Source: Chloroflexota bacterium
GTDB lineage: Bacteria > Chloroflexota > Dormibacteria > Dormibacterales > Dormibacteraceae
DNA length: 64,000 nt
Assembly (NCBI GenBank): GCA_005887685.1
Contig: VBHJ01000015.1
Location: 2,540 to 66,539 of the forward strand
Direction of reading: 5' to 3'
The notes beneath the pieces were generated by a model. That model was given only the letters and a program-made list of their open reading frames with translations, did not search any database and was not told where the DNA came from. A program made the translations under genes and the position numbers. This document shows, one piece after another, positions 1 to 64,000 of this stretch. Positions within the stretch are counted from its first letter, which is position 1. Each line of letters opens with the position of its first letter.

Positions 1-1
1 C

Positions 2-3000
2 GGCACCCCGGTCCAGACCCTCGTGCAGGAGAAGGGCATCCCCGAGTTCGGCGTCCAGATGTACGGCAAGCAGAAGGTGGATCTCCAGGGCAACCTGCTC
101 TACCTCGACGCCCAGGACAACGAGACGACGACCATCACGGCGGTGCCGGCGATCGAGCAGGTCAAGTACGGCACCGCGGGCGGGCAGGCGCTCTGGTTCG
201 ACGCGACCGGGCACCTGGTCTTCGATTCGTCATCCGGCCTCGCGGTGATCCTGACCGCCAAGTCCGGCGACCTGGGTGCTGTGCCCGTGTACGTCACGCC
301 GAGCTTCGCCAAGGTCTTCGCGCAGCTCGGCCCGAACGTGCTGACCAATGGCAACTTCGCCCAGCTCGTGCCGTTCAACAGCACCGCCGGCGGCTGGACA
401 ACTGCGAACCTCGGGACCGGCGGCGGCTGGATCGGCGGCAGCAGACGCTTCTTCACCCCCAGCAGGGTCTTGCTGCTCGGGACAGGGAACACAAACGCCC
501 CGCCGACCCTGTCGCAGCAGCTGGCCAACCTGGCTCCAGGCGCCATCTACCAGCTGAGCTTCCAGCTGTACCCGTACGGCACGCTGGCCAACACCGACAC
601 GACGAAGTCGTTCGGCGCCTTCTTCATCACCGCCGGGTCAAACGGACAGCCGGCCCAGCAGACGATCACTGGCGCCCAGGTCAGCCGGAGCGACTTCTCC
701 ACCCAGAGCTGGACGACTTTCACCGGCACGTTCGAGGCCAACGCGACGTCAGGCATCCTGTCGCTGCAGGCGGAGCTGAACGGCGACCTGAAGGACTACT
801 ACATAAGGAATGTCGTCCTCCAGGCGACCAACACGCGCAGCTACGCGACCGACTTCGCCGCCGGTAGTGACCTGTTCATCGATCACTCCGGCCGCAAGAC
901 GACCGAGCCCAGTGGCGGCAAACCGTCCCTGTTCCCGGTCAACGACACGGAGCTGATCTCATTTGTGCGCGTCGCCGACGTGGTCCAGCCGACGACGCCA
1001 AGCCACGTCACGCTCGACATCGTCAACAAGACGGCCGTCAACACGAACGTCACGCTCGGCACGTACCGCGTGGCCGACAGCCAGCTCAGCGACGGCCAGC
1101 CTGTGCTGCATGGAACCGGGATGGCCGGCTACTACCTCAACCCGGCCCAGAAGCTCTACTTCGGCGGCGAGCCGGTGATCGACCCGCTGACGAAGGGGCC
1201 GATGTACTACTCGGCCGGCGAGCCGGTGCGCGACCTGTTCACCGGTGCGGACCTGAAGGATCCGTTCAACAACACGCTGCTGCACACATGCGATCCGACC
1301 ATGAACACATGCAATGCGGCCGCGCCCACGTGCAACTTGACGCCGCCGCTACCGCCCGCCCCGCCGAAACCGTGCGATCCGATGCTGCACATCGCGGGCG
1401 AGAACGTGGTCCACCTGCGCGGCGACAACCTGCTCTTCTACGGCGGCGAGCAGGTGGTCGACGAGAACGGCAACCAGGTCTACTCAGGCAGCGCCCCCTT
1501 CCAGTACGTCGCGGGCCAGCCGCAGATCTCCAACCGGCGCCAGCAGGCCTACGGCCTGGTCACGAACACCGCAAGCGTCGTGGCGTTCGACGCCACGAAC
1601 TTCACGCCGCCCACAGCGAATCTATCGAGCATCACGTCCGCGACCACGCTCGATGTGGGCGTGCTCACCGGCGGCTACACCCTGACCGCGACCGACCAGG
1701 TGATCATCACGGTCTACGACCGCACCAAGATCTACAACCTTGCGTGCCCGGTGGCGACGTGCGAGGACGTCGCCGGCAACCGCATCCTGCTCGGCGCGGT
1801 GGCCCCGGCCATCGGGCACGCCATCGCAGTGAAGCTGCAGATCGTGGTCGCGATGAAGCACACCGCGACCGACAGGCAGCAGTACTACGGCGATGAGGCC
1901 GTCCAGCTGGGTCAGCCGATCCTGGACGTGAGCGGTGGTCTTCAGCTGGACAGCGGCAAGAACGTGATCACGTACAGCGCATCGCAGCTCACCGAGGTCA
2001 AGCGGGAGAGCTTCTTCTTCACCACGGCCGGGCAGACCATCAACCTGAACACCACGCCGGCGTCCGCAGTGCAGATCGTGATCGGAACCGGGCTGGAAGC
2101 CGTGACGCTGACGGTGTCCGATTACACGCTCGCCGGCACGACGCTGACGCTGACTCCGACCGAGCCGGCGGTGAAGAGGGGCCAGCACATCGCGATCAGC
2201 TACATCGGCCCCGTGCTCCACGGCCGAGGCGACCCGATCTACACCTTCGACGCCGCGACCAGCACGTGGGTAGTCGCGAAGTACGCGGGCGGCGAGCCAG
2301 TGCTGACGCTGGGAAGCGAGCCGGTGCTGTACAGCGGCGGCCAGAACGCCTTCTACTCGACGGCCGACCCGATCCAGCCGCAGCCCGGCGCGCTCGAGTA
2401 CCGCGTGCAGGTCGACGGCGTGCCGGGCGACATCCTCTACTCGGGCGTCGACACGGTCGACCTGACGCTCGGCGGCGGATCGAACCTCGTCACCGTGGTA
2501 ACGACCCACACCGGCAGCACCAACATCTGGACGGGATCAGGCGCGGACAAGGTGGCGGTGCGGGAGATCAACGGGCCGACCACGATCTGCACCGGCGACC
2601 AGGCCAGCCTCAACACCGGCTGCACCGGTGGCAACCTCACCAACCCCGACCCCATCTTCGTGGGGAGCGAGGCCGGCCAGTGGCCGACCGGATTCTGGAA
2701 CGTGCTTGGCAACGCCGAGGCGATCAAGGCGTCGCTCACCGTCCACGGCGGCGGCGGACTCGACTCCGTTTGGGTGGATGACACCAAGGATCCGAACCCC
2801 CGCACCGGCGACCTGACGAACACCCTCCTGAGCGGCGTCTTCGGCCTTGGAGGAACGCTGACCTACACGAACCTCTCGGCGCTGAACGTCAACCTCAGCG
2901 ACCTCGGCAACACGTTCAACATCCACAGCACTCACGGCAGCGCCTCGCCCGACCCGATCAGGACGACGAACGTAAACGTCGGCGCCGGCATCGACACGGT

Positions 3001-6000
3001 TAACGTCGAGACGATCTCCGGACCGACCAACGTGACCATCGGCTCGGTGACGAACGTGGTGCGCGTGGGCAGCACGACGACGGCGACAGATCCCGCGCTG
3101 TATGCGGGCAGCACGCTGGACCACATCTCGTACGGCTACCTGTCGATCGCCGGCGGCATGAACACGACGGCGCTGTACACGTTCGACTCAGGGCCGACGC
3201 TTCAGACGCAGAAGACTGGAACGCTGAGCTCGACGAGCCTGGTCGGGTTCGGTATGACGTTCGGCATTCAGTACAACAACGCCGTGAACACGATCTCCAT
3301 GAGCCTCAGCAATGTCAACAACAGGCTCGTCATCGACTCCACCCTTCCTGGCACCGTGCTGTCTGTCTTCGGCGGGCACCGCGACCCGGTGGTCAATCAC
3401 TTCGATGACGTCGTCATCATCCGCTCGGTCGGCGGGCCAACCACCATCACGGGGGGTAAGGGCAACGACCACATCCTCGTCAACTACACCGCGGCCGGCG
3501 ACCAGACGTTCCTCAACGGCCTGAACGGACCCCTGACCTTGATCGGCGCCAACGGCAGCAACCGCTACGACATCGGCCTGTCCGGCATGGCTTCACCGAC
3601 CGGCGCGAACGTGACGCTGATCGACGTCAAGAGCGGCATGATCGAGCTTGGCGACGTCAACCAGCTCAACATCTACGGCAGCGCCAACCCGGTCTTCTTC
3701 ATGCTTCGCGCGAATCGGGCCGTCAACCCGAAGACGGCGATGGTGGGGGCCTTCCGCGAGGACGCCAACCACAAGCCGATCCTCAACGGCGTGATGGAGC
3801 GCGTGAACTACGACGAGGGCATCAATGGCGGCCTCACGGTTTACGGACAGGACGGAGGCAACACGTTCGTCCTCGACGACAACCTGGCGCCGACGACGAT
3901 CTTCGGTGGCAACGGCGACAACAACTTCCAGGTCGGCCAGGTGTTCAAGTCGCCTCGGGACGGCACGAACCCGAACAGCGGACTCGCCGCGAAGGACTTC
4001 TTCCAGACCACGCAGGTCACGCAGGGCTTCCTGAGCAACGGCATCAGCGCCCCGACCACGCTGTACGGCGGCGACGGCGACGACAGCTTCACCGTCTATC
4101 ACAACCTGGCCGAGCTCTGGCTGTACGGCCAGGCGGGCAACAACACGTTCACGATCCGCTCCTTCGTGCGGGTCAACCCGAAAGACCCCAAGGCCCCGGT
4201 GACCAACATCAACGGCGGCACGGGCAACAGCTTCATCAGCTACACCGTCGACGCACCGGTCCGGATCGACGGCGGTGAGGGCTTCGCGACCCTGGTCGTG
4301 CTGGGCACCGACTACGGCGACGACTACTACATCACCGACAAGGGCATCTTCGGAGCCGGCCTGTTCGTGACGTTCGTGCGGGTCCAGCGCGTGGTGGTCG
4401 ACGGACAGGCGGGCAACGACCGCTTCTTCGTCGAGAGCACCAGCCCGGGCGTCGAGCTCGAGCTCGTGGGCAGCAAGGGCAGCGACACCTTCAACGTGGG
4501 CGGCGGCAACAACGGCAAACCGATCACGGTCGTCAGCAACAGCCTGGAAGGCCACAGCGGCCTGATCGCGAACCTCATCCAGAGCGCCGACTCCGCGTAC
4601 AACAACCTCCAGGCGCCGTGGATCTCGGCCCACGTCTACGACAGCGAGGCGCCGGGCGTTGTCATCAGCCAGCAGGCGCCCCTGATGGTGTTCGCGCAGA
4701 CGACGCCTCCGGCGGGCGCCAGCCTGACGGTCGACACCTACACCGTGGTGCTCACCCAGCGGCCGGCGCAGGACGTCATCGTCAGCGCCGCGGCCACCCC
4801 GCCGAACGCGCGCCTGCAGCGCGCGGGCGCCAAGAGCATTCAGCTCTGCACCCTGAATCCCAGCCCACCCGACCCGCTCAACCCGTGGACATGCCAGGAC
4901 GGCGGGACCACGCTGCTCTTCTCACCGGGCAACTGGTACAAGCCGCAGACGGTGCGGATCGTGGCCCGGCCGGACGCGGTCGCGCAGGGCAACCACTTCA
5001 TCGACATCCTGCACACGGTCCAGGAGGGAACAAGCGGCAACGGCGGTCAGCCGTATGACGGCCTCCCGGTCGATGGGTTGGCGGTCGAGGTTGTCGATCC
5101 GAACACGGCGTCGGTCGTGCTCACACCGTACGACCTGACCGGCAAGCGGGGCAACGGCGTGGAGAACGGGCTCCTGGTCGCCGAGAACCCGCAGGGCGAC
5201 CTGCCGGCGACCGACTCGTACGCGGTTTCCTTGAGCAAGGCGCCTCTCAACAACCTGGTCGTCGAGGCGCAGGCCGACGCCGGCTCGGAGATCTGCAGCG
5301 GAACCTGTGTCTGGAACGCATCCACCGGTTGGGGCTCCACGGTCGACCTCACCTTCACGACCACCAACTGGAGCGCCGTCCAGTTCGTGAAGATCCGCGC
5401 GGTAAACGACGGCCAGAAGCGCGGCCTGCACTTCTCCCGGATCACCAACGCGATCACCACCAGCACCGGCGACTTCCTTGGCCTCAAGCCGGGTGACGTC
5501 GCCGCCGGGCTCGCCGCCGCGGTCAATGGCGACCCGGCCGGCCGGTTCAACGCGTGCACGGGCACCTTCCAGCCCGACGGAAGCTGCCTGGCAGGCACAA
5601 CGCAGACCTTGCTGAGCATCACCGGCCCGGCCTTCACCGCCGTCTCGACGGCTGGCGCCTCAGGCTCCAGCGCGATCGACACCAGCGCCTCGACCAAGGC
5701 CTTTGCGGGCTCGGTCACCGCCACGGTGGGCGGCAACGTCCTGGGCGGCGATAGGTGGACGATCACCCTGGACGGGAGCTCGTATACCTTCATCTCGACG
5801 TCCACCGACGCTGCCGACACGGCCAACGGACTGATCGGCCTGGTCAACGGAAGCGGTGTCTTCCAGGCGACGGCGGCGGGGACGCACGCGTTCACCGTCG
5901 CCAAGGCGAGCGGCGAGCCGTTCGCCGCCACCTTCACGTCCAGCAACTCGGGCGGCGCTCCGCTCCTGACCGGTGACCTGGCGACCGCGGTGATCATCAA

Positions 6001-9000
6001 CAACGGACCGCCCACCGATTGGTACGCCACGCTCGTCTATGACGTGAGCCTCAACCTCGGGGCCACGGTGCCGTCCGGCGAGCAGTGGTCGCTGAAGTTG
6101 AACCGCACCAACGACCCGAACACGGCGGTGAAGTACACGTGGTTCGCGGGCCGGCACTCGTTCACCAAGCTGAACCCCTTCGACGTCAACGTGACGGACG
6201 CGAACTCCGGAGGCGTGCTGGTGTTGCAGCCCACGGGTTCGACCAGCGTGATCGAGCCGACCCAGACTGTGATCCTGGGCGACGGGTCCGTGCGGCTGAC
6301 ACAGTTCCCGGCCGGTTGCTTGAACGGTCAGCAGCTCTCCTGCTTCTACGGTGACTTCGGGACGTCCGAGGTGAACTCGCTCAAGTACCACGGCAGCTTC
6401 GGAACCGCGCAGGACCTCGATGCCGCGAGCTGGGGCATGGCGAACAACTCGGACATCGCAAACTCGACGACCGTCGAGCACCTGACCGTGCACGGGACCG
6501 GGACCGGGAACATCGATTACTACAAGTTCAACATCACCGCCGCCGAGGTCGCCGCGATGGCTCTGCAGCCCGCGACCTTCGGCATGACGCACGGGTTCCA
6601 GTTCGGTGACTCGGTCGTCTGGGCCAGCAAGCTGCGGCTGTACGACCACAACTTCAACCTCCTGGCCCAGGGCCCCGGCTTCTCCAACCCCAACGACCAG
6701 AGCAAGGGCACGGGCAGGAGCACGTGGCTGAACGACTACCTGACCTACACGTTCACGAGCGCGAACGACTACTACCTCGTGGTCGCCGGCTGGCTGTTCA
6801 CGAGCACCGTGCCAAGCGGCGCTCACTACGACCTGCAGGTGTCGATTCCGAGACACCCGACGGCGAACCTCATCTTTGCGCCGGTCGCGGTGCCCAAGAC
6901 CGGTGTGACTCCGCAGCCCATCGACGGCGGGACCATCGGCGGTAATGACTTCTACCGCCTGTTCAACGCCTTGGCCGGCGACGCCGAGCTCGGCGGCACG
7001 ATCAACTGGCAGACGCCGTTCGCGACCATCACCGGCACGAGCGACGGCTCGAACTTCGAGGTCTACTCGTTCACGATCGCGCAGGACATGCTCGACCCGC
7101 AGGCGACGACCGGGGTCACGACCGGTTCCATCCTGGCGACGGGTACCTTCTACACCAGCGCGACCCTGAAGCTCGACGGCAGGGTCTCCGCCAATGACGT
7201 GTGGCACCTGGGCGTCCGCAACCACGACTACACCTTCAACGCCAACGCCACAGACACCCTGGCCTCTGTGGCCGCCGGCCTCGGCAACCAGCTGCCCGCA
7301 CCGTTCACGACCGAGGTCGTCACGGATAACACCGGCACCTACCTCACGATCGCGAACCCGAACGGCTTCCAGCTCGCCGGCCAGACCTACAACGGCTTTG
7401 CGCAGCTCGCCAACAACGCCGCCACGGTGACGCGCTCGACGACCGTGATGCAGGCTGACGGCACGACCCCGGTGACATTCACCGCGGCCGAATTGACGCT
7501 GACCGGCGCTCCTGCCGCGGGCGAGACCTGGACGTTGACCGTCGGCGGCACCGCGCACCAGTACATGACCCAGTACGGGGACTCGCTCCACACGATCGCG
7601 TCCGCGCTTGCGACGGCATTCGGCCTCACTGCAGCCCTCAACACCATCTCGTTCGCGAGCCTGAGCACGGCGACGATCTCAGTCTCGATTTCCGGTAGCT
7701 CGCCGAGCGGCGCGGCGACCATCTCCGGCACGCCGGCGCAGTCGATGGCCTCCAGCATCTCGTGGACGGACGCGAAGGTAGCGATTCCCGCCTCCATCAC
7801 GCTGCGGCCCGGAGACCAGTGGGCCATCGAGCTGCTGGGCCCGTCGTCGCTCAAGACGCCGCCTCACACGGTGACGAGCACCGACACCGCAACGACCGTG
7901 GCGGCCGCCCTCGCCGCCGGCTTCGGCTCAGCCACCGGCTACACGATCAGCGCCAGCGGTGACACGCTGGACATCAGCCGCGCCGCCGCATTCAGGGTCG
8001 TAGTCACCGTCACGCCGGCGGGCGGCGCCGCCGATGGGACTGCACACTCTCACACCGTCACGTTTGCGCCCGCGGGCGAAGCGGGGACCTGGACGCTGAG
8101 CGTTGCCGATGCGATCACCTCGGCAGCAATCGGGACCGCGACCTTCCACGCGAGCGGGAGCAGCACTGCGTACGACATCGCGACGGGCCTGTTCAACGTC
8201 GGCGGTGTCCACGCCACAAACCTGGGCACCGCCCTGCTCCTCACCAGGCTCGCCCCCGCCGGCGACTTCACCGCCACCGTCACGCTCACCCCGGACGGCC
8301 AGATCTCCGCGGCCGCAACCAGCGCCTGGAGGGTGACGATCCCGACGGTGACGAGCGGCGATTCGTTCTCGCTCAGCGTCAACGGCACCGCCTACGTAAG
8401 CACCGCCGCCTCGAACACGGCCGTCGCAGCCGGGCTCGCGGCCGACCTGGCCGCTGACACCCAGCTGCTGGCCAGCTCGAGCGGGGCGGTCGTGACCATA
8501 GTCGCGCTCGCGTCGGGCATCGCCGATCCGACCCTGTCGAAGAACGGCACCCAGCTCACCAGCCCGAACCCAGTGGCATCCGCGCCGGCTCAGCTGTTGA
8601 CGCTCAGCGCCCCGGTCGTGGCGGGCGAGACGTGGAAAGTGACGGTCGGCGCGACCGCGGTCCAGTACGTCGCCCTGGGCGGAAGCACGTTGAGCGACAT
8701 CGCAAGCAACCTCGCCTCAAGCCTGCGCACCGATGGTGTCACGGCCCTGGCGGCCGGAGCGCAGCTCGGCCTGCTTCCCAGCGGCGGCACCGTGACGACC
8801 GCTGTGATCGCCGCCACGGCGATGCCGGTGGCCGCGACCTCGACCACCAACACGGAGACGCTCACCGGGCCGGCCTACACCGGCGACACCTGGACTTTGA
8901 GCTTTGCCGGCTCGACCACCACCTACCCGATCACCGCCACCCCGGCCGACATGACCAGCCTGGCGTCGGCCATCGCTGGGCAGGTGGCGCCGGTCACGGG

Positions 9001-12000
9001 TTACTCGGTCTTCGCCTCAGCCTCGACCATCTACATGACCAGCGTCGCCGGTGGCAGCTTCACCAGCTCGGTCACCGTCGCGCGCGACCCGAGCGCGTCC
9101 AGGGCCACGGTAAGCGGCACACCGCACCTGGGCTGGGTCGAGAAGATCTCACTTCTGCCGGCCGGATCGAACCCGGTTCAGACCGGCGACCGGTGGACCG
9201 TCTCAGTCAACGACGGCAGCCTCGGGTTCCTGGCAACTACGACCGCGTCGGCCAGCCAGTCGATCGCGGACATCGTCGCCGCCCTCGCGCCCCAGCTGTC
9301 GAACTTCAACGCTTCGGGGTCGACGGGAGACCTCGTCCTCTACGCGACCGACGGTTCGCCGCTCACGATCGCCCCGGTCACCCAGTTCCGGCCGAAGGCC
9401 GACCTGTTCAGTGCCGCCGACACGACCACGTTCACTGAAGACGTCCGGCCCCACTACTACAAGTCGGTGTTCACGCTCTTCGGCAACGACTCCACCGGAG
9501 GGTGGTCCGCGGGTGAGGTCTGGACGGTGACCGTCGACGGCAAGCCGTACACGTACACGGTGCCGTCGACCACCGCGCCTGCCGACCGCACCCTGCAGAC
9601 GATCGCCGCCGGGCTGGTCGCGGCGATCAATGCCACCACCGACCCGATCACCGCCTCAGTCGCGTCGAACAGCCCCACCATCACGATCGCCGACAAGGAC
9701 GTCGCGACCGGCGGCACCGATCCATTCGTCCAGGTGATCAAGCGCGGCGGCGGCCACGTCACGGGCGTCTTCAATGCGGCCGGCGTCGGCGACGTCAGCG
9801 GGAAGGTGGAGGTCTCGACCGTGCCTCCGCAGTACCAGTGGCTGATCAACCTGTTCCCGTTCTTCAGGTTCTACTTCGCCAACGACACGCTCTCCTTCAC
9901 CTCGGTGCCGGTGCTGCAGCTGCTCGACAGCAATGGCACGGTCCTGGCGACCAACGTATGTGCGCCGACCGGCACCACCTCGACCGGGCGCTACTGCTCC
10001 ACGAACGCCATCCCCGGACCCGGGTCTACGCCGGACCCAGTCCTCCGGTACACGTTCAACGCCCCGGGCATCTACCAGGTCCGGGTTGGCTCGCTGCGGA
10101 AGTGGAAGGACCAGACGGACACCCTGCACCTGGCCAACAACTTCCGGAGCGACACCCCGCTGAGCGACGTCCTCGCCGGAACCGTCCTGCCAGACCCGCT
10201 TGCCGCGGGCCTCGCCTACACGCTCCTCGTCTCGCTGCAGCGCCACGCGACCAACCCGAACGAGATCTCGCTCAAGAACCAGAGCATCCAGATCATCTCC
10301 GGCCCGGGCGCGGGGAAGACGGCCACGATCAAGGACTACGATCCCGAGACCGGGCTGTTCACGCTGGCCGCTCCCACGCTCAGCGTCCCTGGCTGGGTCC
10401 TGCCGGCAGGCACCACCGAGGCGCAGGCCAAGTCGATCAGGTACGAGATCTCCGAGCCCATCACGACGGCCTCGCCCGACTACACGCAGTCCACCGACAG
10501 CTATGGAGTCCTGCTGACGAGCCAGCCGGCGCAGAACGTGACGGTCAACGTCGTCCCGCAGGCGACCCCGACGTATGACTCCTCGCAGGTGTTCAACGCA
10601 TCAGCCAACTTCGGGCTGAACGACACCGTTCAGGTCCGTGTCAAGACGCCGCAGGCGACGTTCCGGTTCGGAGGCGTCCCGGGCGCGGGCGAGGTCTGGA
10701 GCGTGGTGCTCAATGACACGCCCATCTCCTACACGGTCGCAACGGGCGACACCCTGGCGATGGTGGTCTCCAAGCTGGCGGGCAAGGTGGGCGGGGCCTT
10801 CGTGGCGACCATCAACGCCGCCGACCCCTACACGCTGGTCGTGACGTCTGCGAGCGCCTTCTACTCGAGCTTCCAGATCACGGGCATCGGGCCGGCCGGG
10901 GATACCGGTGGCACAGGGACCATTACAGGCAGCGGCGCCGGCGCAGTCGTCACGCTCGCGGACACGGCCGCGGTCAACGAAGTGTGGAAGTTGACGGTGG
11001 ACGGCACCGACTACGCCTACACGCTGAAGTCCACCGATACAGTGCAGACCGCCGGCGCTGCGCTGGCTGCGCTGCCTCCCTCCGGCACCTACTCGTCGGT
11101 GTTCGACCTCACCACGAGCACGATCACGGTGAGCCGTGTCGACACGCGGACGGTGTCGGCCTCCTTCTCAGTGTCGACCGAAGGGGCGCCGAAAGCGAAG
11201 GTCGCCGCGAGCAGCATCACGGTCGGCCTTGGCGGCGCTCCGGCTCAAGACGAGACCTGGACCTTGACCCTCGACGGCGTCGCGTACCTGTACAAGGTCC
11301 AGTTCCGCGACGACCTGGCCACCATTGCCGGCAAGCTCGCGACTCAGCTGCCGCTCCCGACCTATGACGTGTCCCTCTCGGGTCGGGTGATCACGATCGG
11401 CCGCGTTGATGGAGCCGCCGCCGCGGCGACGTTCGCGATCTCGCCCGACAGCAAGGGTGGCGCCTCGGTCTCGCCGCAGCTGGTCTTCACTCCGAGCAAC
11501 TGGAGCACCACCCAGTGGGTGACGGTCCAGGCGGTGCCGAACAACCTGGTCGATGGGCACGACGCGCTGGTCTTCCCGCCGATGGACAACCGCGTGAACC
11601 AGATCCGCGGCCCGATCACGATCAACGGCGGCATCGGCCCGAACCCGGAGCCGTTCCTGAACAACCCGCTGATGCTGCCGGGCGAGAAGAACCTGCCGAT
11701 TCCGGATGGCACCGTCACGGGAGCTGGCACGAACGCAGAGCTGGCCTCGATCATCGACCTGTACGCCACCCACGTCAGCGCCCAGCACGGCGAACGCCCG
11801 GGCTTCGACCCGCGCATGAACGACTCCACGTTCTCGAACCAGTTCCTGAACGGGTTCTTCGCCGGGCAGTCGTTCGACGTCAGCTCGGTCTCCAAGGACA
11901 TCCTGTCCTTCGCGAACACGACGCCCTTCGCGGTGGGCTTGCTGAAGAACTCCGTCGCGGCGACGACGTCCGACGTCCAGTTCGTCGGCACGCCCGACCA

Positions 12001-15000
12001 GGCAACCGTGGGCACCATCGCGTGGTCGCAGGTCGCGATCGCGCTGACCGGCCTGGCCTCCAACGCAGAGGACTGGAAGCTGAGGCTGGACAGTGTCGAT
12101 TACGACGTCAACGTGGGCCCCGGCGGGGATGTCGCCTCGCACATCGCGCAGCTGCTCGCGGCCGCGCTTCCCTCGGTTTACCTGGTCGAGCTCAGGACCG
12201 GATTGCTCGGTGACGCCCGCATCCTGATCAAGGGCCGGACCGACGGTCTCCCGATCCACGTCAGCTTCACGATTACCGGCCCGAACACACCCGAGGGCAA
12301 GGCGATCATCACCGGCACTCCCGTCGCGCTGCCTAAGATCGCGGACGCCACCAAGTGGACGATGGGCGCCTACAGGTTCATCCAGGCACCGGTGGCGACT
12401 GACACGTGGACGCTGCAGGTGGCCGCCACCACCTCCATCTACCACGTCGTCGCCAAGGACGACATCTCGGTGCTCACGAGGAAGCTGGCCCAGGGCCTCA
12501 GCTCCGCCTTCGGCGCGCTGGTCTCGGGCAGCCAGATCACGCTCAAGGCTGTCTGGCCGCTGAACTCCAACGGCCAGCCCATCACGCCTGCCGTGGGCGA
12601 TCAGTACGCGCTGCAGCCGGTGAACCTGAACACGCGGGTCGATGAGTCGACCACTGTCGACACCCTCAACGTCTTCAACAACGGCAGCCCGGCGGCAGAA
12701 ACCGGCGTGCTGACCGAGAGCACCCTCACCGGCCTGGGCATGGGCGGCGACACGGTGATCGACGGCCAGACGGTTGCGGGCGGAATCACCTACCGCAACC
12801 TGGAGTCGCTCAACATCCACCTCGGCAGCGGCAACCAGATGTTCACGGTGAAGGGCACCCACGACGGCAGCACCGAAATCTCCGCCGGAAACGGCAGCAA
12901 CACCTTCAACGTCCTGACCCTCAACGGGCACACGACCATCGACACCGGCAGCAACACTCAAACAGTCGTGAATGTCGGCAACGCCGGTCTGATCGATCGC
13001 GTCGGCGGCCTGCTCACCATCGACACCGGCTCGGCCGGCGCCGGCACCGGCACGGTCAACGTGGACAACTCGGCTGAGACACGCGACACGCTCGCGACCC
13101 TCACCGGCTCCTCGCTGACCGGGCTCAACATGCCGACGATCGCGGAGGAGCAGACCATCCACCTGCGCGGCGGTGGCGGCTCCTACCAGCTCGACTCGGC
13201 AGACCTGGAAGCGCTGAACTCGCACCCGGTGACGCTCAACTACCTCGACAGCGCCGCCCAGCTGGAGGCCGAGCTCGAAGCTGCGTACCACCTGGCCGCG
13301 GGCGGCATCGAGGTCACCGAGCTGCGCACCAGCTCTGACGTCACGTACACGGTCAGCTTCGTCGGGGCCAACGCCGGCAGGCACTTCGACCAGCTGCAGT
13401 GGACCAGGAGCTGGACGTTCACGGCGCCGGCCGGCGACCCGATCACCGGCGCTTACAACGTCACGGTGCCCGGCCGCGGCACGGTGACGCTGCACGTCAC
13501 AGATGACGCGAGTGTGGTCCAGGCAGCGCTGAGTCAGCTCTATGGACTCGGCGGCATCAGCGCGCTGGACGTGAGCACCGGCGTCTACACCGTGGTCTTC
13601 AGCGGTCCGAGCCTCGTGCTCGACCTCGGCCAGCTGGCCGGAGCGGCGACACAGGTGGTCGCCCAGCTCCAGCCCAGCTCGGACGGATCGGCACGCGCCG
13701 AGACCGGGTTCGTGCGCGACGGCACGACGGCGCCCACCCGGAACACCGTGCAGACGATCACCGTCAATGCCAGTGGTGGCTCGTACGTCCTGCACTTCGT
13801 GCTGCCCAACACAAGCGGCGTGCTGCAGGACGTGGCGACCGGACCGATCGCCTACAACGCTTCTGCCGACGACCTGCTGTCCGCATTGAGCGCGGTCCTC
13901 AACCCGAACAACACGAACCCGTCGCTGCCCTGGACGTTCAACGTCGCGGTAGCTCAGCACGGCGGGACGTACTACGTCACCTTCCTCGGTCAGGACACGG
14001 CACAGCTGATCGCGTACATCGACACCAGCAAGCTGACCGGCAAAGCGACGGTGGCGACGCGCTTGAACGGCATCGACTACCGCGGCGTGGGGACCCTGAA
14101 CATCAAGCTCGGCTCGGGCACGGACGTCTTCAACGTCCAGGGCACCTCCGCGGTGACCAACCTCAGCACGGGCGCAGGCGATGACCGGGTCTACGTGTCG
14201 TCGACCGCGGGCGTCGGCACCACCCAGCACCCTGACTACCTGCCGGGCGCCCTCGCGAACATCGCCGGCACGCTGAACATCGACGCCGGCGGCGGGCGCC
14301 ACACGCTGATGGTGAGCGACGAAGGCTCGAGCACCGGTGACGCCAACGCCCTCATCACCAGGGACCCCCTGGCGGCGGCGGCCCGCGACCAGAACGTGGC
14401 CGCGAACGCTCAGATCTTCATGCTGGGATTTGCGAGGGCCGGCATCACATATCGGACCACCGGCAACTTCGCGGGCGGGCTGACCTTCTGGACCGGCTCG
14501 GGCAACGACAACATCACCGTCAATGCGACGCATTCAGCGGCCGGCGTGAACGAGATCACAATGCTGAACACCGGTCTCGGAAGCGACAACGTCACGGTCA
14601 ACCTGCTCAGTGGCCTGGACGGCCCGTTCGTGCTCAACACGCAGGGGGCGTACTACAACCTGCTTCAGCTGTCGACGCCGCTCTTCACCGGTGACTACAA
14701 CGCTGCCCCTGACGTGGTCGGCGTCACGGTGAACGGATTCGCGCAGGTCGGTGAGCAGTTCCTGGTCAACCCGTTGCTCAGCGCCGCGGCGCTGACCTAC
14801 AACCCAACCGCGGGTTTGGTGGCCGTCGTCTCGATCCTCAGGTCGATCGTCGAGGCCTCCGTCTTCGACGGGTCGGGCAATGTGAAGCTCGCCACGACCC
14901 TGCAGTCAGGCGACGTCGTGAGCGCGACGGTGAACGGCGTGCCGGTCGGCGCCGTTGACCTGACGCAGCCCGACACGCACACGATCAACATCAGGCCGAC

Positions 15001-18000
15001 GGCGCAGCGACCCGCCGGCGCACTGGTGCTGGTCACGATCGTCCACAAGATCACGCAGTCGTTCACTCTGCCGCAGCTTGGAACGAGCGGCGGTCTGAAT
15101 GACAGCGACGTCGTCAACGCTCAGGGCTCGACGCTCCCGCTTGTGATCTTCGGCGGCGAGGGCAACAACTCCATCACCGGTGGCAGCGGCGGCGACATCA
15201 TCCTCGGCCACCGCGGGCTGGTGCTATACGGCGCCTCCACCGAGGCGCAGGCCGGTGTCGTGCTCGGGCATGGCGGTCCGGGCGACCGGAATGACGCCAT
15301 CGTCCACCCGCTGGGCCTTGTCATCAGCGTCGACCCGACGATCGGCGGCAGCAACACGATCACCGACGGCAACGGTGGGAACGTGATCCTCGCCGGCTCC
15401 GGCAACGACCTGGTCCGGACCGGCTCCGGCGATGACATCGTGTTGGGTGACAACGCCAGGCTCATGTACCAGAACGGCGTGCTGAGCCAGATCACGACCA
15501 TCTTCGACAACATCGGCGGCAACGACACCATCTACGGCGGCGGCGGAGCCGACCTGCTCGTGGGCGGGCCCGGCAACAACGCCATCGACGGCGGCTCCGG
15601 CAGCGATGTCATCGTGGCGGACAACACCGCGCTTGACCGGTTGCCTGGCGTGGCTGTCAATCCGCGGTTCCGCAAGCTGGTGGGCGGCCTGATCTACGAC
15701 CTCACCACCGGGGCCGACCAGGTCACCGCGGCTGCGCAGCCCGACCCGGCGTGGGGCACGACGCCGCCCTGGTGGGCGTTCTTCCAGGTCACCCTCCTCG
15801 ACTCGCTCACCACCGCCACGTCCGGGTACTACGGCAGCAACTACATCGCGGGCGGCGCGGGCGACAAGATGATCTTCGGCGGCTACGGGAACGACGTGAT
15901 CCAGGGCCACTCGTCGATCGACTACCGGCCGCCAACGCCGATCTCACTCACGTGCGCCAACCAGGGCTCGGTGGGCGCTCAGGGCTGGAGCTGGGCCGGC
16001 CTCATCGGAGCGTGCCGCCCGGCGAGCACCAACCCGACCGTGCCGACCACGCTGCTGCTGGTCAACCCGTCGAAGGGCGACCTCGCCGGCGCCGGCACCG
16101 ACGGCTCCTCCTACATCGAAGGCGGCGGCGGCAACGACGTCATCTTCGGCGACTTCGGCCAGAACGACATCGTGGGCGGCAGCTCCGACCTGTTCGGGCT
16201 GACGACGCCGGCGCAGCGCGCCCACACGGGCTCGAGCCTGATATTCGGCGGCGACGGTACGCAGATCGCCCGCGGATACCCGGGTCCGGACTGCGTCGTC
16301 ACTCCGCAGTGCCACGCGGCCAACTCAGAGGTCATCGCGGCCGACAACGCCGACATCTTCCGGCTGGTCGGCGCCAGCGGCGTGTACCTGCGCTTCAACT
16401 ACGACAACTACACCGACGCCCTGCCGGCCGTGCAGCAGGCGCACATCATTCCTCGCGCCGTGCGGCTGCTCGACTACACGCCGGGCGGCCCGGACCTGGC
16501 CGGCCAGGCCGGTCCGATGGTCACGGGAGACATCGGCGGCGCGGCTGAGATCCACGCCGAGTCGGGCGACGCCTTCGTCTACGGCGGGCCTGGCGCCGAT
16601 GTGATCTTCGGTGGCAGCGGAAACGACACGATCATCGGTGGCTACGGCAACAACTGGATCTCCGGCGGCACGGGCCAGAACTGCATCATCGGCACCGACG
16701 GCCGCTGCTACGCCAGCCGCGTCAGCGCCACGGTCGGCGAGCCGCTGTACGCCGTCACGCCGGTGGCTGCGGTCAGCCAGCTGATCTCGCTCCAGGGCGG
16801 CATGCAGCAGGCCGACATCAACGTGAACGGCGCGCTGAAGTACACCGCCCTCGTCTACCCCGACGTCCTCGACCCCACCGGCGCGGCGAGCCCGACGTTC
16901 CGCGGCAAGTGGACCAACAACATCATCTACGGCGGTTTCGGCTCCGACGCCATTCACGCAGGTCCCGGCGAGAGCGCGGTGACCGGAGCCATCGCGCCTC
17001 GGCTCGCGTACACGAACAACTACGATTTCGCCGGCAACAAGCTGAACGCGAAGCCGATCGAGAGCGACTGGTATCACCCGTACAACCCGGGCAACGCCCT
17101 GGGCTACAACCCGGCGACGACCAAGTTCGCCCTGTATGACGCGGCTGACCCACGCCGCAAGATCCTCCTCACCTCAACCGGCTTGCTCGACAAGACCGGG
17201 ACTGGTGTGCTGTGGATCCTCGACTTCGACCCGACCGAGGGCCCTTTGAACAAGTACTGGAGCAACGGAACGGCCTTTGCGCCGAGCCCGACGCAGGGCA
17301 ATGACGCGATCTTCGGCGACATGGGCAACAAGTGGATCGTGGGCGGCCCTGGCCGGAACCGCGTGTACGGCGGCTGGGGCGACGACATGATCGACATCCG
17401 CGGCACGCTCGACCAGAACGGCGGCCTCAACGACGGGACGGTGGCCAACCCGTCCACGGAGAGCCTCGCCTACGGCGGCGCTGGAATCGATGTGTTGATC
17501 GCCAGCTCGGCCGGCGATCGCCTGATCGACTGGGGCGGCAACCTCGGTGGCACGTACCTGGTTCCGTTCTCGCCGTTCGGCGAGCCGACGGTCAGCCGCA
17601 CGCCATCTCCTGGCATGCAGAACTTCCTGCTCCAGCTCGGCCAGAGCGACGGTGCCGACATGACCATGGGTACGCGGCACGGCGGCACAACCGCTCGCAA
17701 CGGGGAGCCGTTCGGTGAGCTCGCCATGATCATTCCTGGGGATGCCGCCTGGGGTGCGCAGCATGGCGCGCCGCGTGACCCGATGGTGCACGGCACGGGC
17801 GGCCGCGACACGAACCGCACCAACGCGGTCAAGCCGATCGAATCGCCGGGCACGCTGGCGTTCATCGACCCGCCCGCAGTGGCCGGTGGGGCGCCGGTGG
17901 GTGGTTCGGTGCTCGCGAGCGTCGGCGCCGCCGCGGCGAGCGCGGCACCGACGGTGGTGACAGGTGCGCCAGGGTCGGTCGCGACGATCACGTACACGGA

Positions 18001-19483
18001 CGGCACCCACACTGTGACCGCGAACGGAATCATCGACGCCAACGGACAGCTTGTCGTCACCGCCAACCTTTCCAGCCTCGCGGACGGCACGGTGACGGCG
18101 AGCATCGTGTTGAACTCGACGTCTGTGACCAGCGCCAGCCTGTTGAAGGACACCTCGGCCCCAGGCGCGCCCCTGGTCGGAATGCCGGCGTATGTGGGTA
18201 GAGCCGGAGTCAGCACCGTGCTGCTGGTCATCAACGGCGAGCCCTGGACCACGGTCGACTACACCCTGTCGGACGGCACCACATGGGCATCCGATGAGAT
18301 GGTCATCGATGACACCGGCAGAGCCACAGCGGTCCTTGACCTCTCCAACTTCGTGGACGGGCCGATCGCGACCACGGTGACGGTCATGGACGTCAATGGA
18401 AACAACAGCGTTTACGGCCAGGCGACCACGACCAAGATCACGGTCGTGCCGGCCGCGCCGGTGAGCGTCGGGCTGGACTCGCGCGACGACTCCGGGATCG
18501 CGAGCACTGACAACCTCACCAACGTGCGTTCGCCGCGCTTTGTCGTCACCGGGCCCGGCACGCCGACCGTGTACCTCAACGGCGCGCTGTACACCGGCCA
18601 GGCCCTGGCGGACGGTCTCTACTCGATGAAGGCGACGCTGACGGACCTGGCGGGCAACGTGTCGCTTGCCACCACCGCGGTACAGCAGGTGCGCATCGAC
18701 ACGTCGGCGCCGGCGGGCACGATCTCCCTCGCCGGAACCCTGATCAATGGTCAGCTCGCGACCAAGAACCCGGTGATAGCGATCACGCTCGCCGTGACTG
18801 ACTCGGGCACCGGCGTCAGCCAGATCGCAATCTCGACCAACGGCGGCACGACCTACGGCGCACCGTTTGCGTACGGCGCCAAGGCGTCCGTCACGCTGAC
18901 GGCCGATGGTCTGTACACGATCGCCGTGAAGGTCACCGACATTGCAGGCAACGCCGCGGTGGCCATGCTTCCGATCCGGCTCGACACGACCGCGCCGGTC
19001 ATCACAGCGTCGCTGCCGGCGCCAACCAACGGAACCTTCTACGACGTGGGCAAGAAGATCACGCTCACCTACGGCGCGGCCGATGTCGACAATGCGACCA
19101 CGACCGTGGTGCTCGACGGTAAGACAACGATCGTCGGTGGGGTCATCGACATCGACACGCTGACCGCGGGGACGCACACGATCGTCGTTGCGGCGACCGA
19201 CGGACTGGGCAACACGACCTCGAAGACCATCACGTTCACGATCCACGCCACGATCAACGGGCTGATCAACGCCGTCAACGACGGCGCAGCCCGAGGCTTG
19301 ATCACAGCCGCTGAACAGGCAAACCTGGTCTGGTACCTCCAGAAGGCCCTGACGGGCAGTGCGAAGGCGCGAATCGGCCAGTTCAACTGGGAGGCGAACT
19401 ACCAGAGCGGCAAGGCGATCAACGCCGCTGAAGCGGCGCTGCTGCTGAGCTGGGGCAACGACCTGTACGCCCGGACGCCGTAA
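2..19483 (+). CDS. 3' portion (at least 6,486 codons) of a giant secreted/cell-surface multi-repeat protein; the frame is open to the left window edge, so the true start lies upstream
   Basis: The frame is uninterrupted from nt 2 to TAA 19481-19483, and the GTG at 23 is only the first in-window start. The product is rich in Thr/Gly/Ala/Val and has sparse cysteines that occur in close pairs (e.g. [47 protein letters not shown]), as in disulfide-bonded extracellular proteins. Domain content is listed in the sub-features below. Confidence 0.92.
   Translation, partial: [6493 protein letters not shown]
335..830 (+). other. CBM/galactose-binding-like jelly-roll segment of the giant protein
   Basis: [27 protein letters not shown] ... 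[11 protein letters not shown] ... [23 protein letters not shown] ... YYIRNVVLQ. This is the NGxFE/W pattern typical of CBM4_9-like modules. The assignment rests on motif resemblance only. Confidence 0.35.
2455..4540 (+). repeat. Degenerate GGxGxD-type beta-helix/beta-roll segment
   Basis: Recurrent [57 protein letters not shown] and [14 protein letters not shown]. Shorter related segments recur near 12650-13140 and 14040-14640 (L[TS]GL.M ... Y.NLE.LNI.LG.G...F.V). Confidence 0.4.
6400..6855 (+). other. PPC (pre-peptidase C-terminal)-like beta-sandwich domain
   Basis: [15 protein letters not shown] ... [10 protein letters not shown] ... [12 protein letters not shown], the DYYxF / YYLxV / YxLxVS pattern of PPC-type domains. 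Confidence 0.4.
7150..9830 (+). repeat. Nine tandem, highly diverged ~90-110-aa modules (G-[DE]-x-W-x-[LV]-x-[LV] ... IAxxLA signature), family not recognised
   Basis: Signature Trp codons read at about 7201, 7528, 7819, 8088, (Phe variant 8360), 8632, 8891, 9194 and 9521. Examples are [71 protein letters not shown] and [40 protein letters not shown]. Confidence 0.7.
9915..10250 (+). other. Second PPC-like domain
   Basis: [16 protein letters not shown] ... [17 protein letters not shown] ... [12 protein letters not shown]. Confidence 0.35.
10650..11470 (+). repeat. Three further copies of the W-x-L-x-V / IAxxLA module
   Basis: [103 protein letters not shown]. Confidence 0.65.
12030..12600 (+). 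repeat. Two further copies of the same module
   Basis: [69 protein letters not shown]. An isolated copy lies at about 5700-5950 ([34 protein letters not shown]). Confidence 0.6.
13140..14040 (+). repeat. Three copies of a second module type (GGSYxLxF ... ASAxxLxxALxxL ... YxVxFxG)
   Basis: [14 protein letters not shown]...[20 protein letters not shown]...[49 protein letters not shown]...[28 protein letters not shown]...[20 protein letters not shown]...[11 protein letters not shown]. Confidence 0.45.
15150..17540 (+). repeat. RTX / hemolysin-type calcium-binding nonapeptide (GGxGxDxUx) block with interspersed inserts
   Basis: [124 protein letters not shown]. Confidence 0.7.
17955..19250 (+). 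other. Run of bacterial Ig-like domains, followed (19250-19480) by a short helical C-terminal domain
   Basis: [28 protein letters not shown] (the DxGxSxTDxxTN motif of adhesin Ig-like domains); [16 protein letters not shown] and [15 protein letters not shown] (DTxAP boundaries). The C-terminus [19 protein letters not shown]...[20 protein letters not shown] is helical and FIMAH-like, at low confidence. Confidence 0.55.
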
Positions 19484-19493
19484 TCTCCGCGGT

Positions 19494-19967
19494 ATGGAGA
19501 CTCCCGGGCCGGTCTACATATCTAAGGTAAGGATCGTCCGCGAGCGTGGGCCCATCCGCGAGGCCTACCTTCCCGTCGAGTCGCAGCCGATCATCTTCGG
19601 CACGCACGGTGCGGTGCGCGAGCACTACGGCACCGCTCCCGGCCAGTACCCGGACCACGCGACGACCCTTGATTACGTAGTCGCGGCAGCGGCCGGTTGA
19701 CTCACCGGCACACTGGGTGGCGCGCTGGAAGCGCGCGGGATCGACGCAAGCGAGGGCCGGCTGACGTCAGAGGCCGAGGGCGAGATCTATCTGGTCGACA
19801 AGGTCCTCGTGATCAAGAAGATCCACGTCCACTACACGCTGAGGGGTTGCCCAGACGACAAGCGCGAGGCCGCGGAGAGATCGCGCGCCTTCCACGCCTC
19901 GCGATGCCCGGTGGCAAAGAGCATCGAGAAAGCGATCGAGATCTCAACCGACCTCGCGTTCGAGTGA
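19494..19967 (+). CDS. OsmC/Ohr-family peroxiredoxin with in-frame TGA (19698-19700) at the peroxidatic Cys position: candidate selenoprotein (alternative: Cys-to-stop pseudogene)
   Basis: The track ORF 19494..19700 ends ...TLDYVVAAAAG-TGA. The same frame continues LTGTLGGALEARGIDASEGRL...VLVIKKIHVHYTL...AFHASRCPVAKSIEKAIEISTDLAFE to TGA 19965-19967. Together this gives 157 codons, a normal OsmC length, with the second conserved Cys (RCPV) retained. Confidence 0.6.
19720..19736 (+). promoter_or_regulatory. Candidate SECIS-like hairpin downstream of the in-frame UGA
   Basis: GCGCGC-UGGAA-GCGCGC: a perfect 6-bp stem with a 5-nt G-containing loop that starts 20 nt after the UGA. No extended lower stem is obvious by eye. 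Confidence 0.3.
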
Positions 19968-20939
19968 CACCGACGGCGTACGCGACCACAGCGTCACCCC
20001 GAGGCGGACGTTGCGGAACACCTCCTCGCTGACGAGAAACCCGACGAAGATCAGCAGCAAGCCGAGGAACTCGCCGAGGAAGAAGGACCACGTGACGCCA
20101 AAGCGATTGAGGCTGCTGGTGACGCCCGGGATCAGGGCGCCCAGGGCGATGAGGATGGTGGCCGGCACCCGCGAGTTGAGCTTTCCGGCGAGGAGCGCCG
20201 CCCCAGCTCCCGGCAGCGACGCGAAGAAGTTGACCGCTATCGCGATCACTCCCAACCGAGCCGCCACCGCGCGCTTCTTGGGCATGTAGATGTACGCGGA
20301 GTAGAGCGCCCCGAACACAAGGGCCAGACCGCCGCCCGCGTTGAACGGCACGCTGGTGACACGAAGGTAGCCGGGAAAAGCGGCGGCCACCGGCACATGA
20401 GTGGCGGGGTCGACGTAGCTCCCCAAAACGTGTGCGCTGATCACGAGCACCGCCACGGCAAGCGTGCCTGAGGCGAGGAACGCCATCGCGACGTGCGCCT
20501 GGAGGTCGCGCCGCACGGCGGTCGCGATGGCGACCGCGGCGGCCGCCAGCAGCGCCAGGCCCAGGGTGATGTATCCGGCTGTTGCTGAACCCGGATACCT
20601 GGAGGTCGCCGCGAGGGAGAAAAGACCGCCAAGCGCGACCGAGAATGCCACGAAGTAGCCAAATCGAGTCTTGCCGAGGAGGTACAGCGTGCCGGCCCCG
20701 AGATACGCCGGGACGAAGAAGGCGCCGATCAGGTACCACGCGCGATAGACCGGCTCGCTCCAGCCGAACGCCCCGCCTATGAACTCGGCCCCGGCGCTGA
20801 TGCCGTACCAGATCAGGCCGATCGCCCACACCAGTTGAAAGGCGTGGCGCCGCTGCCACCACTGGTCCAGCACCATCGCCGCGAAGACGAAGCTCAGCAC
20901 CGAAGAGGCCAGCGGAAGCAAGACGTTCAGGTTCTGCAT
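19944..20939 (-). CDS. Polytopic integral membrane protein, function unknown
   Basis: A 331-aa ORF with roughly 9-10 hydrophobic segments and no motif I recognise. It is convergent with the extended OsmC gene and overlaps it by 24 nt. Confidence 0.65.
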   Translation of the reverse strand: MQNLNVLLPLASSVLSFVFAAMVLDQWWQRRHAFQLVWAIGLIWYGISAGAEFIGGAFGWSEPVYRAWYLIGAFFVPAYLGAGTLYLLGKTRFGYFVAFSVALGGLFSLAATSRYPGSATAGYITLGLALLAAAAVAIATAVRRDLQAHVAMAFLASGTLAVAVLVISAHVLGSYVDPATHVPVAAAFPGYLRVTSVPFNAGGGLALVFGALYSAYIYMPKKRAVAARLGVIAIAVNFFASLPGAGAALLAGKLNSRVPATILIALGALIPGVTSSLNRFGVTWSFFLGEFLGLLLIFVGFLVSEEVFRNVRLGVTLWSRTPSVSLEREVG

Positions 20940-20962
20940 CGATGCTTTCCTAGATTAAGACG

Positions 20963-21394
20963 TCAGGCAAAAAAGACCGTCTCGCCCTCGCCCTGCAGCC
21001 GGACGTCGAAATGGAGCACGTCGCCCTCCTGCCTTGCGACCAGAGTGGGCCGGCGCTCTGCGTCGATCGATGCGAGCACCACATCTTCCACGCCTGGAAA
21101 GTAGATCCGCGTGTTGAGATGCCTCAGCAGCCCGCGGGCAAAGACGACGAGGTTGAGGTAGCCGGCTTCCGGTTTGCGCACGGAGAAGTGAAAGACGCCT
21201 TCATCGTCGGTGCGACATCGCCCGAACTGGTCTTCCTGCGAAATCTCCAGCAAGGCGTCCCCCACTGGTTTCCCCGCACCGTCCAGGACCTGTCCCTCGA
21301 TGCGCACGCCATCGGGTGCGCAAATCGAATCGTCCTCGAAAGGAAGCGCGAATCCGAAGAACGGCCCGGCGGTTTGCGACGGCGTCGGGACCAT
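20963..21394 (-). CDS. pcaG: Protocatechuate 3,4-dioxygenase alpha subunit
   Basis: MVPTPSQTAGPFFGFALPF..., VFARGLLRHLNTRIYFPG. ATG 21394-21392 overlaps the pcaH stop (TGATG). The longer track ORF to 21460 was rejected. Confidence 0.85.
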   Translation of the reverse strand: MVPTPSQTAGPFFGFALPFEDDSICAPDGVRIEGQVLDGAGKPVGDALLEISQEDQFGRCRTDDEGVFHFSVRKPEAGYLNLVVFARGLLRHLNTRIYFPGVEDVVLASIDAERRPTLVARQEGDVLHFDVRLQGEGETVFFA

Positions 21395-22077
21395 CAGCTC
21401 TCGGCGGGCGTGGCGTTGCGGCCGCGAAGGACGATGTCCCACCTGTAGCCCAGCGCCCATTCCGGGACCGTCGCGTCAATGTCAAAGTGGGCCGTCAGCA
21501 GATCGCGGCCTCGCGGATCGGGGATCGAGCTGATGATGGGGTCGAGCGGGATCAGCGGATCGCCCGGGAAATACATCTGCGTCACGAGCCGGCTCGCGAG
21601 CGACGGTCCGAAAAGAGAGAAGTGGACGTGCGCCGGGCGCCAGGCGTTGGCGTGGTTGCGCCACGGATAAGCCCCCGGTTTGACCGTCACGAATCCATAG
21701 CGCCCTTCTTCATCGGTCAGGCATCTCCCCGCCCCGGTGAAGTTGGGGTCGAGGGGTGCCGGATGATCGTCGACCGGGTCGACGTAACGCCCAGCCGCGT
21801 TGGCCTGCCAGACCTCGACCAGCGTGTTGCGGACCGGCCGGCCGTCGGAATCCAGCACCCGCCCGTTGATCACGATCCGCTCGCCCAGAGGCTCGCCCCG
21901 ATGCTGCCGGGTCAGATCGGCGTCTCCGGGTCGGACTGGAATGCGCCCGAAGACCGGGCCCGGCGCACGATGAAACCACTCGTCGGGCAGCCTCACCGGA
22001 CTGTGGCGGGGCGCACGCAGCTCCGTGGAGCGGTAGTCCGGATAGAGGTAAGGAGGTTCGTATTCGAGCTGGGACAC
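21394..22077 (-). CDS. pcaH: Protocatechuate 3,4-dioxygenase beta subunit
   Basis: PDYRSTELRAPRH, LVEVWQANAAGRY, WRPAHVHFSLFG, QMYFPGDPL. These are classic intradiol dioxygenase beta-chain motifs. Confidence 0.9.
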   Translation of the reverse strand: MSQLEYEPPYLYPDYRSTELRAPRHSPVRLPDEWFHRAPGPVFGRIPVRPGDADLTRQHRGEPLGERIVINGRVLDSDGRPVRNTLVEVWQANAAGRYVDPVDDHPAPLDPNFTGAGRCLTDEEGRYGFVTVKPGAYPWRNHANAWRPAHVHFSLFGPSLASRLVTQMYFPGDPLIPLDPIISSIPDPRGRDLLTAHFDIDATVPEWALGYRWDIVLRGRNATPAES

Positions 22078-22171
22078 GACCCTTGACGGGCATTATGAAC
22101 TGGCTCAAACTCCGATCGTCGGTACACGGAGCAATCGCCTCTTGCCGGCCTGAACAGGGGAGGAAATTCAG

Positions 22172-23485
22172 GTGTCACTCACGCGCCGAGAAATGCTCAA
22201 AGGCACGGGTCTTGTCCTGGGTGGGTTGGCGGTCCCCGGCGTCCTCGAATCGTGCCTTACCTCGACGTCGTCAACGTCTTCGGGCACGATCAAGATCGGC
22301 TACATCAGCCCGATTACGGGCCCGGCGTCAGGGTTCGGCGAACCCGACGCCTATGCGATCAGCCTGGCTCGCAAAGCCCTCAAAGACGGGCTCTCGATCG
22401 GAGGCACCAACTACTCGGTGGAGATCGTCAATCGGGACGGCCAGTCGACGCCGTCCGTCGGTTCGCAGCAGGCGAACGACCTGATCTCGAGCCAGAAGGT
22501 GGACCTGATGCTCACCACCTCGACGCCTGAGACCGTGAACCCGGTTTCGGATGCATGCGAGGCGGCCGGCGTCCCGTGCATCTCGACTGTCGTCCCGTGG
22601 GAGGCATGGTTCCTCGGTCGCGGCGGCAAGCCCGGGCAGCCCTCGCCCTTCAAGTCCACGTTCCACTACTGCTTCGGCGTGGAGCAGTTCTTTCTCGCCT
22701 ACACGCACCTGTGGCCGCAGGTCCCGACCAACAACAAGGTCGGTGTGATGTATCCGAATGACGCCGATGGCAATGCCATCAGGGCAGTGCTCGCGCCGCT
22801 GCTCAAGACCGCCGGTTACACGATCGTCGACCCGGGTCCCTACGAGGACGGCACCAACGACTACACGACGCAGATTCAGAAATTCATCGCCCAGGACTGC
22901 CAGATCTTCAACACGTTCCCGATCCCACCGGACTTCGCCACGTTCTGGCGGCAGGCTTCCTCGCTGGGTTACACCAAGCACGTGAAGATCGGCCAGATCG
23001 CGAAGACCGGGCTGTTCCCATCCCAGGTGAGCTCGCTCGGCTCCATCGGCAACGGCCTGGCCTCCGGCGTCTACTGGGCGCCGACCTGGCCCTACAAGTC
23101 GTCCCTGACGGGCGTGACCAGCAAGCAGCTCGGCGACGGTTATGAGTCCTCGACCGGCAAGCAGTGGAACCAGCAGCTCGGAGCAAGCCTGTCGCTGTTC
23201 GACGTCGCCGCAGCGGTGCTGAAAGCGAGTGGCAATCCAAAGGACAAGTCAAAAGTCATCGGCGCGATGGCAACGCTGACAGTCGAGACCCCTGTGGGAA
23301 AGCTCGACTGGTCGAAGCCGGTCTCGCTGGCCGGCATGGCGGTGCCCAACGTGGTCAGCACTCCGATCATCGGCGGCCAGTGGAAGGAAGGCGTCTCGAA
23401 GTGGCCCATCGATTTCGTGATCTGCGAGAACGCGGCCGACCCCAACGTGCCGATTGCATCGACCCTGAAGCCCTACACCGGATAG
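22172..23485 (+). CDS. ABC transporter substrate-binding protein, LivJ/Peripla_BP_6 type, Tat-signal lipoprotein-like
   Basis: N-terminus MSLTRREMLKGTGLVLGGLAVPGVLESC (Tat-like RR motif plus Cys). GGGGAGGAA RBS upstream of GTG 22172. It is followed by four matching ABC genes. Confidence 0.85.
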   Translation: MSLTRREMLKGTGLVLGGLAVPGVLESCLTSTSSTSSGTIKIGYISPITGPASGFGEPDAYAISLARKALKDGLSIGGTNYSVEIVNRDGQSTPSVGSQQANDLISSQKVDLMLTTSTPETVNPVSDACEAAGVPCISTVVPWEAWFLGRGGKPGQPSPFKSTFHYCFGVEQFFLAYTHLWPQVPTNNKVGVMYPNDADGNAIRAVLAPLLKTAGYTIVDPGPYEDGTNDYTTQIQKFIAQDCQIFNTFPIPPDFATFWRQASSLGYTKHVKIGQIAKTGLFPSQVSSLGSIGNGLASGVYWAPTWPYKSSLTGVTSKQLGDGYESSTGKQWNQQLGASLSLFDVAAAVLKASGNPKDKSKVIGAMATLTVETPVGKLDWSKPVSLAGMAVPNVVSTPIIGGQWKEGVSKWPIDFVICENAADPNVPIASTLKPYTG

Positions 23486-23495
23486 GACAGTCGGG

Positions 23496-24230
23496 ATGGA
23501 GGCGAGAACTGAATCTGTTCTCGCCGCGGTCGACGTGCGCAAGCGCTTCGGCGCGCTTGCGGTGCTGGATGGGGTCACCCTCGCCCTGAGGCCTGCCGAG
23601 GCTGTTGGGATCGTCGGTCCCAACGGCGCGGGCAAGACGACGCTGCTCAGCGTGCTCGCCGGCTCGCTCGCGCCCGACAGCGGCAGCATCGTGTTTCAGT
23701 CGCGCGACGTCACGTCCAAAGGCGCGGCCGACCGCTGCAAGCTCGGCATCGCGCGCACCCACCAGGTCCCGCGGCCGTTTGCCGGGATGACGGTGTTCGA
23801 GAACGTCCTGGTCGGCGCGACAGCCGGCGGCCGCCGCCGCGGCGGCGAGGCGTACGACCTCTGCCTCGAGGTGCTCGATCAGACCGCGCTGACGCCGCTT
23901 GCCAACCGGCGCGCGGAAGGGCTTGGCCTCATGCAGCGCAAGCGCCTCGAGCTGGCGCGCGCGCTGTCGGTCGAGCCCGCTGTGCTCCTTCTCGATGAGA
24001 TCGGTGGTGGGCTCACCGACGCCGAGTCCGCCGCCCTGGTCGAGACCGTGGCAAGCCTCCGCGACCGCGGCATAGCGGTGCTGTGGATCGAGCACATCGT
24101 CCACGTACTCATGCAAGTCGTCGCGCGCCTGGTGTGCATGGACGCCGGCCGGATCATCGCGGAGGGAAAGCCGGACGAGGTGGTGTCCCAGGCCGCGGTG
24201 ATCGATGCCTACCTCGGAGGCGGCGCATGA
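23496..24230 (+). CDS. Branched-chain-amino-acid-type ABC transporter ATP-binding protein (LivG-like)
   Basis: Walker A GPNGAGKTT, Walker B LLLDE, and the LivG-type C-terminal extension. Confidence 0.9.
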   Translation: MEARTESVLAAVDVRKRFGALAVLDGVTLALRPAEAVGIVGPNGAGKTTLLSVLAGSLAPDSGSIVFQSRDVTSKGAADRCKLGIARTHQVPRPFAGMTVFENVLVGATAGGRRRGGEAYDLCLEVLDQTALTPLANRRAEGLGLMQRKRLELARALSVEPAVLLLDEIGGGLTDAESAALVETVASLRDRGIAVLWIEHIVHVLMQVVARLVCMDAGRIIAEGKPDEVVSQAAVIDAYLGGGA

Positions 24231-24937
24231 CGCTGCTCAAGGTCGAGGCGCTCGACTGTCGCTACGGGTTGCTCCAGGCGGTCCGTGGCGTTTCCTTCGA
24301 GGTCGCGGCAGGCGAGACCGTCGCGCTTATCGGGGCCAACGGCGCGGGCAAGACGACGCTTCTGAGAGCTGTCGCCGGCGCGCACCGTCCGCACGGCGGA
24401 CGTGTCGTGTTCGACGGAGTTGACATCACGACGCTGCCCGCCCACCGCCGCGTCGCGCTGGGGATTGCCCTGGTGCCGGAGGGTCGGCGCCTTTTTCCGA
24501 GCCTCACGGTCGAGGAGAACCTCCGGGTTGCCGCCTCACCCCGAAGGCATGGCCGCTGGAACATGGAAACGGTGCTCGAGGTGTTTCCCCTCCTGCGGGC
24601 GCGGCGCCACACCGCCGCAGCCAAGCTTTCAGGGGGCGAACAGCAGGCCGTGGCGATCGGGCGTGCCCTTATGAGCAACCCGCAACTCCTCCTGCTCGAT
24701 GAGGTTTCGCTCGGGCTCGCGCCTGTCGTCGTGGAGGCGGTCTACCGCGCCCTCGCGGGAATCCTCAACGAAGGCGCGACGGTGCTGCTGGTCGAACAGG
24801 ACCTGACCCGGGCGCTGGGGGTCGCGGGCCGCGTGGTCTGCATGCTCGAGGGCCGCGTGGTGCTGGAAGGACCCGCGCGAGCGCTGGACCGCGACCGCGT
24901 GGTCAGCGCGTACTTCGGCCTGCGGAGACCCGCATGA
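24227..24937 (+). CDS. Branched-chain-amino-acid-type ABC transporter ATP-binding protein (LivF-like)
   Basis: MTLLKVEALDCRYG, GANGAGKTT, LSGGEQQ, LLLDE. ATG 24227 overlaps the upstream stop (ATGA). Confidence 0.9.
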   Translation: MTLLKVEALDCRYGLLQAVRGVSFEVAAGETVALIGANGAGKTTLLRAVAGAHRPHGGRVVFDGVDITTLPAHRRVALGIALVPEGRRLFPSLTVEENLRVAASPRRHGRWNMETVLEVFPLLRARRHTAAAKLSGGEQQAVAIGRALMSNPQLLLLDEVSLGLAPVVVEAVYRALAGILNEGATVLLVEQDLTRALGVAGRVVCMLEGRVVLEGPARALDRDRVVSAYFGLRRPA

Positions 24938-25839
24938 CGCTGCTCAATGCCGCCTTGCAGGGGATTTTCCTCGGCGCCTTCTACGCCGTGCTCGCTTGCG
25001 GGCTTTCGATCATGTTCGGGGTGATGCGGATCATCAACCTTGCGCACGGAGACATCGCCGTCTTCGGCGCGTACGTGATGTTCGTGATCGTCGAACACAC
25101 CGGCGTCTCGGCGTTCATCGCCTTTGCGGCGGCGCTGCCGGTCATGGTCGTACTCGGCTACGTGCTGCAGCTCACCGTGCTGGAGCGAAGCCTCAAGTCC
25201 GGCATCCTGACGCCCCTCCTCGCGACGTTCGGGCTGTCGATCGTGATCCAGAACCTCCTCCAGCTGGCGTTTTCCCCTGACGTGCGCTCGCTGGGCGGCA
25301 GCGCGGGGGCGGTAACGACCGGGAGCTGGCAGGTCACGAGCGGCCTCTCCGTCTCGGCGCTGGGCCTCGTCGTACTGGTGGTTGCGGTGCTCGTTTTCGG
25401 CGCGCTGCAGTTGTTTCTTTCCAGGACCCGCATGGGATGGATGATGCGAGCGACGGCCGAGGATGCCGACGCCGCCGAGCTCGTCGGTATCGACAGCCGT
25501 GGCGTCTACGCGTGGGCAACCGCCTTCGCGGTCGCGATCGCCGCACTGGGCGGACTCTTCCTGGCGATCCGTTCGGTGTTCGACCCCGTCAGCGGACCGA
25601 CCCAGCTCATCTTCGCCTTCGAAGCGGTCGTGATCGGTGGCATGGGATCGCTTTGGGGCACGCTCGTGGGCGGCATTGCGCTGGGCGTTGCCCAGACGCT
25701 CGGCGCTCAAATCCACCCGCAGTTCGCGGTCATGGCCGGCCACCTCCTGTTCCTGGTGGTGCTCATCGCCAGGTACGGCGGTGGCCGCGACTTCCTGCCG
25801 CGCGCGCGCAGGCTGCTCCTGGCCAGGGCCGGGAGATGA
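24934..25839 (+). CDS. LIV-type ABC transporter permease (LivH-like)
   Basis: A 301-aa hydrophobic protein with an ATGA overlap to LivF-like; BPD_transp_2-like. Confidence 0.85.
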   Translation: MTLLNAALQGIFLGAFYAVLACGLSIMFGVMRIINLAHGDIAVFGAYVMFVIVEHTGVSAFIAFAAALPVMVVLGYVLQLTVLERSLKSGILTPLLATFGLSIVIQNLLQLAFSPDVRSLGGSAGAVTTGSWQVTSGLSVSALGLVVLVVAVLVFGALQLFLSRTRMGWMMRATAEDADAAELVGIDSRGVYAWATAFAVAIAALGGLFLAIRSVFDPVSGPTQLIFAFEAVVIGGMGSLWGTLVGGIALGVAQTLGAQIHPQFAVMAGHLLFLVVLIARYGGGRDFLPRARRLLLARAGR

Positions 25840-26834
25840 AGGTCGCGCGCTGGACGCGGACGTCGAAGCTCTTCACCGGCGGCGCCGCCGCGCTCGCCGT
25901 CACCCTTGCCTGCGTACCTCTGGTCTTCGAATCGGACGTGGTGCAGAAGCTCACCACGCTCTTGATCCTGGTCCTGCTGGCGGCGATGTGGAACGCACTC
26001 GCCGGCTACGGTGGCCTCCTGTCGGTGGGGCAGCAGGCTTTCATCGGGATCGGAGCCTATGGAACCGTCTTCTTCGCCGACCTGGGCGTGGCTCCTTACG
26101 TCGCGATGCTACTGGCCACGCTGCTGGCCGGCGCGATCGCGCTCCCCATCTCGCTCTTCGCGCTGCGGCTCCGCGCTGCTCAGTTCGCGATCGGGATGTG
26201 GGTCATCGCCGAGGTCATCTCGCTCATCGTTCGTCTGGACCAGAACCTCGGCGCCGGTACCGGCATCTCTCTCATCCAGCTGAACCAGTACGAGCCCAAC
26301 TTCCGCCAGGCGTACACGTTCTGGCTCGCCCTGGGCTTCACCGTCGTCTTCCTGGCCGCGCTCTTCTTTCTGCTGCGCTCGCCCCTGGGCGCGTCTCTGC
26401 AGGCGATCCGTGACGATGAGGACGCGGCCCGCTCGCTGGGTGTCCGCGTCGCGGCACGCAAGCGCCTGCTGTTCGTCCTGGCGGGCTTCGGCTGCGGAGC
26501 CGCGGGTGTTCTTGTCGTGGCCAACACGCTTTTCATCGAGCCGGGATCGGTCTTCAGCGTGCAATGGTCGGCGTACATGATCTTCATGGTCCTGGTGGGC
26601 GGTCTGGGCACCTTCGAGGGTCCGATCGTCGGCGCGATCCTGCTCTTCGCGATACAGACGACTTTCACGCAGGGCGGCCCGTGGTACCTCGTGGGCCTCG
26701 GCGCGACCGCGGCGCTCTTCGCGCTCGCACTGCCTCGCGGCTTGTGGGGGACGGTCGAGGAACGGCTTGGGCTGCGTTTGCTGCCGGTGGGTTATCGAGT
26801 GGTGGAGGCAAAGGGTGAAGAACGGGCGGCGTGA
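25836..26834 (+). CDS. LIV-type ABC transporter permease (LivM-like)
   Basis: MKVARWTRTSKLFTGGAAALAV... starts at ATG 25836, which overlaps the LivH stop (ATGA). The Arg-rich N-terminal extension of the 25437 ORF was rejected. Confidence 0.85.
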   Translation: MKVARWTRTSKLFTGGAAALAVTLACVPLVFESDVVQKLTTLLILVLLAAMWNALAGYGGLLSVGQQAFIGIGAYGTVFFADLGVAPYVAMLLATLLAGAIALPISLFALRLRAAQFAIGMWVIAEVISLIVRLDQNLGAGTGISLIQLNQYEPNFRQAYTFWLALGFTVVFLAALFFLLRSPLGASLQAIRDDEDAARSLGVRVAARKRLLFVLAGFGCGAAGVLVVANTLFIEPGSVFSVQWSAYMIFMVLVGGLGTFEGPIVGAILLFAIQTTFTQGGPWYLVGLGATAALFALALPRGLWGTVEERLGLRLLPVGYRVVEAKGEERAA

Positions 26835-27270
26835 CGGGCAGCAGGCGGAAGACCTGATGCAGCACCCCGGGCACCTGATGAGGCGCGCGGTCCAGGTGAT
26901 GAACCTGCTGTGGGATGAGGAGGTATCGCGCACGATCACGTCGCCGCAATTCGCGGCGCTGAATGCGTTGTATGCAGAGCCGAATCTCGATCAGCGCACG
27001 CTTGGCCGGCGCATCTCCCTCGACCGCTCCACCATGGCCGAGGTGGTGTCGCGCCTGTGCGATCGCGGCCTGATCCGCACAGAGCGAGACCAGCGCGACG
27101 GCCGCCGCAAGACGATCACACTCACAGCGCGCGGGCTGCGTGCGGTGCAGCACCTGATCCCACGCACACATGCGATGACGGATCGCCTGGTCGGTCCCCT
27201 CCAGACGGGCGAGCGAGGCGAGCTGCTGCGCCTCCTGACCGAGGTCGTTCGCGCGAACGAACGCCGCTAA
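26815..27270 (+). CDS. MarR-family transcriptional regulator
   Basis: Winged HTH LDQRTLGRRISLDRSTMAEVVSRLCDRGLIRTERDQRDGRRKTITLTARG. GGAGG at 26804-26808 lies 6 nt before GTG 26815. Confidence 0.85.
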   Translation: MKNGRRDGQQAEDLMQHPGHLMRRAVQVMNLLWDEEVSRTITSPQFAALNALYAEPNLDQRTLGRRISLDRSTMAEVVSRLCDRGLIRTERDQRDGRRKTITLTARGLRAVQHLIPRTHAMTDRLVGPLQTGERGELLRLLTEVVRANERR

Positions 27271-27300
27271 ATCGTCAATGATCTGTTAACGACGACGTAT

Positions 27301-27984
27301 TCAAATACCCCCTCGTAGCACCGTAGTAACCTCCTCGGAGCTGGTCACCCAACCGAAGAACGTCTGCACGTTGTAGATGGTCGCGCGCTGGATCTCCGCC
27401 GACCCCGCCGGCATCGTCGCGTCGGCCACCATCACGGGCCAGTACTCGAGGAAGTACGCATCGCGAATCGTCGACTCGACGCATACGTTCGACGCGATGC
27501 CGACCATTAGCAGGTTGCGAATCCCCCGACTCCGCAGTACCGAATCGAGATCGGTGCCATGAAATCCGCTGTATCTCGACTTCACGATCACCGTATCTCC
27601 AGGCAGCGGAGCGAGGTCGTCGACAACTTGAAAGTCCCACGTCCCAAACGTGAGCAACTTCCCGTTCAGCTCAGGCCGCTCACGCATGAGGCGCAGGGCG
27701 AGCTCCTTTTGCGGATTGGGCGAGTCCGGACCACCGGCGGTCGAGAGGTCTGGCGGATACCCGATGGTCAGGTAAATCACAGGCAAGCCGGCGCGTCGAG
27801 CCGCCTCGCAGACCATCCGTGCATTCGCAACTACGTCGCGTGCAGGGCGCACGTCCATCCCCGCCAGGTCCAGCATTCCTCCGGTGCTCGCGAATCCGTT
27901 CTGCATGTCGACCACGATCAGCGCGGTGCGGTCAAGGTCGAGCTGAAGCGAAGCCGGCTCAGCCTCCAGGTGGACCGTTCTCAT
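27301..27984 (-). CDS. Isochorismatase-family cysteine amidohydrolase, RutB (ureidoacrylate amidohydrolase)-like
   Basis: LIVVDMQNGF (Asp), VIVKSRYSGF (Lys) and GIASNVCVEST (Cys) form the catalytic triad. The similarity to RutB runs along the whole length (GGMLDLAG, GGPDSPN, FFGWV). Confidence 0.85.
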   Translation of the reverse strand: MRTVHLEAEPASLQLDLDRTALIVVDMQNGFASTGGMLDLAGMDVRPARDVVANARMVCEAARRAGLPVIYLTIGYPPDLSTAGGPDSPNPQKELALRLMRERPELNGKLLTFGTWDFQVVDDLAPLPGDTVIVKSRYSGFHGTDLDSVLRSRGIRNLLMVGIASNVCVESTIRDAYFLEYWPVMVADATMPAGSAEIQRATIYNVQTFFGWVTSSEEVTTVLRGGI

Positions 27985-29216
27985 TCCGAGATGCGGATGA
28001 TTCGCTTCGACTTGAGCTCAGAGCGAGGCAGCGTCCCGGCGGCGACGATTCGGCACCCGAGCCGCACGCCCAGGGCCTGTCGCAGGTCCGCCTCCAGTCG
28101 ATCAGCCGAAAAACCCGCCACCGATGTCTCGAGCACCAACGAAACCTCGTCCATCTGACGCTCGCGCCGGTGCTCGATCACGAACTCGGTCACCTGCGGA
28201 TACCGCCGCACGATGTCCTCGACCTGCGATGGATAGAGGTTGACTCCGCGCACTGTGAACATGTCGTCCACCCGTCCACGGATCCCGCCCACGACCTTCA
28301 GGAACGGGCTCCCGCATGAGCAGGGCTCGCGCGAAACGACAACGCGGTCGCCAGTTCGGTAGCGGATGAGCGGCATGCCCCAGCGGCCGAGGTTGGTGGC
28401 GATCAGCTCACCATCGGCCGCAACCTCAAAGATGAACTCCGATTCGATGAGGTGGACCCCGTCGCGCTGCGTGCAGCTGTGCCCGGTCGGGCCAAGCTCC
28501 GTCATGCCCGTGTGGTCGAAACACGCCGCCGAGTAAGCGGCCTCGATCGCGCCGCGGGTCGCGGGAATGCTCGCGCCAGGCTCGCCCGCATGGATCGTCG
28601 TCCTTACTCCCGCTGCGGACAGATCCACTCCCAGCTTCTCCGCCACGCCGGCGAGTCGGAGCGCGTAGGTGGGAGTCGACAGGAGCACCGTCGCGTCAAG
28701 GTCAATCAGGCTGCGCACGCGCTGCTCGCTTGTCATCGCGCCTCCCGAGATGCACAGCGCCCCGAGGTTTTGCGCGCCCCCGAAGGCCGACCAGAAGCCG
28801 ATGAACGGACCGAACGAGAAGGCGAAGAAGACTCGGTCCGACGACGTCACGCCCGCGGCGCGATACACGTGCTCGGCCCAGATGCGAACCCACCAATCCC
28901 ACGACTCCGCCGTGTCGAGCCAGCGCAGAGGCTTGTCACCGCTGGACCCCGATGTCTGATGAAGGCGGACGTATCGCTCGAGGGCATACGTGAGGTTCGA
29001 GCCAAAGGGAGCGCGATCCTGCTGGTCGGCGAGCAGCTCGGCCTTCGTGGTGAGGGGCAGCCGTTCGAAGTCGTCCCAGCCTCGCACCTCGTGGAGTCGA
29101 GCGCGCCAGAAGGGATTGGTTGCGAGAACGTCGCCGAGCCCCGCACGCAGCTTCTTTAGCTGCTGCTCGCGGATGGCGTCGCTGCTAGTCGCGGACTGCC
29201 CGGTCGCCGATCTCAA
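27981..29216 (-). CDS. PaaK-type adenylate-forming ligase (phenylacetate-CoA ligase / F390 synthetase family)
   Basis: HQTSGSSG, FGPFIGFW, TPTYALRLA, IHAGEPG and IRYRTGD. TTG start; ATGA-type overlap with the downstream hydrolase. Confidence 0.8.
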   Translation of the reverse strand: MRSATGQSATSSDAIREQQLKKLRAGLGDVLATNPFWRARLHEVRGWDDFERLPLTTKAELLADQQDRAPFGSNLTYALERYVRLHQTSGSSGDKPLRWLDTAESWDWWVRIWAEHVYRAAGVTSSDRVFFAFSFGPFIGFWSAFGGAQNLGALCISGGAMTSEQRVRSLIDLDATVLLSTPTYALRLAGVAEKLGVDLSAAGVRTTIHAGEPGASIPATRGAIEAAYSAACFDHTGMTELGPTGHSCTQRDGVHLIESEFIFEVAADGELIATNLGRWGMPLIRYRTGDRVVVSREPCSCGSPFLKVVGGIRGRVDDMFTVRGVNLYPSQVEDIVRRYPQVTEFVIEHRRERQMDEVSLVLETSVAGFSADRLEADLRQALGVRLGCRIVAAGTLPRSELKSKRIIRISE

Positions 29217-30516
29217 GGACGGAGTCGAGGATCTCGAACCCCTCGTCCAGCTCGCTCTCCGTGATGCAGAGCGGCGGGTTGGTCATGATCGTGTTCCAGC
29301 GCACGAACGTGTGCATGCCGCCTTCCAACAAGGCCTGAGCGATCGCCTTCATCTCGGGCGATGTCCCGTTGAAGGGTGCCAGCGGCTCCAGCGTCTGCCG
29401 GTCGCGCACGAGCTCGAGGCAGCCGAACAATCCGATCGAACGCGCCGCGCCGACGCACGGGTGGCGGTCGCGCAGGGCTCGATGCCGGCGCGCCAGCACC
29501 TCGCCCATGCGTCGGGCGTTGCCGACCATGTCGTCCTCTTCATAGGCCTCGATCGCACCCAGCGCGGCCGCACAGCCGAGCGGATGGCTGTTGTAGGTGA
29601 GCCCGCCGTAAAACACGTGGTCGTCGAAGTACGCCGCGACTTTGGGCCGCATCCCGACCGCGCCCAACGGGACATAGCTGCTGGTCAATCCCTTCGCCAT
29701 GGTGATCATGTCCGGCACGACGTCCCAGTGGTCGACTGCGAACCAGCGACCGGTGCGGCCGAAACCGGTCATGACCTCGTCGCAGATCATCAGGATCCCG
29801 TAGCCGTCGCAGATCCGGCGCACACCCTGCATGTAGCCGTCCGGCGGGATCAGGATGCCGTTGGTACCGACGATTGGCTCGAGGATGAACGCGGCGATCG
29901 TCTGCGGCCCCTCGAGCTGAATCGTCTCGTCGAGGTTGGCCAGCGATTCTTCGACTGTGTCCCAGCCGCGCTGGATGCCGTGGTACGGGTCGAGCACATG
30001 GACCACGCCTCCGGCGTGCTCGTTCGCCCAGCGCCGCGGATCGCCGGTCGCCTGAACAGCGGTGCCGGTGGAGCCGTGGTAGGAGCGGTAACGGGCGAGG
30101 ATCTTGCTTCGGCCCGTGACGGCGCGCGCGATCTTGATCGCGTTCTCGTTGGCGTCCGCGCCGGCGAGGGTGAAGAAGACCTTGTCAATGTCACCAGGCA
30201 GCAGTTCGGCCAGCTTGGCGCCCAGGCGAGCCCGTGCCTCGTGGGCCATGAACGGGCTGATGTAGGGCAGCTGCTCGGCCTGCCTGTGGATCGCATCGAT
30301 GATCCGGCGGTCTCCGTGCCCGGCGTTCACGCACATCAGCTGACTGTTGAAATCGATGAAACGGCGCCCGTCGGCGGTGTGGAAGTACACCCCCTTGGCG
30401 CTGGTCACGGGGAGTGGTTTGAGCCCCAACTGCGCGGTCCAGTCGTAGAGCGTGTGGCGGAGGCAGAGCTCGGTGATCTCCGCAGCGCTGAGGGCCTTGA
30501 CGGCCTCGGTCACCAC
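29185..30516 (-). CDS. Class-III (omega) aminotransferase, PLP-dependent
   Basis: FNSQLMCVNAGHG, SYHGST, ICDEVMTGFGRTG and TMAKGLTS (PLP Lys). Confidence 0.9.
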   Translation of the reverse strand: MVTEAVKALSAAEITELCLRHTLYDWTAQLGLKPLPVTSAKGVYFHTADGRRFIDFNSQLMCVNAGHGDRRIIDAIHRQAEQLPYISPFMAHEARARLGAKLAELLPGDIDKVFFTLAGADANENAIKIARAVTGRSKILARYRSYHGSTGTAVQATGDPRRWANEHAGGVVHVLDPYHGIQRGWDTVEESLANLDETIQLEGPQTIAAFILEPIVGTNGILIPPDGYMQGVRRICDGYGILMICDEVMTGFGRTGRWFAVDHWDVVPDMITMAKGLTSSYVPLGAVGMRPKVAAYFDDHVFYGGLTYNSHPLGCAAALGAIEAYEEDDMVGNARRMGEVLARRHRALRDRHPCVGAARSIGLFGCLELVRDRQTLEPLAPFNGTSPEMKAIAQALLEGGMHTFVRWNTIMTNPPLCITESELDEGFEILDSVLEIGDRAVRD

Positions 30517-30537
30517 CTCCGCATCGTACTCGGAGGA

Positions 30538-31425
30538 CTAGGCCGAATCGTTCCCGCCGAGGACGTCACCGGCACGCAGCCTCTCCAGGCTCTGCATGCG
30601 CGCCTCGGCTCGCGGTCCAAGCTGCCTCAGCACGGCCGCGATCAGAGCCTCGACCACGGCCGTCGCGCCGACGAGCGAGTCAAAGGGTCCGACCGTCTCC
30701 ACGCTCGTGACCAGGACCTGCCGCGCGAACGCGGATGCGGGGGAGAGCCAGGGATCGGTGAACAGGATCACGTCGCATCCCCGGGCGGCGGCGACGCGCG
30801 CGCACTCGATCGTATCCGGCTGGTACCGCCGGTAGTCGAACACCACGAGGACGTCGGTTTTGCGCATGTCGATCAGCTGCTGCGCCGGAGCACTCCGCTC
30901 GGTGTCCACCAACCCGATTCCCGGCCGCAGCAGGTGGAGCTGGCCGGCGATGTAGCGGGCGAGGGTCGCGCTCACCCGGCCGCCCAGGACCATCACGCGG
31001 CGCCTGACGTCCGCCAGCAGCTCGACCGCTTCCTTTACGTCACGGTCCGACAGGAGCTCCAGCGTGGCCGTCAGGTTGTGCGCCGAGACCTGGAGGGCGT
31101 CGTTGACCGCCGAGTCGCGTTTGGGCTCATCCCTGTACCGGGCCAGGGGAGAGCTCAGCCGGGCCTGGACCTCGTGCCGCAGGCTCTCCTGGAACTCGGG
31201 ATAGCCCTTGAACCCGAGCTTGGTGATGAACCGGGTGACCGTCGGCGGGCTCACCCCCGCGCGCTCGGCGAAGCGGGCCACGCTCTCCAGGCCCGCGATC
31301 GGGTAGGAGGCGAGCAGGACGCGCGCGAGGCGGCGCTCGGCGGGGCTTAGCGAGTCGAGGCGCTGGCGGACGACTTCGCCCACGCCGGCCTCACGCTCTG
31401 TGACGTTTGTTACATCCTGCCCCAA
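30538..31425 (-). CDS. MurR/RpiR-family transcriptional regulator (HTH_6 + SIS)
   Basis: N-terminal HTH (VARFAERAGVSPPTVTRFITKLGFKGY) and a C-terminal SIS-like domain. It lies 21 nt upstream of the aminotransferase. Confidence 0.85.
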   Translation of the reverse strand: MGQDVTNVTEREAGVGEVVRQRLDSLSPAERRLARVLLASYPIAGLESVARFAERAGVSPPTVTRFITKLGFKGYPEFQESLRHEVQARLSSPLARYRDEPKRDSAVNDALQVSAHNLTATLELLSDRDVKEAVELLADVRRRVMVLGGRVSATLARYIAGQLHLLRPGIGLVDTERSAPAQQLIDMRKTDVLVVFDYRRYQPDTIECARVAAARGCDVILFTDPWLSPASAFARQVLVTSVETVGPFDSLVGATAVVEALIAAVLRQLGPRAEARMQSLERLRAGDVLGGNDSA

Positions 31426-31446
31426 TCAAGCGCCCCCGGAACGTTC

Positions 31447-31475
31447 TTGACAATGACTCAGGCGGCTGTTAGCTT
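31447..31475 (+). promoter_or_regulatory. Putative sigma-70-type promoter for the permease operon
   Basis: TTGACA (31447-31452), then 17 nt, then TAGCTT (31470-31475), in the rpiR/permease divergent intergenic region. GGGAGGAG RBS lies before ATG 31521. Confidence 0.35.
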
Positions 31476-31520
31476 CGCCGCACGAGCCGACGAGGGAAGG
31501 CTACTAGGGAGGAGCACCAA

Positions 31521-33116
31521 ATGAGCGTCCAGGCCCAGAGTTCTGACGTCGACACACTCCATCGCATGGGCTACGCGCAGGAGCTGCTGCGCAGGATGAG
31601 CGGCTTCTCCAACTTCGCCGTGTCCTTCACGATCATCTCGATCCTCTCCGGCTGCCTGACCCTTTTCTACTTCGGCATGGCCAACGGCGGACCGGCAGTG
31701 ATCACCATCGGCTGGCCGCTTGTGGGCATCATGGTCATCCTCGTCGGCCTCGCCATGGCCGAGGTTTGTTCCAGCTACCCGACGGCCGGCGGGCTTTACT
31801 ACTGGGCCGCCAAGCTCGGTGGCAAGAGCAGCGCCGGGTGGAGCTGGATCACCGGCTGGTTCAACCTCCTGGGCCAGGTCGCGGTCACGGCGGGCATCGA
31901 CTTCGGGCTGGCGTTCTTCGTCAACTACTTCCTCAGCCTCTACATCTCCGCATGGCCGAACCCCCTCAACGCCGCCACCGACATCGGCCCGCGCCTCAGC
32001 ATCATCGGCGTCTATGCGGTGGTGCTTTTCGTCCACGGCCTGCTCAATACCTTCGGAGTCAGGCTCGTCGCGCTGCTCAACGACATCTCGGTGTGGTGGC
32101 ACATCGCTGGCGTGCTGATCATCGTCGCCGTCCTCTTCCTCTTCTCGAAGTACCACCAATCGCCGTCCTACGTCTTCACGAAGTTCGTGAACCTGACCGG
32201 TTTCACATTTGCGGGCGCCTCGACCTTCGTCTTCCTTACAGGACTGCTCATGGCCCAGTACACGTTCACCGGATATGACGCATCTGCGCACATGACCGAA
32301 GAGACGCGCAACGCGGCCATTTCGGGCCCGCGCGGCATCGTGTGGTCGATCATCATCTCGCTCATCGCGGGCTGGATTTTGGTCATCGGTGTGACGCAGG
32401 CGATCAACGACGCGGACTACGCAAACATCGTCGGAGCGCTCGGCGCGGCGCCGGCCGTGATCTTCCAGGACGCCCTCGGCAAGACCGGGGCGGCGCTGCT
32501 GCTGCTGATCGTCATCGGCGCGCAGTTTTACTGCGGGATGTCTTCGGTGACCGCCAACTCGCGCATGATCTACGCCTTCTCGCGCGATGGCGCCGTCCCT
32601 GGCTCCGAGTTCTGGCACAGGATCAATAAGCGCACCCGCACCCCGACCAACTCGATCTGGTTCGCCGCCGTGGGCGCCTTCATCCTTGGCTTGCCATATC
32701 TGTGGAACCCGACCGCCTACGCCGCAGTGACGTCGATTGCCGTGATCGGGCTGTACATCGCGTACGGCATACCGATCCTCCTTCGCCGGCTCGCGGGCAA
32801 CCGGTTCCAGGCCGGCCCGTGGCAGCTCGGACAGTGGAGCCCGCTCGTGGGATGGATCGCCGTGATCTGGATCGCGTGCATCTCGATCCTGTTCGTGCTT
32901 CCTCAGGCCTCTCCCGGCAACACTCTTGCCACGTTCAATTACGCGCCAGTCGCCGTCGCCGTCGTGCTGATCTTTGCCGGCGGGTACTGGTTCCTCTCAG
33001 CCAAGAACTGGTTCAAGGGGCCGAAGGTTCAGGGCAGCGCCGACGAGCTTGCCCGGATCGAAGCCGACCTCGAGGTGGTAGGCACCCCGATGCCCGCGGG
33101 AGCACCAACGAACTAG
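31521..33116 (+). CDS. APC-superfamily amino acid/amine permease (GabP/UGA4-like)
   Basis: A 531-aa protein with about 12-13 TM segments. MAEVCSSYPTAGGLYYW and FTGYDASAHMTEET are motifs typical of the family. Confidence 0.9.
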   Translation: MSVQAQSSDVDTLHRMGYAQELLRRMSGFSNFAVSFTIISILSGCLTLFYFGMANGGPAVITIGWPLVGIMVILVGLAMAEVCSSYPTAGGLYYWAAKLGGKSSAGWSWITGWFNLLGQVAVTAGIDFGLAFFVNYFLSLYISAWPNPLNAATDIGPRLSIIGVYAVVLFVHGLLNTFGVRLVALLNDISVWWHIAGVLIIVAVLFLFSKYHQSPSYVFTKFVNLTGFTFAGASTFVFLTGLLMAQYTFTGYDASAHMTEETRNAAISGPRGIVWSIIISLIAGWILVIGVTQAINDADYANIVGALGAAPAVIFQDALGKTGAALLLLIVIGAQFYCGMSSVTANSRMIYAFSRDGAVPGSEFWHRINKRTRTPTNSIWFAAVGAFILGLPYLWNPTAYAAVTSIAVIGLYIAYGIPILLRRLAGNRFQAGPWQLGQWSPLVGWIAVIWIACISILFVLPQASPGNTLATFNYAPVAVAVVLIFAGGYWFLSAKNWFKGPKVQGSADELARIEADLEVVGTPMPAGAPTN

Positions 33117-33119
33117 CGA

Positions 33120-33800
33120 GTGTCCGAGAAGCCAAAGATCGGGATCACGACCAGCCCCAGGCGGGGCGCGGAGTACTACGTCCCCTACCGCAAGGCGGTG
33201 GAGGCCGCGGGCGCGGAGCCTGTCGAGCTGCCACCGGGCACGCCCGCGCTCCCGGATCTCGACGGCCTGCTCCTGCCTGGTGGATGGGACGTCGACCCCG
33301 CCTTCTATGGAGAGCCGAAGGATGACAAGGTCGGACCGATCGACCGCGAGCTGGATGAGACCGAGCTAAGGCTCTTCCAGCAAGCACGCGAGAAGGAGAT
33401 TCCCGTGCTGGGTATCTGCCGCGGCCAGCAGGTGATAAACGTCGCTCTTGGCGGCTCGCTGGTCCAGCATCTCGAGGACCACGACGTCCGCGGTTTCGGC
33501 CGAAGCCATCTTGCGCACACGATCGAAGTCATCGATCCCGGCTCTGAGCTTGGACGCGCCGCGGGTGAGCACAAGATCCGGGTCAACAGCTTCCACCATC
33601 AGGCGATTCGCCGCCTCGCCTCCGGACTGCATCAGACAGCCAAAGGTGAGGACGGTACGGTCGAAGGCGTGGAGTCGGACGACGGGCTTATCGTTGCGGT
33701 GCAGTGTCATCCGGAGGAGCTGACGACCGACCTGCCCTGGGCCCAGAGGCTCTTCGAGCGCTTCGTGGCCCGCGCTCGAGGCCGCAAAACCCGACGTTAG
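33120..33800 (+). CDS. Gamma-glutamyl-amide hydrolase, class-I glutamine amidotransferase / peptidase C26 (PuuD-like)
   Basis: GICRGQQVINVALGG (nucleophile Cys) and VQCHPE (His/Glu). GTG start 4 nt after the permease stop. Confidence 0.85.
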   Translation: MSEKPKIGITTSPRRGAEYYVPYRKAVEAAGAEPVELPPGTPALPDLDGLLLPGGWDVDPAFYGEPKDDKVGPIDRELDETELRLFQQAREKEIPVLGICRGQQVINVALGGSLVQHLEDHDVRGFGRSHLAHTIEVIDPGSELGRAAGEHKIRVNSFHHQAIRRLASGLHQTAKGEDGTVEGVESDDGLIVAVQCHPEELTTDLPWAQRLFERFVARARGRKTRR

Positions 33801-33807
33801 CCACCGC

Positions 33808-33879
33808 ATGACGGGCAAGCCCGACCACGATGGGACTTACTGAATGACGGGCAAGCCCGATCAGGAAGGGACTTATTGA
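33808..33879 (+). promoter_or_regulatory. Two tandem 11-codon mini-ORFs (36-bp direct repeat x2) chained stop-to-start onto the GS-like gene
   Basis: ATGACGGGCAAGCCCGACCACGATGGGACTTACTGA (MTGKPDHDGTY) is followed by ATGACGGGCAAGCCCGATCAGGAAGGGACTTATTGA (MTGKPDQEGTY). Each TGA abuts the next ATG (33844, then 33880), and all three are in one frame. Confidence 0.5.
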
Positions 33880-35214
33880 ATGCTGACCAAGGAGCACCTC
33901 GCTCACCAGGTCGCCGAAGGCGCGATCGACACCGTTGTCGTCGCCTTCACCGATATGCAGGGCCGACTCATGGGCAAGCGCGTCGATGCCGAATACTTCG
34001 TCGAGACCTCCTACGACGGCGAGTCGACCGAGGGATGCAACTACCTGATGACGGTCGACATGGAGATGGACCCTGTCCCCGGCTACCAGATGGCCAACTG
34101 GGCCAGCGGCTACGGCGACTTCGACATGGTGCCGGACTTCAACACGCTGCGGGTCCTCCCGTGGCTCGACGCCACGGCGATGGTTCTCTGCGACGTGGCC
34201 TGGCATGACGGGAAGCCCGTGCGACCGTCCCCCCGCCAGATCCTGCGGGCCCAGATCGAGCGCGCGCGCAAGCTCGGTTTCGAGCCCATGTTCGGCTCAG
34301 AGCTCGAGTTCTACCTGCTCAAAGAGACGTTCGCGGAAGCGCACGCAAAGCACTTCATCGACCTCACCCCATCCGTTCCGTACATCCTCGACTACCACAT
34401 CCTGGCCACGTCTTACGACGAGCCTTTCATCCGCGCCGTCCGCAAGGCGATGAAGGCGGCCGGCATTCCCGTCGAGAGCTCGAAGGGCGAGGCGTGGCCG
34501 GGACAGCAGGAGATCAACTTCCGCTTCAGCGACGCGTTGGCGATGGCCGACAACCACGTGATCTACAAGAACGGGATCAAGGAGATGGCGCACCAGCAGG
34601 GTTGTTCGGTGACCTTCATGGCAAAGCCCGACCACCGCTGGATCGGGAGCTCGTGCCACGTGCACTCGAGCCTCTGGAAAGACGGCCGGAACGTGTTCGA
34701 CGGGGAGTCGCCGGTTTTCAAGCAGTACCTGGCCGGGCACATAGCATTTGCGTCGGAGATGGCCATCTTTCTCGCCCCCAACGTCAATTCCTACAAGCGC
34801 TTCGCCGCCGGCAGCTGGGCTCCGACGACACTGGCGTGGGGCCACGACAATCGCACATGCGGATTCCGGATCGTCGGCCACGGCCAGCACCTGCGCACCG
34901 AGTCGCGCATCCCGGGTGCGGACGCCAATCCATACCTGTGTTTCGCGGCGTTGCTTGCCGCGGGCCTGAGCGGTATCGAGGAGAATCTGACGCTGCCACC
35001 TGAGTTCAAGGGCAATGCTTATGAGTCCGACGTGCAGCGCTTTCCGCATGCGCTGCGAGATGGGATCGCCGCGCTCGAGAGCGGCAAGATGGCGCGCCCG
35101 GCATTCGGTGATGACGTGATCGACCACTACCTCAACTACGCGCGCACGGAGCAGGCGCTGTTCGACAAGGTCGTCACCACGTATGAGCGCGAGAGGCTCT
35201 TCGAGCGTGGGTAG
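33880..35214 (+). CDS. Glutamine synthetase-family gamma-glutamyl-amine ligase (PuuA/GlnA3/GlnA4-like)
   Basis: GS beta-grasp plus catalytic domain: MFGSELEFYL, GQQEINF, KPDHRWIGSSCHVHSSLW, NSYKRF and ESRIPGADANPY. Confidence 0.85.
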   Translation: MLTKEHLAHQVAEGAIDTVVVAFTDMQGRLMGKRVDAEYFVETSYDGESTEGCNYLMTVDMEMDPVPGYQMANWASGYGDFDMVPDFNTLRVLPWLDATAMVLCDVAWHDGKPVRPSPRQILRAQIERARKLGFEPMFGSELEFYLLKETFAEAHAKHFIDLTPSVPYILDYHILATSYDEPFIRAVRKAMKAAGIPVESSKGEAWPGQQEINFRFSDALAMADNHVIYKNGIKEMAHQQGCSVTFMAKPDHRWIGSSCHVHSSLWKDGRNVFDGESPVFKQYLAGHIAFASEMAIFLAPNVNSYKRFAAGSWAPTTLAWGHDNRTCGFRIVGHGQHLRTESRIPGADANPYLCFAALLAAGLSGIEENLTLPPEFKGNAYESDVQRFPHALRDGIAALESGKMARPAFGDDVIDHYLNYARTEQALFDKVVTTYERERLFERG

Positions 35215-35974
35215 GCTCGAAGGCAAAGTAGCCGTCATCACCGGTGCCGCGGGCGGCATCGGGCGCGAGGCGGCGCTCCTGTTCTCGTCCGAGGGCGCAA
35301 AGGTGTGCGTGGCGGACGTGGGACGCGAGGCGGGGGAGAAGACCGCCTCGGAGTGCCGGGATGCGTTCTTTTTCGCCGCGGACGTCAGCGATCCCGGAAG
35401 CGTGCAGGCGATGTACGCCGAGACCGAGAAGCGTTACGGGCGCATCAACGTCCTCTACAACAACGCGGGCATCATGCCGCCCGACGACGACTCCATCCTC
35501 ACCACCGAACCCGATGCCTGGGACCGGGTGCAGGCCGTGAACGCGAAGGGTGTCTTTCTGTGCTGCAAGTACGGCATCCCTTATCTGCTCAAGGCGGGCG
35601 GCGGTTCGGTCATCAACGTGGCGTCGTTCGTCGCGCTGATGGGAGCAGCCACCTCACAGATTGCATACACGGCGTCGAAGGGCGCGGTGCTCTCGATGAG
35701 CCGCGAGCTGGCGGTGCAGTTCGCCCGCCAGGGTGTGCGCGTGAACGCGCTGTGTCCCGGACCGGTGGAGACGCCGCTCCTGATGCGCATCTTCAATGAG
35801 GATCCGGGCGCATATCAGCGCCGTCGCGTGCACCTGCCGATGGGCCGGCTGGCCAAGGCGCGCGAGATAGCCAACGCGGCCCTGTTCCTGGCCGGCGAAG
35901 AATCGAGCTACGTGAATGGCGCGACGTTCATGGTCGACGGGGGCCTGACGGCGGCATACGTAACGCCGGAATAA
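35207..35974 (+). CDS. Short-chain dehydrogenase/reductase (SDR)
   Basis: TGAAGGIG, NNAGI and YTASK. GTG 35207 overlaps the GS stop by 8 nt (the alternative is ATG 35183). Confidence 0.9.
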   Translation: MGRLEGKVAVITGAAGGIGREAALLFSSEGAKVCVADVGREAGEKTASECRDAFFFAADVSDPGSVQAMYAETEKRYGRINVLYNNAGIMPPDDDSILTTEPDAWDRVQAVNAKGVFLCCKYGIPYLLKAGGGSVINVASFVALMGAATSQIAYTASKGAVLSMSRELAVQFARQGVRVNALCPGPVETPLLMRIFNEDPGAYQRRRVHLPMGRLAKAREIANAALFLAGEESSYVNGATFMVDGGLTAAYVTPE

Positions 35975-35976
35975 TT

Positions 35977-35999
35977 CCCTCTCCCCACAGGGGAGAGGG
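35977..35999 (+). terminator. Perfect GC-rich hairpin after the SDR gene (intrinsic-terminator-like, no U-tract)
   Basis: CCCTCTCCCC-aca-GGGGAGAGGG, starting 3 nt after TAA 35972-35974. Confidence 0.4.
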
Positions 36000-36040
36000 T
36001 CCAGGGAGAGGGGCGTGCGCAGTAACTCACCGGCGTATCC

Positions 36041-36508
36041 GTGTTCGTGCCAATGCCGAAGTCATTTCTCTTTGTGGTTCTGCTGGCTTCGGTGTCCTGC
36101 GGAGGCTCGGGCTCGCCGGCCTCGACGTCGCCATCCGCTAGCGTCCCCGCCGCCACGGTCGCGACGGCCCAGAACACGAAGCTCGGGCAGATCCTGGTCG
36201 ATGGCAACGGCCGCACGCTCTATCTCTTCGAGGCCGACACGAGCAGCGCTTCGACCTGTTACGGGTCATGCGCGACCTACTGGCCTCCGCTCCTCACCGG
36301 CGGACCTCCGCAGGCGGGAGCCGGCGCCAAGGCGTCGCTGCTCGGCACGACGAAGCGCAACGACGGCACGACCGAGGTGACGTACGCCGGCCACCCTCTC
36401 TACTACGTCGTCACAGATCACAATCCCGGAGATGCAACCGGACAGCGAGTCAACAACTTCGGCGCCGCCTGGGACGTCGTCGGGCCGGACGGAAAGCAGA
36501 TCGTCTGA
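36041..36508 (+). CDS. Secreted/lipoprotein with COG4315-type repeat (Lipoprotein_15-like)
   Basis: Signal-like MFVPMPKSFLFVVLLASVSCGGSGS, then two copies of ...G.TLY.F..D....S.CYG.CA..WPP (ILVDGNGRTLYLFEADTSSASTCYGSCATYWPPL; VTYAGHPLYYVVTD). Confidence 0.7.
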   Translation: MFVPMPKSFLFVVLLASVSCGGSGSPASTSPSASVPAATVATAQNTKLGQILVDGNGRTLYLFEADTSSASTCYGSCATYWPPLLTGGPPQAGAGAKASLLGTTKRNDGTTEVTYAGHPLYYVVTDHNPGDATGQRVNNFGAAWDVVGPDGKQIV

Positions 36509-36536
36509 TCCCCGTCGGGGAATAGTCCGCGATGCG

Positions 36537-37166
36537 ATGGGCATCGCGATCGCAAGCGGCGCATACGCGATCTCCTTCGGAGCGATCTCGACCGCGGCCG
36601 GGCTCTCCCTGCTGCAGACCTGCGCGCTGTCCATCCTCATGTTCACCGGTGCGTCGCAGTTCGCGATGGTCGGCGTCATCGGCGCGGGCGGAAGTGTGTG
36701 GGCCGGCGCCGCCACCGCCGCGCTGCTGGGCTCTCGCAACGCGCTGTACGGACTGCGCCTGTCGTCGCTGCTGGAAGCCAGAGGCCGGCGCCGCCTGGGG
36801 GCGGCTCATTTCGTGATCGATGAGACCACCGCCATGGCCATCGCACGCGACGAGCCGGCCGCGAGCCGCTTCGCTTTCTGGACAACAGGCGTGGCTCTTT
36901 TCACGTTCTGGAACCTCGGCACATTGCTCGGCGCGCTGGCGACGCACATCGTCTCGAACCCGAAGCTGCTCGGGCTCGATGCCGCGCCGCCCGCAGCGTT
37001 CCTCGCGTTGCTCGCACCGCGACTGCGGGCGCGGGAGCCGCTGGCGATCGCGCTCGCGGCCGCCGTGGTGGCGATCGCCGTCCTGCCGTTCGTGCCGGCG
37101 GGCGTTCCTCTGCTCATCGTTGCGCTGCTTGTCGCGCTCTTCGGTTGGTTGAGGAAGCCAGATTGA
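36537..37166 (+). CDS. azlC: AzlC-family branched-chain amino acid exporter subunit
   Basis: GIAIASGAYAISFGAISTAAGLS...ILMFTGASQFAMVGV. The start is uncertain: ATG 36537, ATG 36432 (a 77-nt overlap with the upstream gene), or a near-cognate ATA at 36522. Confidence 0.75.
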   Translation: MGIAIASGAYAISFGAISTAAGLSLLQTCALSILMFTGASQFAMVGVIGAGGSVWAGAATAALLGSRNALYGLRLSSLLEARGRRRLGAAHFVIDETTAMAIARDEPAASRFAFWTTGVALFTFWNLGTLLGALATHIVSNPKLLGLDAAPPAAFLALLAPRLRAREPLAIALAAAVVAIAVLPFVPAGVPLLIVALLVALFGWLRKPD

Positions 37167-37462
37167 TCTGGGCCGGCGTGATCGCCGCGTCGGCGGCGTG
37201 CTACGGGCTGAAGCTGGCGGGCATCTCCCTGCCCCAGAGCTGGCTCCAGGATGCGCGCCTGCAGCGAACCATCCCGCTGATTCCCATCGCACTGCTGGCC
37301 GCGCTGGTGGCCACGCAAACGTTTTCGACGGGCCGGCACCTCGTGCTCGACGTCCGCGCCGCGGCTCTGGCGGTGGCGATCATCGCGGTCCTGCTGCGGG
37401 CTCCATTCCTGGTCGTGGTCGCTGCAGCTGCCGCCACGGCCGCGTTACTGCGTCTGATCTAA
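37163..37462 (+). CDS. azlD: AzlD-family small membrane protein
   Basis: LIWAGVIAASAACYGLKLAG...: four hydrophobic segments directly after azlC. TTG 37163 overlaps the azlC TGA, with GAGGAAG 5 nt upstream (the alternative is TTG 37145). Confidence 0.7.
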   Translation: MIWAGVIAASAACYGLKLAGISLPQSWLQDARLQRTIPLIPIALLAALVATQTFSTGRHLVLDVRAAALAVAIIAVLLRAPFLVVVAAAAATAALLRLI

Positions 37463-37471
37463 CCTCGCTCT

Positions 37472-38692
37472 ATCGCGACGCCGCTGCGGAAGAACCGGGA
37501 CTTCCAGCTGCTCTGGTCCGGCCAGGCGGTGTCGGTGATCGGTTCCCGCGTGTCCCAGATCGCCTATCCGCTGCTCGTGCTGGCGATGACCGGGTCGCCC
37601 GCTGCCGCGGGCCTGGTCGGCTTCATCGGCACGCTGCCTTACATCCTGTTTCAGCTGCCCGCCGGCGCTGTGATGGATCGCGTCAACCGCCGGCGGCTGA
37701 TGATCGCGTGCGACGTCGTGCGATTGGTCGCCCTCGGCAGCATTCCGCTCGCGGGATGGCTCGGACGACTCACCATTGCGCAGATCACGATCGTCGCGTT
37801 CGTTGAAGGTTCGATGTTCGTGTTTTTCCGGCTGGGCGAGGTGGCCGCGATCAGGGTCGTGGTTCCGCCCGAGCAACACTCCGCCGCGTTGTCGCAAAAC
37901 GAGGCGCGGTTGAGGGCGGCGACGCTGCTCGGCAATCCAATCGGCGGTTTTCTTTTCGACGCCGGCCGCACCGTGCCGTTCCTCGCCGATGCGCTCACCT
38001 ATGTCGCCTCGTTGGTCACGCTGCTACTCATTCGAGCGCCGTTCGAGGAGACGCGCGCGGAGGAGCGGCGAAACGTGGTGGCCGAGATCCAGGAGGGGAT
38101 CAGGTGGCTCTGGGGCCAGCACTACATCCTGATCGTCAACCTTGCCGCGTCCGCGACCAACGGGCTGATCCAGATCGTGATCCTCGTGGTCATCGTCGCC
38201 GAACGGCAGCGCGGCGCATCGGGCACGCTGATCGGCCTGATCCTCGCCGGCTTTGGCGTCGGTGGGCTGGCCGGCGCGCTGTCAGGGGGATGGATTGCGA
38301 AGCGTCTTCGGCCCAACACCGTCGTCCTGACCACGTTGTGGATCTGGGCCACCCTGACCGCGGCCGTCGGCCTGGTGGGCAACGCCATCCTCCTTACCGC
38401 CCTGCTCGCCAGCCTCGCCTTCATGGGCGCGGTGTGGAACATCGCCATCGGCACGATCTATTACCGGGTCGTGCCGGACCGGCTGATCGCGCGGGTTTCG
38501 AGTGTCGGTTCGCTGACCGCGTTCGGCGCGCTTCCTCTGGGGGCGCTTGCAGGTGGCTTGCTGATCCAGTGGGTCGGCCCGGCGACGGCTGGATTGATCG
38601 CCGGGGCCGGCATGCTGCTGGTTGCGCTGCTCACCACCGCCGCCCCCAGCGTCCGCCATGGACCGGCCATTTCGCCGGTGGCCGGTTCATGA
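37472..38692 (+). CDS. MFS transporter (MFS_3/EntS-like); the start codon is unresolved (ATC 37472 proposed; first canonical start is GTG 37529)
   Basis: The family-typical N-terminus TPLRKNRDFQLLWSGQAVSVIGSRVSQIAYPLLVL lies partly upstream of GTG 37529. The protein has 12 TM-like segments. Confidence 0.75.
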   Translation: MATPLRKNRDFQLLWSGQAVSVIGSRVSQIAYPLLVLAMTGSPAAAGLVGFIGTLPYILFQLPAGAVMDRVNRRRLMIACDVVRLVALGSIPLAGWLGRLTIAQITIVAFVEGSMFVFFRLGEVAAIRVVVPPEQHSAALSQNEARLRAATLLGNPIGGFLFDAGRTVPFLADALTYVASLVTLLLIRAPFEETRAEERRNVVAEIQEGIRWLWGQHYILIVNLAASATNGLIQIVILVVIVAERQRGASGTLIGLILAGFGVGGLAGALSGGWIAKRLRPNTVVLTTLWIWATLTAAVGLVGNAILLTALLASLAFMGAVWNIAIGTIYYRVVPDRLIARVSSVGSLTAFGALPLGALAGGLLIQWVGPATAGLIAGAGMLLVALLTTAAPSVRHGPAISPVAGS

Positions 38693-38784
38693 TCCGGATC
38701 GAGGTCCCGCCTGGCTTTGGGCGCGTCAAGAGCCTAGTCTGGTGACAGGACGCCGTCGGTCACGTTCCAAGGAGGTATGCCGCC

Positions 38785-39114
38785 ATGGAGTTTGTAGTGA
38801 TCCTGCGTGCGCTGGACTCGACCAACATTCCGGCGCCGGCCACGATTGCGTTGGCCAAGCAGACGTTCCAGATGTTTGCTTCCAACCAGGACTCGCGAAT
38901 CAAGCAGATCTATCCGTTCGCCGGTGAAAGGGCGGGCGTGCTGATCGTGGATGTGAAGTCAGGCGACGAGTTGCAGGATGTCTTGGGCAATCTGCCGTTC
39001 GCCGGATTCACGAAGGCTGAGATCCACCCCATCGGCAGCGTGCAGTCTTCGATCAAGTCCCTGGAGGCCGCGGAGCGCAGGATCGCCTCGATGGCCCCCG
39101 CGGGAGCGCGCTAA
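38785..39114 (+). CDS. Small muconolactone-isomerase-like (ferredoxin-fold) protein
   Basis: 109 aa. MEFVVILRA...IYPFAGERAGVLIVDVKSGDELQDVLGNLPFAGFTKAEIHPI parallels the CatC layout. AAGGAGG lies 10 nt upstream. The functional call is weak. Confidence 0.55.
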   Translation: MEFVVILRALDSTNIPAPATIALAKQTFQMFASNQDSRIKQIYPFAGERAGVLIVDVKSGDELQDVLGNLPFAGFTKAEIHPIGSVQSSIKSLEAAERRIASMAPAGAR

Positions 39115-39123
39115 CAAGCGCAA

Positions 39124-39549
39124 ATCGAGGCCGTCAACAAGGCGACGCCAGAGCTGCAGGCGGCACTGACGCGGCTGCTGCCGCAGCTCAACCCGACCCT
39201 GCCCGTGCCCGACATGGACAGGCTGCGGCGCCTGGTCGCCGACCCCGCCGTCACGTTGTTGCTCGCCAGGGAGGGGCCCGCAATCGTCGGCACCACGACC
39301 GTCATCGTCTACACCACGCCCTTCTGGATCAAGGCAAGGCTCGATGAGGTCGTCGTCGACACGGCCGCCAGGGGCAAGGGAGTGGGGGAAGCGCTGGTCA
39401 AGGCGGCGCTCGACATCGGGCGCGAGCGCGGCGCGCAGGTCGCGGAGCTCCAGTCGGGGCGCGGCGAGGCGCGCGAGGCCGCGCATCGCCTGTACGAGCG
39501 GCTCGGTTTCCGGATTCGCCACACCGACGTCATGAGGATCGTCCTCTAG
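39124..39549 (+). CDS. GNAT-family N-acetyltransferase; the start codon is unresolved (ATC 39124 proposed; first canonical start is GTG 39205)
   Basis: Acetyl-CoA motif VVDTAARGKGVGEALVKAAL and C-terminal YERLGF. The beta1/alpha1 region IEAVNKATPELQAALTRLLPQL lies upstream of GTG 39205. Confidence 0.75.
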   Translation: MEAVNKATPELQAALTRLLPQLNPTLPVPDMDRLRRLVADPAVTLLLAREGPAIVGTTTVIVYTTPFWIKARLDEVVVDTAARGKGVGEALVKAALDIGRERGAQVAELQSGRGEAREAAHRLYERLGFRIRHTDVMRIVL

Positions 39550-39592
39550 GCGTCGTTCCACAGCTTTTCGCTGAGGCGGTGACGGCCTGAGC

Positions 39593-41416
39593 TCAGGAGC
39601 GAGCTTGGGTCAGTGCTTCCAGCCGGTCGACCATCGACGCGAGGGTGGCGAACGCCGCCTCGACCGGCTCGGGTGACGTCATATCCACACCCGCCATGCG
39701 CAGCCCCTCCAGCGGGTACATCGAGCTGGCGCTCTTCAAGAACGCGAGGTACGAATCGACCGCCTTCCGATCGCCGGCCGCAACACGCTGCACCAGGTGG
39801 TCGGCCGCCGCGATCCCGGTCGCGTACTGATAGACGTAGAAGTTGCTGTAGAGGTGGGTGTGGAACTGCGCCCAAGTCGAACCGATCCGATCACGGTCTC
39901 GCTCGCTGATCTCCACCTCCGAGCCATAGACCTCGATCAGCAGGTCCGCCATGAGCTTGTTGAGGTACCCGGCGGTGATCGCGCCTCCGCGCTCGACTTG
40001 CTCGTGGATCTCCAGCTCGAGCCTTGCGAGCGACGGCATGATGAAGAAGTAGCGGTAGAAGTTGGACATCGCCTCTTCGATCACCGCGATCTGGAAAGCC
40101 GGGTCGGTCTTGGTGGCGAGCAGGTGGCGACGTGTCAGCGCCTGGTGCATGTTCGATGCGACCTCGGCCTGGAAGAGTCCGTAGTTCGCATACACGTAAG
40201 GCTGCGAATGCCACGCGTGGTACGAGTGCATCGAATGCCCCAGCTCATGCGCGAGCGTGCTCATCGAGAAGATGTCGTCGTTGTAGCTCATGAAGATGAA
40301 GGGCTTGGTGTCCATCGCCCCGCTCGAGAAGGCTCCCATCCTCTTGCCTTTGTTCGGATAGATGTCGACCCAGCGGTCCTCCAATGCGCCTTTGCGCATG
40401 ATCGCGACGTATTCCTCGCCGAGCGGCGCAACCCCTTGCGAGATCCACTCCACCGCCTCGGCGTACGGCACCTGAAGGGCGCTTGCGCCCAGCTGCGCGC
40501 GCAGGTCGTACGGCTTCAGCACCTCCAGGCCCAGCATCCGCCGGCGGATGCGCCAGTAGCGATGCCACGTGCCGACGTTGTCGCGAAAGGTCTTGATGAC
40601 GTTGTGGAAGACCTCGACCGGGATGAACCCCGGCTCGAGCGCGGCCTCGAGGGACGACGCGTGCCCACGCGCCCGCGCGAAGAAGACGTCGCGCTTCACA
40701 GCTCCGGCCAGGCTGGCCGCCATCGCGTGCTGCATCCTCAGGTGCTCATCGGCGTAGCTCTCGAAGGCTGTGCGCCGGACCTCGCGGTCTGCGTTCGTGA
40801 GCAGGGCGGCGATCGTGCCTTGCGCGACCTCGTGCAGCTGACCGTCCGCTCCAACCGCCGGGGCGAACTTGAGGTCGGTGTTGGCCAGCACGCTGTGCAC
40901 CGAAAGTGCGGTCGCCAAGGGATCGGTGACCTGCGTGAGCAGCTCCTCGACCTCGGCGCTCCGGATGCGCTTCTGCAGCTTCTCGAGACGGTCGAGGTAG
41001 TGGCCGAGATGGGAAAGGCGGGGCGACGACTTCACCCAGTCGCGGAGCTTTGGGAGGCCGATTGAGAGCATCTCCGGGACGGCGAATGCAGCGGCTGCGC
41101 CAAGCTGCGCCGCGACGCTCCGGGAGCGATCGACCCTGGCCGCCGCGGCCTGGTCGCCGACGTCGACCGAGTAGGCCATCGTGCTGTAGACGATCACCTT
41201 GGCCATCAGCCGGCGAGCCCGCTCGCTGACCTCGAACCAATCAGCCAGGGAGTCGGGTGAGTCGCCGAGGTGTCCCTTGAACTCCTCGAGGTCGGGGATC
41301 CGGGACAGGATCGCCTGGACGGCCTCCTCCCAACCCGCCTCTTCGGGAAAGACGCTTTCACTGTTCCAGGTGAAGCGCTTGTCCACCTCGGTTCGAGCGG
41401 GGAGCGGTCTCGCCAC
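39593..41416 (-). CDS. pepF: Oligoendopeptidase F, M3B family
   Basis: HELGHSMHS zinc motif and a 607-aa length typical of PepF. Confidence 0.9.
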   Translation of the reverse strand: MARPLPARTEVDKRFTWNSESVFPEEAGWEEAVQAILSRIPDLEEFKGHLGDSPDSLADWFEVSERARRLMAKVIVYSTMAYSVDVGDQAAAARVDRSRSVAAQLGAAAAFAVPEMLSIGLPKLRDWVKSSPRLSHLGHYLDRLEKLQKRIRSAEVEELLTQVTDPLATALSVHSVLANTDLKFAPAVGADGQLHEVAQGTIAALLTNADREVRRTAFESYADEHLRMQHAMAASLAGAVKRDVFFARARGHASSLEAALEPGFIPVEVFHNVIKTFRDNVGTWHRYWRIRRRMLGLEVLKPYDLRAQLGASALQVPYAEAVEWISQGVAPLGEEYVAIMRKGALEDRWVDIYPNKGKRMGAFSSGAMDTKPFIFMSYNDDIFSMSTLAHELGHSMHSYHAWHSQPYVYANYGLFQAEVASNMHQALTRRHLLATKTDPAFQIAVIEEAMSNFYRYFFIMPSLARLELEIHEQVERGGAITAGYLNKLMADLLIEVYGSEVEISERDRDRIGSTWAQFHTHLYSNFYVYQYATGIAAADHLVQRVAAGDRKAVDSYLAFLKSASSMYPLEGLRMAGVDMTSPEPVEAAFATLASMVDRLEALTQARS

Positions 41417-41430
41417 GAAGGATTAGTAGC

Positions 41431-42276
41431 ATGGGTCCGATGCCACGCGCCGAGTCGAACGGGATCGAGCTCGAGTACGAGACCTTTGGCGAGCGTGGCG
41501 CCGCATCGCTGCTGCTCATCGGAGGCCTCGGCACGCAGATGATCAGCTGGGACGAGGCGTTCTGCGAGCTCCTGGCAAGTCGAGGCTTCTGGGTCATCCG
41601 CTTCGACAACCGCGACGCGGGACTGTCGACATGGATGGACGGAGGCGGCGCGTATGGCCTGGACGACATGGCGGCCGACGCAGCAGGCCTCCTCGACGCG
41701 CTGGGCGTCCCTGCCGCCCACGTGGTGGGGGCGTCGATGGGCGGCTTCATCGCGCAGCTTGTGGCGCTGAACCACCCCGAGCACGTGCTGACACTGACGT
41801 CGATAATGTCCGGACCCAACGGCAAGGACCAGGTCCAGCCCACGCCCGAAGCGACCGCGGTGCTCCTGGCCCCAGCCCCCGGCACGCGCGAGGAACGGAT
41901 CGAGCTCGGCGTGTGGGCAAAGCAGAAGCTGCTCGGGCCGGCCGATCCCTACGACGACGCATATGAGCGCTCTCGCGTGGTTCGGGCGGTCGACCGCGCG
42001 TATCACCCGGCCGGTTTCGTCCGCCAGCTCCAGGCGATTGCCGCCTCGCCGAGCCGCCTGGAGCGTCTGCGCTCGCTCGGCATTCCCACGCTGGTCATCC
42101 ATGGCGATGCCGACATCCTTGTCCCGGTCGAGAACGGCAGGCGCGTCGCAGCCGCAATCCCTGGCTCGCGACTGCTCGAGATCGAAGGCATGGGGCACGA
42201 CATTCCGAGGAGGGTCTGGCCGCAAGTCGTGGACGCGATCGCTCAGCTGGCTCGCGAGGCGAGCCCGGCTTGTTGA
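41431..42276 (+). CDS. Alpha/beta-fold hydrolase
   Basis: Nucleophile elbow VVGASMGG; C-terminal IHGDADILVP and GMGHD. Confidence 0.85.
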   Translation: MGPMPRAESNGIELEYETFGERGAASLLLIGGLGTQMISWDEAFCELLASRGFWVIRFDNRDAGLSTWMDGGGAYGLDDMAADAAGLLDALGVPAAHVVGASMGGFIAQLVALNHPEHVLTLTSIMSGPNGKDQVQPTPEATAVLLAPAPGTREERIELGVWAKQKLLGPADPYDDAYERSRVVRAVDRAYHPAGFVRQLQAIAASPSRLERLRSLGIPTLVIHGDADILVPVENGRRVAAAIPGSRLLEIEGMGHDIPRRVWPQVVDAIAQLAREASPAC

Positions 42277-43010
42277 GCGGTCTCAATCCGGCAATCGCGT
42301 TCCTCGCCGGGCTTGCTTCATTCGTATCCCCCTGCGTCCTGCCCCTGGTACCGGCTTATCTCGCGTACCTCGGAGCGCGAAGTGGTGAGAGAGTTGCGGT
42401 GACTTCGACCGGAGTCACGTCGACCTCGTCACCTTCTGTTGCCGTGGCGGGCGCCGGATTCGTCGCCGGCCTCTCGCTCGTCTTCATCCTCTTCTTCTAT
42501 GTGTTCTCCCTCGCGGTGCAACCGATCCGCGCCTACGTGCCGGTGGTGGCGGGAGTGTTCGTGCTCGTGATGGCGGCGCACGTTGCCGGCCTGATCCGCA
42601 TCCCGTTCCTGTCCGGCGAGTACAGGCTGATGAAGACCGCCCCCCAGGGCGGGGGGGCCGTCGGCGGCTTCCTGCTCGGCATGGGCTTCGCGAGCGGGTG
42701 GACTCCATGCATCGGCGTAACGCTGAGCGCGGTGCTGAGCTCGGCCGTGTTGGCCGGGACGACGCCGCAAGGCTTGAGCCTGATGATCGCCTACTGCCTC
42801 GGACTGGGCCTGCCGTTCATGGTCCTGGCGTTCGCCCTGGAAGGCGCGCGGCCTCTGATCCGGTTCGTCAACGAACATCGACGTGCCATCGACCTCGCAT
42901 CCGCGGGGGTGCTCGTGGCCATGGGATTGCTGCTGCTCACCAACCACCTGACCTGGCTCTCGGCCGGGCTCGTGCAGCTGATTCCTTCGTGGCCCTCGCC
43001 CTCACTCTGA
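42270..43010 (+). CDS. ccdA: Cytochrome c biogenesis / thiol-disulfide transfer protein CcdA (DsbD family)
   Basis: FVSPCVLPLVPAYL and GWTPCIG conserved Cys motifs. TTG start overlapping the upstream gene end. Confidence 0.85.
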   Translation: MLSGLNPAIAFLAGLASFVSPCVLPLVPAYLAYLGARSGERVAVTSTGVTSTSSPSVAVAGAGFVAGLSLVFILFFYVFSLAVQPIRAYVPVVAGVFVLVMAAHVAGLIRIPFLSGEYRLMKTAPQGGGAVGGFLLGMGFASGWTPCIGVTLSAVLSSAVLAGTTPQGLSLMIAYCLGLGLPFMVLAFALEGARPLIRFVNEHRRAIDLASAGVLVAMGLLLLTNHLTWLSAGLVQLIPSWPSPSL

Positions 43011-43013
43011 GAA

Positions 43014-43850
43014 TCACCGGCCGAGCGTCTTAAGCCACTCTTCTTCCGCACCGCGCAGCCGTGCGGCCAGCTTGTTGACCGACTTCTGGACCTGCGCGGC
43101 GCGTTCGTAGTCTGCCTCGGCGACCGCGTTCGCCAGGTCATGCCGGGCGACGTCGAGCTGGCGGCGGAGCTTGAGCACGCTTTCGGGCGGGCTCAGCATC
43201 TGTTTGGCGAGCTTTTCGATGTCGAGGCCCCGCGCGCGAAGAAGCGCTGCGATGTGCGGAGTGGCGAGGAGGCGATGGAGCGTCTCGACATCCGAGCCGG
43301 GAGGTGGAACCTGGCGAAAGCCGGCCACCGTGCGCATCTCCTGCAAACGCATGCGGGCAGGGAGCGGAAACTGGGGTTTCAGCTGAGGCCGTTTTCCACG
43401 TCCGCTCGGCTCGACCTTCCAGCTTCGCTCCAGTGCCGCGATCACTTTCGGCGCGGTCGCGCCCAGGTCTTCCAGCACGTGAGCCGCGATGCCTTCGCCC
43501 TCCATCACGAGCGCCATGAGGATGTGCCCGCTGTCGACGCGCTCGTGTCCCATCCGGCGCGCCTCGTCGAAGGCGATCTCGATGACCATCTTGACCCGCG
43601 AGGTCGGAATGATCTGCTGGATGATGATCCGCTCGCTGCGTCCCAACACCGAGGCGATGGTGCCGCGAACCGTCTCGATGTCGATCCCCAGCTCGCGGAG
43701 CACCTCGGGCGCGAGACCCTTGGGGAGCCGCAGCAACCCGAGCAGCAGGTGCTCGGTTCCTATGTACGAATGGTGAGAGCGCTCGGCTTCCTCCTGGGCG
43801 AATGTCAGCGACTGCTGAGCGTCCTGCGCGAACCTCTCGAACGGATACAC
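43014..43850 (-). CDS. Clp N-terminal (Clp_R) repeat protein with C-terminal UVR-like motif
   Basis: FERFAQDAQQSLTFAQEEAERSHHSYIGTEHLLLGLL, a second repeat (HILMALV), and the C-terminal AVAEADYERAAQVQKSVNKL. Confidence 0.75.
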   Translation of the reverse strand: MYPFERFAQDAQQSLTFAQEEAERSHHSYIGTEHLLLGLLRLPKGLAPEVLRELGIDIETVRGTIASVLGRSERIIIQQIIPTSRVKMVIEIAFDEARRMGHERVDSGHILMALVMEGEGIAAHVLEDLGATAPKVIAALERSWKVEPSGRGKRPQLKPQFPLPARMRLQEMRTVAGFRQVPPPGSDVETLHRLLATPHIAALLRARGLDIEKLAKQMLSPPESVLKLRRQLDVARHDLANAVAEADYERAAQVQKSVNKLAARLRGAEEEWLKTLGR

Positions 43851-43891
43851 GGCTGCATTGCCAGTGTGCGATACGCAGCGGTTAAGAACAC

Positions 43892-46800
43892 TTGTTTGTA
43901 GCGCCGGAAACGGTCAAACTTGATCGAGTGGGGCAGGTTCTCGAGCTCTTTTCGCCACCGGTCCGCGACTGGTTCCGCGCCACCTTCGCCGATCCGACCC
44001 CGGTCCAGGAGCGGGGCTGGGAGGAGGTGGCCGCCGGACGCCATGTGCTGATGGCCGCACCAACTGGGAGCGGCAAGACGCTCGCCGCGTTCCTCTGGTG
44101 CCTCGACCGCCTTTCCTCCGAGCCCATGCCGGCCGAGGCCGAGCGATGCCGCGTCCTTTATGTGTCACCGCTGAAGGCGCTCGCCCATGACGTCGACCGG
44201 AACCTACGCTCGCCACTCGTGGGCATTCGGCACCAGATGGAGAACCTTGGGATCAAGCCCCCGGAAATCTCCGTCGCCATCCGGACCGGCGACACGCCGG
44301 CCGACGTGCGCCGTTCGATGGAACGTCACCCGCCGGACATTCTCATCACGACGCCCGAGTCTCTGTTTCTCCTCCTGACCAGCGCAGCTCGCAAGATCCT
44401 GGCCTCCGTCCGCTGGCTCATCGTCGACGAGATCCACTCGGTCGCCTCGACCAAGCGCGGCAGCCACCTGGCCTTGAGCCTCGAGCGGCTGTGCGAGCTG
44501 ACGCGAGCCGAGCCACAGCGCATCGGCCTATCCGCGACCCAGAAGCCCCTCGAGGAGGTGGGCCGCTTCCTTGGCGGCGCCGGGCGCGACGTGTCGATCG
44601 TCGACGCCGGGCGGCTGAAGACGATGGAGGTGAGGGTCGAGGTCCCGGTGGAGGACATGACCCGTCTCACCACCGAGGACGAAGACAGCGCCAGGGGCCA
44701 GAACAGCATCTGGCCGGCGATCTATCCGCGGCTGCTCGAGCTGATCCGAGCGCACCGGTCGACCATCGTCTTCGTCAACTCGAGGCGGCTGGCGGAGCGC
44801 ATCGCCGCGCGCGTCAACGAGCTGGCCGAGGAGGACCTGGTGCGTGCGCACCACGGCTCGATCTCGCGCGAGCAGCGCCTGCTCATCGAAGACGAGCTGA
44901 AGGCGGGCCGCCTGCGCGGACTCGTCGCGACGTCGACCCTCGAGCTCGGCATCGACATGGGAGCGGTCGACCTTGTGCTGCAGATCGAGGCGCCGCCCAG
45001 CGTTGCCGCGGGGATTCAGCGGGTGGGCCGGGCAGGCCACTCGGTCGGCGAGGTGTCGCGCGGCGTGATCATCCCCAAGTTTCGCGGTGACCTGCTCGAG
45101 TCCGCCGCGGTCGTCGAGGGCATGCTCGAAGGGCGCATCGAGTCGACCGTCGTTCCCCGCAAGCCGCTGGACGTGCTGGCTCAACAGATCGTCGCGATGT
45201 GCGCGCTCGACGAGTGGGAGATTGAAAAGCTCGGCCGCGTGGTTCGGCGCGCGTATCCCTACAGCGACCTCGGTCCGCGTGCCTTCGAGTCGGTGCTCGA
45301 CATGCTCAGCGGGCGTTATCCGTCGGACCAGTTCGTCGAGCTGCGGCCACGCATCGTTTGGGACCGCGTCGCAGGCAAGGTACGGGGCCGCGCGGGCGCA
45401 CAGCGGCTGGCGGTTACCAACCCCGGCACGATCCCTGATCGCGGCCTGTTCACGGTGAACCTGGCGGATGACGGCCGGCGTGTCGGTGAGCTGGACGAGG
45501 AGATGGTTTACGAGACGCGGGTGGGCGAGACTTTCGTTCTCGGCGCCTCCACCTGGCGAATCGTCGACATCACACCTTCCCAGGTCATCGTCACTCCCGC
45601 CCCGGGTGAACCCGGGAAGATCGCGTTCTGGAAGGCCGACGCTCCGAGTCGCCCGGTCGAGCTCGGTGCCGCGCTGGGCAAGATGGTGCGCGAGCTGCGT
45701 GCGCTCGATCCCACTGCCGCGGCCAAACGGTTGCGCGAGCGCGCGGGCTTTGACGACCTGGCGATCAAGAATCTCCTCGCGTACCTCGAGGACCAGGCGG
45801 CCGCCACAGGCGCCGTGCCCGATGACCGCACCGTTGTCGTCGAACGCTTTCGCGATGAGGTTGGCGATTGGCGAGTCTGCCTGCACACGCCGTTTGGCGG
45901 CCGCGTGCATGCGCCGCTTGCCCTCGCTCTCGAGGCGCGTCTGCGGGAAAAGCTTGGCGTCGATGCCCGTGCGCTCTGGACCGATGACGGCATCGCGATG
46001 CATCTGCCCGAAGTCGAAGCGCCACCTTCGCTGGATGAGCTGATCCTCGACCCGGAGGAGGTTCAATCGCTGGTGTCGGCCCAGCTGCCCGCATCGGCGC
46101 TGTTCGCTGCGCGATTCAGGGATAACGCCGCGCGGTCGCTGCTGTTGCCCAAGCGAAGGCCGGGCCAGCGCACGCCCCTCTGGCAGCAGCGCATGCGCAG
46201 CGCGAGCTTGCTCCAGGTCGCAGGCCAGTATCCGGATTTTCCGATCCTTGCCGAGACGTGGCGCGAGGTGATGAGCGATCACTTCGACATGCCCGCCCTG
46301 TCGGCTTTTCTGCGCGCGATCCGCTCGCGCGAGATCCGGGTCGTCGCCGTCGACACCGAGCGCGCATCGCCATTCGCGTCCTCGCTCCTCTTCTCTTACG
46401 TGGCCGAGTACATGTACGAGGGGGATCAGCCCCTCGCTGAGCGACGCGCGCAAGCGCTCACCCTGGATCGAGAGCTGCTTGCGGAGCTGCTGGGCAGCGA
46501 AGACCTGCGTGAGCTGCTCGACCCGGACGCGATCACGGCGGTCGAGCTGGAGCTGCAGGGATTGCTCCCCGAAAGATTCCCGCGTGACGAGGACGAAGCG
46601 CACGACCTGCTGGTCCGGCTCGGCGACCTTAGCGATCAGGAGGCGGCCGCGCGCGGGGTCACGGATATCTGGCTGCGCGGCCTGGAGCGAGAGCGCCGCG
46701 CGCTGAGCGTCCGGCTCGCCGGCGAATCGCGGTGGATCGCTGCCGAGGACGCCGGTCGGTACCGCGAGGCGGTTGGCGCCAGCCTGCCGATCGGGCTTCC

Positions 46801-48259
46801 GGACGTGTTCCTGGACGCGGGCCCCGACCCACTGGAATCTCTACTGCGGCGTTACGCGCGTACCCACGTCCCCTTCGTCACCGCAGACCCGGCCAAGCGT
46901 TGGGCACTGCCCCCGCCGGCCGTGGAGGCTGCGCTCGCGCACCTTGCGGCGAAAGGTGATGTGCTGGCCGGGGAGTTTCGGAAGGCGGCGGAGGGACGGG
47001 AGTACTGCCATCCGGATGTCCTCCGCATGTTGCGGCGCAGGTCGCTTGCGGCGCTGCGCCGCGAGGTCGAATCGGTACCGCCTGACGCACTCGCGCGGTT
47101 CTTACCCGCCTGGCACGGCATCGGCGTGCGCGCGGGAGGCGTTGACCGGCTCATGGAGGTCGTTTTTCAGCTCCAGGGACTCGCACTCCCGGCGAGCGTC
47201 ATCGAGCGTGATGTGATCTCCGCCAGGGTCGGCAACTACGCTCCTCGATTGCTCGACGAGCTGGTCTCGATGGGCGAAGTCGTGTGGACGGGCCGCGGCT
47301 CGCTCGGCACCAGCGACGGCCGGGTGGCGCTGTACCTGCGCGGCGACGCTCCGCGGCTCATCGCATCGCCGGTCGAGCCGCCCCAGAGCGACCTTCACGA
47401 GAAGATCCGCGATCACCTCAAGGCCCGTGGCGCGACCTTCTTCCGCGATGTCTACAACGCATGCGGCGGTGGAGACGAGGACGTGATGCTCGATGCGCTG
47501 TGGGACCTTGTCTGGTCAGGTGAGGTCACCAACGACACGTTTGCGCCGCTGCGTCTTCTCGGCCCCGTGGCGCGCAGGCCGGCGCACAAGCCCCGCCTGC
47601 CGCGACTCATTCAACCCAGAGCGACCGGCCGCTGGTCTCTGGTGGCCGACCTGATCGGCTCCGGAGCCAGCGCAACCGAGCGGCTGCATTCTGAAGCCGG
47701 AGTGCTGCTGCAGCGGCACGGCGTATTGACGCGTGAGGCGGTCGTGGGTGAGGGCTGGCCCGGCGGATTCGCGAGCCTCTATCCGGTGCTGCGGGCGATG
47801 GAGGAGTCAGGACGAATCCGGCGCGGTTACTTCATCGAGGGCCTTGGCGGCTCACAGTTCGCACTCCCCGGTGCGGTCGACCGCCTTCGCTCGCTCCGTG
47901 AGTCGGGCGGAGGCATCATCGCGCTGGCCGCGACGGACCCGGCAAACCCCTACGGCGCTGTGCTCGACTGGCCCCGCTCCGACGGCAAGATGAGCCGGGC
48001 CGCGGGCGCCTGTTGCGTGCTCGACGATGGACGGCTCGTGCTGTACCTGGAGCGGGGTGGCCGTTCACTGCTCACCAGCGGCGAGGTCCACCTTGCCCAC
48101 CTGCAGGCCCTGATCGCCATGGCAACCGGCGCGGGGCGTGTCGAGCTGCAGAAAGTGGACGGGGTGGCGGTGATGGAATCTCCGCTCAAAGCGTCCCTTC
48201 GCGAGGCCGGTTTCTCAGCGACGCACCGCAGCCTGGTCGCGTACGGCTCGAGATCCTGA
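43892..48259 (+). CDS. lhr: Lhr-family large ATP-dependent DEAH helicase
   Basis: APTGSGKT, VDEIH, VNSRRLAE, HHGSISREQR, ATSTLELGIDMG and QRVGRAGH, plus a long Lhr C-terminal region. The start is either TTG 43892 or GTG 43928 (VGQVLELFSPPVRDWF). Confidence 0.9.
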   Translation: MFVAPETVKLDRVGQVLELFSPPVRDWFRATFADPTPVQERGWEEVAAGRHVLMAAPTGSGKTLAAFLWCLDRLSSEPMPAEAERCRVLYVSPLKALAHDVDRNLRSPLVGIRHQMENLGIKPPEISVAIRTGDTPADVRRSMERHPPDILITTPESLFLLLTSAARKILASVRWLIVDEIHSVASTKRGSHLALSLERLCELTRAEPQRIGLSATQKPLEEVGRFLGGAGRDVSIVDAGRLKTMEVRVEVPVEDMTRLTTEDEDSARGQNSIWPAIYPRLLELIRAHRSTIVFVNSRRLAERIAARVNELAEEDLVRAHHGSISREQRLLIEDELKAGRLRGLVATSTLELGIDMGAVDLVLQIEAPPSVAAGIQRVGRAGHSVGEVSRGVIIPKFRGDLLESAAVVEGMLEGRIESTVVPRKPLDVLAQQIVAMCALDEWEIEKLGRVVRRAYPYSDLGPRAFESVLDMLSGRYPSDQFVELRPRIVWDRVAGKVRGRAGAQRLAVTNPGTIPDRGLFTVNLADDGRRVGELDEEMVYETRVGETFVLGASTWRIVDITPSQVIVTPAPGEPGKIAFWKADAPSRPVELGAALGKMVRELRALDPTAAAKRLRERAGFDDLAIKNLLAYLEDQAAATGAVPDDRTVVVERFRDEVGDWRVCLHTPFGGRVHAPLALALEARLREKLGVDARALWTDDGIAMHLPEVEAPPSLDELILDPEEVQSLVSAQLPASALFAARFRDNAARSLLLPKRRPGQRTPLWQQRMRSASLLQVAGQYPDFPILAETWREVMSDHFDMPALSAFLRAIRSREIRVVAVDTERASPFASSLLFSYVAEYMYEGDQPLAERRAQALTLDRELLAELLGSEDLRELLDPDAITAVELELQGLLPERFPRDEDEAHDLLVRLGDLSDQEAAARGVTDIWLRGLERERRALSVRLAGESRWIAAEDAGRYREAVGASLPIGLPDVFLDAGPDPLESLLRRYARTHVPFVTADPAKRWALPPPAVEAALAHLAAKGDVLAGEFRKAAEGREYCHPDVLRMLRRRSLAALRREVESVPPDALARFLPAWHGIGVRAGGVDRLMEVVFQLQGLALPASVIERDVISARVGNYAPRLLDELVSMGEVVWTGRGSLGTSDGRVALYLRGDAPRLIASPVEPPQSDLHEKIRDHLKARGATFFRDVYNACGGGDEDVMLDALWDLVWSGEVTNDTFAPLRLLGPVARRPAHKPRLPRLIQPRATGRWSLVADLIGSGASATERLHSEAGVLLQRHGVLTREAVVGEGWPGGFASLYPVLRAMEESGRIRRGYFIEGLGGSQFALPGAVDRLRSLRESGGGIIALAATDPANPYGAVLDWPRSDGKMSRAAGACCVLDDGRLVLYLERGGRSLLTSGEVHLAHLQALIAMATGAGRVELQKVDGVAVMESPLKASLREAGFSATHRSLVAYGSRS

Positions 48260-48318
48260 ATCGGCGGATAATCGGAAGGTTCCCCCCGTCAGCTGGTATC
48301 CATTGGAGGAGACAGACC

Positions 48319-48720
48319 ATGCTGAAGATCAAGAGCTCGGGTACGGCGCTCCCGGCACAGGACATCAAGCGCGCGCGCCAGTTCTACGAGCAAAAGCTAG
48401 GACTGAAGCCAGGCCAGGAACAGCCTGGCGGTGGTGTGATGTACGCCACGGGAGAGACTGGATTCCTGGTGTTCCCGAGCAGCGGCAAGGCATCCGGCGA
48501 CCACACCCAGATGGCGCTCGAGGTCGAGGACGTGGCCATCGCGGCCCGCGAGCTGAAGAACGCAGGCGTGAGGCTTGAGGAGTACGACCTTCCGAACTTC
48601 AAATCGCACGACGGAGTCGTGGACATGCCGGACGGCGAGAAAGGGGCCTGGTTCAAGGACACCGAGGGAAACCTGATCGCCCTTGCATCGAGGGTTCCAG
48701 CCGTCACACGTAGCAGCTGA
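48319..48720 (+). CDS. VOC/glyoxalase-bleomycin resistance family protein
   Basis: MLKIKSSGTALPAQDIKRARQFYEQKLGLKP...AWFKDTEGNLIAL. GGAGGA lies 8 nt upstream of ATG 48319. The longer 48013 ORF was rejected. Confidence 0.75.
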   Translation: MLKIKSSGTALPAQDIKRARQFYEQKLGLKPGQEQPGGGVMYATGETGFLVFPSSGKASGDHTQMALEVEDVAIAARELKNAGVRLEEYDLPNFKSHDGVVDMPDGEKGAWFKDTEGNLIALASRVPAVTRSS

Positions 48721-48778
48721 ACCCGACCACCCGCGACCACAGGCCCCTGGTTAGCGCTGGGTACGATTACTGCTCCGT

Positions 48779-48855
48779 CGGGGAGTAGCGCAGCCCGGTA
48801 GCGCACTTGACTGGGGGTCAAGTGGTCGCGGGTTCAAATCCCGCCTCCCCGACCA
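48779..48855 (+). tRNA. tRNA-Pro (anticodon GGG), CCA encoded
   Basis: Folded by hand: acceptor CGGGGAG/CTCCCCG, D-stem GCGC/GCGC, anticodon stem CTTGA/TCAAG with loop CTGGGGG (GGG, G37), T-arm GCGGG-TTCAAAT-CCCGC, discriminator A, CCA. Confidence 0.95.
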
Positions 48856-49013
48856 GCACTTGCACCCGCATCCGCGGAAAGTGGGCCGGTTGGGGTTCGT
48901 GCAAATGATCAGTTAGCCCATGTCGAAAAGCCGGCCTGTCATTCGATGAGTGGCTGAGGTCTCAAAACCTCGAGCCCGACAGGAAGCGGAAGTCTTGATA
49001 AGAGGAGATAGAC

Positions 49014-49361
49014 ATGCGCGTGCTGATAATGGCAAAAGAAGGCGAGAAGAGCGAGGCGGCAACTCCCCCCACGCCGGAGGCTATGGCGGAGTATCAGAAG
49101 TTCAACGAAGAGTTGGTCAAAGCGGGTGTGGTACTCGAGGCCGGCCGCCTCTACCCGAGCTCGCAGAGCAAGCGCGTTCAGTTCAACGGCAAGAAGCGGA
49201 CCGTCATCGATGGACCATTCACGGAGACCAAGGAGCTCGTCGCCGGATATTGGCTGTGGCAGGTGCGCTCGATCGACGAAGCCCTCGAGTGGCTCAAGCG
49301 GGCACCCTACGACGGCGGGACCTTCGAGGTTCGTGAGGTTATCGAGTTCGAGGGCATGTGA
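49014..49361 (+). CDS. YciI-family (YCII domain) protein
   Basis: IDGPFTETKELVAGYWLWQV, the DGPFxExKE signature. AGGAG RBS. Confidence 0.8.
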   Translation: MRVLIMAKEGEKSEAATPPTPEAMAEYQKFNEELVKAGVVLEAGRLYPSSQSKRVQFNGKKRTVIDGPFTETKELVAGYWLWQVRSIDEALEWLKRAPYDGGTFEVREVIEFEGM

Positions 49362-49437
49362 AGGAGCTCGCGTCATAGGTCCGCGAAACAGAGACACGGC
49401 CGCCGGCCCAGGTCGGCGCCAGACAGACGCCATTGGA

Positions 49438-50694
49438 GTGCATCGCGCGATCGAAGCGATCTGGCGGATCGAGTCGGCCCGGCTCATCGCCGGGTTGGCT
49501 CGTGTCGTCGGCGACATTGGGACGGCTGAGGAGCTCGCACAGGATGCCCTCGTCGCCGCGCTCGAGCAGTGGCCCACCGAAGGCGTGCCGGAGCGGGCGG
49601 GCGCCTGGCTCATGGGGACCGCGAAGCACCGCGCGTTCGACCTGATCCGGCGCCGCAAGACGCTCGACCACAAGCACGAGGAGATCGGACGCAGTGTCGA
49701 GCGGGCTCAGGAAAGCGTGGACCTGGACGCTGCGATCGACGAGGAGGTGGGGGACGACCTCCTCGGCTTGATCTTCATGGCCTGCCATCCGGTCCTCTCG
49801 AAGGACGCAAGGGTCGCGCTCACACTTCGCGTCCTCGGGGGACTGACGACAGAAGAGATCGCGCGGGCCTTTCTCGTCCCTGTCTCGACCATCTCCCAGC
49901 GGATCGTCCGCGCGAAAAGGACCCTCGCCGAGGCACACGTCAGGTTCGAGGTTCCGGGCGGCGCCGAGCGCATTGCGCGCCTGTCCTCCGTCCTCGAGGT
50001 GATCTATCTGATCTTCAACGAAGGGTATTCCGCGACGGCGGGCCACGACTGGATCCGACCGGCCCTGTGTGAGGAGGCGCTCCGGCTGGGCCGCATCCTT
50101 GCCGAGCTCGCGCCAGCCGAGCCTGAAATCCATGGTGTTGTCGCGCTCATGGAGATCCAGGCCTCTCGGCTTGTGGCTCGAGTTGGGCCGTCCGGCGAGC
50201 CCGTCCTGCTGCTCGATCAAGATCGAGCGCGCTGGGATCGCCTGCTCATCCGCCGGGGCCTGAAGGCGCTCGAGCGCGCTGAGAGGCTCGGGGGCGCCCT
50301 GGGTCCCTACGCCCTGCAGGCGGCGATCGCCGCCTGCCACGCTCGGGCGACGACCGCGTCGGAGACGGATTGGCCGCGCATCGTGGCGCTTTACGACGCG
50401 GTCGCGCAGCTCGCGCCGTCGCCGATCGTCGAGCTGAACCGAGCGGTCGCAGTGGGGATGGCGTTCGGTCCGGCTGCAGGTCTCGAACTTGTGGACGCGC
50501 TCGTGGCCGAGCCCTCGCTCAAGTCCTACCATCTACTGCCGGCCGTCCGCGGCGACCTCCTGAGGAAGCTCGGCCGGTCTGAGGAGGCGGGCGACGAGTT
50601 CGAACGTGCTGCGTCATTGACCGAGAACGTGCGGGAACGCGAGCTCCTGGAGAGACGAGCCGCAGAATGCGCCGCGCAGGGGACGGCGGGCTAG
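49438..50694 (+). CDS. ECF-type sigma-70 family factor with long C-terminal extension (COG4941-like, usually paired with YciI genes)
   Basis: Region 2 EELAQDALVAALEQWP...AWLMGTAKHRAFDLIRRR and region 4 LGGLTTEEIARAFLVPVSTISQRIVRAKRTL. GTG 49438 was chosen; the track ORF from 49126 overlaps yciI. Confidence 0.8.
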   Translation: MHRAIEAIWRIESARLIAGLARVVGDIGTAEELAQDALVAALEQWPTEGVPERAGAWLMGTAKHRAFDLIRRRKTLDHKHEEIGRSVERAQESVDLDAAIDEEVGDDLLGLIFMACHPVLSKDARVALTLRVLGGLTTEEIARAFLVPVSTISQRIVRAKRTLAEAHVRFEVPGGAERIARLSSVLEVIYLIFNEGYSATAGHDWIRPALCEEALRLGRILAELAPAEPEIHGVVALMEIQASRLVARVGPSGEPVLLLDQDRARWDRLLIRRGLKALERAERLGGALGPYALQAAIAACHARATTASETDWPRIVALYDAVAQLAPSPIVELNRAVAVGMAFGPAAGLELVDALVAEPSLKSYHLLPAVRGDLLRKLGRSEEAGDEFERAASLTENVRERELLERRAAECAAQGTAG

Positions 50695-50801
50695 AGGCTG
50701 GCCTATGGCTCGGCGTGCCCCCGACCAAGCCTGCACGTAACTTGCGCGCTGCAGAATGACCGCGCCCACCGACCGGTTCTGCATCGACATGAGCGCGACC
50801 G

Positions 50802-51866
50802 GTGACTGAATCGACACTTGGCGTTGGGATCATCCCGGCACTGCGCGCGCTGCCGAACTACGAGATCCGGGCGCTCAGCTCGCACAGCGCAGAATCCGCG
50901 CGGGCAGCTGGTGAGGCCTTCGGGGTCGGTGCCGTGTTCTCAGACCACGAGGCCCTGGTGACCCGATCAGACATCGACGTCGTCGCGGTCACGGTCAAGG
51001 TCCCACACCATCGAGAGCTCGTCTCGGCCGCGCTTGCCGCCGGCAAGGCCGTGTACTGCGAATGGCCCCTTGGCCGTGACCTGGAAGACGCGCGTGCGAT
51101 GGCTGAGCTTGCCGCCGAACGGGGTGTGCGAACGGTCGTCGGGTTGCAGGCCCGCCAGGCCCCGGCGATCGAGTTCGTCCAACTGCTGCTCAACGACGGA
51201 TACGTCGGCGAGGTCCTGTCAACGACCATGGTCGGGCTGTCGATCCCTGGCGACGTGGTGGGCCGGCCCAATGCCTACATGCTCGACAAGACAAACGGAG
51301 CGAACTTGCTCACCATCCCGGTCGGTCACAGCCTGGACATCCTCAGTTACGTGCTTGGCGAGTTCGCCGACCTGTCGGCCGTGTCGGATCTGCGCCGGCC
51401 GCTGATCACCATCGAAGAGACGGGCGAGCAGATCGTGAAAACGGTCGCCGATCAGATCGCGGTGATCGGCACTCTTACATCGGGGACGACCGCGAGCCTC
51501 CACATGCGTGAGGCAGTCGCCGGCGGTACAGGGTTCCTTTGGGAAATCAATGGAACCGACGGAACGCTCCGGATTACCGCCGACAGCGCATTGCCGGAGA
51601 TCTACCCGTTGACGGTCGCGGGAGCGCGGGGTCGGAACGAGCCCGCCGAGCTTGCCGTACCGGCGGCGCTGACACGGAAATGGCCCTCTCTTGCGAGCCT
51701 GGCAGGAGCGCCCGCCTTCAACGTCGGTCGTGCGTACGCCGCGTTCGCGGCAGACATTGACAACGCTACCCGTACGGTGCCGGACTTCGCGGACGCCGTG
51801 CGGCGCCATGAGGTCATCGCCGCGATCGAGAGGTCCGCCGCGTCAGGGGAACGGGTGAAGCCGTAA
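50802..51866 (+). CDS. Gfo/Idh/MocA-family oxidoreductase, apparently lacking the N-terminal GxGxxG loop
   Basis: VTVKVPHHRELVSAALAAGKAVYCEWPLG is family-typical. The N-terminus reads LGVGIIPALRALP where relatives carry about 15 more residues, including the dinucleotide-binding glycines. Confidence 0.7.
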   Translation: MTESTLGVGIIPALRALPNYEIRALSSHSAESARAAGEAFGVGAVFSDHEALVTRSDIDVVAVTVKVPHHRELVSAALAAGKAVYCEWPLGRDLEDARAMAELAAERGVRTVVGLQARQAPAIEFVQLLLNDGYVGEVLSTTMVGLSIPGDVVGRPNAYMLDKTNGANLLTIPVGHSLDILSYVLGEFADLSAVSDLRRPLITIEETGEQIVKTVADQIAVIGTLTSGTTASLHMREAVAGGTGFLWEINGTDGTLRITADSALPEIYPLTVAGARGRNEPAELAVPAALTRKWPSLASLAGAPAFNVGRAYAAFAADIDNATRTVPDFADAVRRHEVIAAIERSAASGERVKP

Positions 51867-51897
51867 CCCTGCTGCACCGGGCCGCGGGTCGGACGGG

Positions 51898-52389
51898 CTA
51901 GGTCGTTGAGCGCTTCGGCTTGCGCAGCTGAATGAAGATCAGCACGCTGCTCACCAGCAAGGCCGGCACGTACGCGGTCACGATGACCCAGTTCACGCCC
52001 AGGCCATGCGTGAACACGCTGAAACGCATCGATTGAATGATCGCGTTCACGGTGTCGAGCAGTCCGACCGCAAGGAAGAGCCATACCAATGGGATGGCCG
52101 CGGACCAACCACGACGAAGGGCAATCAAAGCCATGAGTGCCAACAGGGCAGTGGCCATGTCGCCGTATCCGATCATCGTTCGAAATTCGGCTGGTACCGC
52201 GGCATCGACGGCGCCGGGCGCCAGGATCGTCCCCCCGACGATGCGAAAGACATGGACCCACACGAGTGGCACCAACGCAGCCTCACGTGGCATTCCAAGC
52301 AAGCGAGGCGCTACGTACCACCATGCGACAAGCGCGTAGACGACCAGCGCGAAGGTGAATTGAATTCCAAAGAGGACGATTGGGGCCAT
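51898..52389 (-). CDS. Integral membrane protein, function unknown
   Basis: 163 aa with 4-5 hydrophobic segments. GGAGGAAAAAGCC lies before the ATG. Confidence 0.6.
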   Translation of the reverse strand: MAPIVLFGIQFTFALVVYALVAWWYVAPRLLGMPREAALVPLVWVHVFRIVGGTILAPGAVDAAVPAEFRTMIGYGDMATALLALMALIALRRGWSAAIPLVWLFLAVGLLDTVNAIIQSMRFSVFTHGLGVNWVIVTAYVPALLVSSVLIFIQLRKPKRSTT

Positions 52390-52466
52390 GGCTTTTTCCT
52401 CCGCTTACGACGCCGACATGGACGTACTCGCAATCGGGCAGGGTAGCGTGCGCTTAAGCTGGAGAC

Positions 52467-52718
52467 ATGAGCCGGGGCTTCAGGAACTCAGACGAGACCA
52501 AAGCGCTCGAAGACAAGGCCACCTCCGACACGATCAACGCGATCCTCGAGCGCGACCGTGAGCAGGCGGCTCATGCCGCCGAGGTTCGCGCTCACGGCCT
52601 GCAGGGCCTATGCGAGGACTGCGGTCGACCCATCGGCGCCGAGCGCCTCGAGGCGCTTCCAACCGCGACTCGCTGCATCCGCTGTCAGGCGGAGTGGGAG
52701 CAGACGAACCGCCTCTGA
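52467..52718 (+). CDS. TraR/DksA-family C4 zinc-finger protein
   Basis: CEDCGRPIGAERLEALPTATRCIRCQ. Confidence 0.75.
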   Translation: MSRGFRNSDETKALEDKATSDTINAILERDREQAAHAAEVRAHGLQGLCEDCGRPIGAERLEALPTATRCIRCQAEWEQTNRL

Positions 52719-52754
52719 TCGGTCAGCCGGTGAGCCAGACACGCGTCACATGCC

Positions 52755-53273
52755 TCACCAGCCGTAGTAGGAAGAGACCTGCAGGATCAGCACGGCGACG
52801 ATCCAGACCGCGGCAATGATGATGGCCGCGGGCCAGTTGCCCTGCAGCACCCTCCGGACGATCACCAGGATGGTGCCCCACGGGATCACGTAACTGGCGC
52901 CGGCCCGAGGATGGCCCAACGCTATGGCGACGTTGGCGCACATGAGGAGCACGACGACCCAGCCGAGGAATCCGAGGTCGGGGAGGCCCATTCCCAGGCC
53001 GCCCATCGACATCGCCAGCCCGCCGATTCCCCGCGGGGCGGTCCCGTCGGAGGAGACGGCGGCCATCGTGTGGTGAGGTTTCACGAACATGACCAGGCAC
53101 GTCCCGAGCAGGGCGTTGCCGAGGATCACAAGACCGACCGTCACTCCGACGTCGTTCTGATACCTGGGATCCGTCAAGGCGAGGCCAAGCCCGGCGAGAC
53201 CGGAGACGATGACCCCGAATCCGGCCAGCGTCCCGAGCGCGAAGACCGACTTCGAGAGGACAGAGGTGACCAC
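52755..53273 (-). CDS. Integral membrane protein, function unknown
   Basis: 172 aa with about 5 hydrophobic segments and no recognisable motif. Confidence 0.55.
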   Translation of the reverse strand: MVTSVLSKSVFALGTLAGFGVIVSGLAGLGLALTDPRYQNDVGVTVGLVILGNALLGTCLVMFVKPHHTMAAVSSDGTAPRGIGGLAMSMGGLGMGLPDLGFLGWVVVLLMCANVAIALGHPRAGASYVIPWGTILVIVRRVLQGNWPAAIIIAAVWIVAVLILQVSSYYGW

Positions 53274-53337
53274 AGGTCGGTGACTTTAGCGCGCTTTTTG
53301 GACCCTGTTGCCAGTCAAAGAAAAATCGACCCGCCGC

Positions 53338-54099
53338 CTACGCGACTGCTCGGCCGAACTGGCGCGCGCCGATGACGACCGCGATCACGGACAGCACGAC
53401 CATGATGAGAACCCCTTTGGCCACGCTCGGGTCGCCGAGGTTGTCGTTGAAGATGTGGCGCGCCGCATCGACGGCATAGAGCAGAGGGTTCACGGCTGCG
53501 ACGTTCTGCAGCCATTGCGGAGCGATGTTCATTGGCAGCAGCACACCCGACAGCAACAGGATCGGCAGCGTCGACGTGAACACGATCGGCGCATAGCTGT
53601 CCTCGCTTCTCACCGCAAGGGCGACCGCGTACGCGATGGATGCGGTGAGCAAGCCGATGAGGCCGATCAAGGCCAACACCACGACGATGCCCAGCGCGTG
53701 GATGTTCAAGCCGAAGGGAAGCGCGATCACGATCAGGATCAGGGACTGAACCACGATCGAGACCATGTCGCGCAGCGCGCGGCCGAACAGCAGCGCGACC
53801 CTACTGACCGGCGTGACGCGAAGGCGCTCAATCACTCCCATGCGCAGCTCCGCGATCAGGCTGAAGCCAACACCTGCGGCGCCGAACATGCCGAGCTGAA
53901 CGAGCAGGCCCGGCACGAAAACGTTGTACGCGCCACCGGGCGGAAATCCGCGCATCTTCGCCAACGGCTCCAGCAGCGGCGCGAAGAGGACCAGGTAGAG
54001 GACGGGCTGCAGCACTCCGAGCGCGATCCAGACCGGGTTGTGCATGAGCAGCCCGAAGTAACGGCCGAAGACGAGCCATGTATCACGCAGGAGCTTCAT
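53338..54099 (-). CDS. ABC-2-type exporter permease
   Basis: 253 aa with 6 TM segments and an ATGA-type overlap with the upstream ATPase. Confidence 0.8.
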   Translation of the reverse strand: MKLLRDTWLVFGRYFGLLMHNPVWIALGVLQPVLYLVLFAPLLEPLAKMRGFPPGGAYNVFVPGLLVQLGMFGAAGVGFSLIAELRMGVIERLRVTPVSRVALLFGRALRDMVSIVVQSLILIVIALPFGLNIHALGIVVVLALIGLIGLLTASIAYAVALAVRSEDSYAPIVFTSTLPILLLSGVLLPMNIAPQWLQNVAAVNPLLYAVDAARHIFNDNLGDPSVAKGVLIMVVLSVIAVVIGARQFGRAVA

Positions 54100-55067
54100 G
54101 CCGCGGTCTCGCGAAGCGACCGTCCGGTCTGCCGCAGGAAGACGTCGTCGAGACTGGGCCGGTGGAGCTCGACGGTCATCAACTGCATCTGCGCCCCGTC
54201 GAGCAGGCGAAGAATGGCCGGCATGGCAACCTCGCCCCGGTCAACATATAGATGGACGGAGCCGTTCTCGAGCTTCGCCTCCCGGACGAACGGCTGCTCC
54301 CTGATCAGGTCGAATGCTCGTTGCTGTTCCCCGGCGACGCTCAGCGTCACCACGTCGCCGGCCACCGCGCGCTTGAGCTCCTCGGGTGTGCCCTCGGCCA
54401 CGATCTTTCCGTAGTCGATGATCGCGACGCGGTCGCATAGCGCGTCCGCCTCGTCGAGGTAGTGCGTCGTGACAAAGATCGTCGTCCCGCGGTCGTGCAT
54501 GCGCCGAACCTCGTCCCAGACCCGGGCGCGGCTTTGCGGATCCAGCCCGGTGGTCGGTTCGTCCAGGAAAAGCAGCTGCGGATCGTGGACCAGGCCGAGG
54601 CCTATGTCGAGCCGTCTCTTCTGGCCTCCCGAATAGGTCCCCACCTTGCGGTCTGCCGCGCCCTCCAGCTCGAGCATGTCGATCAGCTCCGCCGCACGTT
54701 TGCGCGCGGCATCGACCGACATTCCATACAGGCGGCCCTGAAACACGAGCTCGGTGCGCCCTGTTATCTCGCGGTCGGCGCCGCCGGCCTGGCCGACGTA
54801 TCCGATCCGGTCGCGGATCTGCGCCGCCTGGGTGGCAAGCTCGCACCCGGCGACCCTGGCCGTGCCGCCGCTCGGCGGCAGCAACGTGGCGAGCATCCGC
54901 AGCGTGGTTGTCTTCCCCGCGCCGTTAGGTCCGAGGAAGCCGAAGATCTCGCCTTGGCGGACGTCGAGGTCGACGCCCGCTACCGCCTCGACCTCGCGCT
55001 TACGCGACTTGAAAACGCGGCGCAATCCACGCGTTTGGATTACCGATTCAGGCTGTGGCGTGACCAT
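54096..55067 (-). CDS. ABC transporter ATP-binding protein (DrrA/ABC-2 type)
   Basis: MVTPQPESVIQTRGLRRVF..., GPNGAGKTT, YSGGQKRRL, LFLDEPT. ATG 55067 was chosen; the N-terminal extension of the track ORF was rejected. Confidence 0.9.
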   Translation of the reverse strand: MVTPQPESVIQTRGLRRVFKSRKREVEAVAGVDLDVRQGEIFGFLGPNGAGKTTTLRMLATLLPPSGGTARVAGCELATQAAQIRDRIGYVGQAGGADREITGRTELVFQGRLYGMSVDAARKRAAELIDMLELEGAADRKVGTYSGGQKRRLDIGLGLVHDPQLLFLDEPTTGLDPQSRARVWDEVRRMHDRGTTIFVTTHYLDEADALCDRVAIIDYGKIVAEGTPEELKRAVAGDVVTLSVAGEQQRAFDLIREQPFVREAKLENGSVHLYVDRGEVAMPAILRLLDGAQMQLMTVELHRPSLDDVFLRQTGRSLRETAA

Positions 55068-55974
55068 CCGCAGCGATTTTCCCGGATGCGACCGCCCTCG
55101 CGCCGGTGACCAGCTCCCAGAACCCTTCCTGCGCGGGGCCACCGCGCGCCCTTCGGCGCACCGCGCTGATGGGTCGCAGGATGGACGCGACAGGCAGCCG
55201 TTTGAGCAAACCGGTGGAAATGTCTGACGCGACGGCCAGTTTGGAGAGAGCCGCGAACCCCAGGCCGGCCGCCGCCGCGGCGCGGACATACTCCGGATGC
55301 CCCAGGTTCAGGCTCTGGACCTGGTCGTAAGAGTCGCCGAGCATCTCCCGTACATACCGTTCGGCCGACCACTGCGGGCCACGGCCGAGGTAGAGGTAGG
55401 GCACCAGGTCCGGCGGCGATACGCGCCGCAGTTTCGCGAGCGGATGGTCGCGATGCACGACCAGGACGAGCTCGTCGCGAGTCAACTCGACCGCCACCAG
55501 CTCAGGGTCGGACGCGCCTTCGATGAGGGCGCAGTCGAGCGTGCCGACGAGCACCCGGCGGTTCAGGTCCGCCGATGGCTCGACCGTGACATTCAGCTTT
55601 ACACCCGGATGGCGCCGGGTGAAGTCGGCCAGGCGGGGCGGGAGGTAGTAGGCGGCACAGGTGGGGCTGGCGCCCAGATGGAGGGAGCCTGCCTGGAGGT
55701 GCTTCATCGCCAGCGCCGAGTCGTCCACGACCTCGACCGAGCGCAGCGCGGCCCGGCACGTCTCGGCGAGCGAGCGGCCGGCGTCCGTGAGCCTGACCCT
55801 CCGCCCGTCGCGCTCGAGGAGCTGCAGGCCCACGGCCTGCTCGAAGTGGCGCAGCTGCTGGGTGACCGCCGCCTGGGTCAGGAAAAGGGAGGCGGCTGCG
55901 CGGGAGACGTGCTCGGTCTCGGCGACGGCGACGAAGGACCGAATCTGCTCCAGGGTGAAGGCCGGTTTGCGCAC
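55048..55974 (-). CDS. LysR-family transcriptional regulator
   Basis: FTLEQIRSFVAVAETEHVSRAAASLFLTQAAVTQQLRHFE plus a LysR substrate-binding domain. It overlaps the ABC ATPase start by 20 nt. Confidence 0.9.
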   Translation of the reverse strand: MRKPAFTLEQIRSFVAVAETEHVSRAAASLFLTQAAVTQQLRHFEQAVGLQLLERDGRRVRLTDAGRSLAETCRAALRSVEVVDDSALAMKHLQAGSLHLGASPTCAAYYLPPRLADFTRRHPGVKLNVTVEPSADLNRRVLVGTLDCALIEGASDPELVAVELTRDELVLVVHRDHPLAKLRRVSPPDLVPYLYLGRGPQWSAERYVREMLGDSYDQVQSLNLGHPEYVRAAAAAGLGFAALSKLAVASDISTGLLKRLPVASILRPISAVRRRARGGPAQEGFWELVTGARAVASGKIAADGHATA

Positions 55975-56106
55975 CGCGACATATTAGTCGGGCTTATGCA
56001 ACTCATTACAAACAATTGAGACCAAGTGGCTTAATGAAAGCTGAAGTCGAACGTTGTACGAGTTACCGTTCACAACGCCCGTCACCGGGAAAGGAGGGAA
56101 GTAAAG

Positions 56107-56265
56107 ATGAGTTCGCGGATTCGCCGCAGTGAAAGCGGCCAGGGCATGGTCGAGTATGCCTTGATCTTGGTGCTGGTCTCGATCGTCGTCATCGTGATTC
56201 TTCTGACCATGGGCAACCAGATCCAGAACGTGTTCTCCAACGTGGTGGCCGCGCTCGGAGCCTGA
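56107..56265 (+). CDS. Flp/Fap-family type IVb prepilin (52 aa), not in the supplied ORF track
   Basis: MSSRIRRSESGQG/MVEYALILVLVSIVVIVILLTMGNQIQNVFSNVVAALGA, carrying the G/xxxEY processing motif and a hydrophobic helix. GGAGG at 56093-56097 lies 9 nt before the ATG. Confidence 0.75.
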   Translation: MSSRIRRSESGQGMVEYALILVLVSIVVIVILLTMGNQIQNVFSNVVAALGA

Positions 56266-56281
56266 GCTCCGCGCCTTGACG

Positions 56282-56307
56282 CTTGGGGCCGGCCGACCGG
56301 CTCCAAG
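56282..56307 (+). terminator. Hairpin after the flp gene
   Basis: CTTGGGGCCGG-ccga-CCGGCTCCAAG (11-bp stem with one G-U). A TTTT run lies 10 nt downstream (56317-56320). Confidence 0.45.
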
Positions 56308-56335
56308 CGGGAGCCGTTTTCCCGATAGTTAGGGC

Positions 56336-57892
56336 ATGCCCCAGCCGTGGTGGCGCAGCGCGGTCTTCTACCAGGTCTACGTGCGCAGCTTTGCCGACTC
56401 CAACGGCGATGGGATCGGCGACCTGCCCGGTATCACCTCACGTCTCGACTACGTCCGCGATCTGGGCGTCGACGCCATCTGGCTGACGCCGTTCTATCCC
56501 TCGCCGCAGAAAGACCACGGCTACGACGTCGCCGATTACTTCGGCGTCGACCCCGCGTACGGAACGCTGGAAGACTTCGACCACCTGCTGAAGCGGGCCC
56601 ACCAGCTGCGCCTGAAGGTCCTGGTCGACATCGTGCCCAATCACACCTCGGACCAGCACAAATGGTTCAAGGCCGCGGTCGCCTCGCACAAGAGCCCGAT
56701 GCGCAAGCGCTACCACTTTGCCGATCCCAAGCCAGGCGGCCTGCCGCCAAACAACTGGACGTCGTCCTTTGGGGGCCCCGCCTGGTCGCCCGAGCCCAAC
56801 GGCCCGCAGTGGTACCTCCACCTTTTCGCGCCTGAGCAGCCCGACCTCAACTGGTGGCACCCCGCTGTCCCGGTCGAGTTCGAGCGCATTCTGAAGTTCT
56901 GGCTCGAACGCGGGGCGGACGGTTTCCGGATCGACGTCGCGGCCGCGCTTTTCAAGCGCAAGGACCTGGCCGATCGGCCGCTCATCGCCGACCGCGTCAC
57001 AGGCGCAGCGCGTTTCGACTCGGCCTTCGGGATCATCGACCAACCACAGCTGCACGACGTGTACAGACGATGGCGCCAGATCGCCACCGAGTACCAGCCC
57101 GACCGAGTCCTGGTGGGCGAGATCTTCGACCCTCGCCGCCACTCGAGGTACATCGTCCCCGACCAGCTTCACATGGCGTTCGCACTCATTCATCTGCCCT
57201 GGGACGCGGCGCTGTGGAAGCGGTCGATCGAGGTCAGCCGCAGCGCCCTGCGCGCTCCTGGAACCGAACCGACGTGGACACTCGCCAATCACGACGTGGT
57301 GCGGCCTGTCACCCGCCTGGGCGGTGGCTCGAAGGGACGGGCCCGTGCCGTGGCCGCCCTGTTGCTCTTGTTGGGTCTGCCCGGGCAGGTCTTCCTTTAC
57401 CAGGGCGAGGAGCTGGGCCTGGAGGAGGTCGACCTCCCCGACAGCGACAGGCAGGACCCTGTGTTCTTCCACTCCGAGGGCCGTCAGAAAGGTCGTGACG
57501 GGTGCCGCGTGCCGCTGCCCTGGAGCCGCGGTCAGCCGAACGCGGGGTTTTCGGATGCGGCCCCGTGGCTGCCCATGCCGCCGGCCTGGGACCGGCTCGC
57601 GGTTGACGTCCAGGCCGCATCTGGCGAATCCACCCTCGGGCACTTCAGGGAGGCGCTGGCGGAGCGCCGACGCCTGGCCGGCCGCCTCCCGCAGGTGATG
57701 GCCTGGCGGCCGGCTCCGGCGGGGATCCTCGCCTACTCCCGGGGCCGGCTGACTGTCGCCTGCAACTTCCTCGACCGGCCCACGCGGCTCCCTGCCCAGG
57801 GCAGGCTACTTTTCGGAAGCAGCCCACTCATCCGGGTTGACGGGGGCGTTTTGAACCTGCCGCCGAACTCGGCGGCGTGGCAGTTGGCCTGA
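56336..57892 (+). CDS. GH13 alpha-glucosidase / oligo-1,6-glucosidase family
   Basis: WWRSAVFYQVYVRSFADSNGDGIGDLPG, DIVPNHTS, GFRIDVAAAL, VGEIF and LANHDV. Confidence 0.9.
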   Translation: MPQPWWRSAVFYQVYVRSFADSNGDGIGDLPGITSRLDYVRDLGVDAIWLTPFYPSPQKDHGYDVADYFGVDPAYGTLEDFDHLLKRAHQLRLKVLVDIVPNHTSDQHKWFKAAVASHKSPMRKRYHFADPKPGGLPPNNWTSSFGGPAWSPEPNGPQWYLHLFAPEQPDLNWWHPAVPVEFERILKFWLERGADGFRIDVAAALFKRKDLADRPLIADRVTGAARFDSAFGIIDQPQLHDVYRRWRQIATEYQPDRVLVGEIFDPRRHSRYIVPDQLHMAFALIHLPWDAALWKRSIEVSRSALRAPGTEPTWTLANHDVVRPVTRLGGGSKGRARAVAALLLLLGLPGQVFLYQGEELGLEEVDLPDSDRQDPVFFHSEGRQKGRDGCRVPLPWSRGQPNAGFSDAAPWLPMPPAWDRLAVDVQAASGESTLGHFREALAERRRLAGRLPQVMAWRPAPAGILAYSRGRLTVACNFLDRPTRLPAQGRLLFGSSPLIRVDGGVLNLPPNSAAWQLA

Positions 57893-57996
57893 GCTTGCCT
57901 GGCGACCGGCGGTAGCCTGGCTACCGTGACGGGATGCCTTTGGTCCTTTACCGGCTCCTTAACCTGGGGTTCTCAATCACCCGCTAGAGTTCTTCC

Positions 57997-60108
57997 GTGG
58001 CGGTCGGAGCCCACCCCGAACCCGAACCTTTGCCTGTCCTCGCGCTGGCCAGCTCCCGATACATCAATCGCGAGCTGTCTCGGCTCGACTTCGACGAACG
58101 CGTGCTCGCGATGGCCGAGGATGAGCGGCTGCCGCTCCTGGAGCGGGTGCGTTTCCTCGCCATCTTCAGCCAGAACCTGGATGACTTTTTCCAGGTCCGA
58201 GTCGCGGGGTTGAAGGAGCAGGTGCTGGCGGCCGTGGCCGTGGCGTCGCCGGACGGCATGTCGCCGCTCGAGCAGCTCAAGGCGATCCGAAATCGCGTCG
58301 AGGGTCTGGTCGACCGGCAGGTCAACATCTACAACCGCGGCATCGTCCCCGCCCTGGCCGAGGCGGGTATCTCCGTGGTCAGAGCGGAAGACATGAGCAA
58401 GAGAGAGCTCAGCCAGCTCCACACGGTGTTCCGAGAGCAGATCTTCCCGGTCCTCACACCGCTCGCGGTCGATCCGGGTCACCCGTTTCCATACATCTCC
58501 CACCTGTCGCTGAACCTGGCGGTTCGAGTGCGCGACCCACAGCGGAAGCAGCCTCGCTTCGCGCGCGTGAAGGTGCCGCCTGTCCTTCCGCGATTCATCC
58601 CGCTGATCGACGGTGAGCGCTACATGCCGCTCGAGGACGTGATCGCGCTCCACCTGCCGGCGCTGTTTCCAGGCATGGAGATCATCGCCCACTACCCCTT
58701 CCGCGTCACGCGCGATGGCGACCTCGATGACGTGGACAGCGACGCGGAAGACCTCCTGGCCGCGATCCAAACCGAGCTGCGACGGCGGCGCCGCCACGCT
58801 CGCGTGGTGAGGCTCGAGGTCGATCCACGAATGTCATCCGAGGTGCTGGAGCTGCTGATGCGCGAGCTCGAGCTGCAGCCCGCCGATGTGTACCAGATCG
58901 ACGGATTGCTCGACATGGGAAGTCTTTCACTGCTGACGCAGCTCGACCGTCCTGACCTCAAAGAAGAGACCTGGACGCCGACCACCCAACCTCGGCTGCG
59001 CGGCATCGCTGCAGAGGTGCCCGACCTTTTCGCCGTGCTCCGCGCGGGTGACGTCCTGGCGCATCACCCGTATGACTCGTTCGCCACGTCGGTCGAAGCC
59101 TTCATCGATCACGCGGCAGGCGACCCTGAGGTGCTGGCGATCAAGCAGACGCTCTACCGCACGTCCGGCCCCGCGAGCCCGATCGTGCGCGCGCTGATCC
59201 GTGCCGCCGAGCGCGGCAAGCAGGTGGTGGCGCTCGTCGAGATCAAGGCTCGCGGCGACGAGCAGGCGAACATCGGGTGGGCGCGGGCGCTTGAGGAAGC
59301 CAACGTGCACGTGGTGTACGGGCTTTTGGGCCTGAAGACGCACGCGAAGGTGACGCTTGTCGTGAGGCGTGAAGGCGGCCACATCCAGCACTACCTCCAC
59401 GTCTCGACCGGCAACTACAACCCGAACACCGCGCGAATCTACGAGGACGTCAGCCTTCTCTCCGCGGACTCTGACCTCGGAGCGGATGTGACCGAGCTGT
59501 TCAACCTGCTGACCGGGTACAGCCGGCAGAGCCGCTATCGCAAGCTGCTGGTCGCCCCCACCAACTTGCGATCCGGGATCACCCAGCTCATAGAACGCGA
59601 AGGCGTCGTGGGCGGCCGCATCATCATCAAGGTCAACAACCTGATCGACCCCGAGATCATCGATGCGTTGTACTCGGCGTCGCAGGCCGGCGCGCAGATC
59701 GATCTCCTGATCCGGAGCATGTGCTCGCTGCGCCCCGGCGTGTCAGGCCTTTCGGAGCGGATCCATGTTCGCTCGATCGTCGGCCAGTTCCTGGAGCATT
59801 CGCGCATCTTTTCTTTCGGCAACGGCGGACGGCCCGAGTATTACCTCGGCTCGTCGGACTTGATGCCGCGCAACCTCGACCGCCGTGTCGAAGCGGTGGT
59901 GCCGGTCACAGACTCCAAGCTGCGTCAGCGCCTGCAGCAGATCCTCGATGTCTCGCTGGCGGACGACGTGCTCGCCTGGGAGCTGGGACCCGATGGTGGA
60001 TGGCACAAGGTGCCCACGGCCCGCGGTCTCAACTCGCACAATCGTTTCAAGGAGCTCGCGCTGGAGAGCGCTCACGGCAATGGTTTGAACGGCGTACCGC
60101 ATGTCTAG
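57997..60108 (+). CDS. ppk1: Polyphosphate kinase 1
   Basis: YINRELSRLDFDERVL, RFLAIFSQNLDDFFQVRV, two PLD-like HxK regions (GLKTHAKV), and a 703-aa length. Confidence 0.95.
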   Translation: MAVGAHPEPEPLPVLALASSRYINRELSRLDFDERVLAMAEDERLPLLERVRFLAIFSQNLDDFFQVRVAGLKEQVLAAVAVASPDGMSPLEQLKAIRNRVEGLVDRQVNIYNRGIVPALAEAGISVVRAEDMSKRELSQLHTVFREQIFPVLTPLAVDPGHPFPYISHLSLNLAVRVRDPQRKQPRFARVKVPPVLPRFIPLIDGERYMPLEDVIALHLPALFPGMEIIAHYPFRVTRDGDLDDVDSDAEDLLAAIQTELRRRRRHARVVRLEVDPRMSSEVLELLMRELELQPADVYQIDGLLDMGSLSLLTQLDRPDLKEETWTPTTQPRLRGIAAEVPDLFAVLRAGDVLAHHPYDSFATSVEAFIDHAAGDPEVLAIKQTLYRTSGPASPIVRALIRAAERGKQVVALVEIKARGDEQANIGWARALEEANVHVVYGLLGLKTHAKVTLVVRREGGHIQHYLHVSTGNYNPNTARIYEDVSLLSADSDLGADVTELFNLLTGYSRQSRYRKLLVAPTNLRSGITQLIEREGVVGGRIIIKVNNLIDPEIIDALYSASQAGAQIDLLIRSMCSLRPGVSGLSERIHVRSIVGQFLEHSRIFSFGNGGRPEYYLGSSDLMPRNLDRRVEAVVPVTDSKLRQRLQQILDVSLADDVLAWELGPDGGWHKVPTARGLNSHNRFKELALESAHGNGLNGVPHV

Positions 60109-60114
60109 ACCACA

Positions 60115-61623
60115 TTGATCGAACGTGAGGTGAAGCTCGGGGCAGGCCCCGCGTTCCACCTCCCGGACCTGGCGGGAGTCATCGACGGCGTCGCCGTCGG
60201 GCCCTCGGAGACCGTACGCCTCGAGACCGTTTACTACGACACGCCCGACCTGCGCCTCGCGCGCTGGGGCGTCTCGTTGCGGCACCGTGCCGGCGAAGGC
60301 TGGACGCTCAAGCTGGCGACTCCGCCGTCTGCTCCCGGCAAGCCGGCCGCAGTGCTGGAACGGGCCGAGCTGACATTCCAGGGCCGTTCCAGGAAGCCAC
60401 CGGACGCCGCGCTCGAGGTCGTTCGCGCATACGTGCGCAAAGCGGAGCTGGTGCCGGTTGCCCGGCTGTCGACCGTACGTCACCGGATCCGACTCGTCGA
60501 CGGAAACGGGGTGCGCGTGGCCGAGGTGGTGGATGACGAGGTCTCGGTGCGCGATGGAAGGCGAGTCGCAGCGCGTTTTCGCGAGATCGAAGTCGAGGTC
60601 GCCGGCCAGAACGGCGCGGACAGCACGGACGGGATCATCACTCCGCTCGTCACGAGGCTCCGCGGAGCGGGTGCCGGAGCTCCTGACCCGACGCCCAAGC
60701 ACATCAGGGCCCTCGGCCCGCGCGCCATCGAGCCGCCTGAGGTTGCACCCGAGCCACTCCTCCCCAACGCCCCGGCAAGAGACGTCATCCGAAACGCGCT
60801 GGCCGAGTCGGTCGCCGCCATCCTGCACAACGACCCGTTGGTGCGAACAGGCCGGGACCCCGAAGCCGTGCATCAAGCCCGGGTTGCGACGCGCAAGCTG
60901 CGGTCCAATCTGCGCACCTTCGGACCGCTGCTCGACCTGGAATGGACCGAGCCGCTACGGTCCGAGCTCGGCTGGCTCGCGATGAGTCTTGGCGCGGTGC
61001 GCGACCGCGAGGTGCTGCTCGAAAGGCTGCGCGAACGCGCCCAAGCGCTGCCGGCCAACGACACGCGGTCCGCAGCCTCGCTGCTCCAACTGCTGGCCAG
61101 CGAGATCGATGGGCTGCGCAACCAGCTCGCCGTCGATCTCGATTCGCAGCGATACATCGACCTGCTCGAGAACCTGGTCGCTTCCGCCCACTCGCCGGCC
61201 ACGCTGCCAGAGGCCGATCAGCCCGCGAGCGCGGTGTTGCCCGCCCTGGCCACGACACCCTGGCGGCGGTTGCGCTCGGCGGTTCGCCAGCTGCCTGAGA
61301 CGCCGACCGACCCCGAGCTCCACCGCATCCGCATCCTCGCCAAGCGCACTCGCTATGCGGCGGAGGCCGTTGCGCCGGTGGCAGGGCCGGGCGCGGAGGC
61401 CTTTGCCAGGGCCGCGGCAAAGCTGCAGACCATCCTGGGCGAGCACCAGGACAGCGTCACCGCGCAGGCCTGGTTGCGGGCCGCCAGGGTGAGCGGCCGG
61501 CGCGCTTTCGTAGCCGGTGAGCTGATCGCTCTGGAGGGGATCGCGGCTGCCGCGGCGAGGGCGAAGTGGCGCAAGGTCTGGAATTCGCTGGACCGCAAGC
61601 GCCTTCGCGAATGGATGCCCTGA
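60115..61623 (+). CDS. CYTH (triphosphate tunnel metalloenzyme) + CHAD domain protein
   Basis: N-terminal EREVKL (ExExK) and CHAD helices VHQARVATRKLRSNLRTF and LHRIRILAKRTRYAAE. It ends ATG CCC TGA at 61615-61623. Confidence 0.85.
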   Translation: MIEREVKLGAGPAFHLPDLAGVIDGVAVGPSETVRLETVYYDTPDLRLARWGVSLRHRAGEGWTLKLATPPSAPGKPAAVLERAELTFQGRSRKPPDAALEVVRAYVRKAELVPVARLSTVRHRIRLVDGNGVRVAEVVDDEVSVRDGRRVAARFREIEVEVAGQNGADSTDGIITPLVTRLRGAGAGAPDPTPKHIRALGPRAIEPPEVAPEPLLPNAPARDVIRNALAESVAAILHNDPLVRTGRDPEAVHQARVATRKLRSNLRTFGPLLDLEWTEPLRSELGWLAMSLGAVRDREVLLERLRERAQALPANDTRSAASLLQLLASEIDGLRNQLAVDLDSQRYIDLLENLVASAHSPATLPEADQPASAVLPALATTPWRRLRSAVRQLPETPTDPELHRIRILAKRTRYAAEAVAPVAGPGAEAFARAAAKLQTILGEHQDSVTAQAWLRAARVSGRRAFVAGELIALEGIAAAAARAKWRKVWNSLDRKRLREWMP

Positions 61624-61624
61624 C

Positions 61625-62089
61625 ACGCGTACGTTTTACGTCGTCCGCCACGCCAAGGCGGGGAGCCGCACCCACTGGTCGGGCGACGACCGTCTCCGCC
61701 CGCTGAGCACCAAAGGAAAAAATCAGGCCGAGGAGCTCGTGGCGGCCCTGAAAGCTTTTCGAATCTCCGACATCTTTTCGAGCCCCTACGTGAGGTGCGT
61801 GCAGACAGTCGAGCCACTCGCGCGTGCGCGGCGGCTCAAGGTCAAACCGTCGCCGTCGCTCGAAGAAGGGCATGGCCTCGAGGGCTTGACCGAGTTCCTC
61901 GGCGATCGATCGCTGGACGAGGTCGTGCTCAGCACCCACGGCGACATAATCTGGGAGCTGGTCGAAGACCTGGTCGAACGCGAGGTCATCAAGGCCGGGG
62001 AAGGCGGATACGAGAAGGGCTCGACGTGGGTGCTCCAGGTGGACGAGCACGGCGTCGCGGAGCGAGCGCGCTACATCGCGGCTCCGTGA
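61625..62089 (+). CDS. SixA/MutT1-C-terminal-type histidine phosphatase; the initiation mechanism is unresolved (no canonical start before the catalytic RHA)
   Basis: TRTFYVVRHAKAGSRTHWSGDDRLRPLSTKGKNQAEEL...SSPYVRCVQTVEPLA...LSTHGD. The first ATG/GTG/TTG in this frame is GTG 61739, downstream of the catalytic His. Confidence 0.7.
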   Translation, partial: TRTFYVVRHAKAGSRTHWSGDDRLRPLSTKGKNQAEELVAALKAFRISDIFSSPYVRCVQTVEPLARARRLKVKPSPSLEEGHGLEGLTEFLGDRSLDEVVLSTHGDIIWELVEDLVEREVIKAGEGGYEKGSTWVLQVDEHGVAERARYIAAP

Positions 62090-62754
62090 TCGACGCGCTA
62101 CGGCGGGAGATGAGGGCCGTGGCCAATCCTCAAAAGGCGTCTGGTATGCAGGCCTATATGAAATCGACCATGCCCTACTACGGAATCAACCTCCCCCAGG
62201 TCAGGGCGATCAGCCGCAGGGTCTTCGACGGATCGGAGATGAGCTGCGACGAGTGGCGCAAAACGATCCTCGAGCTGTGGCGCGGGGCTCGCTACCGCGA
62301 GGAGCGCTATGCGGTCCAGGTCCTGCTCACGATGAGGCGCCATGCCGGCTGTCTCACGCCATCCGACATGCCGATGCCGGAGGAACTCGTCACGACCGGC
62401 GCATGGTGGGATCACGTCGACGAGCTTGCTGCGGTGATCGGCGAGCTGCTGCGAAAACATCCGAAACGAATCCGGCCCGTGATGCGGCGTTGGAGCACCG
62501 ACGCGAACATGTGGAAGCGGCGCGTCTCGATCATCTGTCAGCTGCGGTTCAAAGGCGATACCGATCTCGAGCTTCTGTACAGGAACATCGAGCCCAACCT
62601 CGCCGACCGTGAATTCTTCATTCGAAAGGCGATCGGATGGGCGCTGCGGCAGTATGCGTGGACGGATCCGAAAGAGGTGGCGCGGTACGTACGCGGGCAC
62701 GAGGCTCAGCTGAGCGGCCTGAGTCGCCGCGAAGCGCTCAAGAACATCGGCTAA
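62086..62754 (+). CDS. DNA alkylation repair protein (AlkD-like HEAT-repeat family)
   Basis: MQAYMKSTMPYYGINLPQVR, NMWKRRVSIICQL and FIRKAIGWALRQY. GTG 62086 overlaps the upstream TGA (GTGA). Confidence 0.8.
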   Translation: MIDALRREMRAVANPQKASGMQAYMKSTMPYYGINLPQVRAISRRVFDGSEMSCDEWRKTILELWRGARYREERYAVQVLLTMRRHAGCLTPSDMPMPEELVTTGAWWDHVDELAAVIGELLRKHPKRIRPVMRRWSTDANMWKRRVSIICQLRFKGDTDLELLYRNIEPNLADREFFIRKAIGWALRQYAWTDPKEVARYVRGHEAQLSGLSRREALKNIG

Positions 62755-62766
62755 CGTAAGGCCGAC

Positions 62767-62811
62767 GTGACGGTCACGCTGCGCGGCGCTGCACCGAGGG
62801 TCCACCCATGA
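62767..62811 (+). promoter_or_regulatory. 14-codon upstream ORF created by a duplicated hutH start region; its TGA overlaps the hutH ATG
   Basis: GTG ACG GTC ACG CTG CGC GGC GCT GCA CCG AGG GTC CAC CCA TGA. The 24-nt stretch 62768-62791 is identical to 62809-62832, at a 41-nt offset. Confidence 0.4.
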
Positions 62812-64000
62812 CGGTCACGCTGCGCGGCGCTGGGCTTACCGAAGACCAGGTCGTGGCCGTGGCCCGTCAGGGCGAGCAGGTCGTCCTCGCCGCCGCGGCA
62901 CGCACGAAGATGGAGCGCAGCCGCACGCGCGTCGAGCGGGCGGCCGCGTCGCGCGAGCCGGTCTACGGCGTGTCGACCGGGTTCGGTGCTCTCGCCGGCA
63001 CGCGCGTCGCTCCGCTGCGCCAGCCCGAGCTGCAGCTGGCGCTCATCCGGTCCCACGCCGCGGGTGTCGGGCCTCCGGTCGACCGGGAGGTCGTCCGCGC
63101 GACGATGCTCTTGCGCGCCCGCACCCTTGCCATGGGCATGTCGGGCGTCAGGCCGCTCCTGGCCGACGCGCTGATCGCGATGCTCAACGAGGGGATCACG
63201 CCCCTGGTGCCGCGCTACGGTTCGGTCGGCTGCAGCGGCGACCTCGCGCCGCTGGCGCACATCGGGCTGGCGCTTGTCGGCGAGGGTGAGGTGGTGGACG
63301 CGCAGGGCGGGCGCCGGAGCGCGGCTCAGGCGCTCAAGTCGGCCCGGCTCAAGGCGGTCAAGCTCGAAACCAAGGAGGGTCTCGCGCTGATCAACGGGAC
63401 CGACGGAATGCTGGGGATGCTGCTCCTGGCGTGCGCCGACGCCGAACTACTGCTCAAAACCGCCGACGTCACGGCAGCGATGTCCGCCGAGGCCCTTCTC
63501 GGCACCGACCGCACCTTTCAGTCGCGGCTGCAAGAGGTCAGGCCGCACCCCGGTCAGGCCGCGAGCGCGGCCAACCTCACGCGGTTGATGAGCGATTCCC
63601 AGATCGTGGCCTCACACCGGCATTCCCAGCACGCTGTCCAGGACTCGTACTCGGTGCGATGCAGCCCCCAGGTCGCGGGGGCGGCGCGAGACACGCTCGA
63701 CTTCGCGCGCCGTATCGCCGAGGTCGAGCTCTCATCGACGATCGACAACCCAATCGTGATGGAGAACGGCGACGTCGAATCGAACGGCAACTTTCACGGC
63801 GAGCCGCTGGCTTTCGCTGCCGACTTCCTCGCCATCGCGGCGGCCGAGGTCGGATCGATCGCTGAACGGCGCGTCGACCGCCTGCTGGATCCGCATCGCT
63901 CGCAGGGCCTGCCGCCCTTCCTCGCCGAAGAGCCTGGCGTGAACTCGGGCCTGATGGTCGCGCAGTACACCGCCGCAGCACTCGTCGCCGAGAACCGGCG
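62808..64000 (+). CDS. hutH: Histidine ammonia-lyase, 5' part (runs off the right edge; absent from the ORF track)
   Basis: My own translation gives MTVTLRGAGLTEDQVVAVARQG...VYGVSTGFGALA...GSVGCSGDLAPLAH...ALINGTDG...QDSYSVRCSPQV...NFHGEPLAFAADF...GLMVAQYTAAALVAENR. GAGGG lies 7 nt before the ATG. The MIO tripeptide is Cys-Ser-Gly at 63231-63239. Confidence 0.9.
   Translation, partial: MTVTLRGAGLTEDQVVAVARQGEQVVLAAAARTKMERSRTRVERAAASREPVYGVSTGFGALAGTRVAPLRQPELQLALIRSHAAGVGPPVDREVVRATMLLRARTLAMGMSGVRPLLADALIAMLNEGITPLVPRYGSVGCSGDLAPLAHIGLALVGEGEVVDAQGGRRSAAQALKSARLKAVKLETKEGLALINGTDGMLGMLLLACADAELLLKTADVTAAMSAEALLGTDRTFQSRLQEVRPHPGQAASAANLTRLMSDSQIVASHRHSQHAVQDSYSVRCSPQVAGAARDTLDFARRIAEVELSSTIDNPIVMENGDVESNGNFHGEPLAFAADFLAIAAAEVGSIAERRVDRLLDPHRSQGLPPFLAEEPGVNSGLMVAQYTAAALVAENR

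Follow-up and report, generated by a model that had tools for sequence, protein, structure and literature searches.

The window analysed here, 64,000 nucleotides of contig VBHJ01000015.1 from an uncultured soil bacterium of the Candidatus Dormibacterota, opens with the 3′ part of a giant gene on the forward strand. A single ORF of 6486 aa spans positions 23 to 19483 and its frame stays open back to nucleotide 2 (2..19483, 6,493 codons by ORF calling); the left edge of the window therefore cuts the gene. Contig L091, from an independent assembly, carries the same gene at 99.5–99.9% DNA identity. Its upstream ORF terminates in the peptide GTPVQTLVQEKGIPEF..., which is also that of the window start, and upstream of the window the reading frame runs on for at least about 3,050 codons, with five more copies of the module described below. 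The full protein therefore has at least about 9,500 aa, and the module is multiplied at least 20 times in it.

The giant protein also contains a block of RTX-type Ca2+-binding nonapeptides at 15179..17500 (+; Pfam HemolysinCabind, E 9.3e-26 over 7 stretches, and motif positions), ~650 aa of other domains C-terminal to these repeats, beta-helix-like segments and bacterial Ig-like domains, the best-scoring of which lies near the C-terminus at 18458..18703 (+; Pfam Big_13, E 4.8e-14, residues 1946–2027 of the third query piece). The neighbouring genes are housekeeping genes (ABC transporters, glutamine synthetase, Lhr helicase, polyphosphate kinase).

The repeated module

The giant ORF contains 15 copies of a module of ~90–100 aa (~93 residues), in which the signature G-[DE]-x-W-[TSK]-[LV]-x-[LV] is followed by an amphipathic helix. 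The signature Trp is found in 14 copies (aa 1912, 2394, 2503, 2600, 2690, 2871, 2957, 3058, 3167, 3559, 3655, 3746, 4018 and 4129), and Phe takes its place at aa 2782 in one. The copies form blocks of one (nt 5702–5977), nine contiguous (7148–9742), three (10643–11482) and two (12020–12640), with a Trp-to-Trp spacing within arrays of 86–111 aa, or 258–333 nt. The original prediction had drawn the same map of blocks, with a spacing of 259–332 nt.

Leave-one-out HMMs recovered 15/15 copies, with E-values from 1.2e-24 to 7.2e-6. A deeper profile, A2, was built from 130 sequences: module 13 as the sole copy from the window, and 129 taken from other proteins. As the latter include close orthologues of the giant protein (P0097, P0069, P0076 and P0001, 48–70% identical), some dependence on the window remains. 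A2 gave 16 domain matches of at least 9 bits on the real giant protein and none on 60 composition-preserving shuffles, whose top score was 5.7 bits.

All copies lie on the forward strand; E denotes below the leave-one-out value and iE that of A2. Module 1 (aa 1894–1985, 5702..5977; E 7.9e-14, iE 1.7e-15) stands alone. The nine-copy array opens with module 2 (aa 2376–2468, 7148..7426; E 1e-15, iE 1.6e-15), continues with modules 3 (aa 2485–2575, 7475..7747; E 3.6e-16, iE 6.1e-19) and 4 (aa 2582–2675, 7766..8047; E 8.2e-12, iE 9.3e-16), then with module 5, which is diverged and has one additional residue ahead of the Trp (aa 2676–2766, 8048..8320; E 7.2e-6, iE 4.8e-5), and module 6, the copy with Phe for Trp (aa 2764–2852, 8312..8578; E 3.7e-6, iE 1.7e-8). 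It goes on through modules 7 (aa 2853–2942, 8579..8848; E 4.9e-11, iE 2e-15), 8 (aa 2939–3031, 8837..9115; E 2.8e-16, iE 2.8e-17) and 9 (aa 3040–3132, 9140..9418; E 5.2e-11, iE 6.1e-11), and closes with module 10 (aa 3149–3240, 9467..9742; E 1.1e-12, iE 1.8e-16). The block of three comprises modules 11 (aa 3541–3633, 10643..10921; E 1.4e-17, iE 4.8e-19), 12 (aa 3637–3729, 10931..11209; E 5e-17) and 13, the copy nearest to the family consensus (aa 3728–3820, 11204..11482; E 1.2e-24). Modules 14 (aa 4000–4099, 12020..12319; E 7.1e-11, iE 1.6e-13) and 15 (aa 4111–4206, 12353..12640; E 1.6e-10, iE 6.6e-10) form the last pair. Two degenerate partial copies complete the map, both on the same strand: one has the helix and C-terminal strands only, after a Calx-beta-looking segment (aa 1782–1895, 5366..5707; A2 positions 31–97, iE 6.5e-5), and the other only the N-terminal hairpin with a GEQW motif (aa 2004–2050, 6032..6172; A2 positions 6–33, iE 8e-4, and motif match).

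Pairwise identity among the copies is 10–37% (median 20%), and at the DNA level only ~110 nt of the best-conserved part are detectable as a repeat, at 61–70% identity. These low values at both levels indicate that the repeat is old. The copies stem from ancient divergence and not from recent duplication or an assembly artefact, and the earlier claim of an old, tandemly used domain family stands.

The family extends well beyond this gene. A search for further members, as had been proposed, retrieved 853 representative proteins at E≤1e-3. They are spread over at least eight phyla and most of them are giant; the longest has 7,829 aa, and a single protein can contain as many as 30 matched stretches by the threshold of the search itself, or 11 at iE≤1e-5. 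At least three RTX motifs occur in 21 of the 150 top family proteins, some of these 150 have Sec or lipoprotein signals, and partner domains in the relatives include NHL propellers and FG-GAP-like repeats. In their sources members are named ‘Ca2+-binding RTX toxin-like’, ‘beta strand repeat-containing’ or ‘phage tail sheath gpL-like’.

Fold and phage homologues

AlphaFold2 modelled a single copy, module 13, with confidence (pLDDT 90.3, pTM 0.81) as three strands, one helix and three strands. In the predicted fold, β1-β2-β3-α-β4-β5-β6, six strands make up a small antiparallel sheet or barrel, accompanied by one amphipathic helix. A two-module model including module 12 shows the same fold in each half. 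The original claim of an alpha/beta module is thereby supported. Its inter-module linker has a pLDDT below 50 and the model a pTM of 0.48, which is compatible with beads on a string; however, this low inter-domain confidence may be a mere effect of the 6-row alignment. Between copies, the alternating hydrophobics of the strands, the glycine turns and an Asp-Thr helix cap are conserved. By the look of the alignment, everything conserved between copies is fold-determining and the surfaces seem free to vary. The signature Trp most likely faces the core, as it alternates in the same strand with positions that are 98–99% hydrophobic.

In searches of Pfam-A and NCBIfam, neither the individual copies nor the 2500-aa region matched any model significantly. 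PF25675 (Phage_nozzle) matched one module weakly and below threshold (E 0.0048), and PHROG tail-sheath and unknown virion families gave weak matches to 3 and 6 of the 15 copies, respectively. The module belongs to a new domain family, unnamed in both Pfam and NCBIfam, whose fold is nonetheless already present in solved structures. The phage counterpart lies buried within whole-protein Pfam models; the P7-1-type sheath, for instance, is covered by DUF3383, which we tested. The earlier description of the module as unrecognised therefore holds for named families, and, strictly read, neither a confident match to an existing family nor an Ig or cadherin fold was obtained. It does not hold for the fold, as Foldseek matches the predicted structure to a known phage sheath/nozzle fold, with support from sequence similarity at the profile level.

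Three lines of comparison (Foldseek, the 130-sequence profile against PDB sequences, and hhalign) link the module to two phage domains, and we conclude that the family is a remote homologue of the myophage tail sheath outer domain and of the distal domain of T7-like nozzle proteins. The best Foldseek matches in the PDB were tail sheaths (A-1(L), Milano, PhiTE, 7-7-1, Mu) and nozzle proteins (P-SCSP1u, Kp7, T7), with query-normalised TM-scores (TMq) of 0.6–0.77 and E down to 7.6e-4; in BFVD, sheath, tail tubular protein B and baseplate-J-like proteins were matched with TMq up to 0.81. The profile matched the P7-1 sheath gp76 (E 1.5e-5, chain 86–169), the P-SCSP1u nozzle (E 3e-5, 161–241), the 7-7-1 sheath (E 2e-4, 95–181), Milano gp20 (E 5.4e-3, 97–180) and the Kp7 nozzle (E 0.058, 162–235), and when the module family was aligned by hhalign with seven sheath inserts of Pseudomonas phages, the probability was 96.1% and E 3.6e-9.

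For the sheaths (Pakpunavirus P7-1 gp76, 9zdk; Agrobacterium phages 7-7-1, 9hz7, and Milano gp20, 8fop; cyanophage A-1(L), 8kee), the outer or third domain has the size of the module, about 85–110 aa, the same order of secondary structures as judged by sequence alignment, and a common signature, as in P7-1 ‘ATVSVSVVQEGQSYVLTVNGLPVSYVSQQDDTATLIATGLKAAY..GVTVT..DGTLTVAS’. TMq values are 0.6–0.8, and the profile matches (E 1.5e-5 to 5e-3) fall on exactly the outer-domain segment; that of Milano lies inside the ‘sheath extension domain’, residues 91–203 (PMC10811340). However, the Trp of the bacterial family is a Tyr in the Pseudomonas-phage inserts, and BLAST detects no similarity: when three modules were compared by tblastn with 50,697 phage genomes, nothing matched. 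The phage domain is inserted once per sheath subunit and lies on the tail exterior, whereas the bacterial one is free-standing and occurs as at least 20 tandem copies within one giant cellular protein. For the nozzles (P-SCSP1u gp23, 8i4m; Kp7, 7y22; T7 gp12, 9jyz), the domain lies at about residues 160–240, with TMq of 0.72–0.77 and the gp23 profile match given above, and, unlike the repeated module, is inserted once into a beta-propeller protein. From the residue landmarks Y146, Y281 and W297 (PMC6702177), this domain would be the T7 gp12 ‘nozzle tip’, described as a beta-barrel-with-a-helix, and not the fibre dock.

Discussion

That the repeat is an artefact of assembly, or a chance or compositional pattern in a high-GC ORF rich in Ala, Thr, Gly and Ser, has a negligible chance of being right. 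The modules are indeed 50% Ala+Thr+Gly+Ser, and in this window, with its 66% GC, long spurious ORFs are plentiful on both strands; but the shuffles, the confident structure prediction, the hundreds of homologous multi-copy proteins in other phyla, the recurrence of the gene in an independent assembly and the low DNA identity of the repeat argue against this. It is likewise highly improbable that the module is just a diverged version of the bacterial Ig-like or cadherin-type extenders of known RTX adhesins, and this identity was rejected. The true Big_13 domains at the C-terminus and a weak match of the shallow 15-copy profile to the MpAFP RII Ig-like tetra-tandemer (E 0.026, with a strong compositional bias), which rests on a ‘GDTVTLEINGETYTTTV’-type hairpin, point that way. 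With the deeper profile, however, this match weakens to E 0.3 while the phage matches strengthen, no Big_x or cadherin Pfam model matches any copy even at E≤10, the confident model has just six core strands, the third and fourth of them separated by a helix of 10 residues, and the Ig-type chains among the Foldseek matches all have E>0.4 (TM about 0.2–0.35), in line with the earlier view that this is no Ig or cadherin variant. It is equally hard to believe that the region belongs to a prophage or to a phage-tail-like contractile system, even though phage sheath and nozzle proteins are its best structural and profile matches and one family member bears the sheath label in IMG. Only the optional outer domain is shared, which two-domain sheaths such as Pam3 lack (PMC13338283); the giant protein has no sheath core (all sheath Pfam families above E 0.1), single modules match no phage family at E≤10 save for the Phage_nozzle hit, and the housekeeping neighbours and the empty tblastn search led us to reject this identity too.

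What, then, does the module do? Most likely, this autonomous ~93-residue domain is a spacer or scaffold bead of a giant Ca2+-binding protein whose extracellular location we infer. Each module would fold independently, and the beads, joined head-to-tail with almost no linker, would form a long, non-aggregating extracellular stalk projecting the other domains of the protein away from the cell. The spacer role is favoured because conservation seems confined to fold-determining positions. The competing reading, that the modules are binding units whose diverged copies would offer different weak surfaces for polysaccharide, mineral or protein in a multivalent adhesin, by analogy with accessory Ig-like domains on phage virions, is clearly less likely but deserves attention. 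In the phages, the relatives are found exposed at the surface of the sheath or in a domain that, by the T7 landmarks, is probably the tail tip, which in T7 points at the host outer membrane, and the Milano extension domain makes inter-subunit contacts via Cys182 (PMC10811340); location on surfaces that contact other proteins or the host envelope hints at binding over pure spacing. The copy surfaces are strongly diverged, which could reflect individual binding roles, and the NHL propellers and FG-GAP-like repeats of the relatives are typical of adhesive proteins. However, there is no conserved surface patch, the Trp is most likely core-facing, Pfam and Foldseek give no likeness to carbohydrate-binding families, and the phage domains themselves are not known to have a binding function.

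Two observations sit less easily with an extracellular spacer. The acidic residue ahead of the Trp is nearly conserved (E/D at position 17 in 84%), which goes beyond what the fold alone explains and would suit binding, and no type I secretion genes were found in the 44 kb downstream of the giant gene.

The segment ‘x-Y-x-V-x-x-G-D-T-L-x-x-I-A-x-x-L-A’ of the module resembles the first 16–19 positions of LysM (PF01476) and residues 7–32 (beta2-alpha1) of ubiquitin, and one relative only shows a likeness to Flagellin_IN (PF07196, E 0.0021). The matches are half-domain, additive and individually non-significant, topology and size differ, and none of the three folds is among the Foldseek matches of the module.

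The stalk mechanism proposed for the spacer reading draws on a functional analogy with the extender regions of giant RTX adhesins (MpIBP/MpAFP RII, LapA, SiiE, FrhA), which are tandem bacterial Ig-like domains. Like them, the protein is giant, has long head-to-tail arrays of ~100-aa domains with linkers almost absent, and combines RTX Ca2+-binding repeats and Ig-like domains within one polypeptide. In the classic adhesins the copies within an extender array usually resemble one another far more closely. Here, in contrast, the module has a helix-containing fold and its copies are far more diverged (10–37% identity), no T1SS genes were seen near the gene, and the RTX repeats are followed by the other C-terminal domains, where in the adhesins a C-terminal secretion signal adjoins them.

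Results

The repeat unit and its copies

A regular-expression scan for the signature G-[DE]-x-W and the helix that follows it found the repeat at every place in the giant protein where the original prediction had located it. The 15 units that we delimited are 89-100 aa long, and an HMM built from 14 copies and scored on the fifteenth recovered each of them in turn (15/15, E 1.2e-24 to 7.2e-6). The two weakest are aa 2676-2766, where an extra residue precedes the Trp, and aa 2764-2852, where Phe replaces it (amino-acid numbers refer to the giant plus-strand ORF). Inside the arrays the Trp-to-Trp spacing is 86-111 aa, that is 258-333 nt, in agreement with the 259-332 nt claimed at the outset. 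Pairwise identity between copies is 10-37%, with a median of 20%, and at the DNA level the repeat is detectable only over about 110 nt, in the Trp-strand and helix region, at 61-70% identity; these values uphold the earlier view of an old domain family, neither a recent duplication nor an artefact. In tandem-repeat proteins, neighbouring domains are generally divergent, presumably because this limits misfolding, and the low identity of adjacent copies here fits that pattern.

That the repeat arises from a chance pattern is contradicted by the profile A2, which gave 16 matches of at least 9 bits on the real protein and none on 60 shuffles of it (top shuffled score 5.7 bits). A2 was built from 487 near-full-length instances in the 150 best proteins, thinned at <40% identity; its 130 aligned sequences comprise one window copy and 129 instances of other proteins, and it is not fully independent of the window since it includes the close orthologues P0097, P0069, P0076 and P0001 (48-70% identical). 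The same profile detected two degenerate partial copies on the plus strand, at aa 1782-1895 and aa 2004-2050.

Fold and conserved positions

AlphaFold2, run on module 13 (aa 3728-3820) and an alignment of the 14 remaining copies, returned a confident model (pLDDT 90.3, pTM 0.81) with strands at module positions 4-8, 18-23 and 26-31, a helix at 38-47, and strands at 54-59, 62-67 and 75-80; a low-confidence extra strand follows the last core strand at 88-92. The strand-strand-helix order followed by two or three strands, as first described, is thus essentially reproduced in the model, except that one additional N-terminal strand had been missed. A two-module model (aa 3637-3823) contains the same beta3-alpha-beta3 unit in both halves. 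Both models fit the compact architecture of the phage sheath and nozzle domains described below (about 85-115 aa, a single alpha-helix and six antiparallel beta-strands). With an alignment of only six non-overlapping two-module rows, this second model predicts no fixed inter-domain geometry (junction pLDDT <50, overall pTM 0.48).

The 130-sequence alignment is conserved mostly where such a fold would need it. The strand columns alternate hydrophobic residues (V7, L9, W19, V/L21, L23, Y54, A56, L63, I65, F73, V79), the helix is conserved on its buried side (L38, I/V41, A42, L45, A46, I49), and the glycine turns at positions 11, 16, 25, 60, 70 and 85 and the Asp36-Thr37 helix cap are kept as well. 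On its strand, Trp19 lies on the same face as positions where 98-99% of residues are hydrophobic, a sequence pattern that most likely places it in the core. Of the conserved polar positions, Glu/Asp17 (84% acidic) alone is left unexplained by the fold. Cys is absent from the modules, charged residues are few, and Ala, Thr, Gly and Ser make up 50% of their composition.

Comparison with named families

The suspicion that the module has no name was confirmed for both Pfam-A and NCBIfam. Pfam-A at E<=0.1, run on the whole protein in three pieces, found nothing across aa 1-4300, and at E<=10 on the 15 single copies it found nothing significant, the best being one Phage_nozzle match at 0.0048, next to single weak matches to LolA_3, DUF6486 and DUF348. 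NCBIfam, run on the whole protein, found nothing within the module region.

Giant surface proteins are often extended by Ig-like or cadherin domains, and Pfam does find Ig-like domains elsewhere in this one (Big_13, E 4.8e-14, and Big_3_2). A variant of such an extender (Big_1-13, Cadherin, VCBS) is nonetheless contradicted, as the original prediction had held: these extenders are all-beta sandwiches of 7-9 strands, the module contains a helix, its copies match no Big or cadherin family in Pfam at E<=10, and immunoglobulin chains appear in Foldseek only at E>0.4 and a TM-score of about 0.3. We also rejected the MpAFP RII domain, found at E 0.026 with a shallow 15-copy profile against PDB sequences, as a compositionally biased match at the level of a hairpin or of composition, and we set aside a similarity to Top7 as a partial motif match. 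LysM (PF01476), a beta-alpha-alpha-beta domain of about 44 aa, was rejected because it aligns over profile positions 1-16/19 only, additively, in the relatives P0005 and P0088, and the window's own copies have no LysM match in Pfam at E<=10. A ubiquitin-like beta-grasp (beta-beta-alpha-beta-beta(-beta)) was likewise dismissed, as the alignment covers no more than 26 residues (beta2-alpha1), scoring 3.8 bits per repeat, and no ubiquitin-like chain is among the Foldseek matches.

These partial matches fall on a strand-turn-helix segment, 'YxVxxGDTLxxIAxxLA', whose additive, individually non-significant matches cover LysM from position 1 to 16-19 and ubiquitin residues 7-32, the latter in PDB polyubiquitin chains. 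In one relative the segment also resembles the Flagellin_IN motif, and in the family consensus the helix is followed by 'IN' (I49 51%, N50 37%). The likeness to LysM, ubiquitin and Flagellin_IN probably reflects a shared supersecondary motif and is not evidence of homology.

Relatives in phage tails

The module is a remote homologue of an accessory phage-tail domain, found as the outer or extension domain of myophage sheaths and as the distal domain of T7-like nozzles. In the Foldseek search of the PDB, the top matches were the sheaths of cyanophage A-1(L), Milano, PhiTE, 7-7-1 and Mu and the nozzles (tail tubular B) of P-SCSP1u, Kp7 and T7, with query-normalised TM-scores of 0.6-0.77 and E-values down to 7.6e-4 (0.67-0.77 and 7.6e-4 to 0.09 for 8kee, 8i4m, 8fop, 9hz7, 7y22 and 9jyz). 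A search of BFVD structures agrees, with query-normalised TM-scores up to 0.81, and adds baseplate-J-like and small uncharacterised phage proteins.

Foldseek gave no target coordinates; the phage segments listed here come from the A2 profile, which was searched against all PDB sequences to test for homology. The profile matched gp76 of 9zdk, the tail sheath of Pakpunavirus P7-1, at chain positions 86-169 (E 1.5e-5), the P-SCSP1u nozzle gp23 at 161-241 (E 3e-5), the 7-7-1 sheath at 95-181 (E 2e-4), Phi92 gp130 at 89-165 (E 1.5e-3), Milano gp20 at 97-180 (E 5.4e-3) and the Kp7 nozzle at 162-235 (E 0.058). The Milano segment falls inside the external 'sheath extension domain', residues 91-203 (PMC10811340), and the P7-1 sheath is described by its authors as having a three-domain architecture, against the two domains of the Pam3 sheath (PMC13338283). 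Furthermore, hhalign aligned A2 with the inserts of seven Pseudomonas-phage sheaths over 65 columns (probability 96.1%, E 3.6e-9); by eye, these inserts have the same motif string, with Tyr where the module has Trp. In Pfam, sheaths of the P7-1 type are covered by the whole-protein model DUF3383, and the insert has no entry of its own. The reverse comparison is weak: among PHROG profiles, a virion family of unknown function matches 6 of the 15 copies (best E 5.8e-5) and the tail-sheath family phrog_165 matches 3 of them (best E 0.0032).

In T7 gp12, residues Y146, Y281 and W297 flank the part of the chain that runs out to the 'nozzle tip', a domain characterised as a beta-barrel in which a helix takes the place of one strand (PMC6702177). 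By these landmarks the nozzle match at 160-240 most likely corresponds to the tip, and the fibre dock, which lies near the C-terminus, was rejected as its counterpart (PMC6702177).

Distribution of the family

An exhaustive HMM search over 1.84 billion cluster representatives found 853 proteins at E<=1e-3, of which 330 remain at E<=1e-10 and 84 at E<=1e-30. They are up to 7,829 aa long, with as many as 30 matched stretches in one protein at the search's own threshold (11 in that protein at iE<=1e-5). The named sources are Gaiellaceae and Mycobacteriales (Actinomycetota), Gemmatimonas, Planctomycetota, Prosthecobacter (Verrucomicrobiota), Methylomirabilota, Thermodesulfobacteriota, Zavarzinia (Alphaproteobacteria) and Methylophilaceae (Betaproteobacteria). 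Members are called 'hypothetical', 'calcium-binding', 'Ca2+-binding RTX toxin-like', 'beta strand repeat-containing' or 'FG-GAP-like repeat-containing', and once 'phage tail sheath gpL-like'. This last is the IMG label of P0054, a cellular protein of 1275 aa with six modules and a Sec signal in which Pfam finds nothing; presumably the label stems from an automated pipeline that detected the remote similarity described above. Of the 150 top proteins, 21 have three or more RTX motifs; a few of these 150 have Sec or lipoprotein signal peptides, and most are fragments truncated by contig ends. In a small sample of relatives, the partner domains are RTX repeats, NHL repeats and TIG domains.

The giant gene and its surroundings

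The giant ORF is listed at 23..19483 on the plus strand (6486 aa), and its frame is open to nt 2, so the window's left edge truncates the gene. The near-identical contig MNDY01000299.1 (99.5-99.9% DNA identity; window 1-560 and positions 36-9593 of the fetched locus) lacks 145 nt of the window (379-523). This gap breaks the giant gene into two ORFs, so that OLB91852.1, a 4729-aa cluster mate of one homologue deposited as 'hypothetical protein [Actinobacteria bacterium 13_2_20CM_2_66_6]', is a truncated protein. The ORF upstream of the gap has 3185 aa, its 5' end is still open in the fetched locus, so that the N-terminus lies outside both this locus and the window, and its terminal peptide is the one that opens the window (GTPVQTLVQEKGIPEF...). 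The gene thus extends at least about 3,050 codons upstream of the window, which puts the real protein at no fewer than about 9,500 aa. Five extra modules (iE 2e-8 to 8e-13) lie in the upstream part, four of them immediately preceding the window start, and together with the 15 in the window they bring the giant protein to at least 20 full modules. MNDY01000299.1 offers 1,064 nt beyond this, and the ENA scaffold CRIT18 scaffold_148 should reach about 20 kb further in the upstream direction. The window sequence is also present on several soil metagenome scaffolds; its 5' end found no match in metagenome DNA in one exact and one degenerate scan.

GC content is about 66% throughout the window, with long spurious ORFs in other frames and on the opposite strand. 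Three minus-strand ORFs overlap the giant gene, at 11168-14533 (the longest, 1121 aa), 5660-7591 and 17174-19246, and are most likely spurious, given this GC content and the homologues found for the plus frame.

Beyond the modules, Pfam finds RTX nonapeptide Ca2+-binding repeats (HemolysinCabind, E 9.3e-26, seven stretches, motifs at aa 5053-5818), followed by about 650 aa of Ig-like and helical sequence. Window 18000-19480 (aa ~5990-6486) carries Big_13, Big_3_2, an OmpL47-type barrel match and then a C-terminal helical segment of about 80 aa. The RTX block thus does not appear to have a C-terminal signal next to it, an arrangement seldom seen in type I secretion substrates.

Three shorter alpha/beta repeats of about 80-95 aa lie at window 13169-14032 (aa 4383-4670), with the pattern G-S/A-Y-x-L ... 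helix (D-x-x-x-x-L-x-A-x-L) ... Y-x-V-x-F-x-G. Pfam has no match to them, similar repeats are visible in other family members such as the start of P0094, and hhalign relates them to the module family with a probability of 58%; on this profile comparison, a relationship is possible. By eye, the segments between module blocks at window ~6400-6900 and ~9800-10250 (aa ~2130-2290 and 3260-3410) have the look of a pre-peptidase-C-terminal or collagen-binding-type beta-sandwich ('DYYKFNI...YYLVVAGW...YDLQVSI'; 'YTFNAPGIYQVRVGS...YTLLVSLQ'), with no Pfam match at E<=0.1. Calx-beta-looking segments precede several module blocks, at window ~4600-5400, 10500-10640 and 11480-11650 ('VDTYTVVLTQRPAQDVIVSA', 'FSPGNWYKPQTVRIVARPD', 'FTPSNWSTTQWVTVQAVPN'); Pfam does not match them, and the same combination with modules recurs at the starts of P0026, P0050 and P0127. 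At window ~330-800 (aa ~105-260), 'NGNFAQLVPFNSTAGGWTT...YYIRNVVLQ' resembles by eye a jelly-roll carbohydrate-binding module of the CBM4_9/DUF642 type, again with no Pfam match at E<=0.1.

The downstream genes are of the housekeeping kind (dioxygenase-like, branched-chain amino-acid ABC transporter, amino-acid permease, glutamine synthetase, M3 peptidase, Lhr helicase, sigma factor, alpha-amylase, polyphosphate kinase, CHAD protein), and no secretion or phage gene was found among them. The glutamine synthetase gene shares 82-90% identity with its counterparts in Candidatus Dormibacterota soil MAGs, the 'Chloroflexi bacterium CF_' MAGs among them, which marks the host as an uncultured soil bacterium of the Dormibacterota type. 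In particular, the 44 kb downstream hold no type I secretion genes (ABC transporter, membrane fusion protein, TolC-like), and upstream at least 9 kb are the giant gene itself.

Discussion

What do the modules do? We lean towards a structural role, in which they would act as spacers and a string of robust module beads would form a long stalk. Three observations point this way: conservation is confined to residues that determine the fold, successive units follow each other with almost no linker, and each is predicted to fold alone. The one hint that the giant protein may leave the cell comes from a few relatives, which carry Sec or lipoprotein signal peptides. The main rival, that the variable module surfaces provide multivalent weak binding, seems to us a good deal less likely. 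It draws on the position of the phage relatives, placed exactly where virions contact other proteins or the host envelope, and on the conserved acidic residue that the fold leaves unexplained.

The kinship with phage tails might also be read as the sign of a prophage. This is contradicted: unlike a phage tail sheath, the giant protein has no sheath core and lies beside housekeeping genes, and a tblastn search of 50,697 phage genomes with three modules gave no match. A broader proposal, which we regard as speculative and rather doubtful, is that phage tails and giant surface proteins share an unnamed extracellular superfamily, exchanged between phage and host and serving in both for evolvable weak contact with envelopes or glycans. 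If true, one superfamily would supply a domain on the sheath surface, at the podophage tail tip, in some baseplate proteins and in surface proteins of many phyla.

In uncultured bacteria of soil and sediment, few genes are as poorly annotated as those for giant repeat proteins; here about 1,400 residues, and comparable stretches in hundreds of others, are blank in Pfam and NCBIfam. A name for the ~93-aa domain would extend annotation to at least 853 protein clusters in at least eight phyla. It would also place the 'optional third domain' of many phage sheaths, together with the distal nozzle domain of T7-like phages, in a wider family that includes cellular proteins, and so offer a way to test what these accessory phage domains do. 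Giant extracellular repeat proteins as a kind, and the module fold in phage structures, are already known; new are the repeat unit as a named family and its use as a cellular tandem repeat. The value of the finding thus lies in a new domain family and a phage-host protein link, useful for annotation and for insight into accessory phage-tail domains; it brings no new mechanism or biological principle.

In conclusion, phage tail proteins carry the domain as one insert on the outside of the virion, whereas the module is repeated in tandem in a chromosomal giant gene. If the superfamily proposal were true, the module would be a helix-containing counterpart of the Ig-like 'decoration' domains on phage virions. 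The proposed stalk, for its part, would resemble the Ig-like extender of RTX adhesins in role and differ from it in fold.

Follow-up and report, generated by a model that had tools for sequence, protein, structure and literature searches.

A complete OsmC-type gene with a conserved in-frame UGA, very probably a selenocysteine codon, in a Dormibacteraceae contig

Introduction

In Ohr and OsmC proteins the first of the two conserved cysteines is peroxidatic and the second is resolving. In the stretch of DNA analyzed here (64,000 nucleotides of a Dormibacteraceae contig, hereafter the window), an open reading frame that begins with the ATG at position 19494 is interrupted by a TGA at 19698-19700, directly after the residues ...TLDYVVAAAAG, where a protein of this superfamily would be expected to carry the first of these cysteines. 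The locus therefore raises the question of whether it represents a decayed gene, two adjacent genes, or a single functional gene in which UGA is decoded and, in the latter case, as which amino acid. A previous reading of the window from its letters alone (the sequence-only reading) had proposed it as a candidate selenoprotein with UGA at the peroxidatic cysteine.

The OsmC-like protein was added to the recognized prokaryotic selenoprotein families by the Sargasso Sea study of 2005, where it was described within COG1765, with the motif UxxT and a predicted bacterial SECIS element, the latter being a stem-loop that lies directly 3' of the UGA and has a G in its small apical loop (PMC1088965). 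The UxxT motif is also given in PMC13188914, and OsmC-like protein is listed as a selenoprotein family in reviews from 2022 and 2026. The statement in the sequence-only reading that such proteins had been reported from metagenomic surveys only was thus too cautious, as the family is better established and a curated NCBI model for it exists (NF041052). No paper on selenocysteine in Dormibacter was found in a literature search.

Results and discussion

The reading frame and its product

When reading was continued past the internal TGA, the frame remained open until the TGA at 19965-19967, as had been claimed. The ATG at 19494 and this terminal codon delimit a complete gene of 157 codons (19494..19967, + strand), predicted to encode an OsmC-type selenoprotein, in which the TGA at codon 69 (19698..19700, +) is the sole in-frame interruption and would specify selenocysteine (U69) at the first, peroxidatic Cys position of OsmC/Ohr. 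With Cys replacing the stop, the joined product matched the Pfam OsmC family PF02566 over residues 57-152 with 46 bits (E 7e-12), the curated cut-off of this family being 27.5 bits.

The second conserved cysteine, anticipated about 69 residues further on within RCPV, was found at codon 138 (TGC, 19905..19907, +), 69 residues after the UGA, and is the putative resolving cysteine. The corresponding CP[VIAL] motif was kept in 159 of 159 complete relatives, and C136 was invariant in alignment A5. An extra cysteine, Cys119 (TGC, 19848..19850, +), lies within RGCPDD; according to alignment A1 it is shared by the window protein and by P0002-4, P0040, P0050, P0073 and P0076 (at least 59% identical), and is absent in more distant Sec and Cys forms.

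Sequence searches against the PDB gave weak matches, to OsmC 1ukk and, with a profile, to OhrB 2bjo (E 7e-4). In the OhrB and OsmC alignments the first catalytic cysteine was matched by the UGA column and the second by Cys138, and alignment with the OsmC of T. thermophilus paired AGC with AGC and CPV with CPV. For structural comparison an AlphaFold2 model of a Cys form, P0012 (60% identical to the window protein), was used, with a pLDDT of 96. Foldseek matched this model to OsmC, Ohr and OsmC-like structures with TM values of 0.6-0.83 over approximately 150 columns, at 8-23% identity (TM 0.67-0.83 for 2onf, 1ukk, 1qwi and 1usp), and since it superposes over that length, the N-terminal 55 residues belong to the fold as well. 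The PF02566 match and the full-length match of the P0012 model together agree with the earlier statement that the joined product is a complete OsmC/Ohr fold. Helix 57-79 of the model is the central helix and spans the UGA junction.

Compared with the Cys-based Ohr and OsmC reductases (2bjo OhrB; 1ukk and 1qwi OsmC; TIGR03561 and TIGR03562), the window protein would thus share the fold and keep both catalytic positions (U69 and Cys138) at the low identity given above, while the peroxidatic position, occupied by sulfur in those enzymes, is predicted to hold selenium. Family models did not place the protein within any of the named subfamilies: it scored 18.9 bits against OsmC TIGR03562 (cut-off 85.8) and gave no hit with Ohr TIGR03561 (cut-off 88.85), for which two relatives reached 14.1-15.7 bits. 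Relatives scored at most 30.8 bits on TIGR03561 and TIGR03562, and the cut-offs of the OsmC, Ohr and SACOL1771 models were all unreached. By analogy with the superfamily, we infer that the window protein would act as a peroxide-detoxifying hydroperoxide reductase.

Conservation of the UGA codon among relatives

A protein search yielded 120 related proteins, and the DNA of relatives was fetched as 80 loci from species-representative genomes plus 80 metagenome contigs, the latter deliberately seeded with Cys forms. The codon at the column was TGA in all 160 fetched relatives (161 of 161 when the window is included), and TAA or TAG in none, and the frame continued past it for roughly 88-93 codons. 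Together the relatives carried at least 10 phylum-level labels; those of the 80 species-representative loci included Dormibacterota, Acidobacteriota/Bryobacterales, Methylomirabilota, Desulfobacterales, Acidimicrobiia, Nitrospiraceae, Binatia and Thermoleophilia.

Some of the labels were odd. Five contigs with genes 78-91% identical to that of the window (L002, L007, L008, L014 and L029) belong to MAGs whose labels include Sulfotelmatobacter, Acidoferrum, a Micrarchaeaceae archaeon and Eisenbacteria, and three of them (L002, L007 and L008) also have the neighboring membrane-protein gene. These labels are probably binning or labelling errors and not the true hosts.

A non-standard genetic code in which TGA is a sense codon was also considered and was ruled out, because TGA serves as an ordinary stop in the window more often than any other codon, closing 20 of the 39 ORFs selected by GC3.

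A constrained hairpin downstream of the UGA

A short hairpin, GCGCGC-UGGAA-GCGCGC (19720..19736, +), starts 19 nt after the UGA, inside the codons for G-A-L-E-A-R. Its stem pairs 19720-19726 with 19730-19736 (7 bp) around the apical loop GGA (19727-19729). The sequence-only reading had pointed to a perfect GC hairpin at 19720-19736, in the range of bacterial SECIS elements; its position proved exact, and the hairpin was near-invariant among 147 distinct sequences.

In the window sequence taken singly, the hairpin folds with -12.9 kcal/mol and a z of -2.3 for 25 nt, while the wider context (48-73 nt) gives a z of -1.2, unremarkable in sequence of 67% GC. The significance of the element comes therefore from the comparison, that is, from the TGA kept in 160 of 160 relatives and the near-invariance in the 147 sequences, and not from the lone sequence. 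The comparison set consisted of 147 distinct sequences, each comprising the TGA and the 66 nt that follow it. Standard pairs occupied 99.6% of the 1029 pair cells, the closing pair being G-C in 86 sequences and G-U in 59, and the loop-proximal pair U-G in 105 and U-A in 42; shifting the 3' arm by 1-3 columns lowered pairing to 20-71%. As the stem is almost invariant, two-sided covariation is confined to one sequence (L145), in which a C-G pair has become A-U by a double change, at the price of an Arg-to-Leu replacement.

The constraint was also evident in codon usage. The six codons that encode the hairpin were nearly fixed (Gly +7, GGC in 140/147; Ala +8, GCG in 147/147; Leu +9, CTG in 147/147; Glu +10, GAR in 144/147; Ala +11, GCG in 146/147; Arg +12, CGY in 145/147), whereas other Gly, Ala, Leu and Thr codons nearby vary, as exemplified by Ala +16 (GCC 45, GCG 42, GCA 31 and GCT 24). 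The Gs of the loop (columns 30-31) were invariant, the first of them occupying the synonymous third position of CTG (Leu +9). In the RNAalifold consensus of the 147 sequences the 7-bp hairpin was the only helix kept. A long lower stem, which pairs the UGA with a downstream UCA in the single-sequence fold, was absent from this consensus and was dropped as a candidate.

These comparative data indicate that the hairpin is constrained as RNA. Very probably it is a minimal SECIS element, to which SelB would bind. Like bacterial SECIS elements of the E. coli fdhF type and the bSECISearch consensus, it sits in coding sequence just 3' of the UGA, and its upper stem is rich in GC and capped by a small apical loop in which G is conserved; the distance from UGA to loop, 26 nt, fits the range of 16-37 nt published for the bSECISearch model. 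It differs from them in being very short (7 bp and a 3-nt loop, or 6 bp and 5 nt) and in having neither a bulged U nor a conserved lower stem, and its overlap with a conserved peptide makes it nearly invariant from phylum to phylum. In Rfam searches, neither a SECIS nor any other family of relevance was detected in the window at the gathering threshold, or in 19400-20100 under permissive settings (E up to 10), a null result that is weak evidence, given that bacterial SECIS elements are short and diverse.

The only other near-match to the hairpin in the window, with 1 mismatch, lies at 4808-4824 on the - strand (GCGCGCTGCAGGCGCGC), antisense in a giant ORF. It has no associated in-frame UGA and is probably a chance resemblance.

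Cysteine forms and other variants at the column

Among the 120 related proteins, 24 had Cys at the column, 36 were recorded with 'W', 37 ended exactly at ...AAAAG, and many others began with (M/L)TGTLGGALEAR. Cysteine was present in P0012, P0029, P0053, P0092, P0095 and P0113, and P0012, P0029 and P0113 read GGC-LTGT at the column. These forms and the alignment with T. thermophilus OsmC agree with the proposal that the UGA occupies the first conserved Cys of the family.

At the DNA level, L161-L169 carry TGT or TGC at the column. The closest Cys forms, L161 (TGT, 3001-3474) and L162 (TGC, 1001-1474), keep an intact hairpin, GGC GCG CTG GAG GCG CGY, which resembles the remnant of a SECIS that has outlasted a recent exchange of Sec for Cys. 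Among the distant Cys forms, GALEAR is encoded by L165 and L169 and GALEAL by L167, with codons such as GCA, GCT, CTC and GGT and without the hairpin, and the more divergent Cys form L163 (GMLGAL) is also without it. Peroxidatic Sec, close Cys forms with the hairpin (L161 and L162) and distant Cys forms without it constitute a natural experiment, useful for the study of Sec-to-Cys replacement and of the minimal requirements of bacterial SECIS elements.

The supposition that every public 'W' at the column is a TGA translated under genetic code 4 holds in part only. Of three such proteins checked in DNA, P0024 and P0019 were TGA read as Trp, and P0002 (L170) had a true TGG. In L170 (331-798) the stem is damaged by a GCG-to-GGG change. 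In L171 (501-968; P0004, recorded with 'L') the codon is TTA (Leu) and the hairpin is intact. Each of the two is a single contig, one base away from TGA. Either non-Sec, non-Cys variants exist, then, or these are sequencing errors; the two contigs may be sequencing errors or inactive variants.

Alternative readings of the UGA

The alternative that survives best is that the UGA is recoded without selenium, by hairpin-stimulated near-cognate read-through (with Trp, Cys or Arg/Gly) or by some other SelB-independent recoding. Genes of the Sec machinery were indeed not found in the sequence at hand: ARAGORN detected no tRNA-Sec in either the 64-kb window or the related loci (934 kb), Pfam revealed no selA, selB or selD among the approximately 39 ORFs of the window, and motif scans of the 934 kb of related loci gave no SelA, SelD or SelB. 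When the window was scanned for in-frame TGA codons flanked on each side by coding-like GC3, this site and antisense artefacts were the only returns, and no second selenoprotein candidate emerged. A UGA followed by C is a weak termination context, and the nucleotide after the UGA was C in 144 of the 147 distinct sequences; moreover, L170 has a genuine TGG at the column. Against this alternative, the column is that of the catalytic Cys of a redox family, Cys is the only repeated alternative to it (24/120 proteins), and Trp at the peroxidatic position would abolish chemistry of the OsmC/Ohr type. The hairpin, furthermore, has the features of a bacterial SECIS, with a small apical loop containing G, and in the TGG relative it is damaged, as expected once Sec decoding is lost. 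Recoding without selenium is therefore considered improbable, and the residue at codon 69 is very probably Sec and not another amino acid.

A second alternative would divide the locus into two genes, a 68-aa N-terminal peptide and an independently translated 88-aa C-terminal OsmC fragment, maybe as a split fold. Public C-terminal fragments that start with M/L-TGTLGG (P0050, P0073, P0076, P0083, P0090 and P0103) would be in line with it. The codon right after the UGA, however, was CTG, CTC or CTT in 141 of the 147 distinct sequences, and CTC or CTT in 67 of them; given that CTC and CTT are non-start codons, a split gene with restart is excluded. Neither a conserved alternative start nor a conserved ribosome-binding site was present, and the central helix 57-79 of a single-domain fold crosses the junction. 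A real stop would, in addition, drift among TGA, TAG and TAA like the terminal stops of the same genes, which were mixed (TGA 71, TAG 46, TAA 42). This arrangement is accordingly very unlikely.

Least credible of all is a pseudogene, in which a decaying OsmC gene would have acquired TGA from TGC or TGT by nonsense mutation, or else a sequencing error in the window. A lone in-frame stop in a single sequence would by default be taken as the mark of a pseudogene, and pipelines annotate the relatives as 86-98-aa fragments, but the comparative data refute this reading, as the same TGA is present in 160 of 160 relatives from many phyla, the frame stays open for 85-98 codons after it in nearly all of them with no further disruption, the second Cys is kept in 159 of 159, and the dN/dS of the window gene against approximately 30 close relatives lies at 0.03-0.33 on either side of the TGA. 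Taken jointly, a split gene or a pseudogene has only a slight probability.

We conclude, with high confidence, that 19494-19967 is one functional gene of the OsmC/Ohr superfamily whose codon 69, UGA, is decoded as selenocysteine. The conservation of the TGA, the Cys column and the constraint on the hairpin all support the candidate selenoprotein put forward by the sequence-only reading.

Proposed mechanism

Under selenocysteine decoding, the 17-nt GC hairpin located 19 nt 3' of the UGA would act as the SelB-binding SECIS minihelix, and its G-rich apical loop would keep the SelB-GTP-Sec-tRNA(Sec) complex at the ribosome as the UGA enters the A site, so that Sec would be inserted in place of termination by RF2. 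In the mature enzyme the selenolate of U69 would attack the peroxide in the style of Ohr/OsmC hydroperoxide reductases, Cys138 would resolve the resulting selenenic acid to a selenenylsulfide, and a thiol reductant would regenerate the enzyme.

Relationship to known OsmC-like selenoproteins

The predicted protein has much in common with the OsmC-like family of the Sargasso Sea and GOS datasets (NF041052): both are bacterial PF02566 proteins with an in-frame UGA at the redox Cys position, both have Cys homologues, and in both a stem-loop with G in a small apical loop lies downstream. They differ in motif, which is UxxT in the Sargasso family and U-L-T-G-T, with Gly at +3, in the window protein, and in provenance, the former family being from marine plankton and the window clade from soil-type lineages (Dormibacterota, Acidobacteriota and others). 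Against the NF041052 model, named 'OsmC-related (seleno)protein', the window protein scored 12.7 bits (cut-off 95), and its Sec and Cys relatives scored 14.7-25.1 bits or gave no hit. Being outside NF041052 by score and motif, the window protein would work like the known OsmC-like selenoproteins but is not a member of that curated family. The window clade looks like a separate Sec-bearing OsmC clade, set apart from the marine family by model score and published motif.

Whether this amounts to a second, undescribed Sec-bearing OsmC clade, in which Sec is the rule (160 nearest relatives, including the Cys-seeded set) and a minimal SECIS within a conserved peptide segment has stayed essentially unchanged across more than 10 phyla, is in our judgment an evenly balanced proposition. 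If true, it would mean that Dormibacterota and many uncultured soil lineages run Sec machinery, and that public databases contain hundreds of these genes as fragments. The gene itself is indirect evidence for the use of selenocysteine in Dormibacterota and in further soil phyla that are poorly known. The general picture of selenoprotein function is unchanged, and Sec at a peroxidatic Cys will not surprise a specialist; what is worth recording is the breadth of the clade, the systematic mis-annotation and the frozen putative minimal SECIS.

Annotation of the gene in public databases

The statement that automatic annotation truncates the gene held among the relatives, whose public proteins end at ...AAAAG or start with (M/L)TGTLGG. 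When the C-terminal half was searched against 1.84 billion cluster representatives, 301 clusters were retrieved at E up to 1e-3, and many of them were fragments of 60-120 aa starting right after the UGA. The gene and hundreds of its relatives are public as fragments of 68-98 aa or as calls with TGA read as Trp, all of which would be put right together if the clade were given a name, for instance through a dedicated HMM.

In several metagenome clusters among the relatives (P0064-P0066, P0068, P0070 and P0072), the reading frame of a GNAT acetyltransferase domain continues into the N-terminal half of OsmC and ends at ...AAAAG. The six named proteins may be either true GNAT-OsmC fusions or two abutting genes without an intervening stop.

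Genomic neighborhood

Around the gene lie those for protocatechuate dioxygenase subunits, a periplasmic binding protein and a membrane protein of 331 aa. These neighbors were syntenic and 63-92% identical in MAGs that bear the label Candidatus Dormibacterota or 'Chloroflexi bacterium CF_*', so that a Dormibacterota genome is the most likely source of the window. The gene for the 331-aa protein, a multi-pass membrane protein with no Pfam hit (19944-20939, - strand), is convergent with the OsmC gene, with an overlap of 24 nt at the 3' end of the latter, and the two were likewise paired in the 13 loci nearest to the window, at 63-89% identity. The membrane-protein gene is followed by genes similar to those for the alpha and beta subunits of protocatechuate 3,4-dioxygenase and then by a branched-chain-type ABC transporter with a binding protein, two ATPases and two permeases (20963-26834).

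On the other side, a giant ORF of 6486 aa (23-19483, + strand), which may start beyond the window, ends 10 nt before the OsmC start codon. Its Pfam hits were C-terminal only (RTX calcium-binding repeats and Big_13), with none in the first 3000 aa, and ORFs in the equivalent position of L001, L009 and L027 shared 36-46% identity with its last 500 aa. Further along, the window encodes a large helicase of the Lhr type (43892-48259), its only tRNA, tRNA-Pro GGG (48779-48855), and a polyphosphate kinase followed by a CYTH-CHAD protein (57997-61623).
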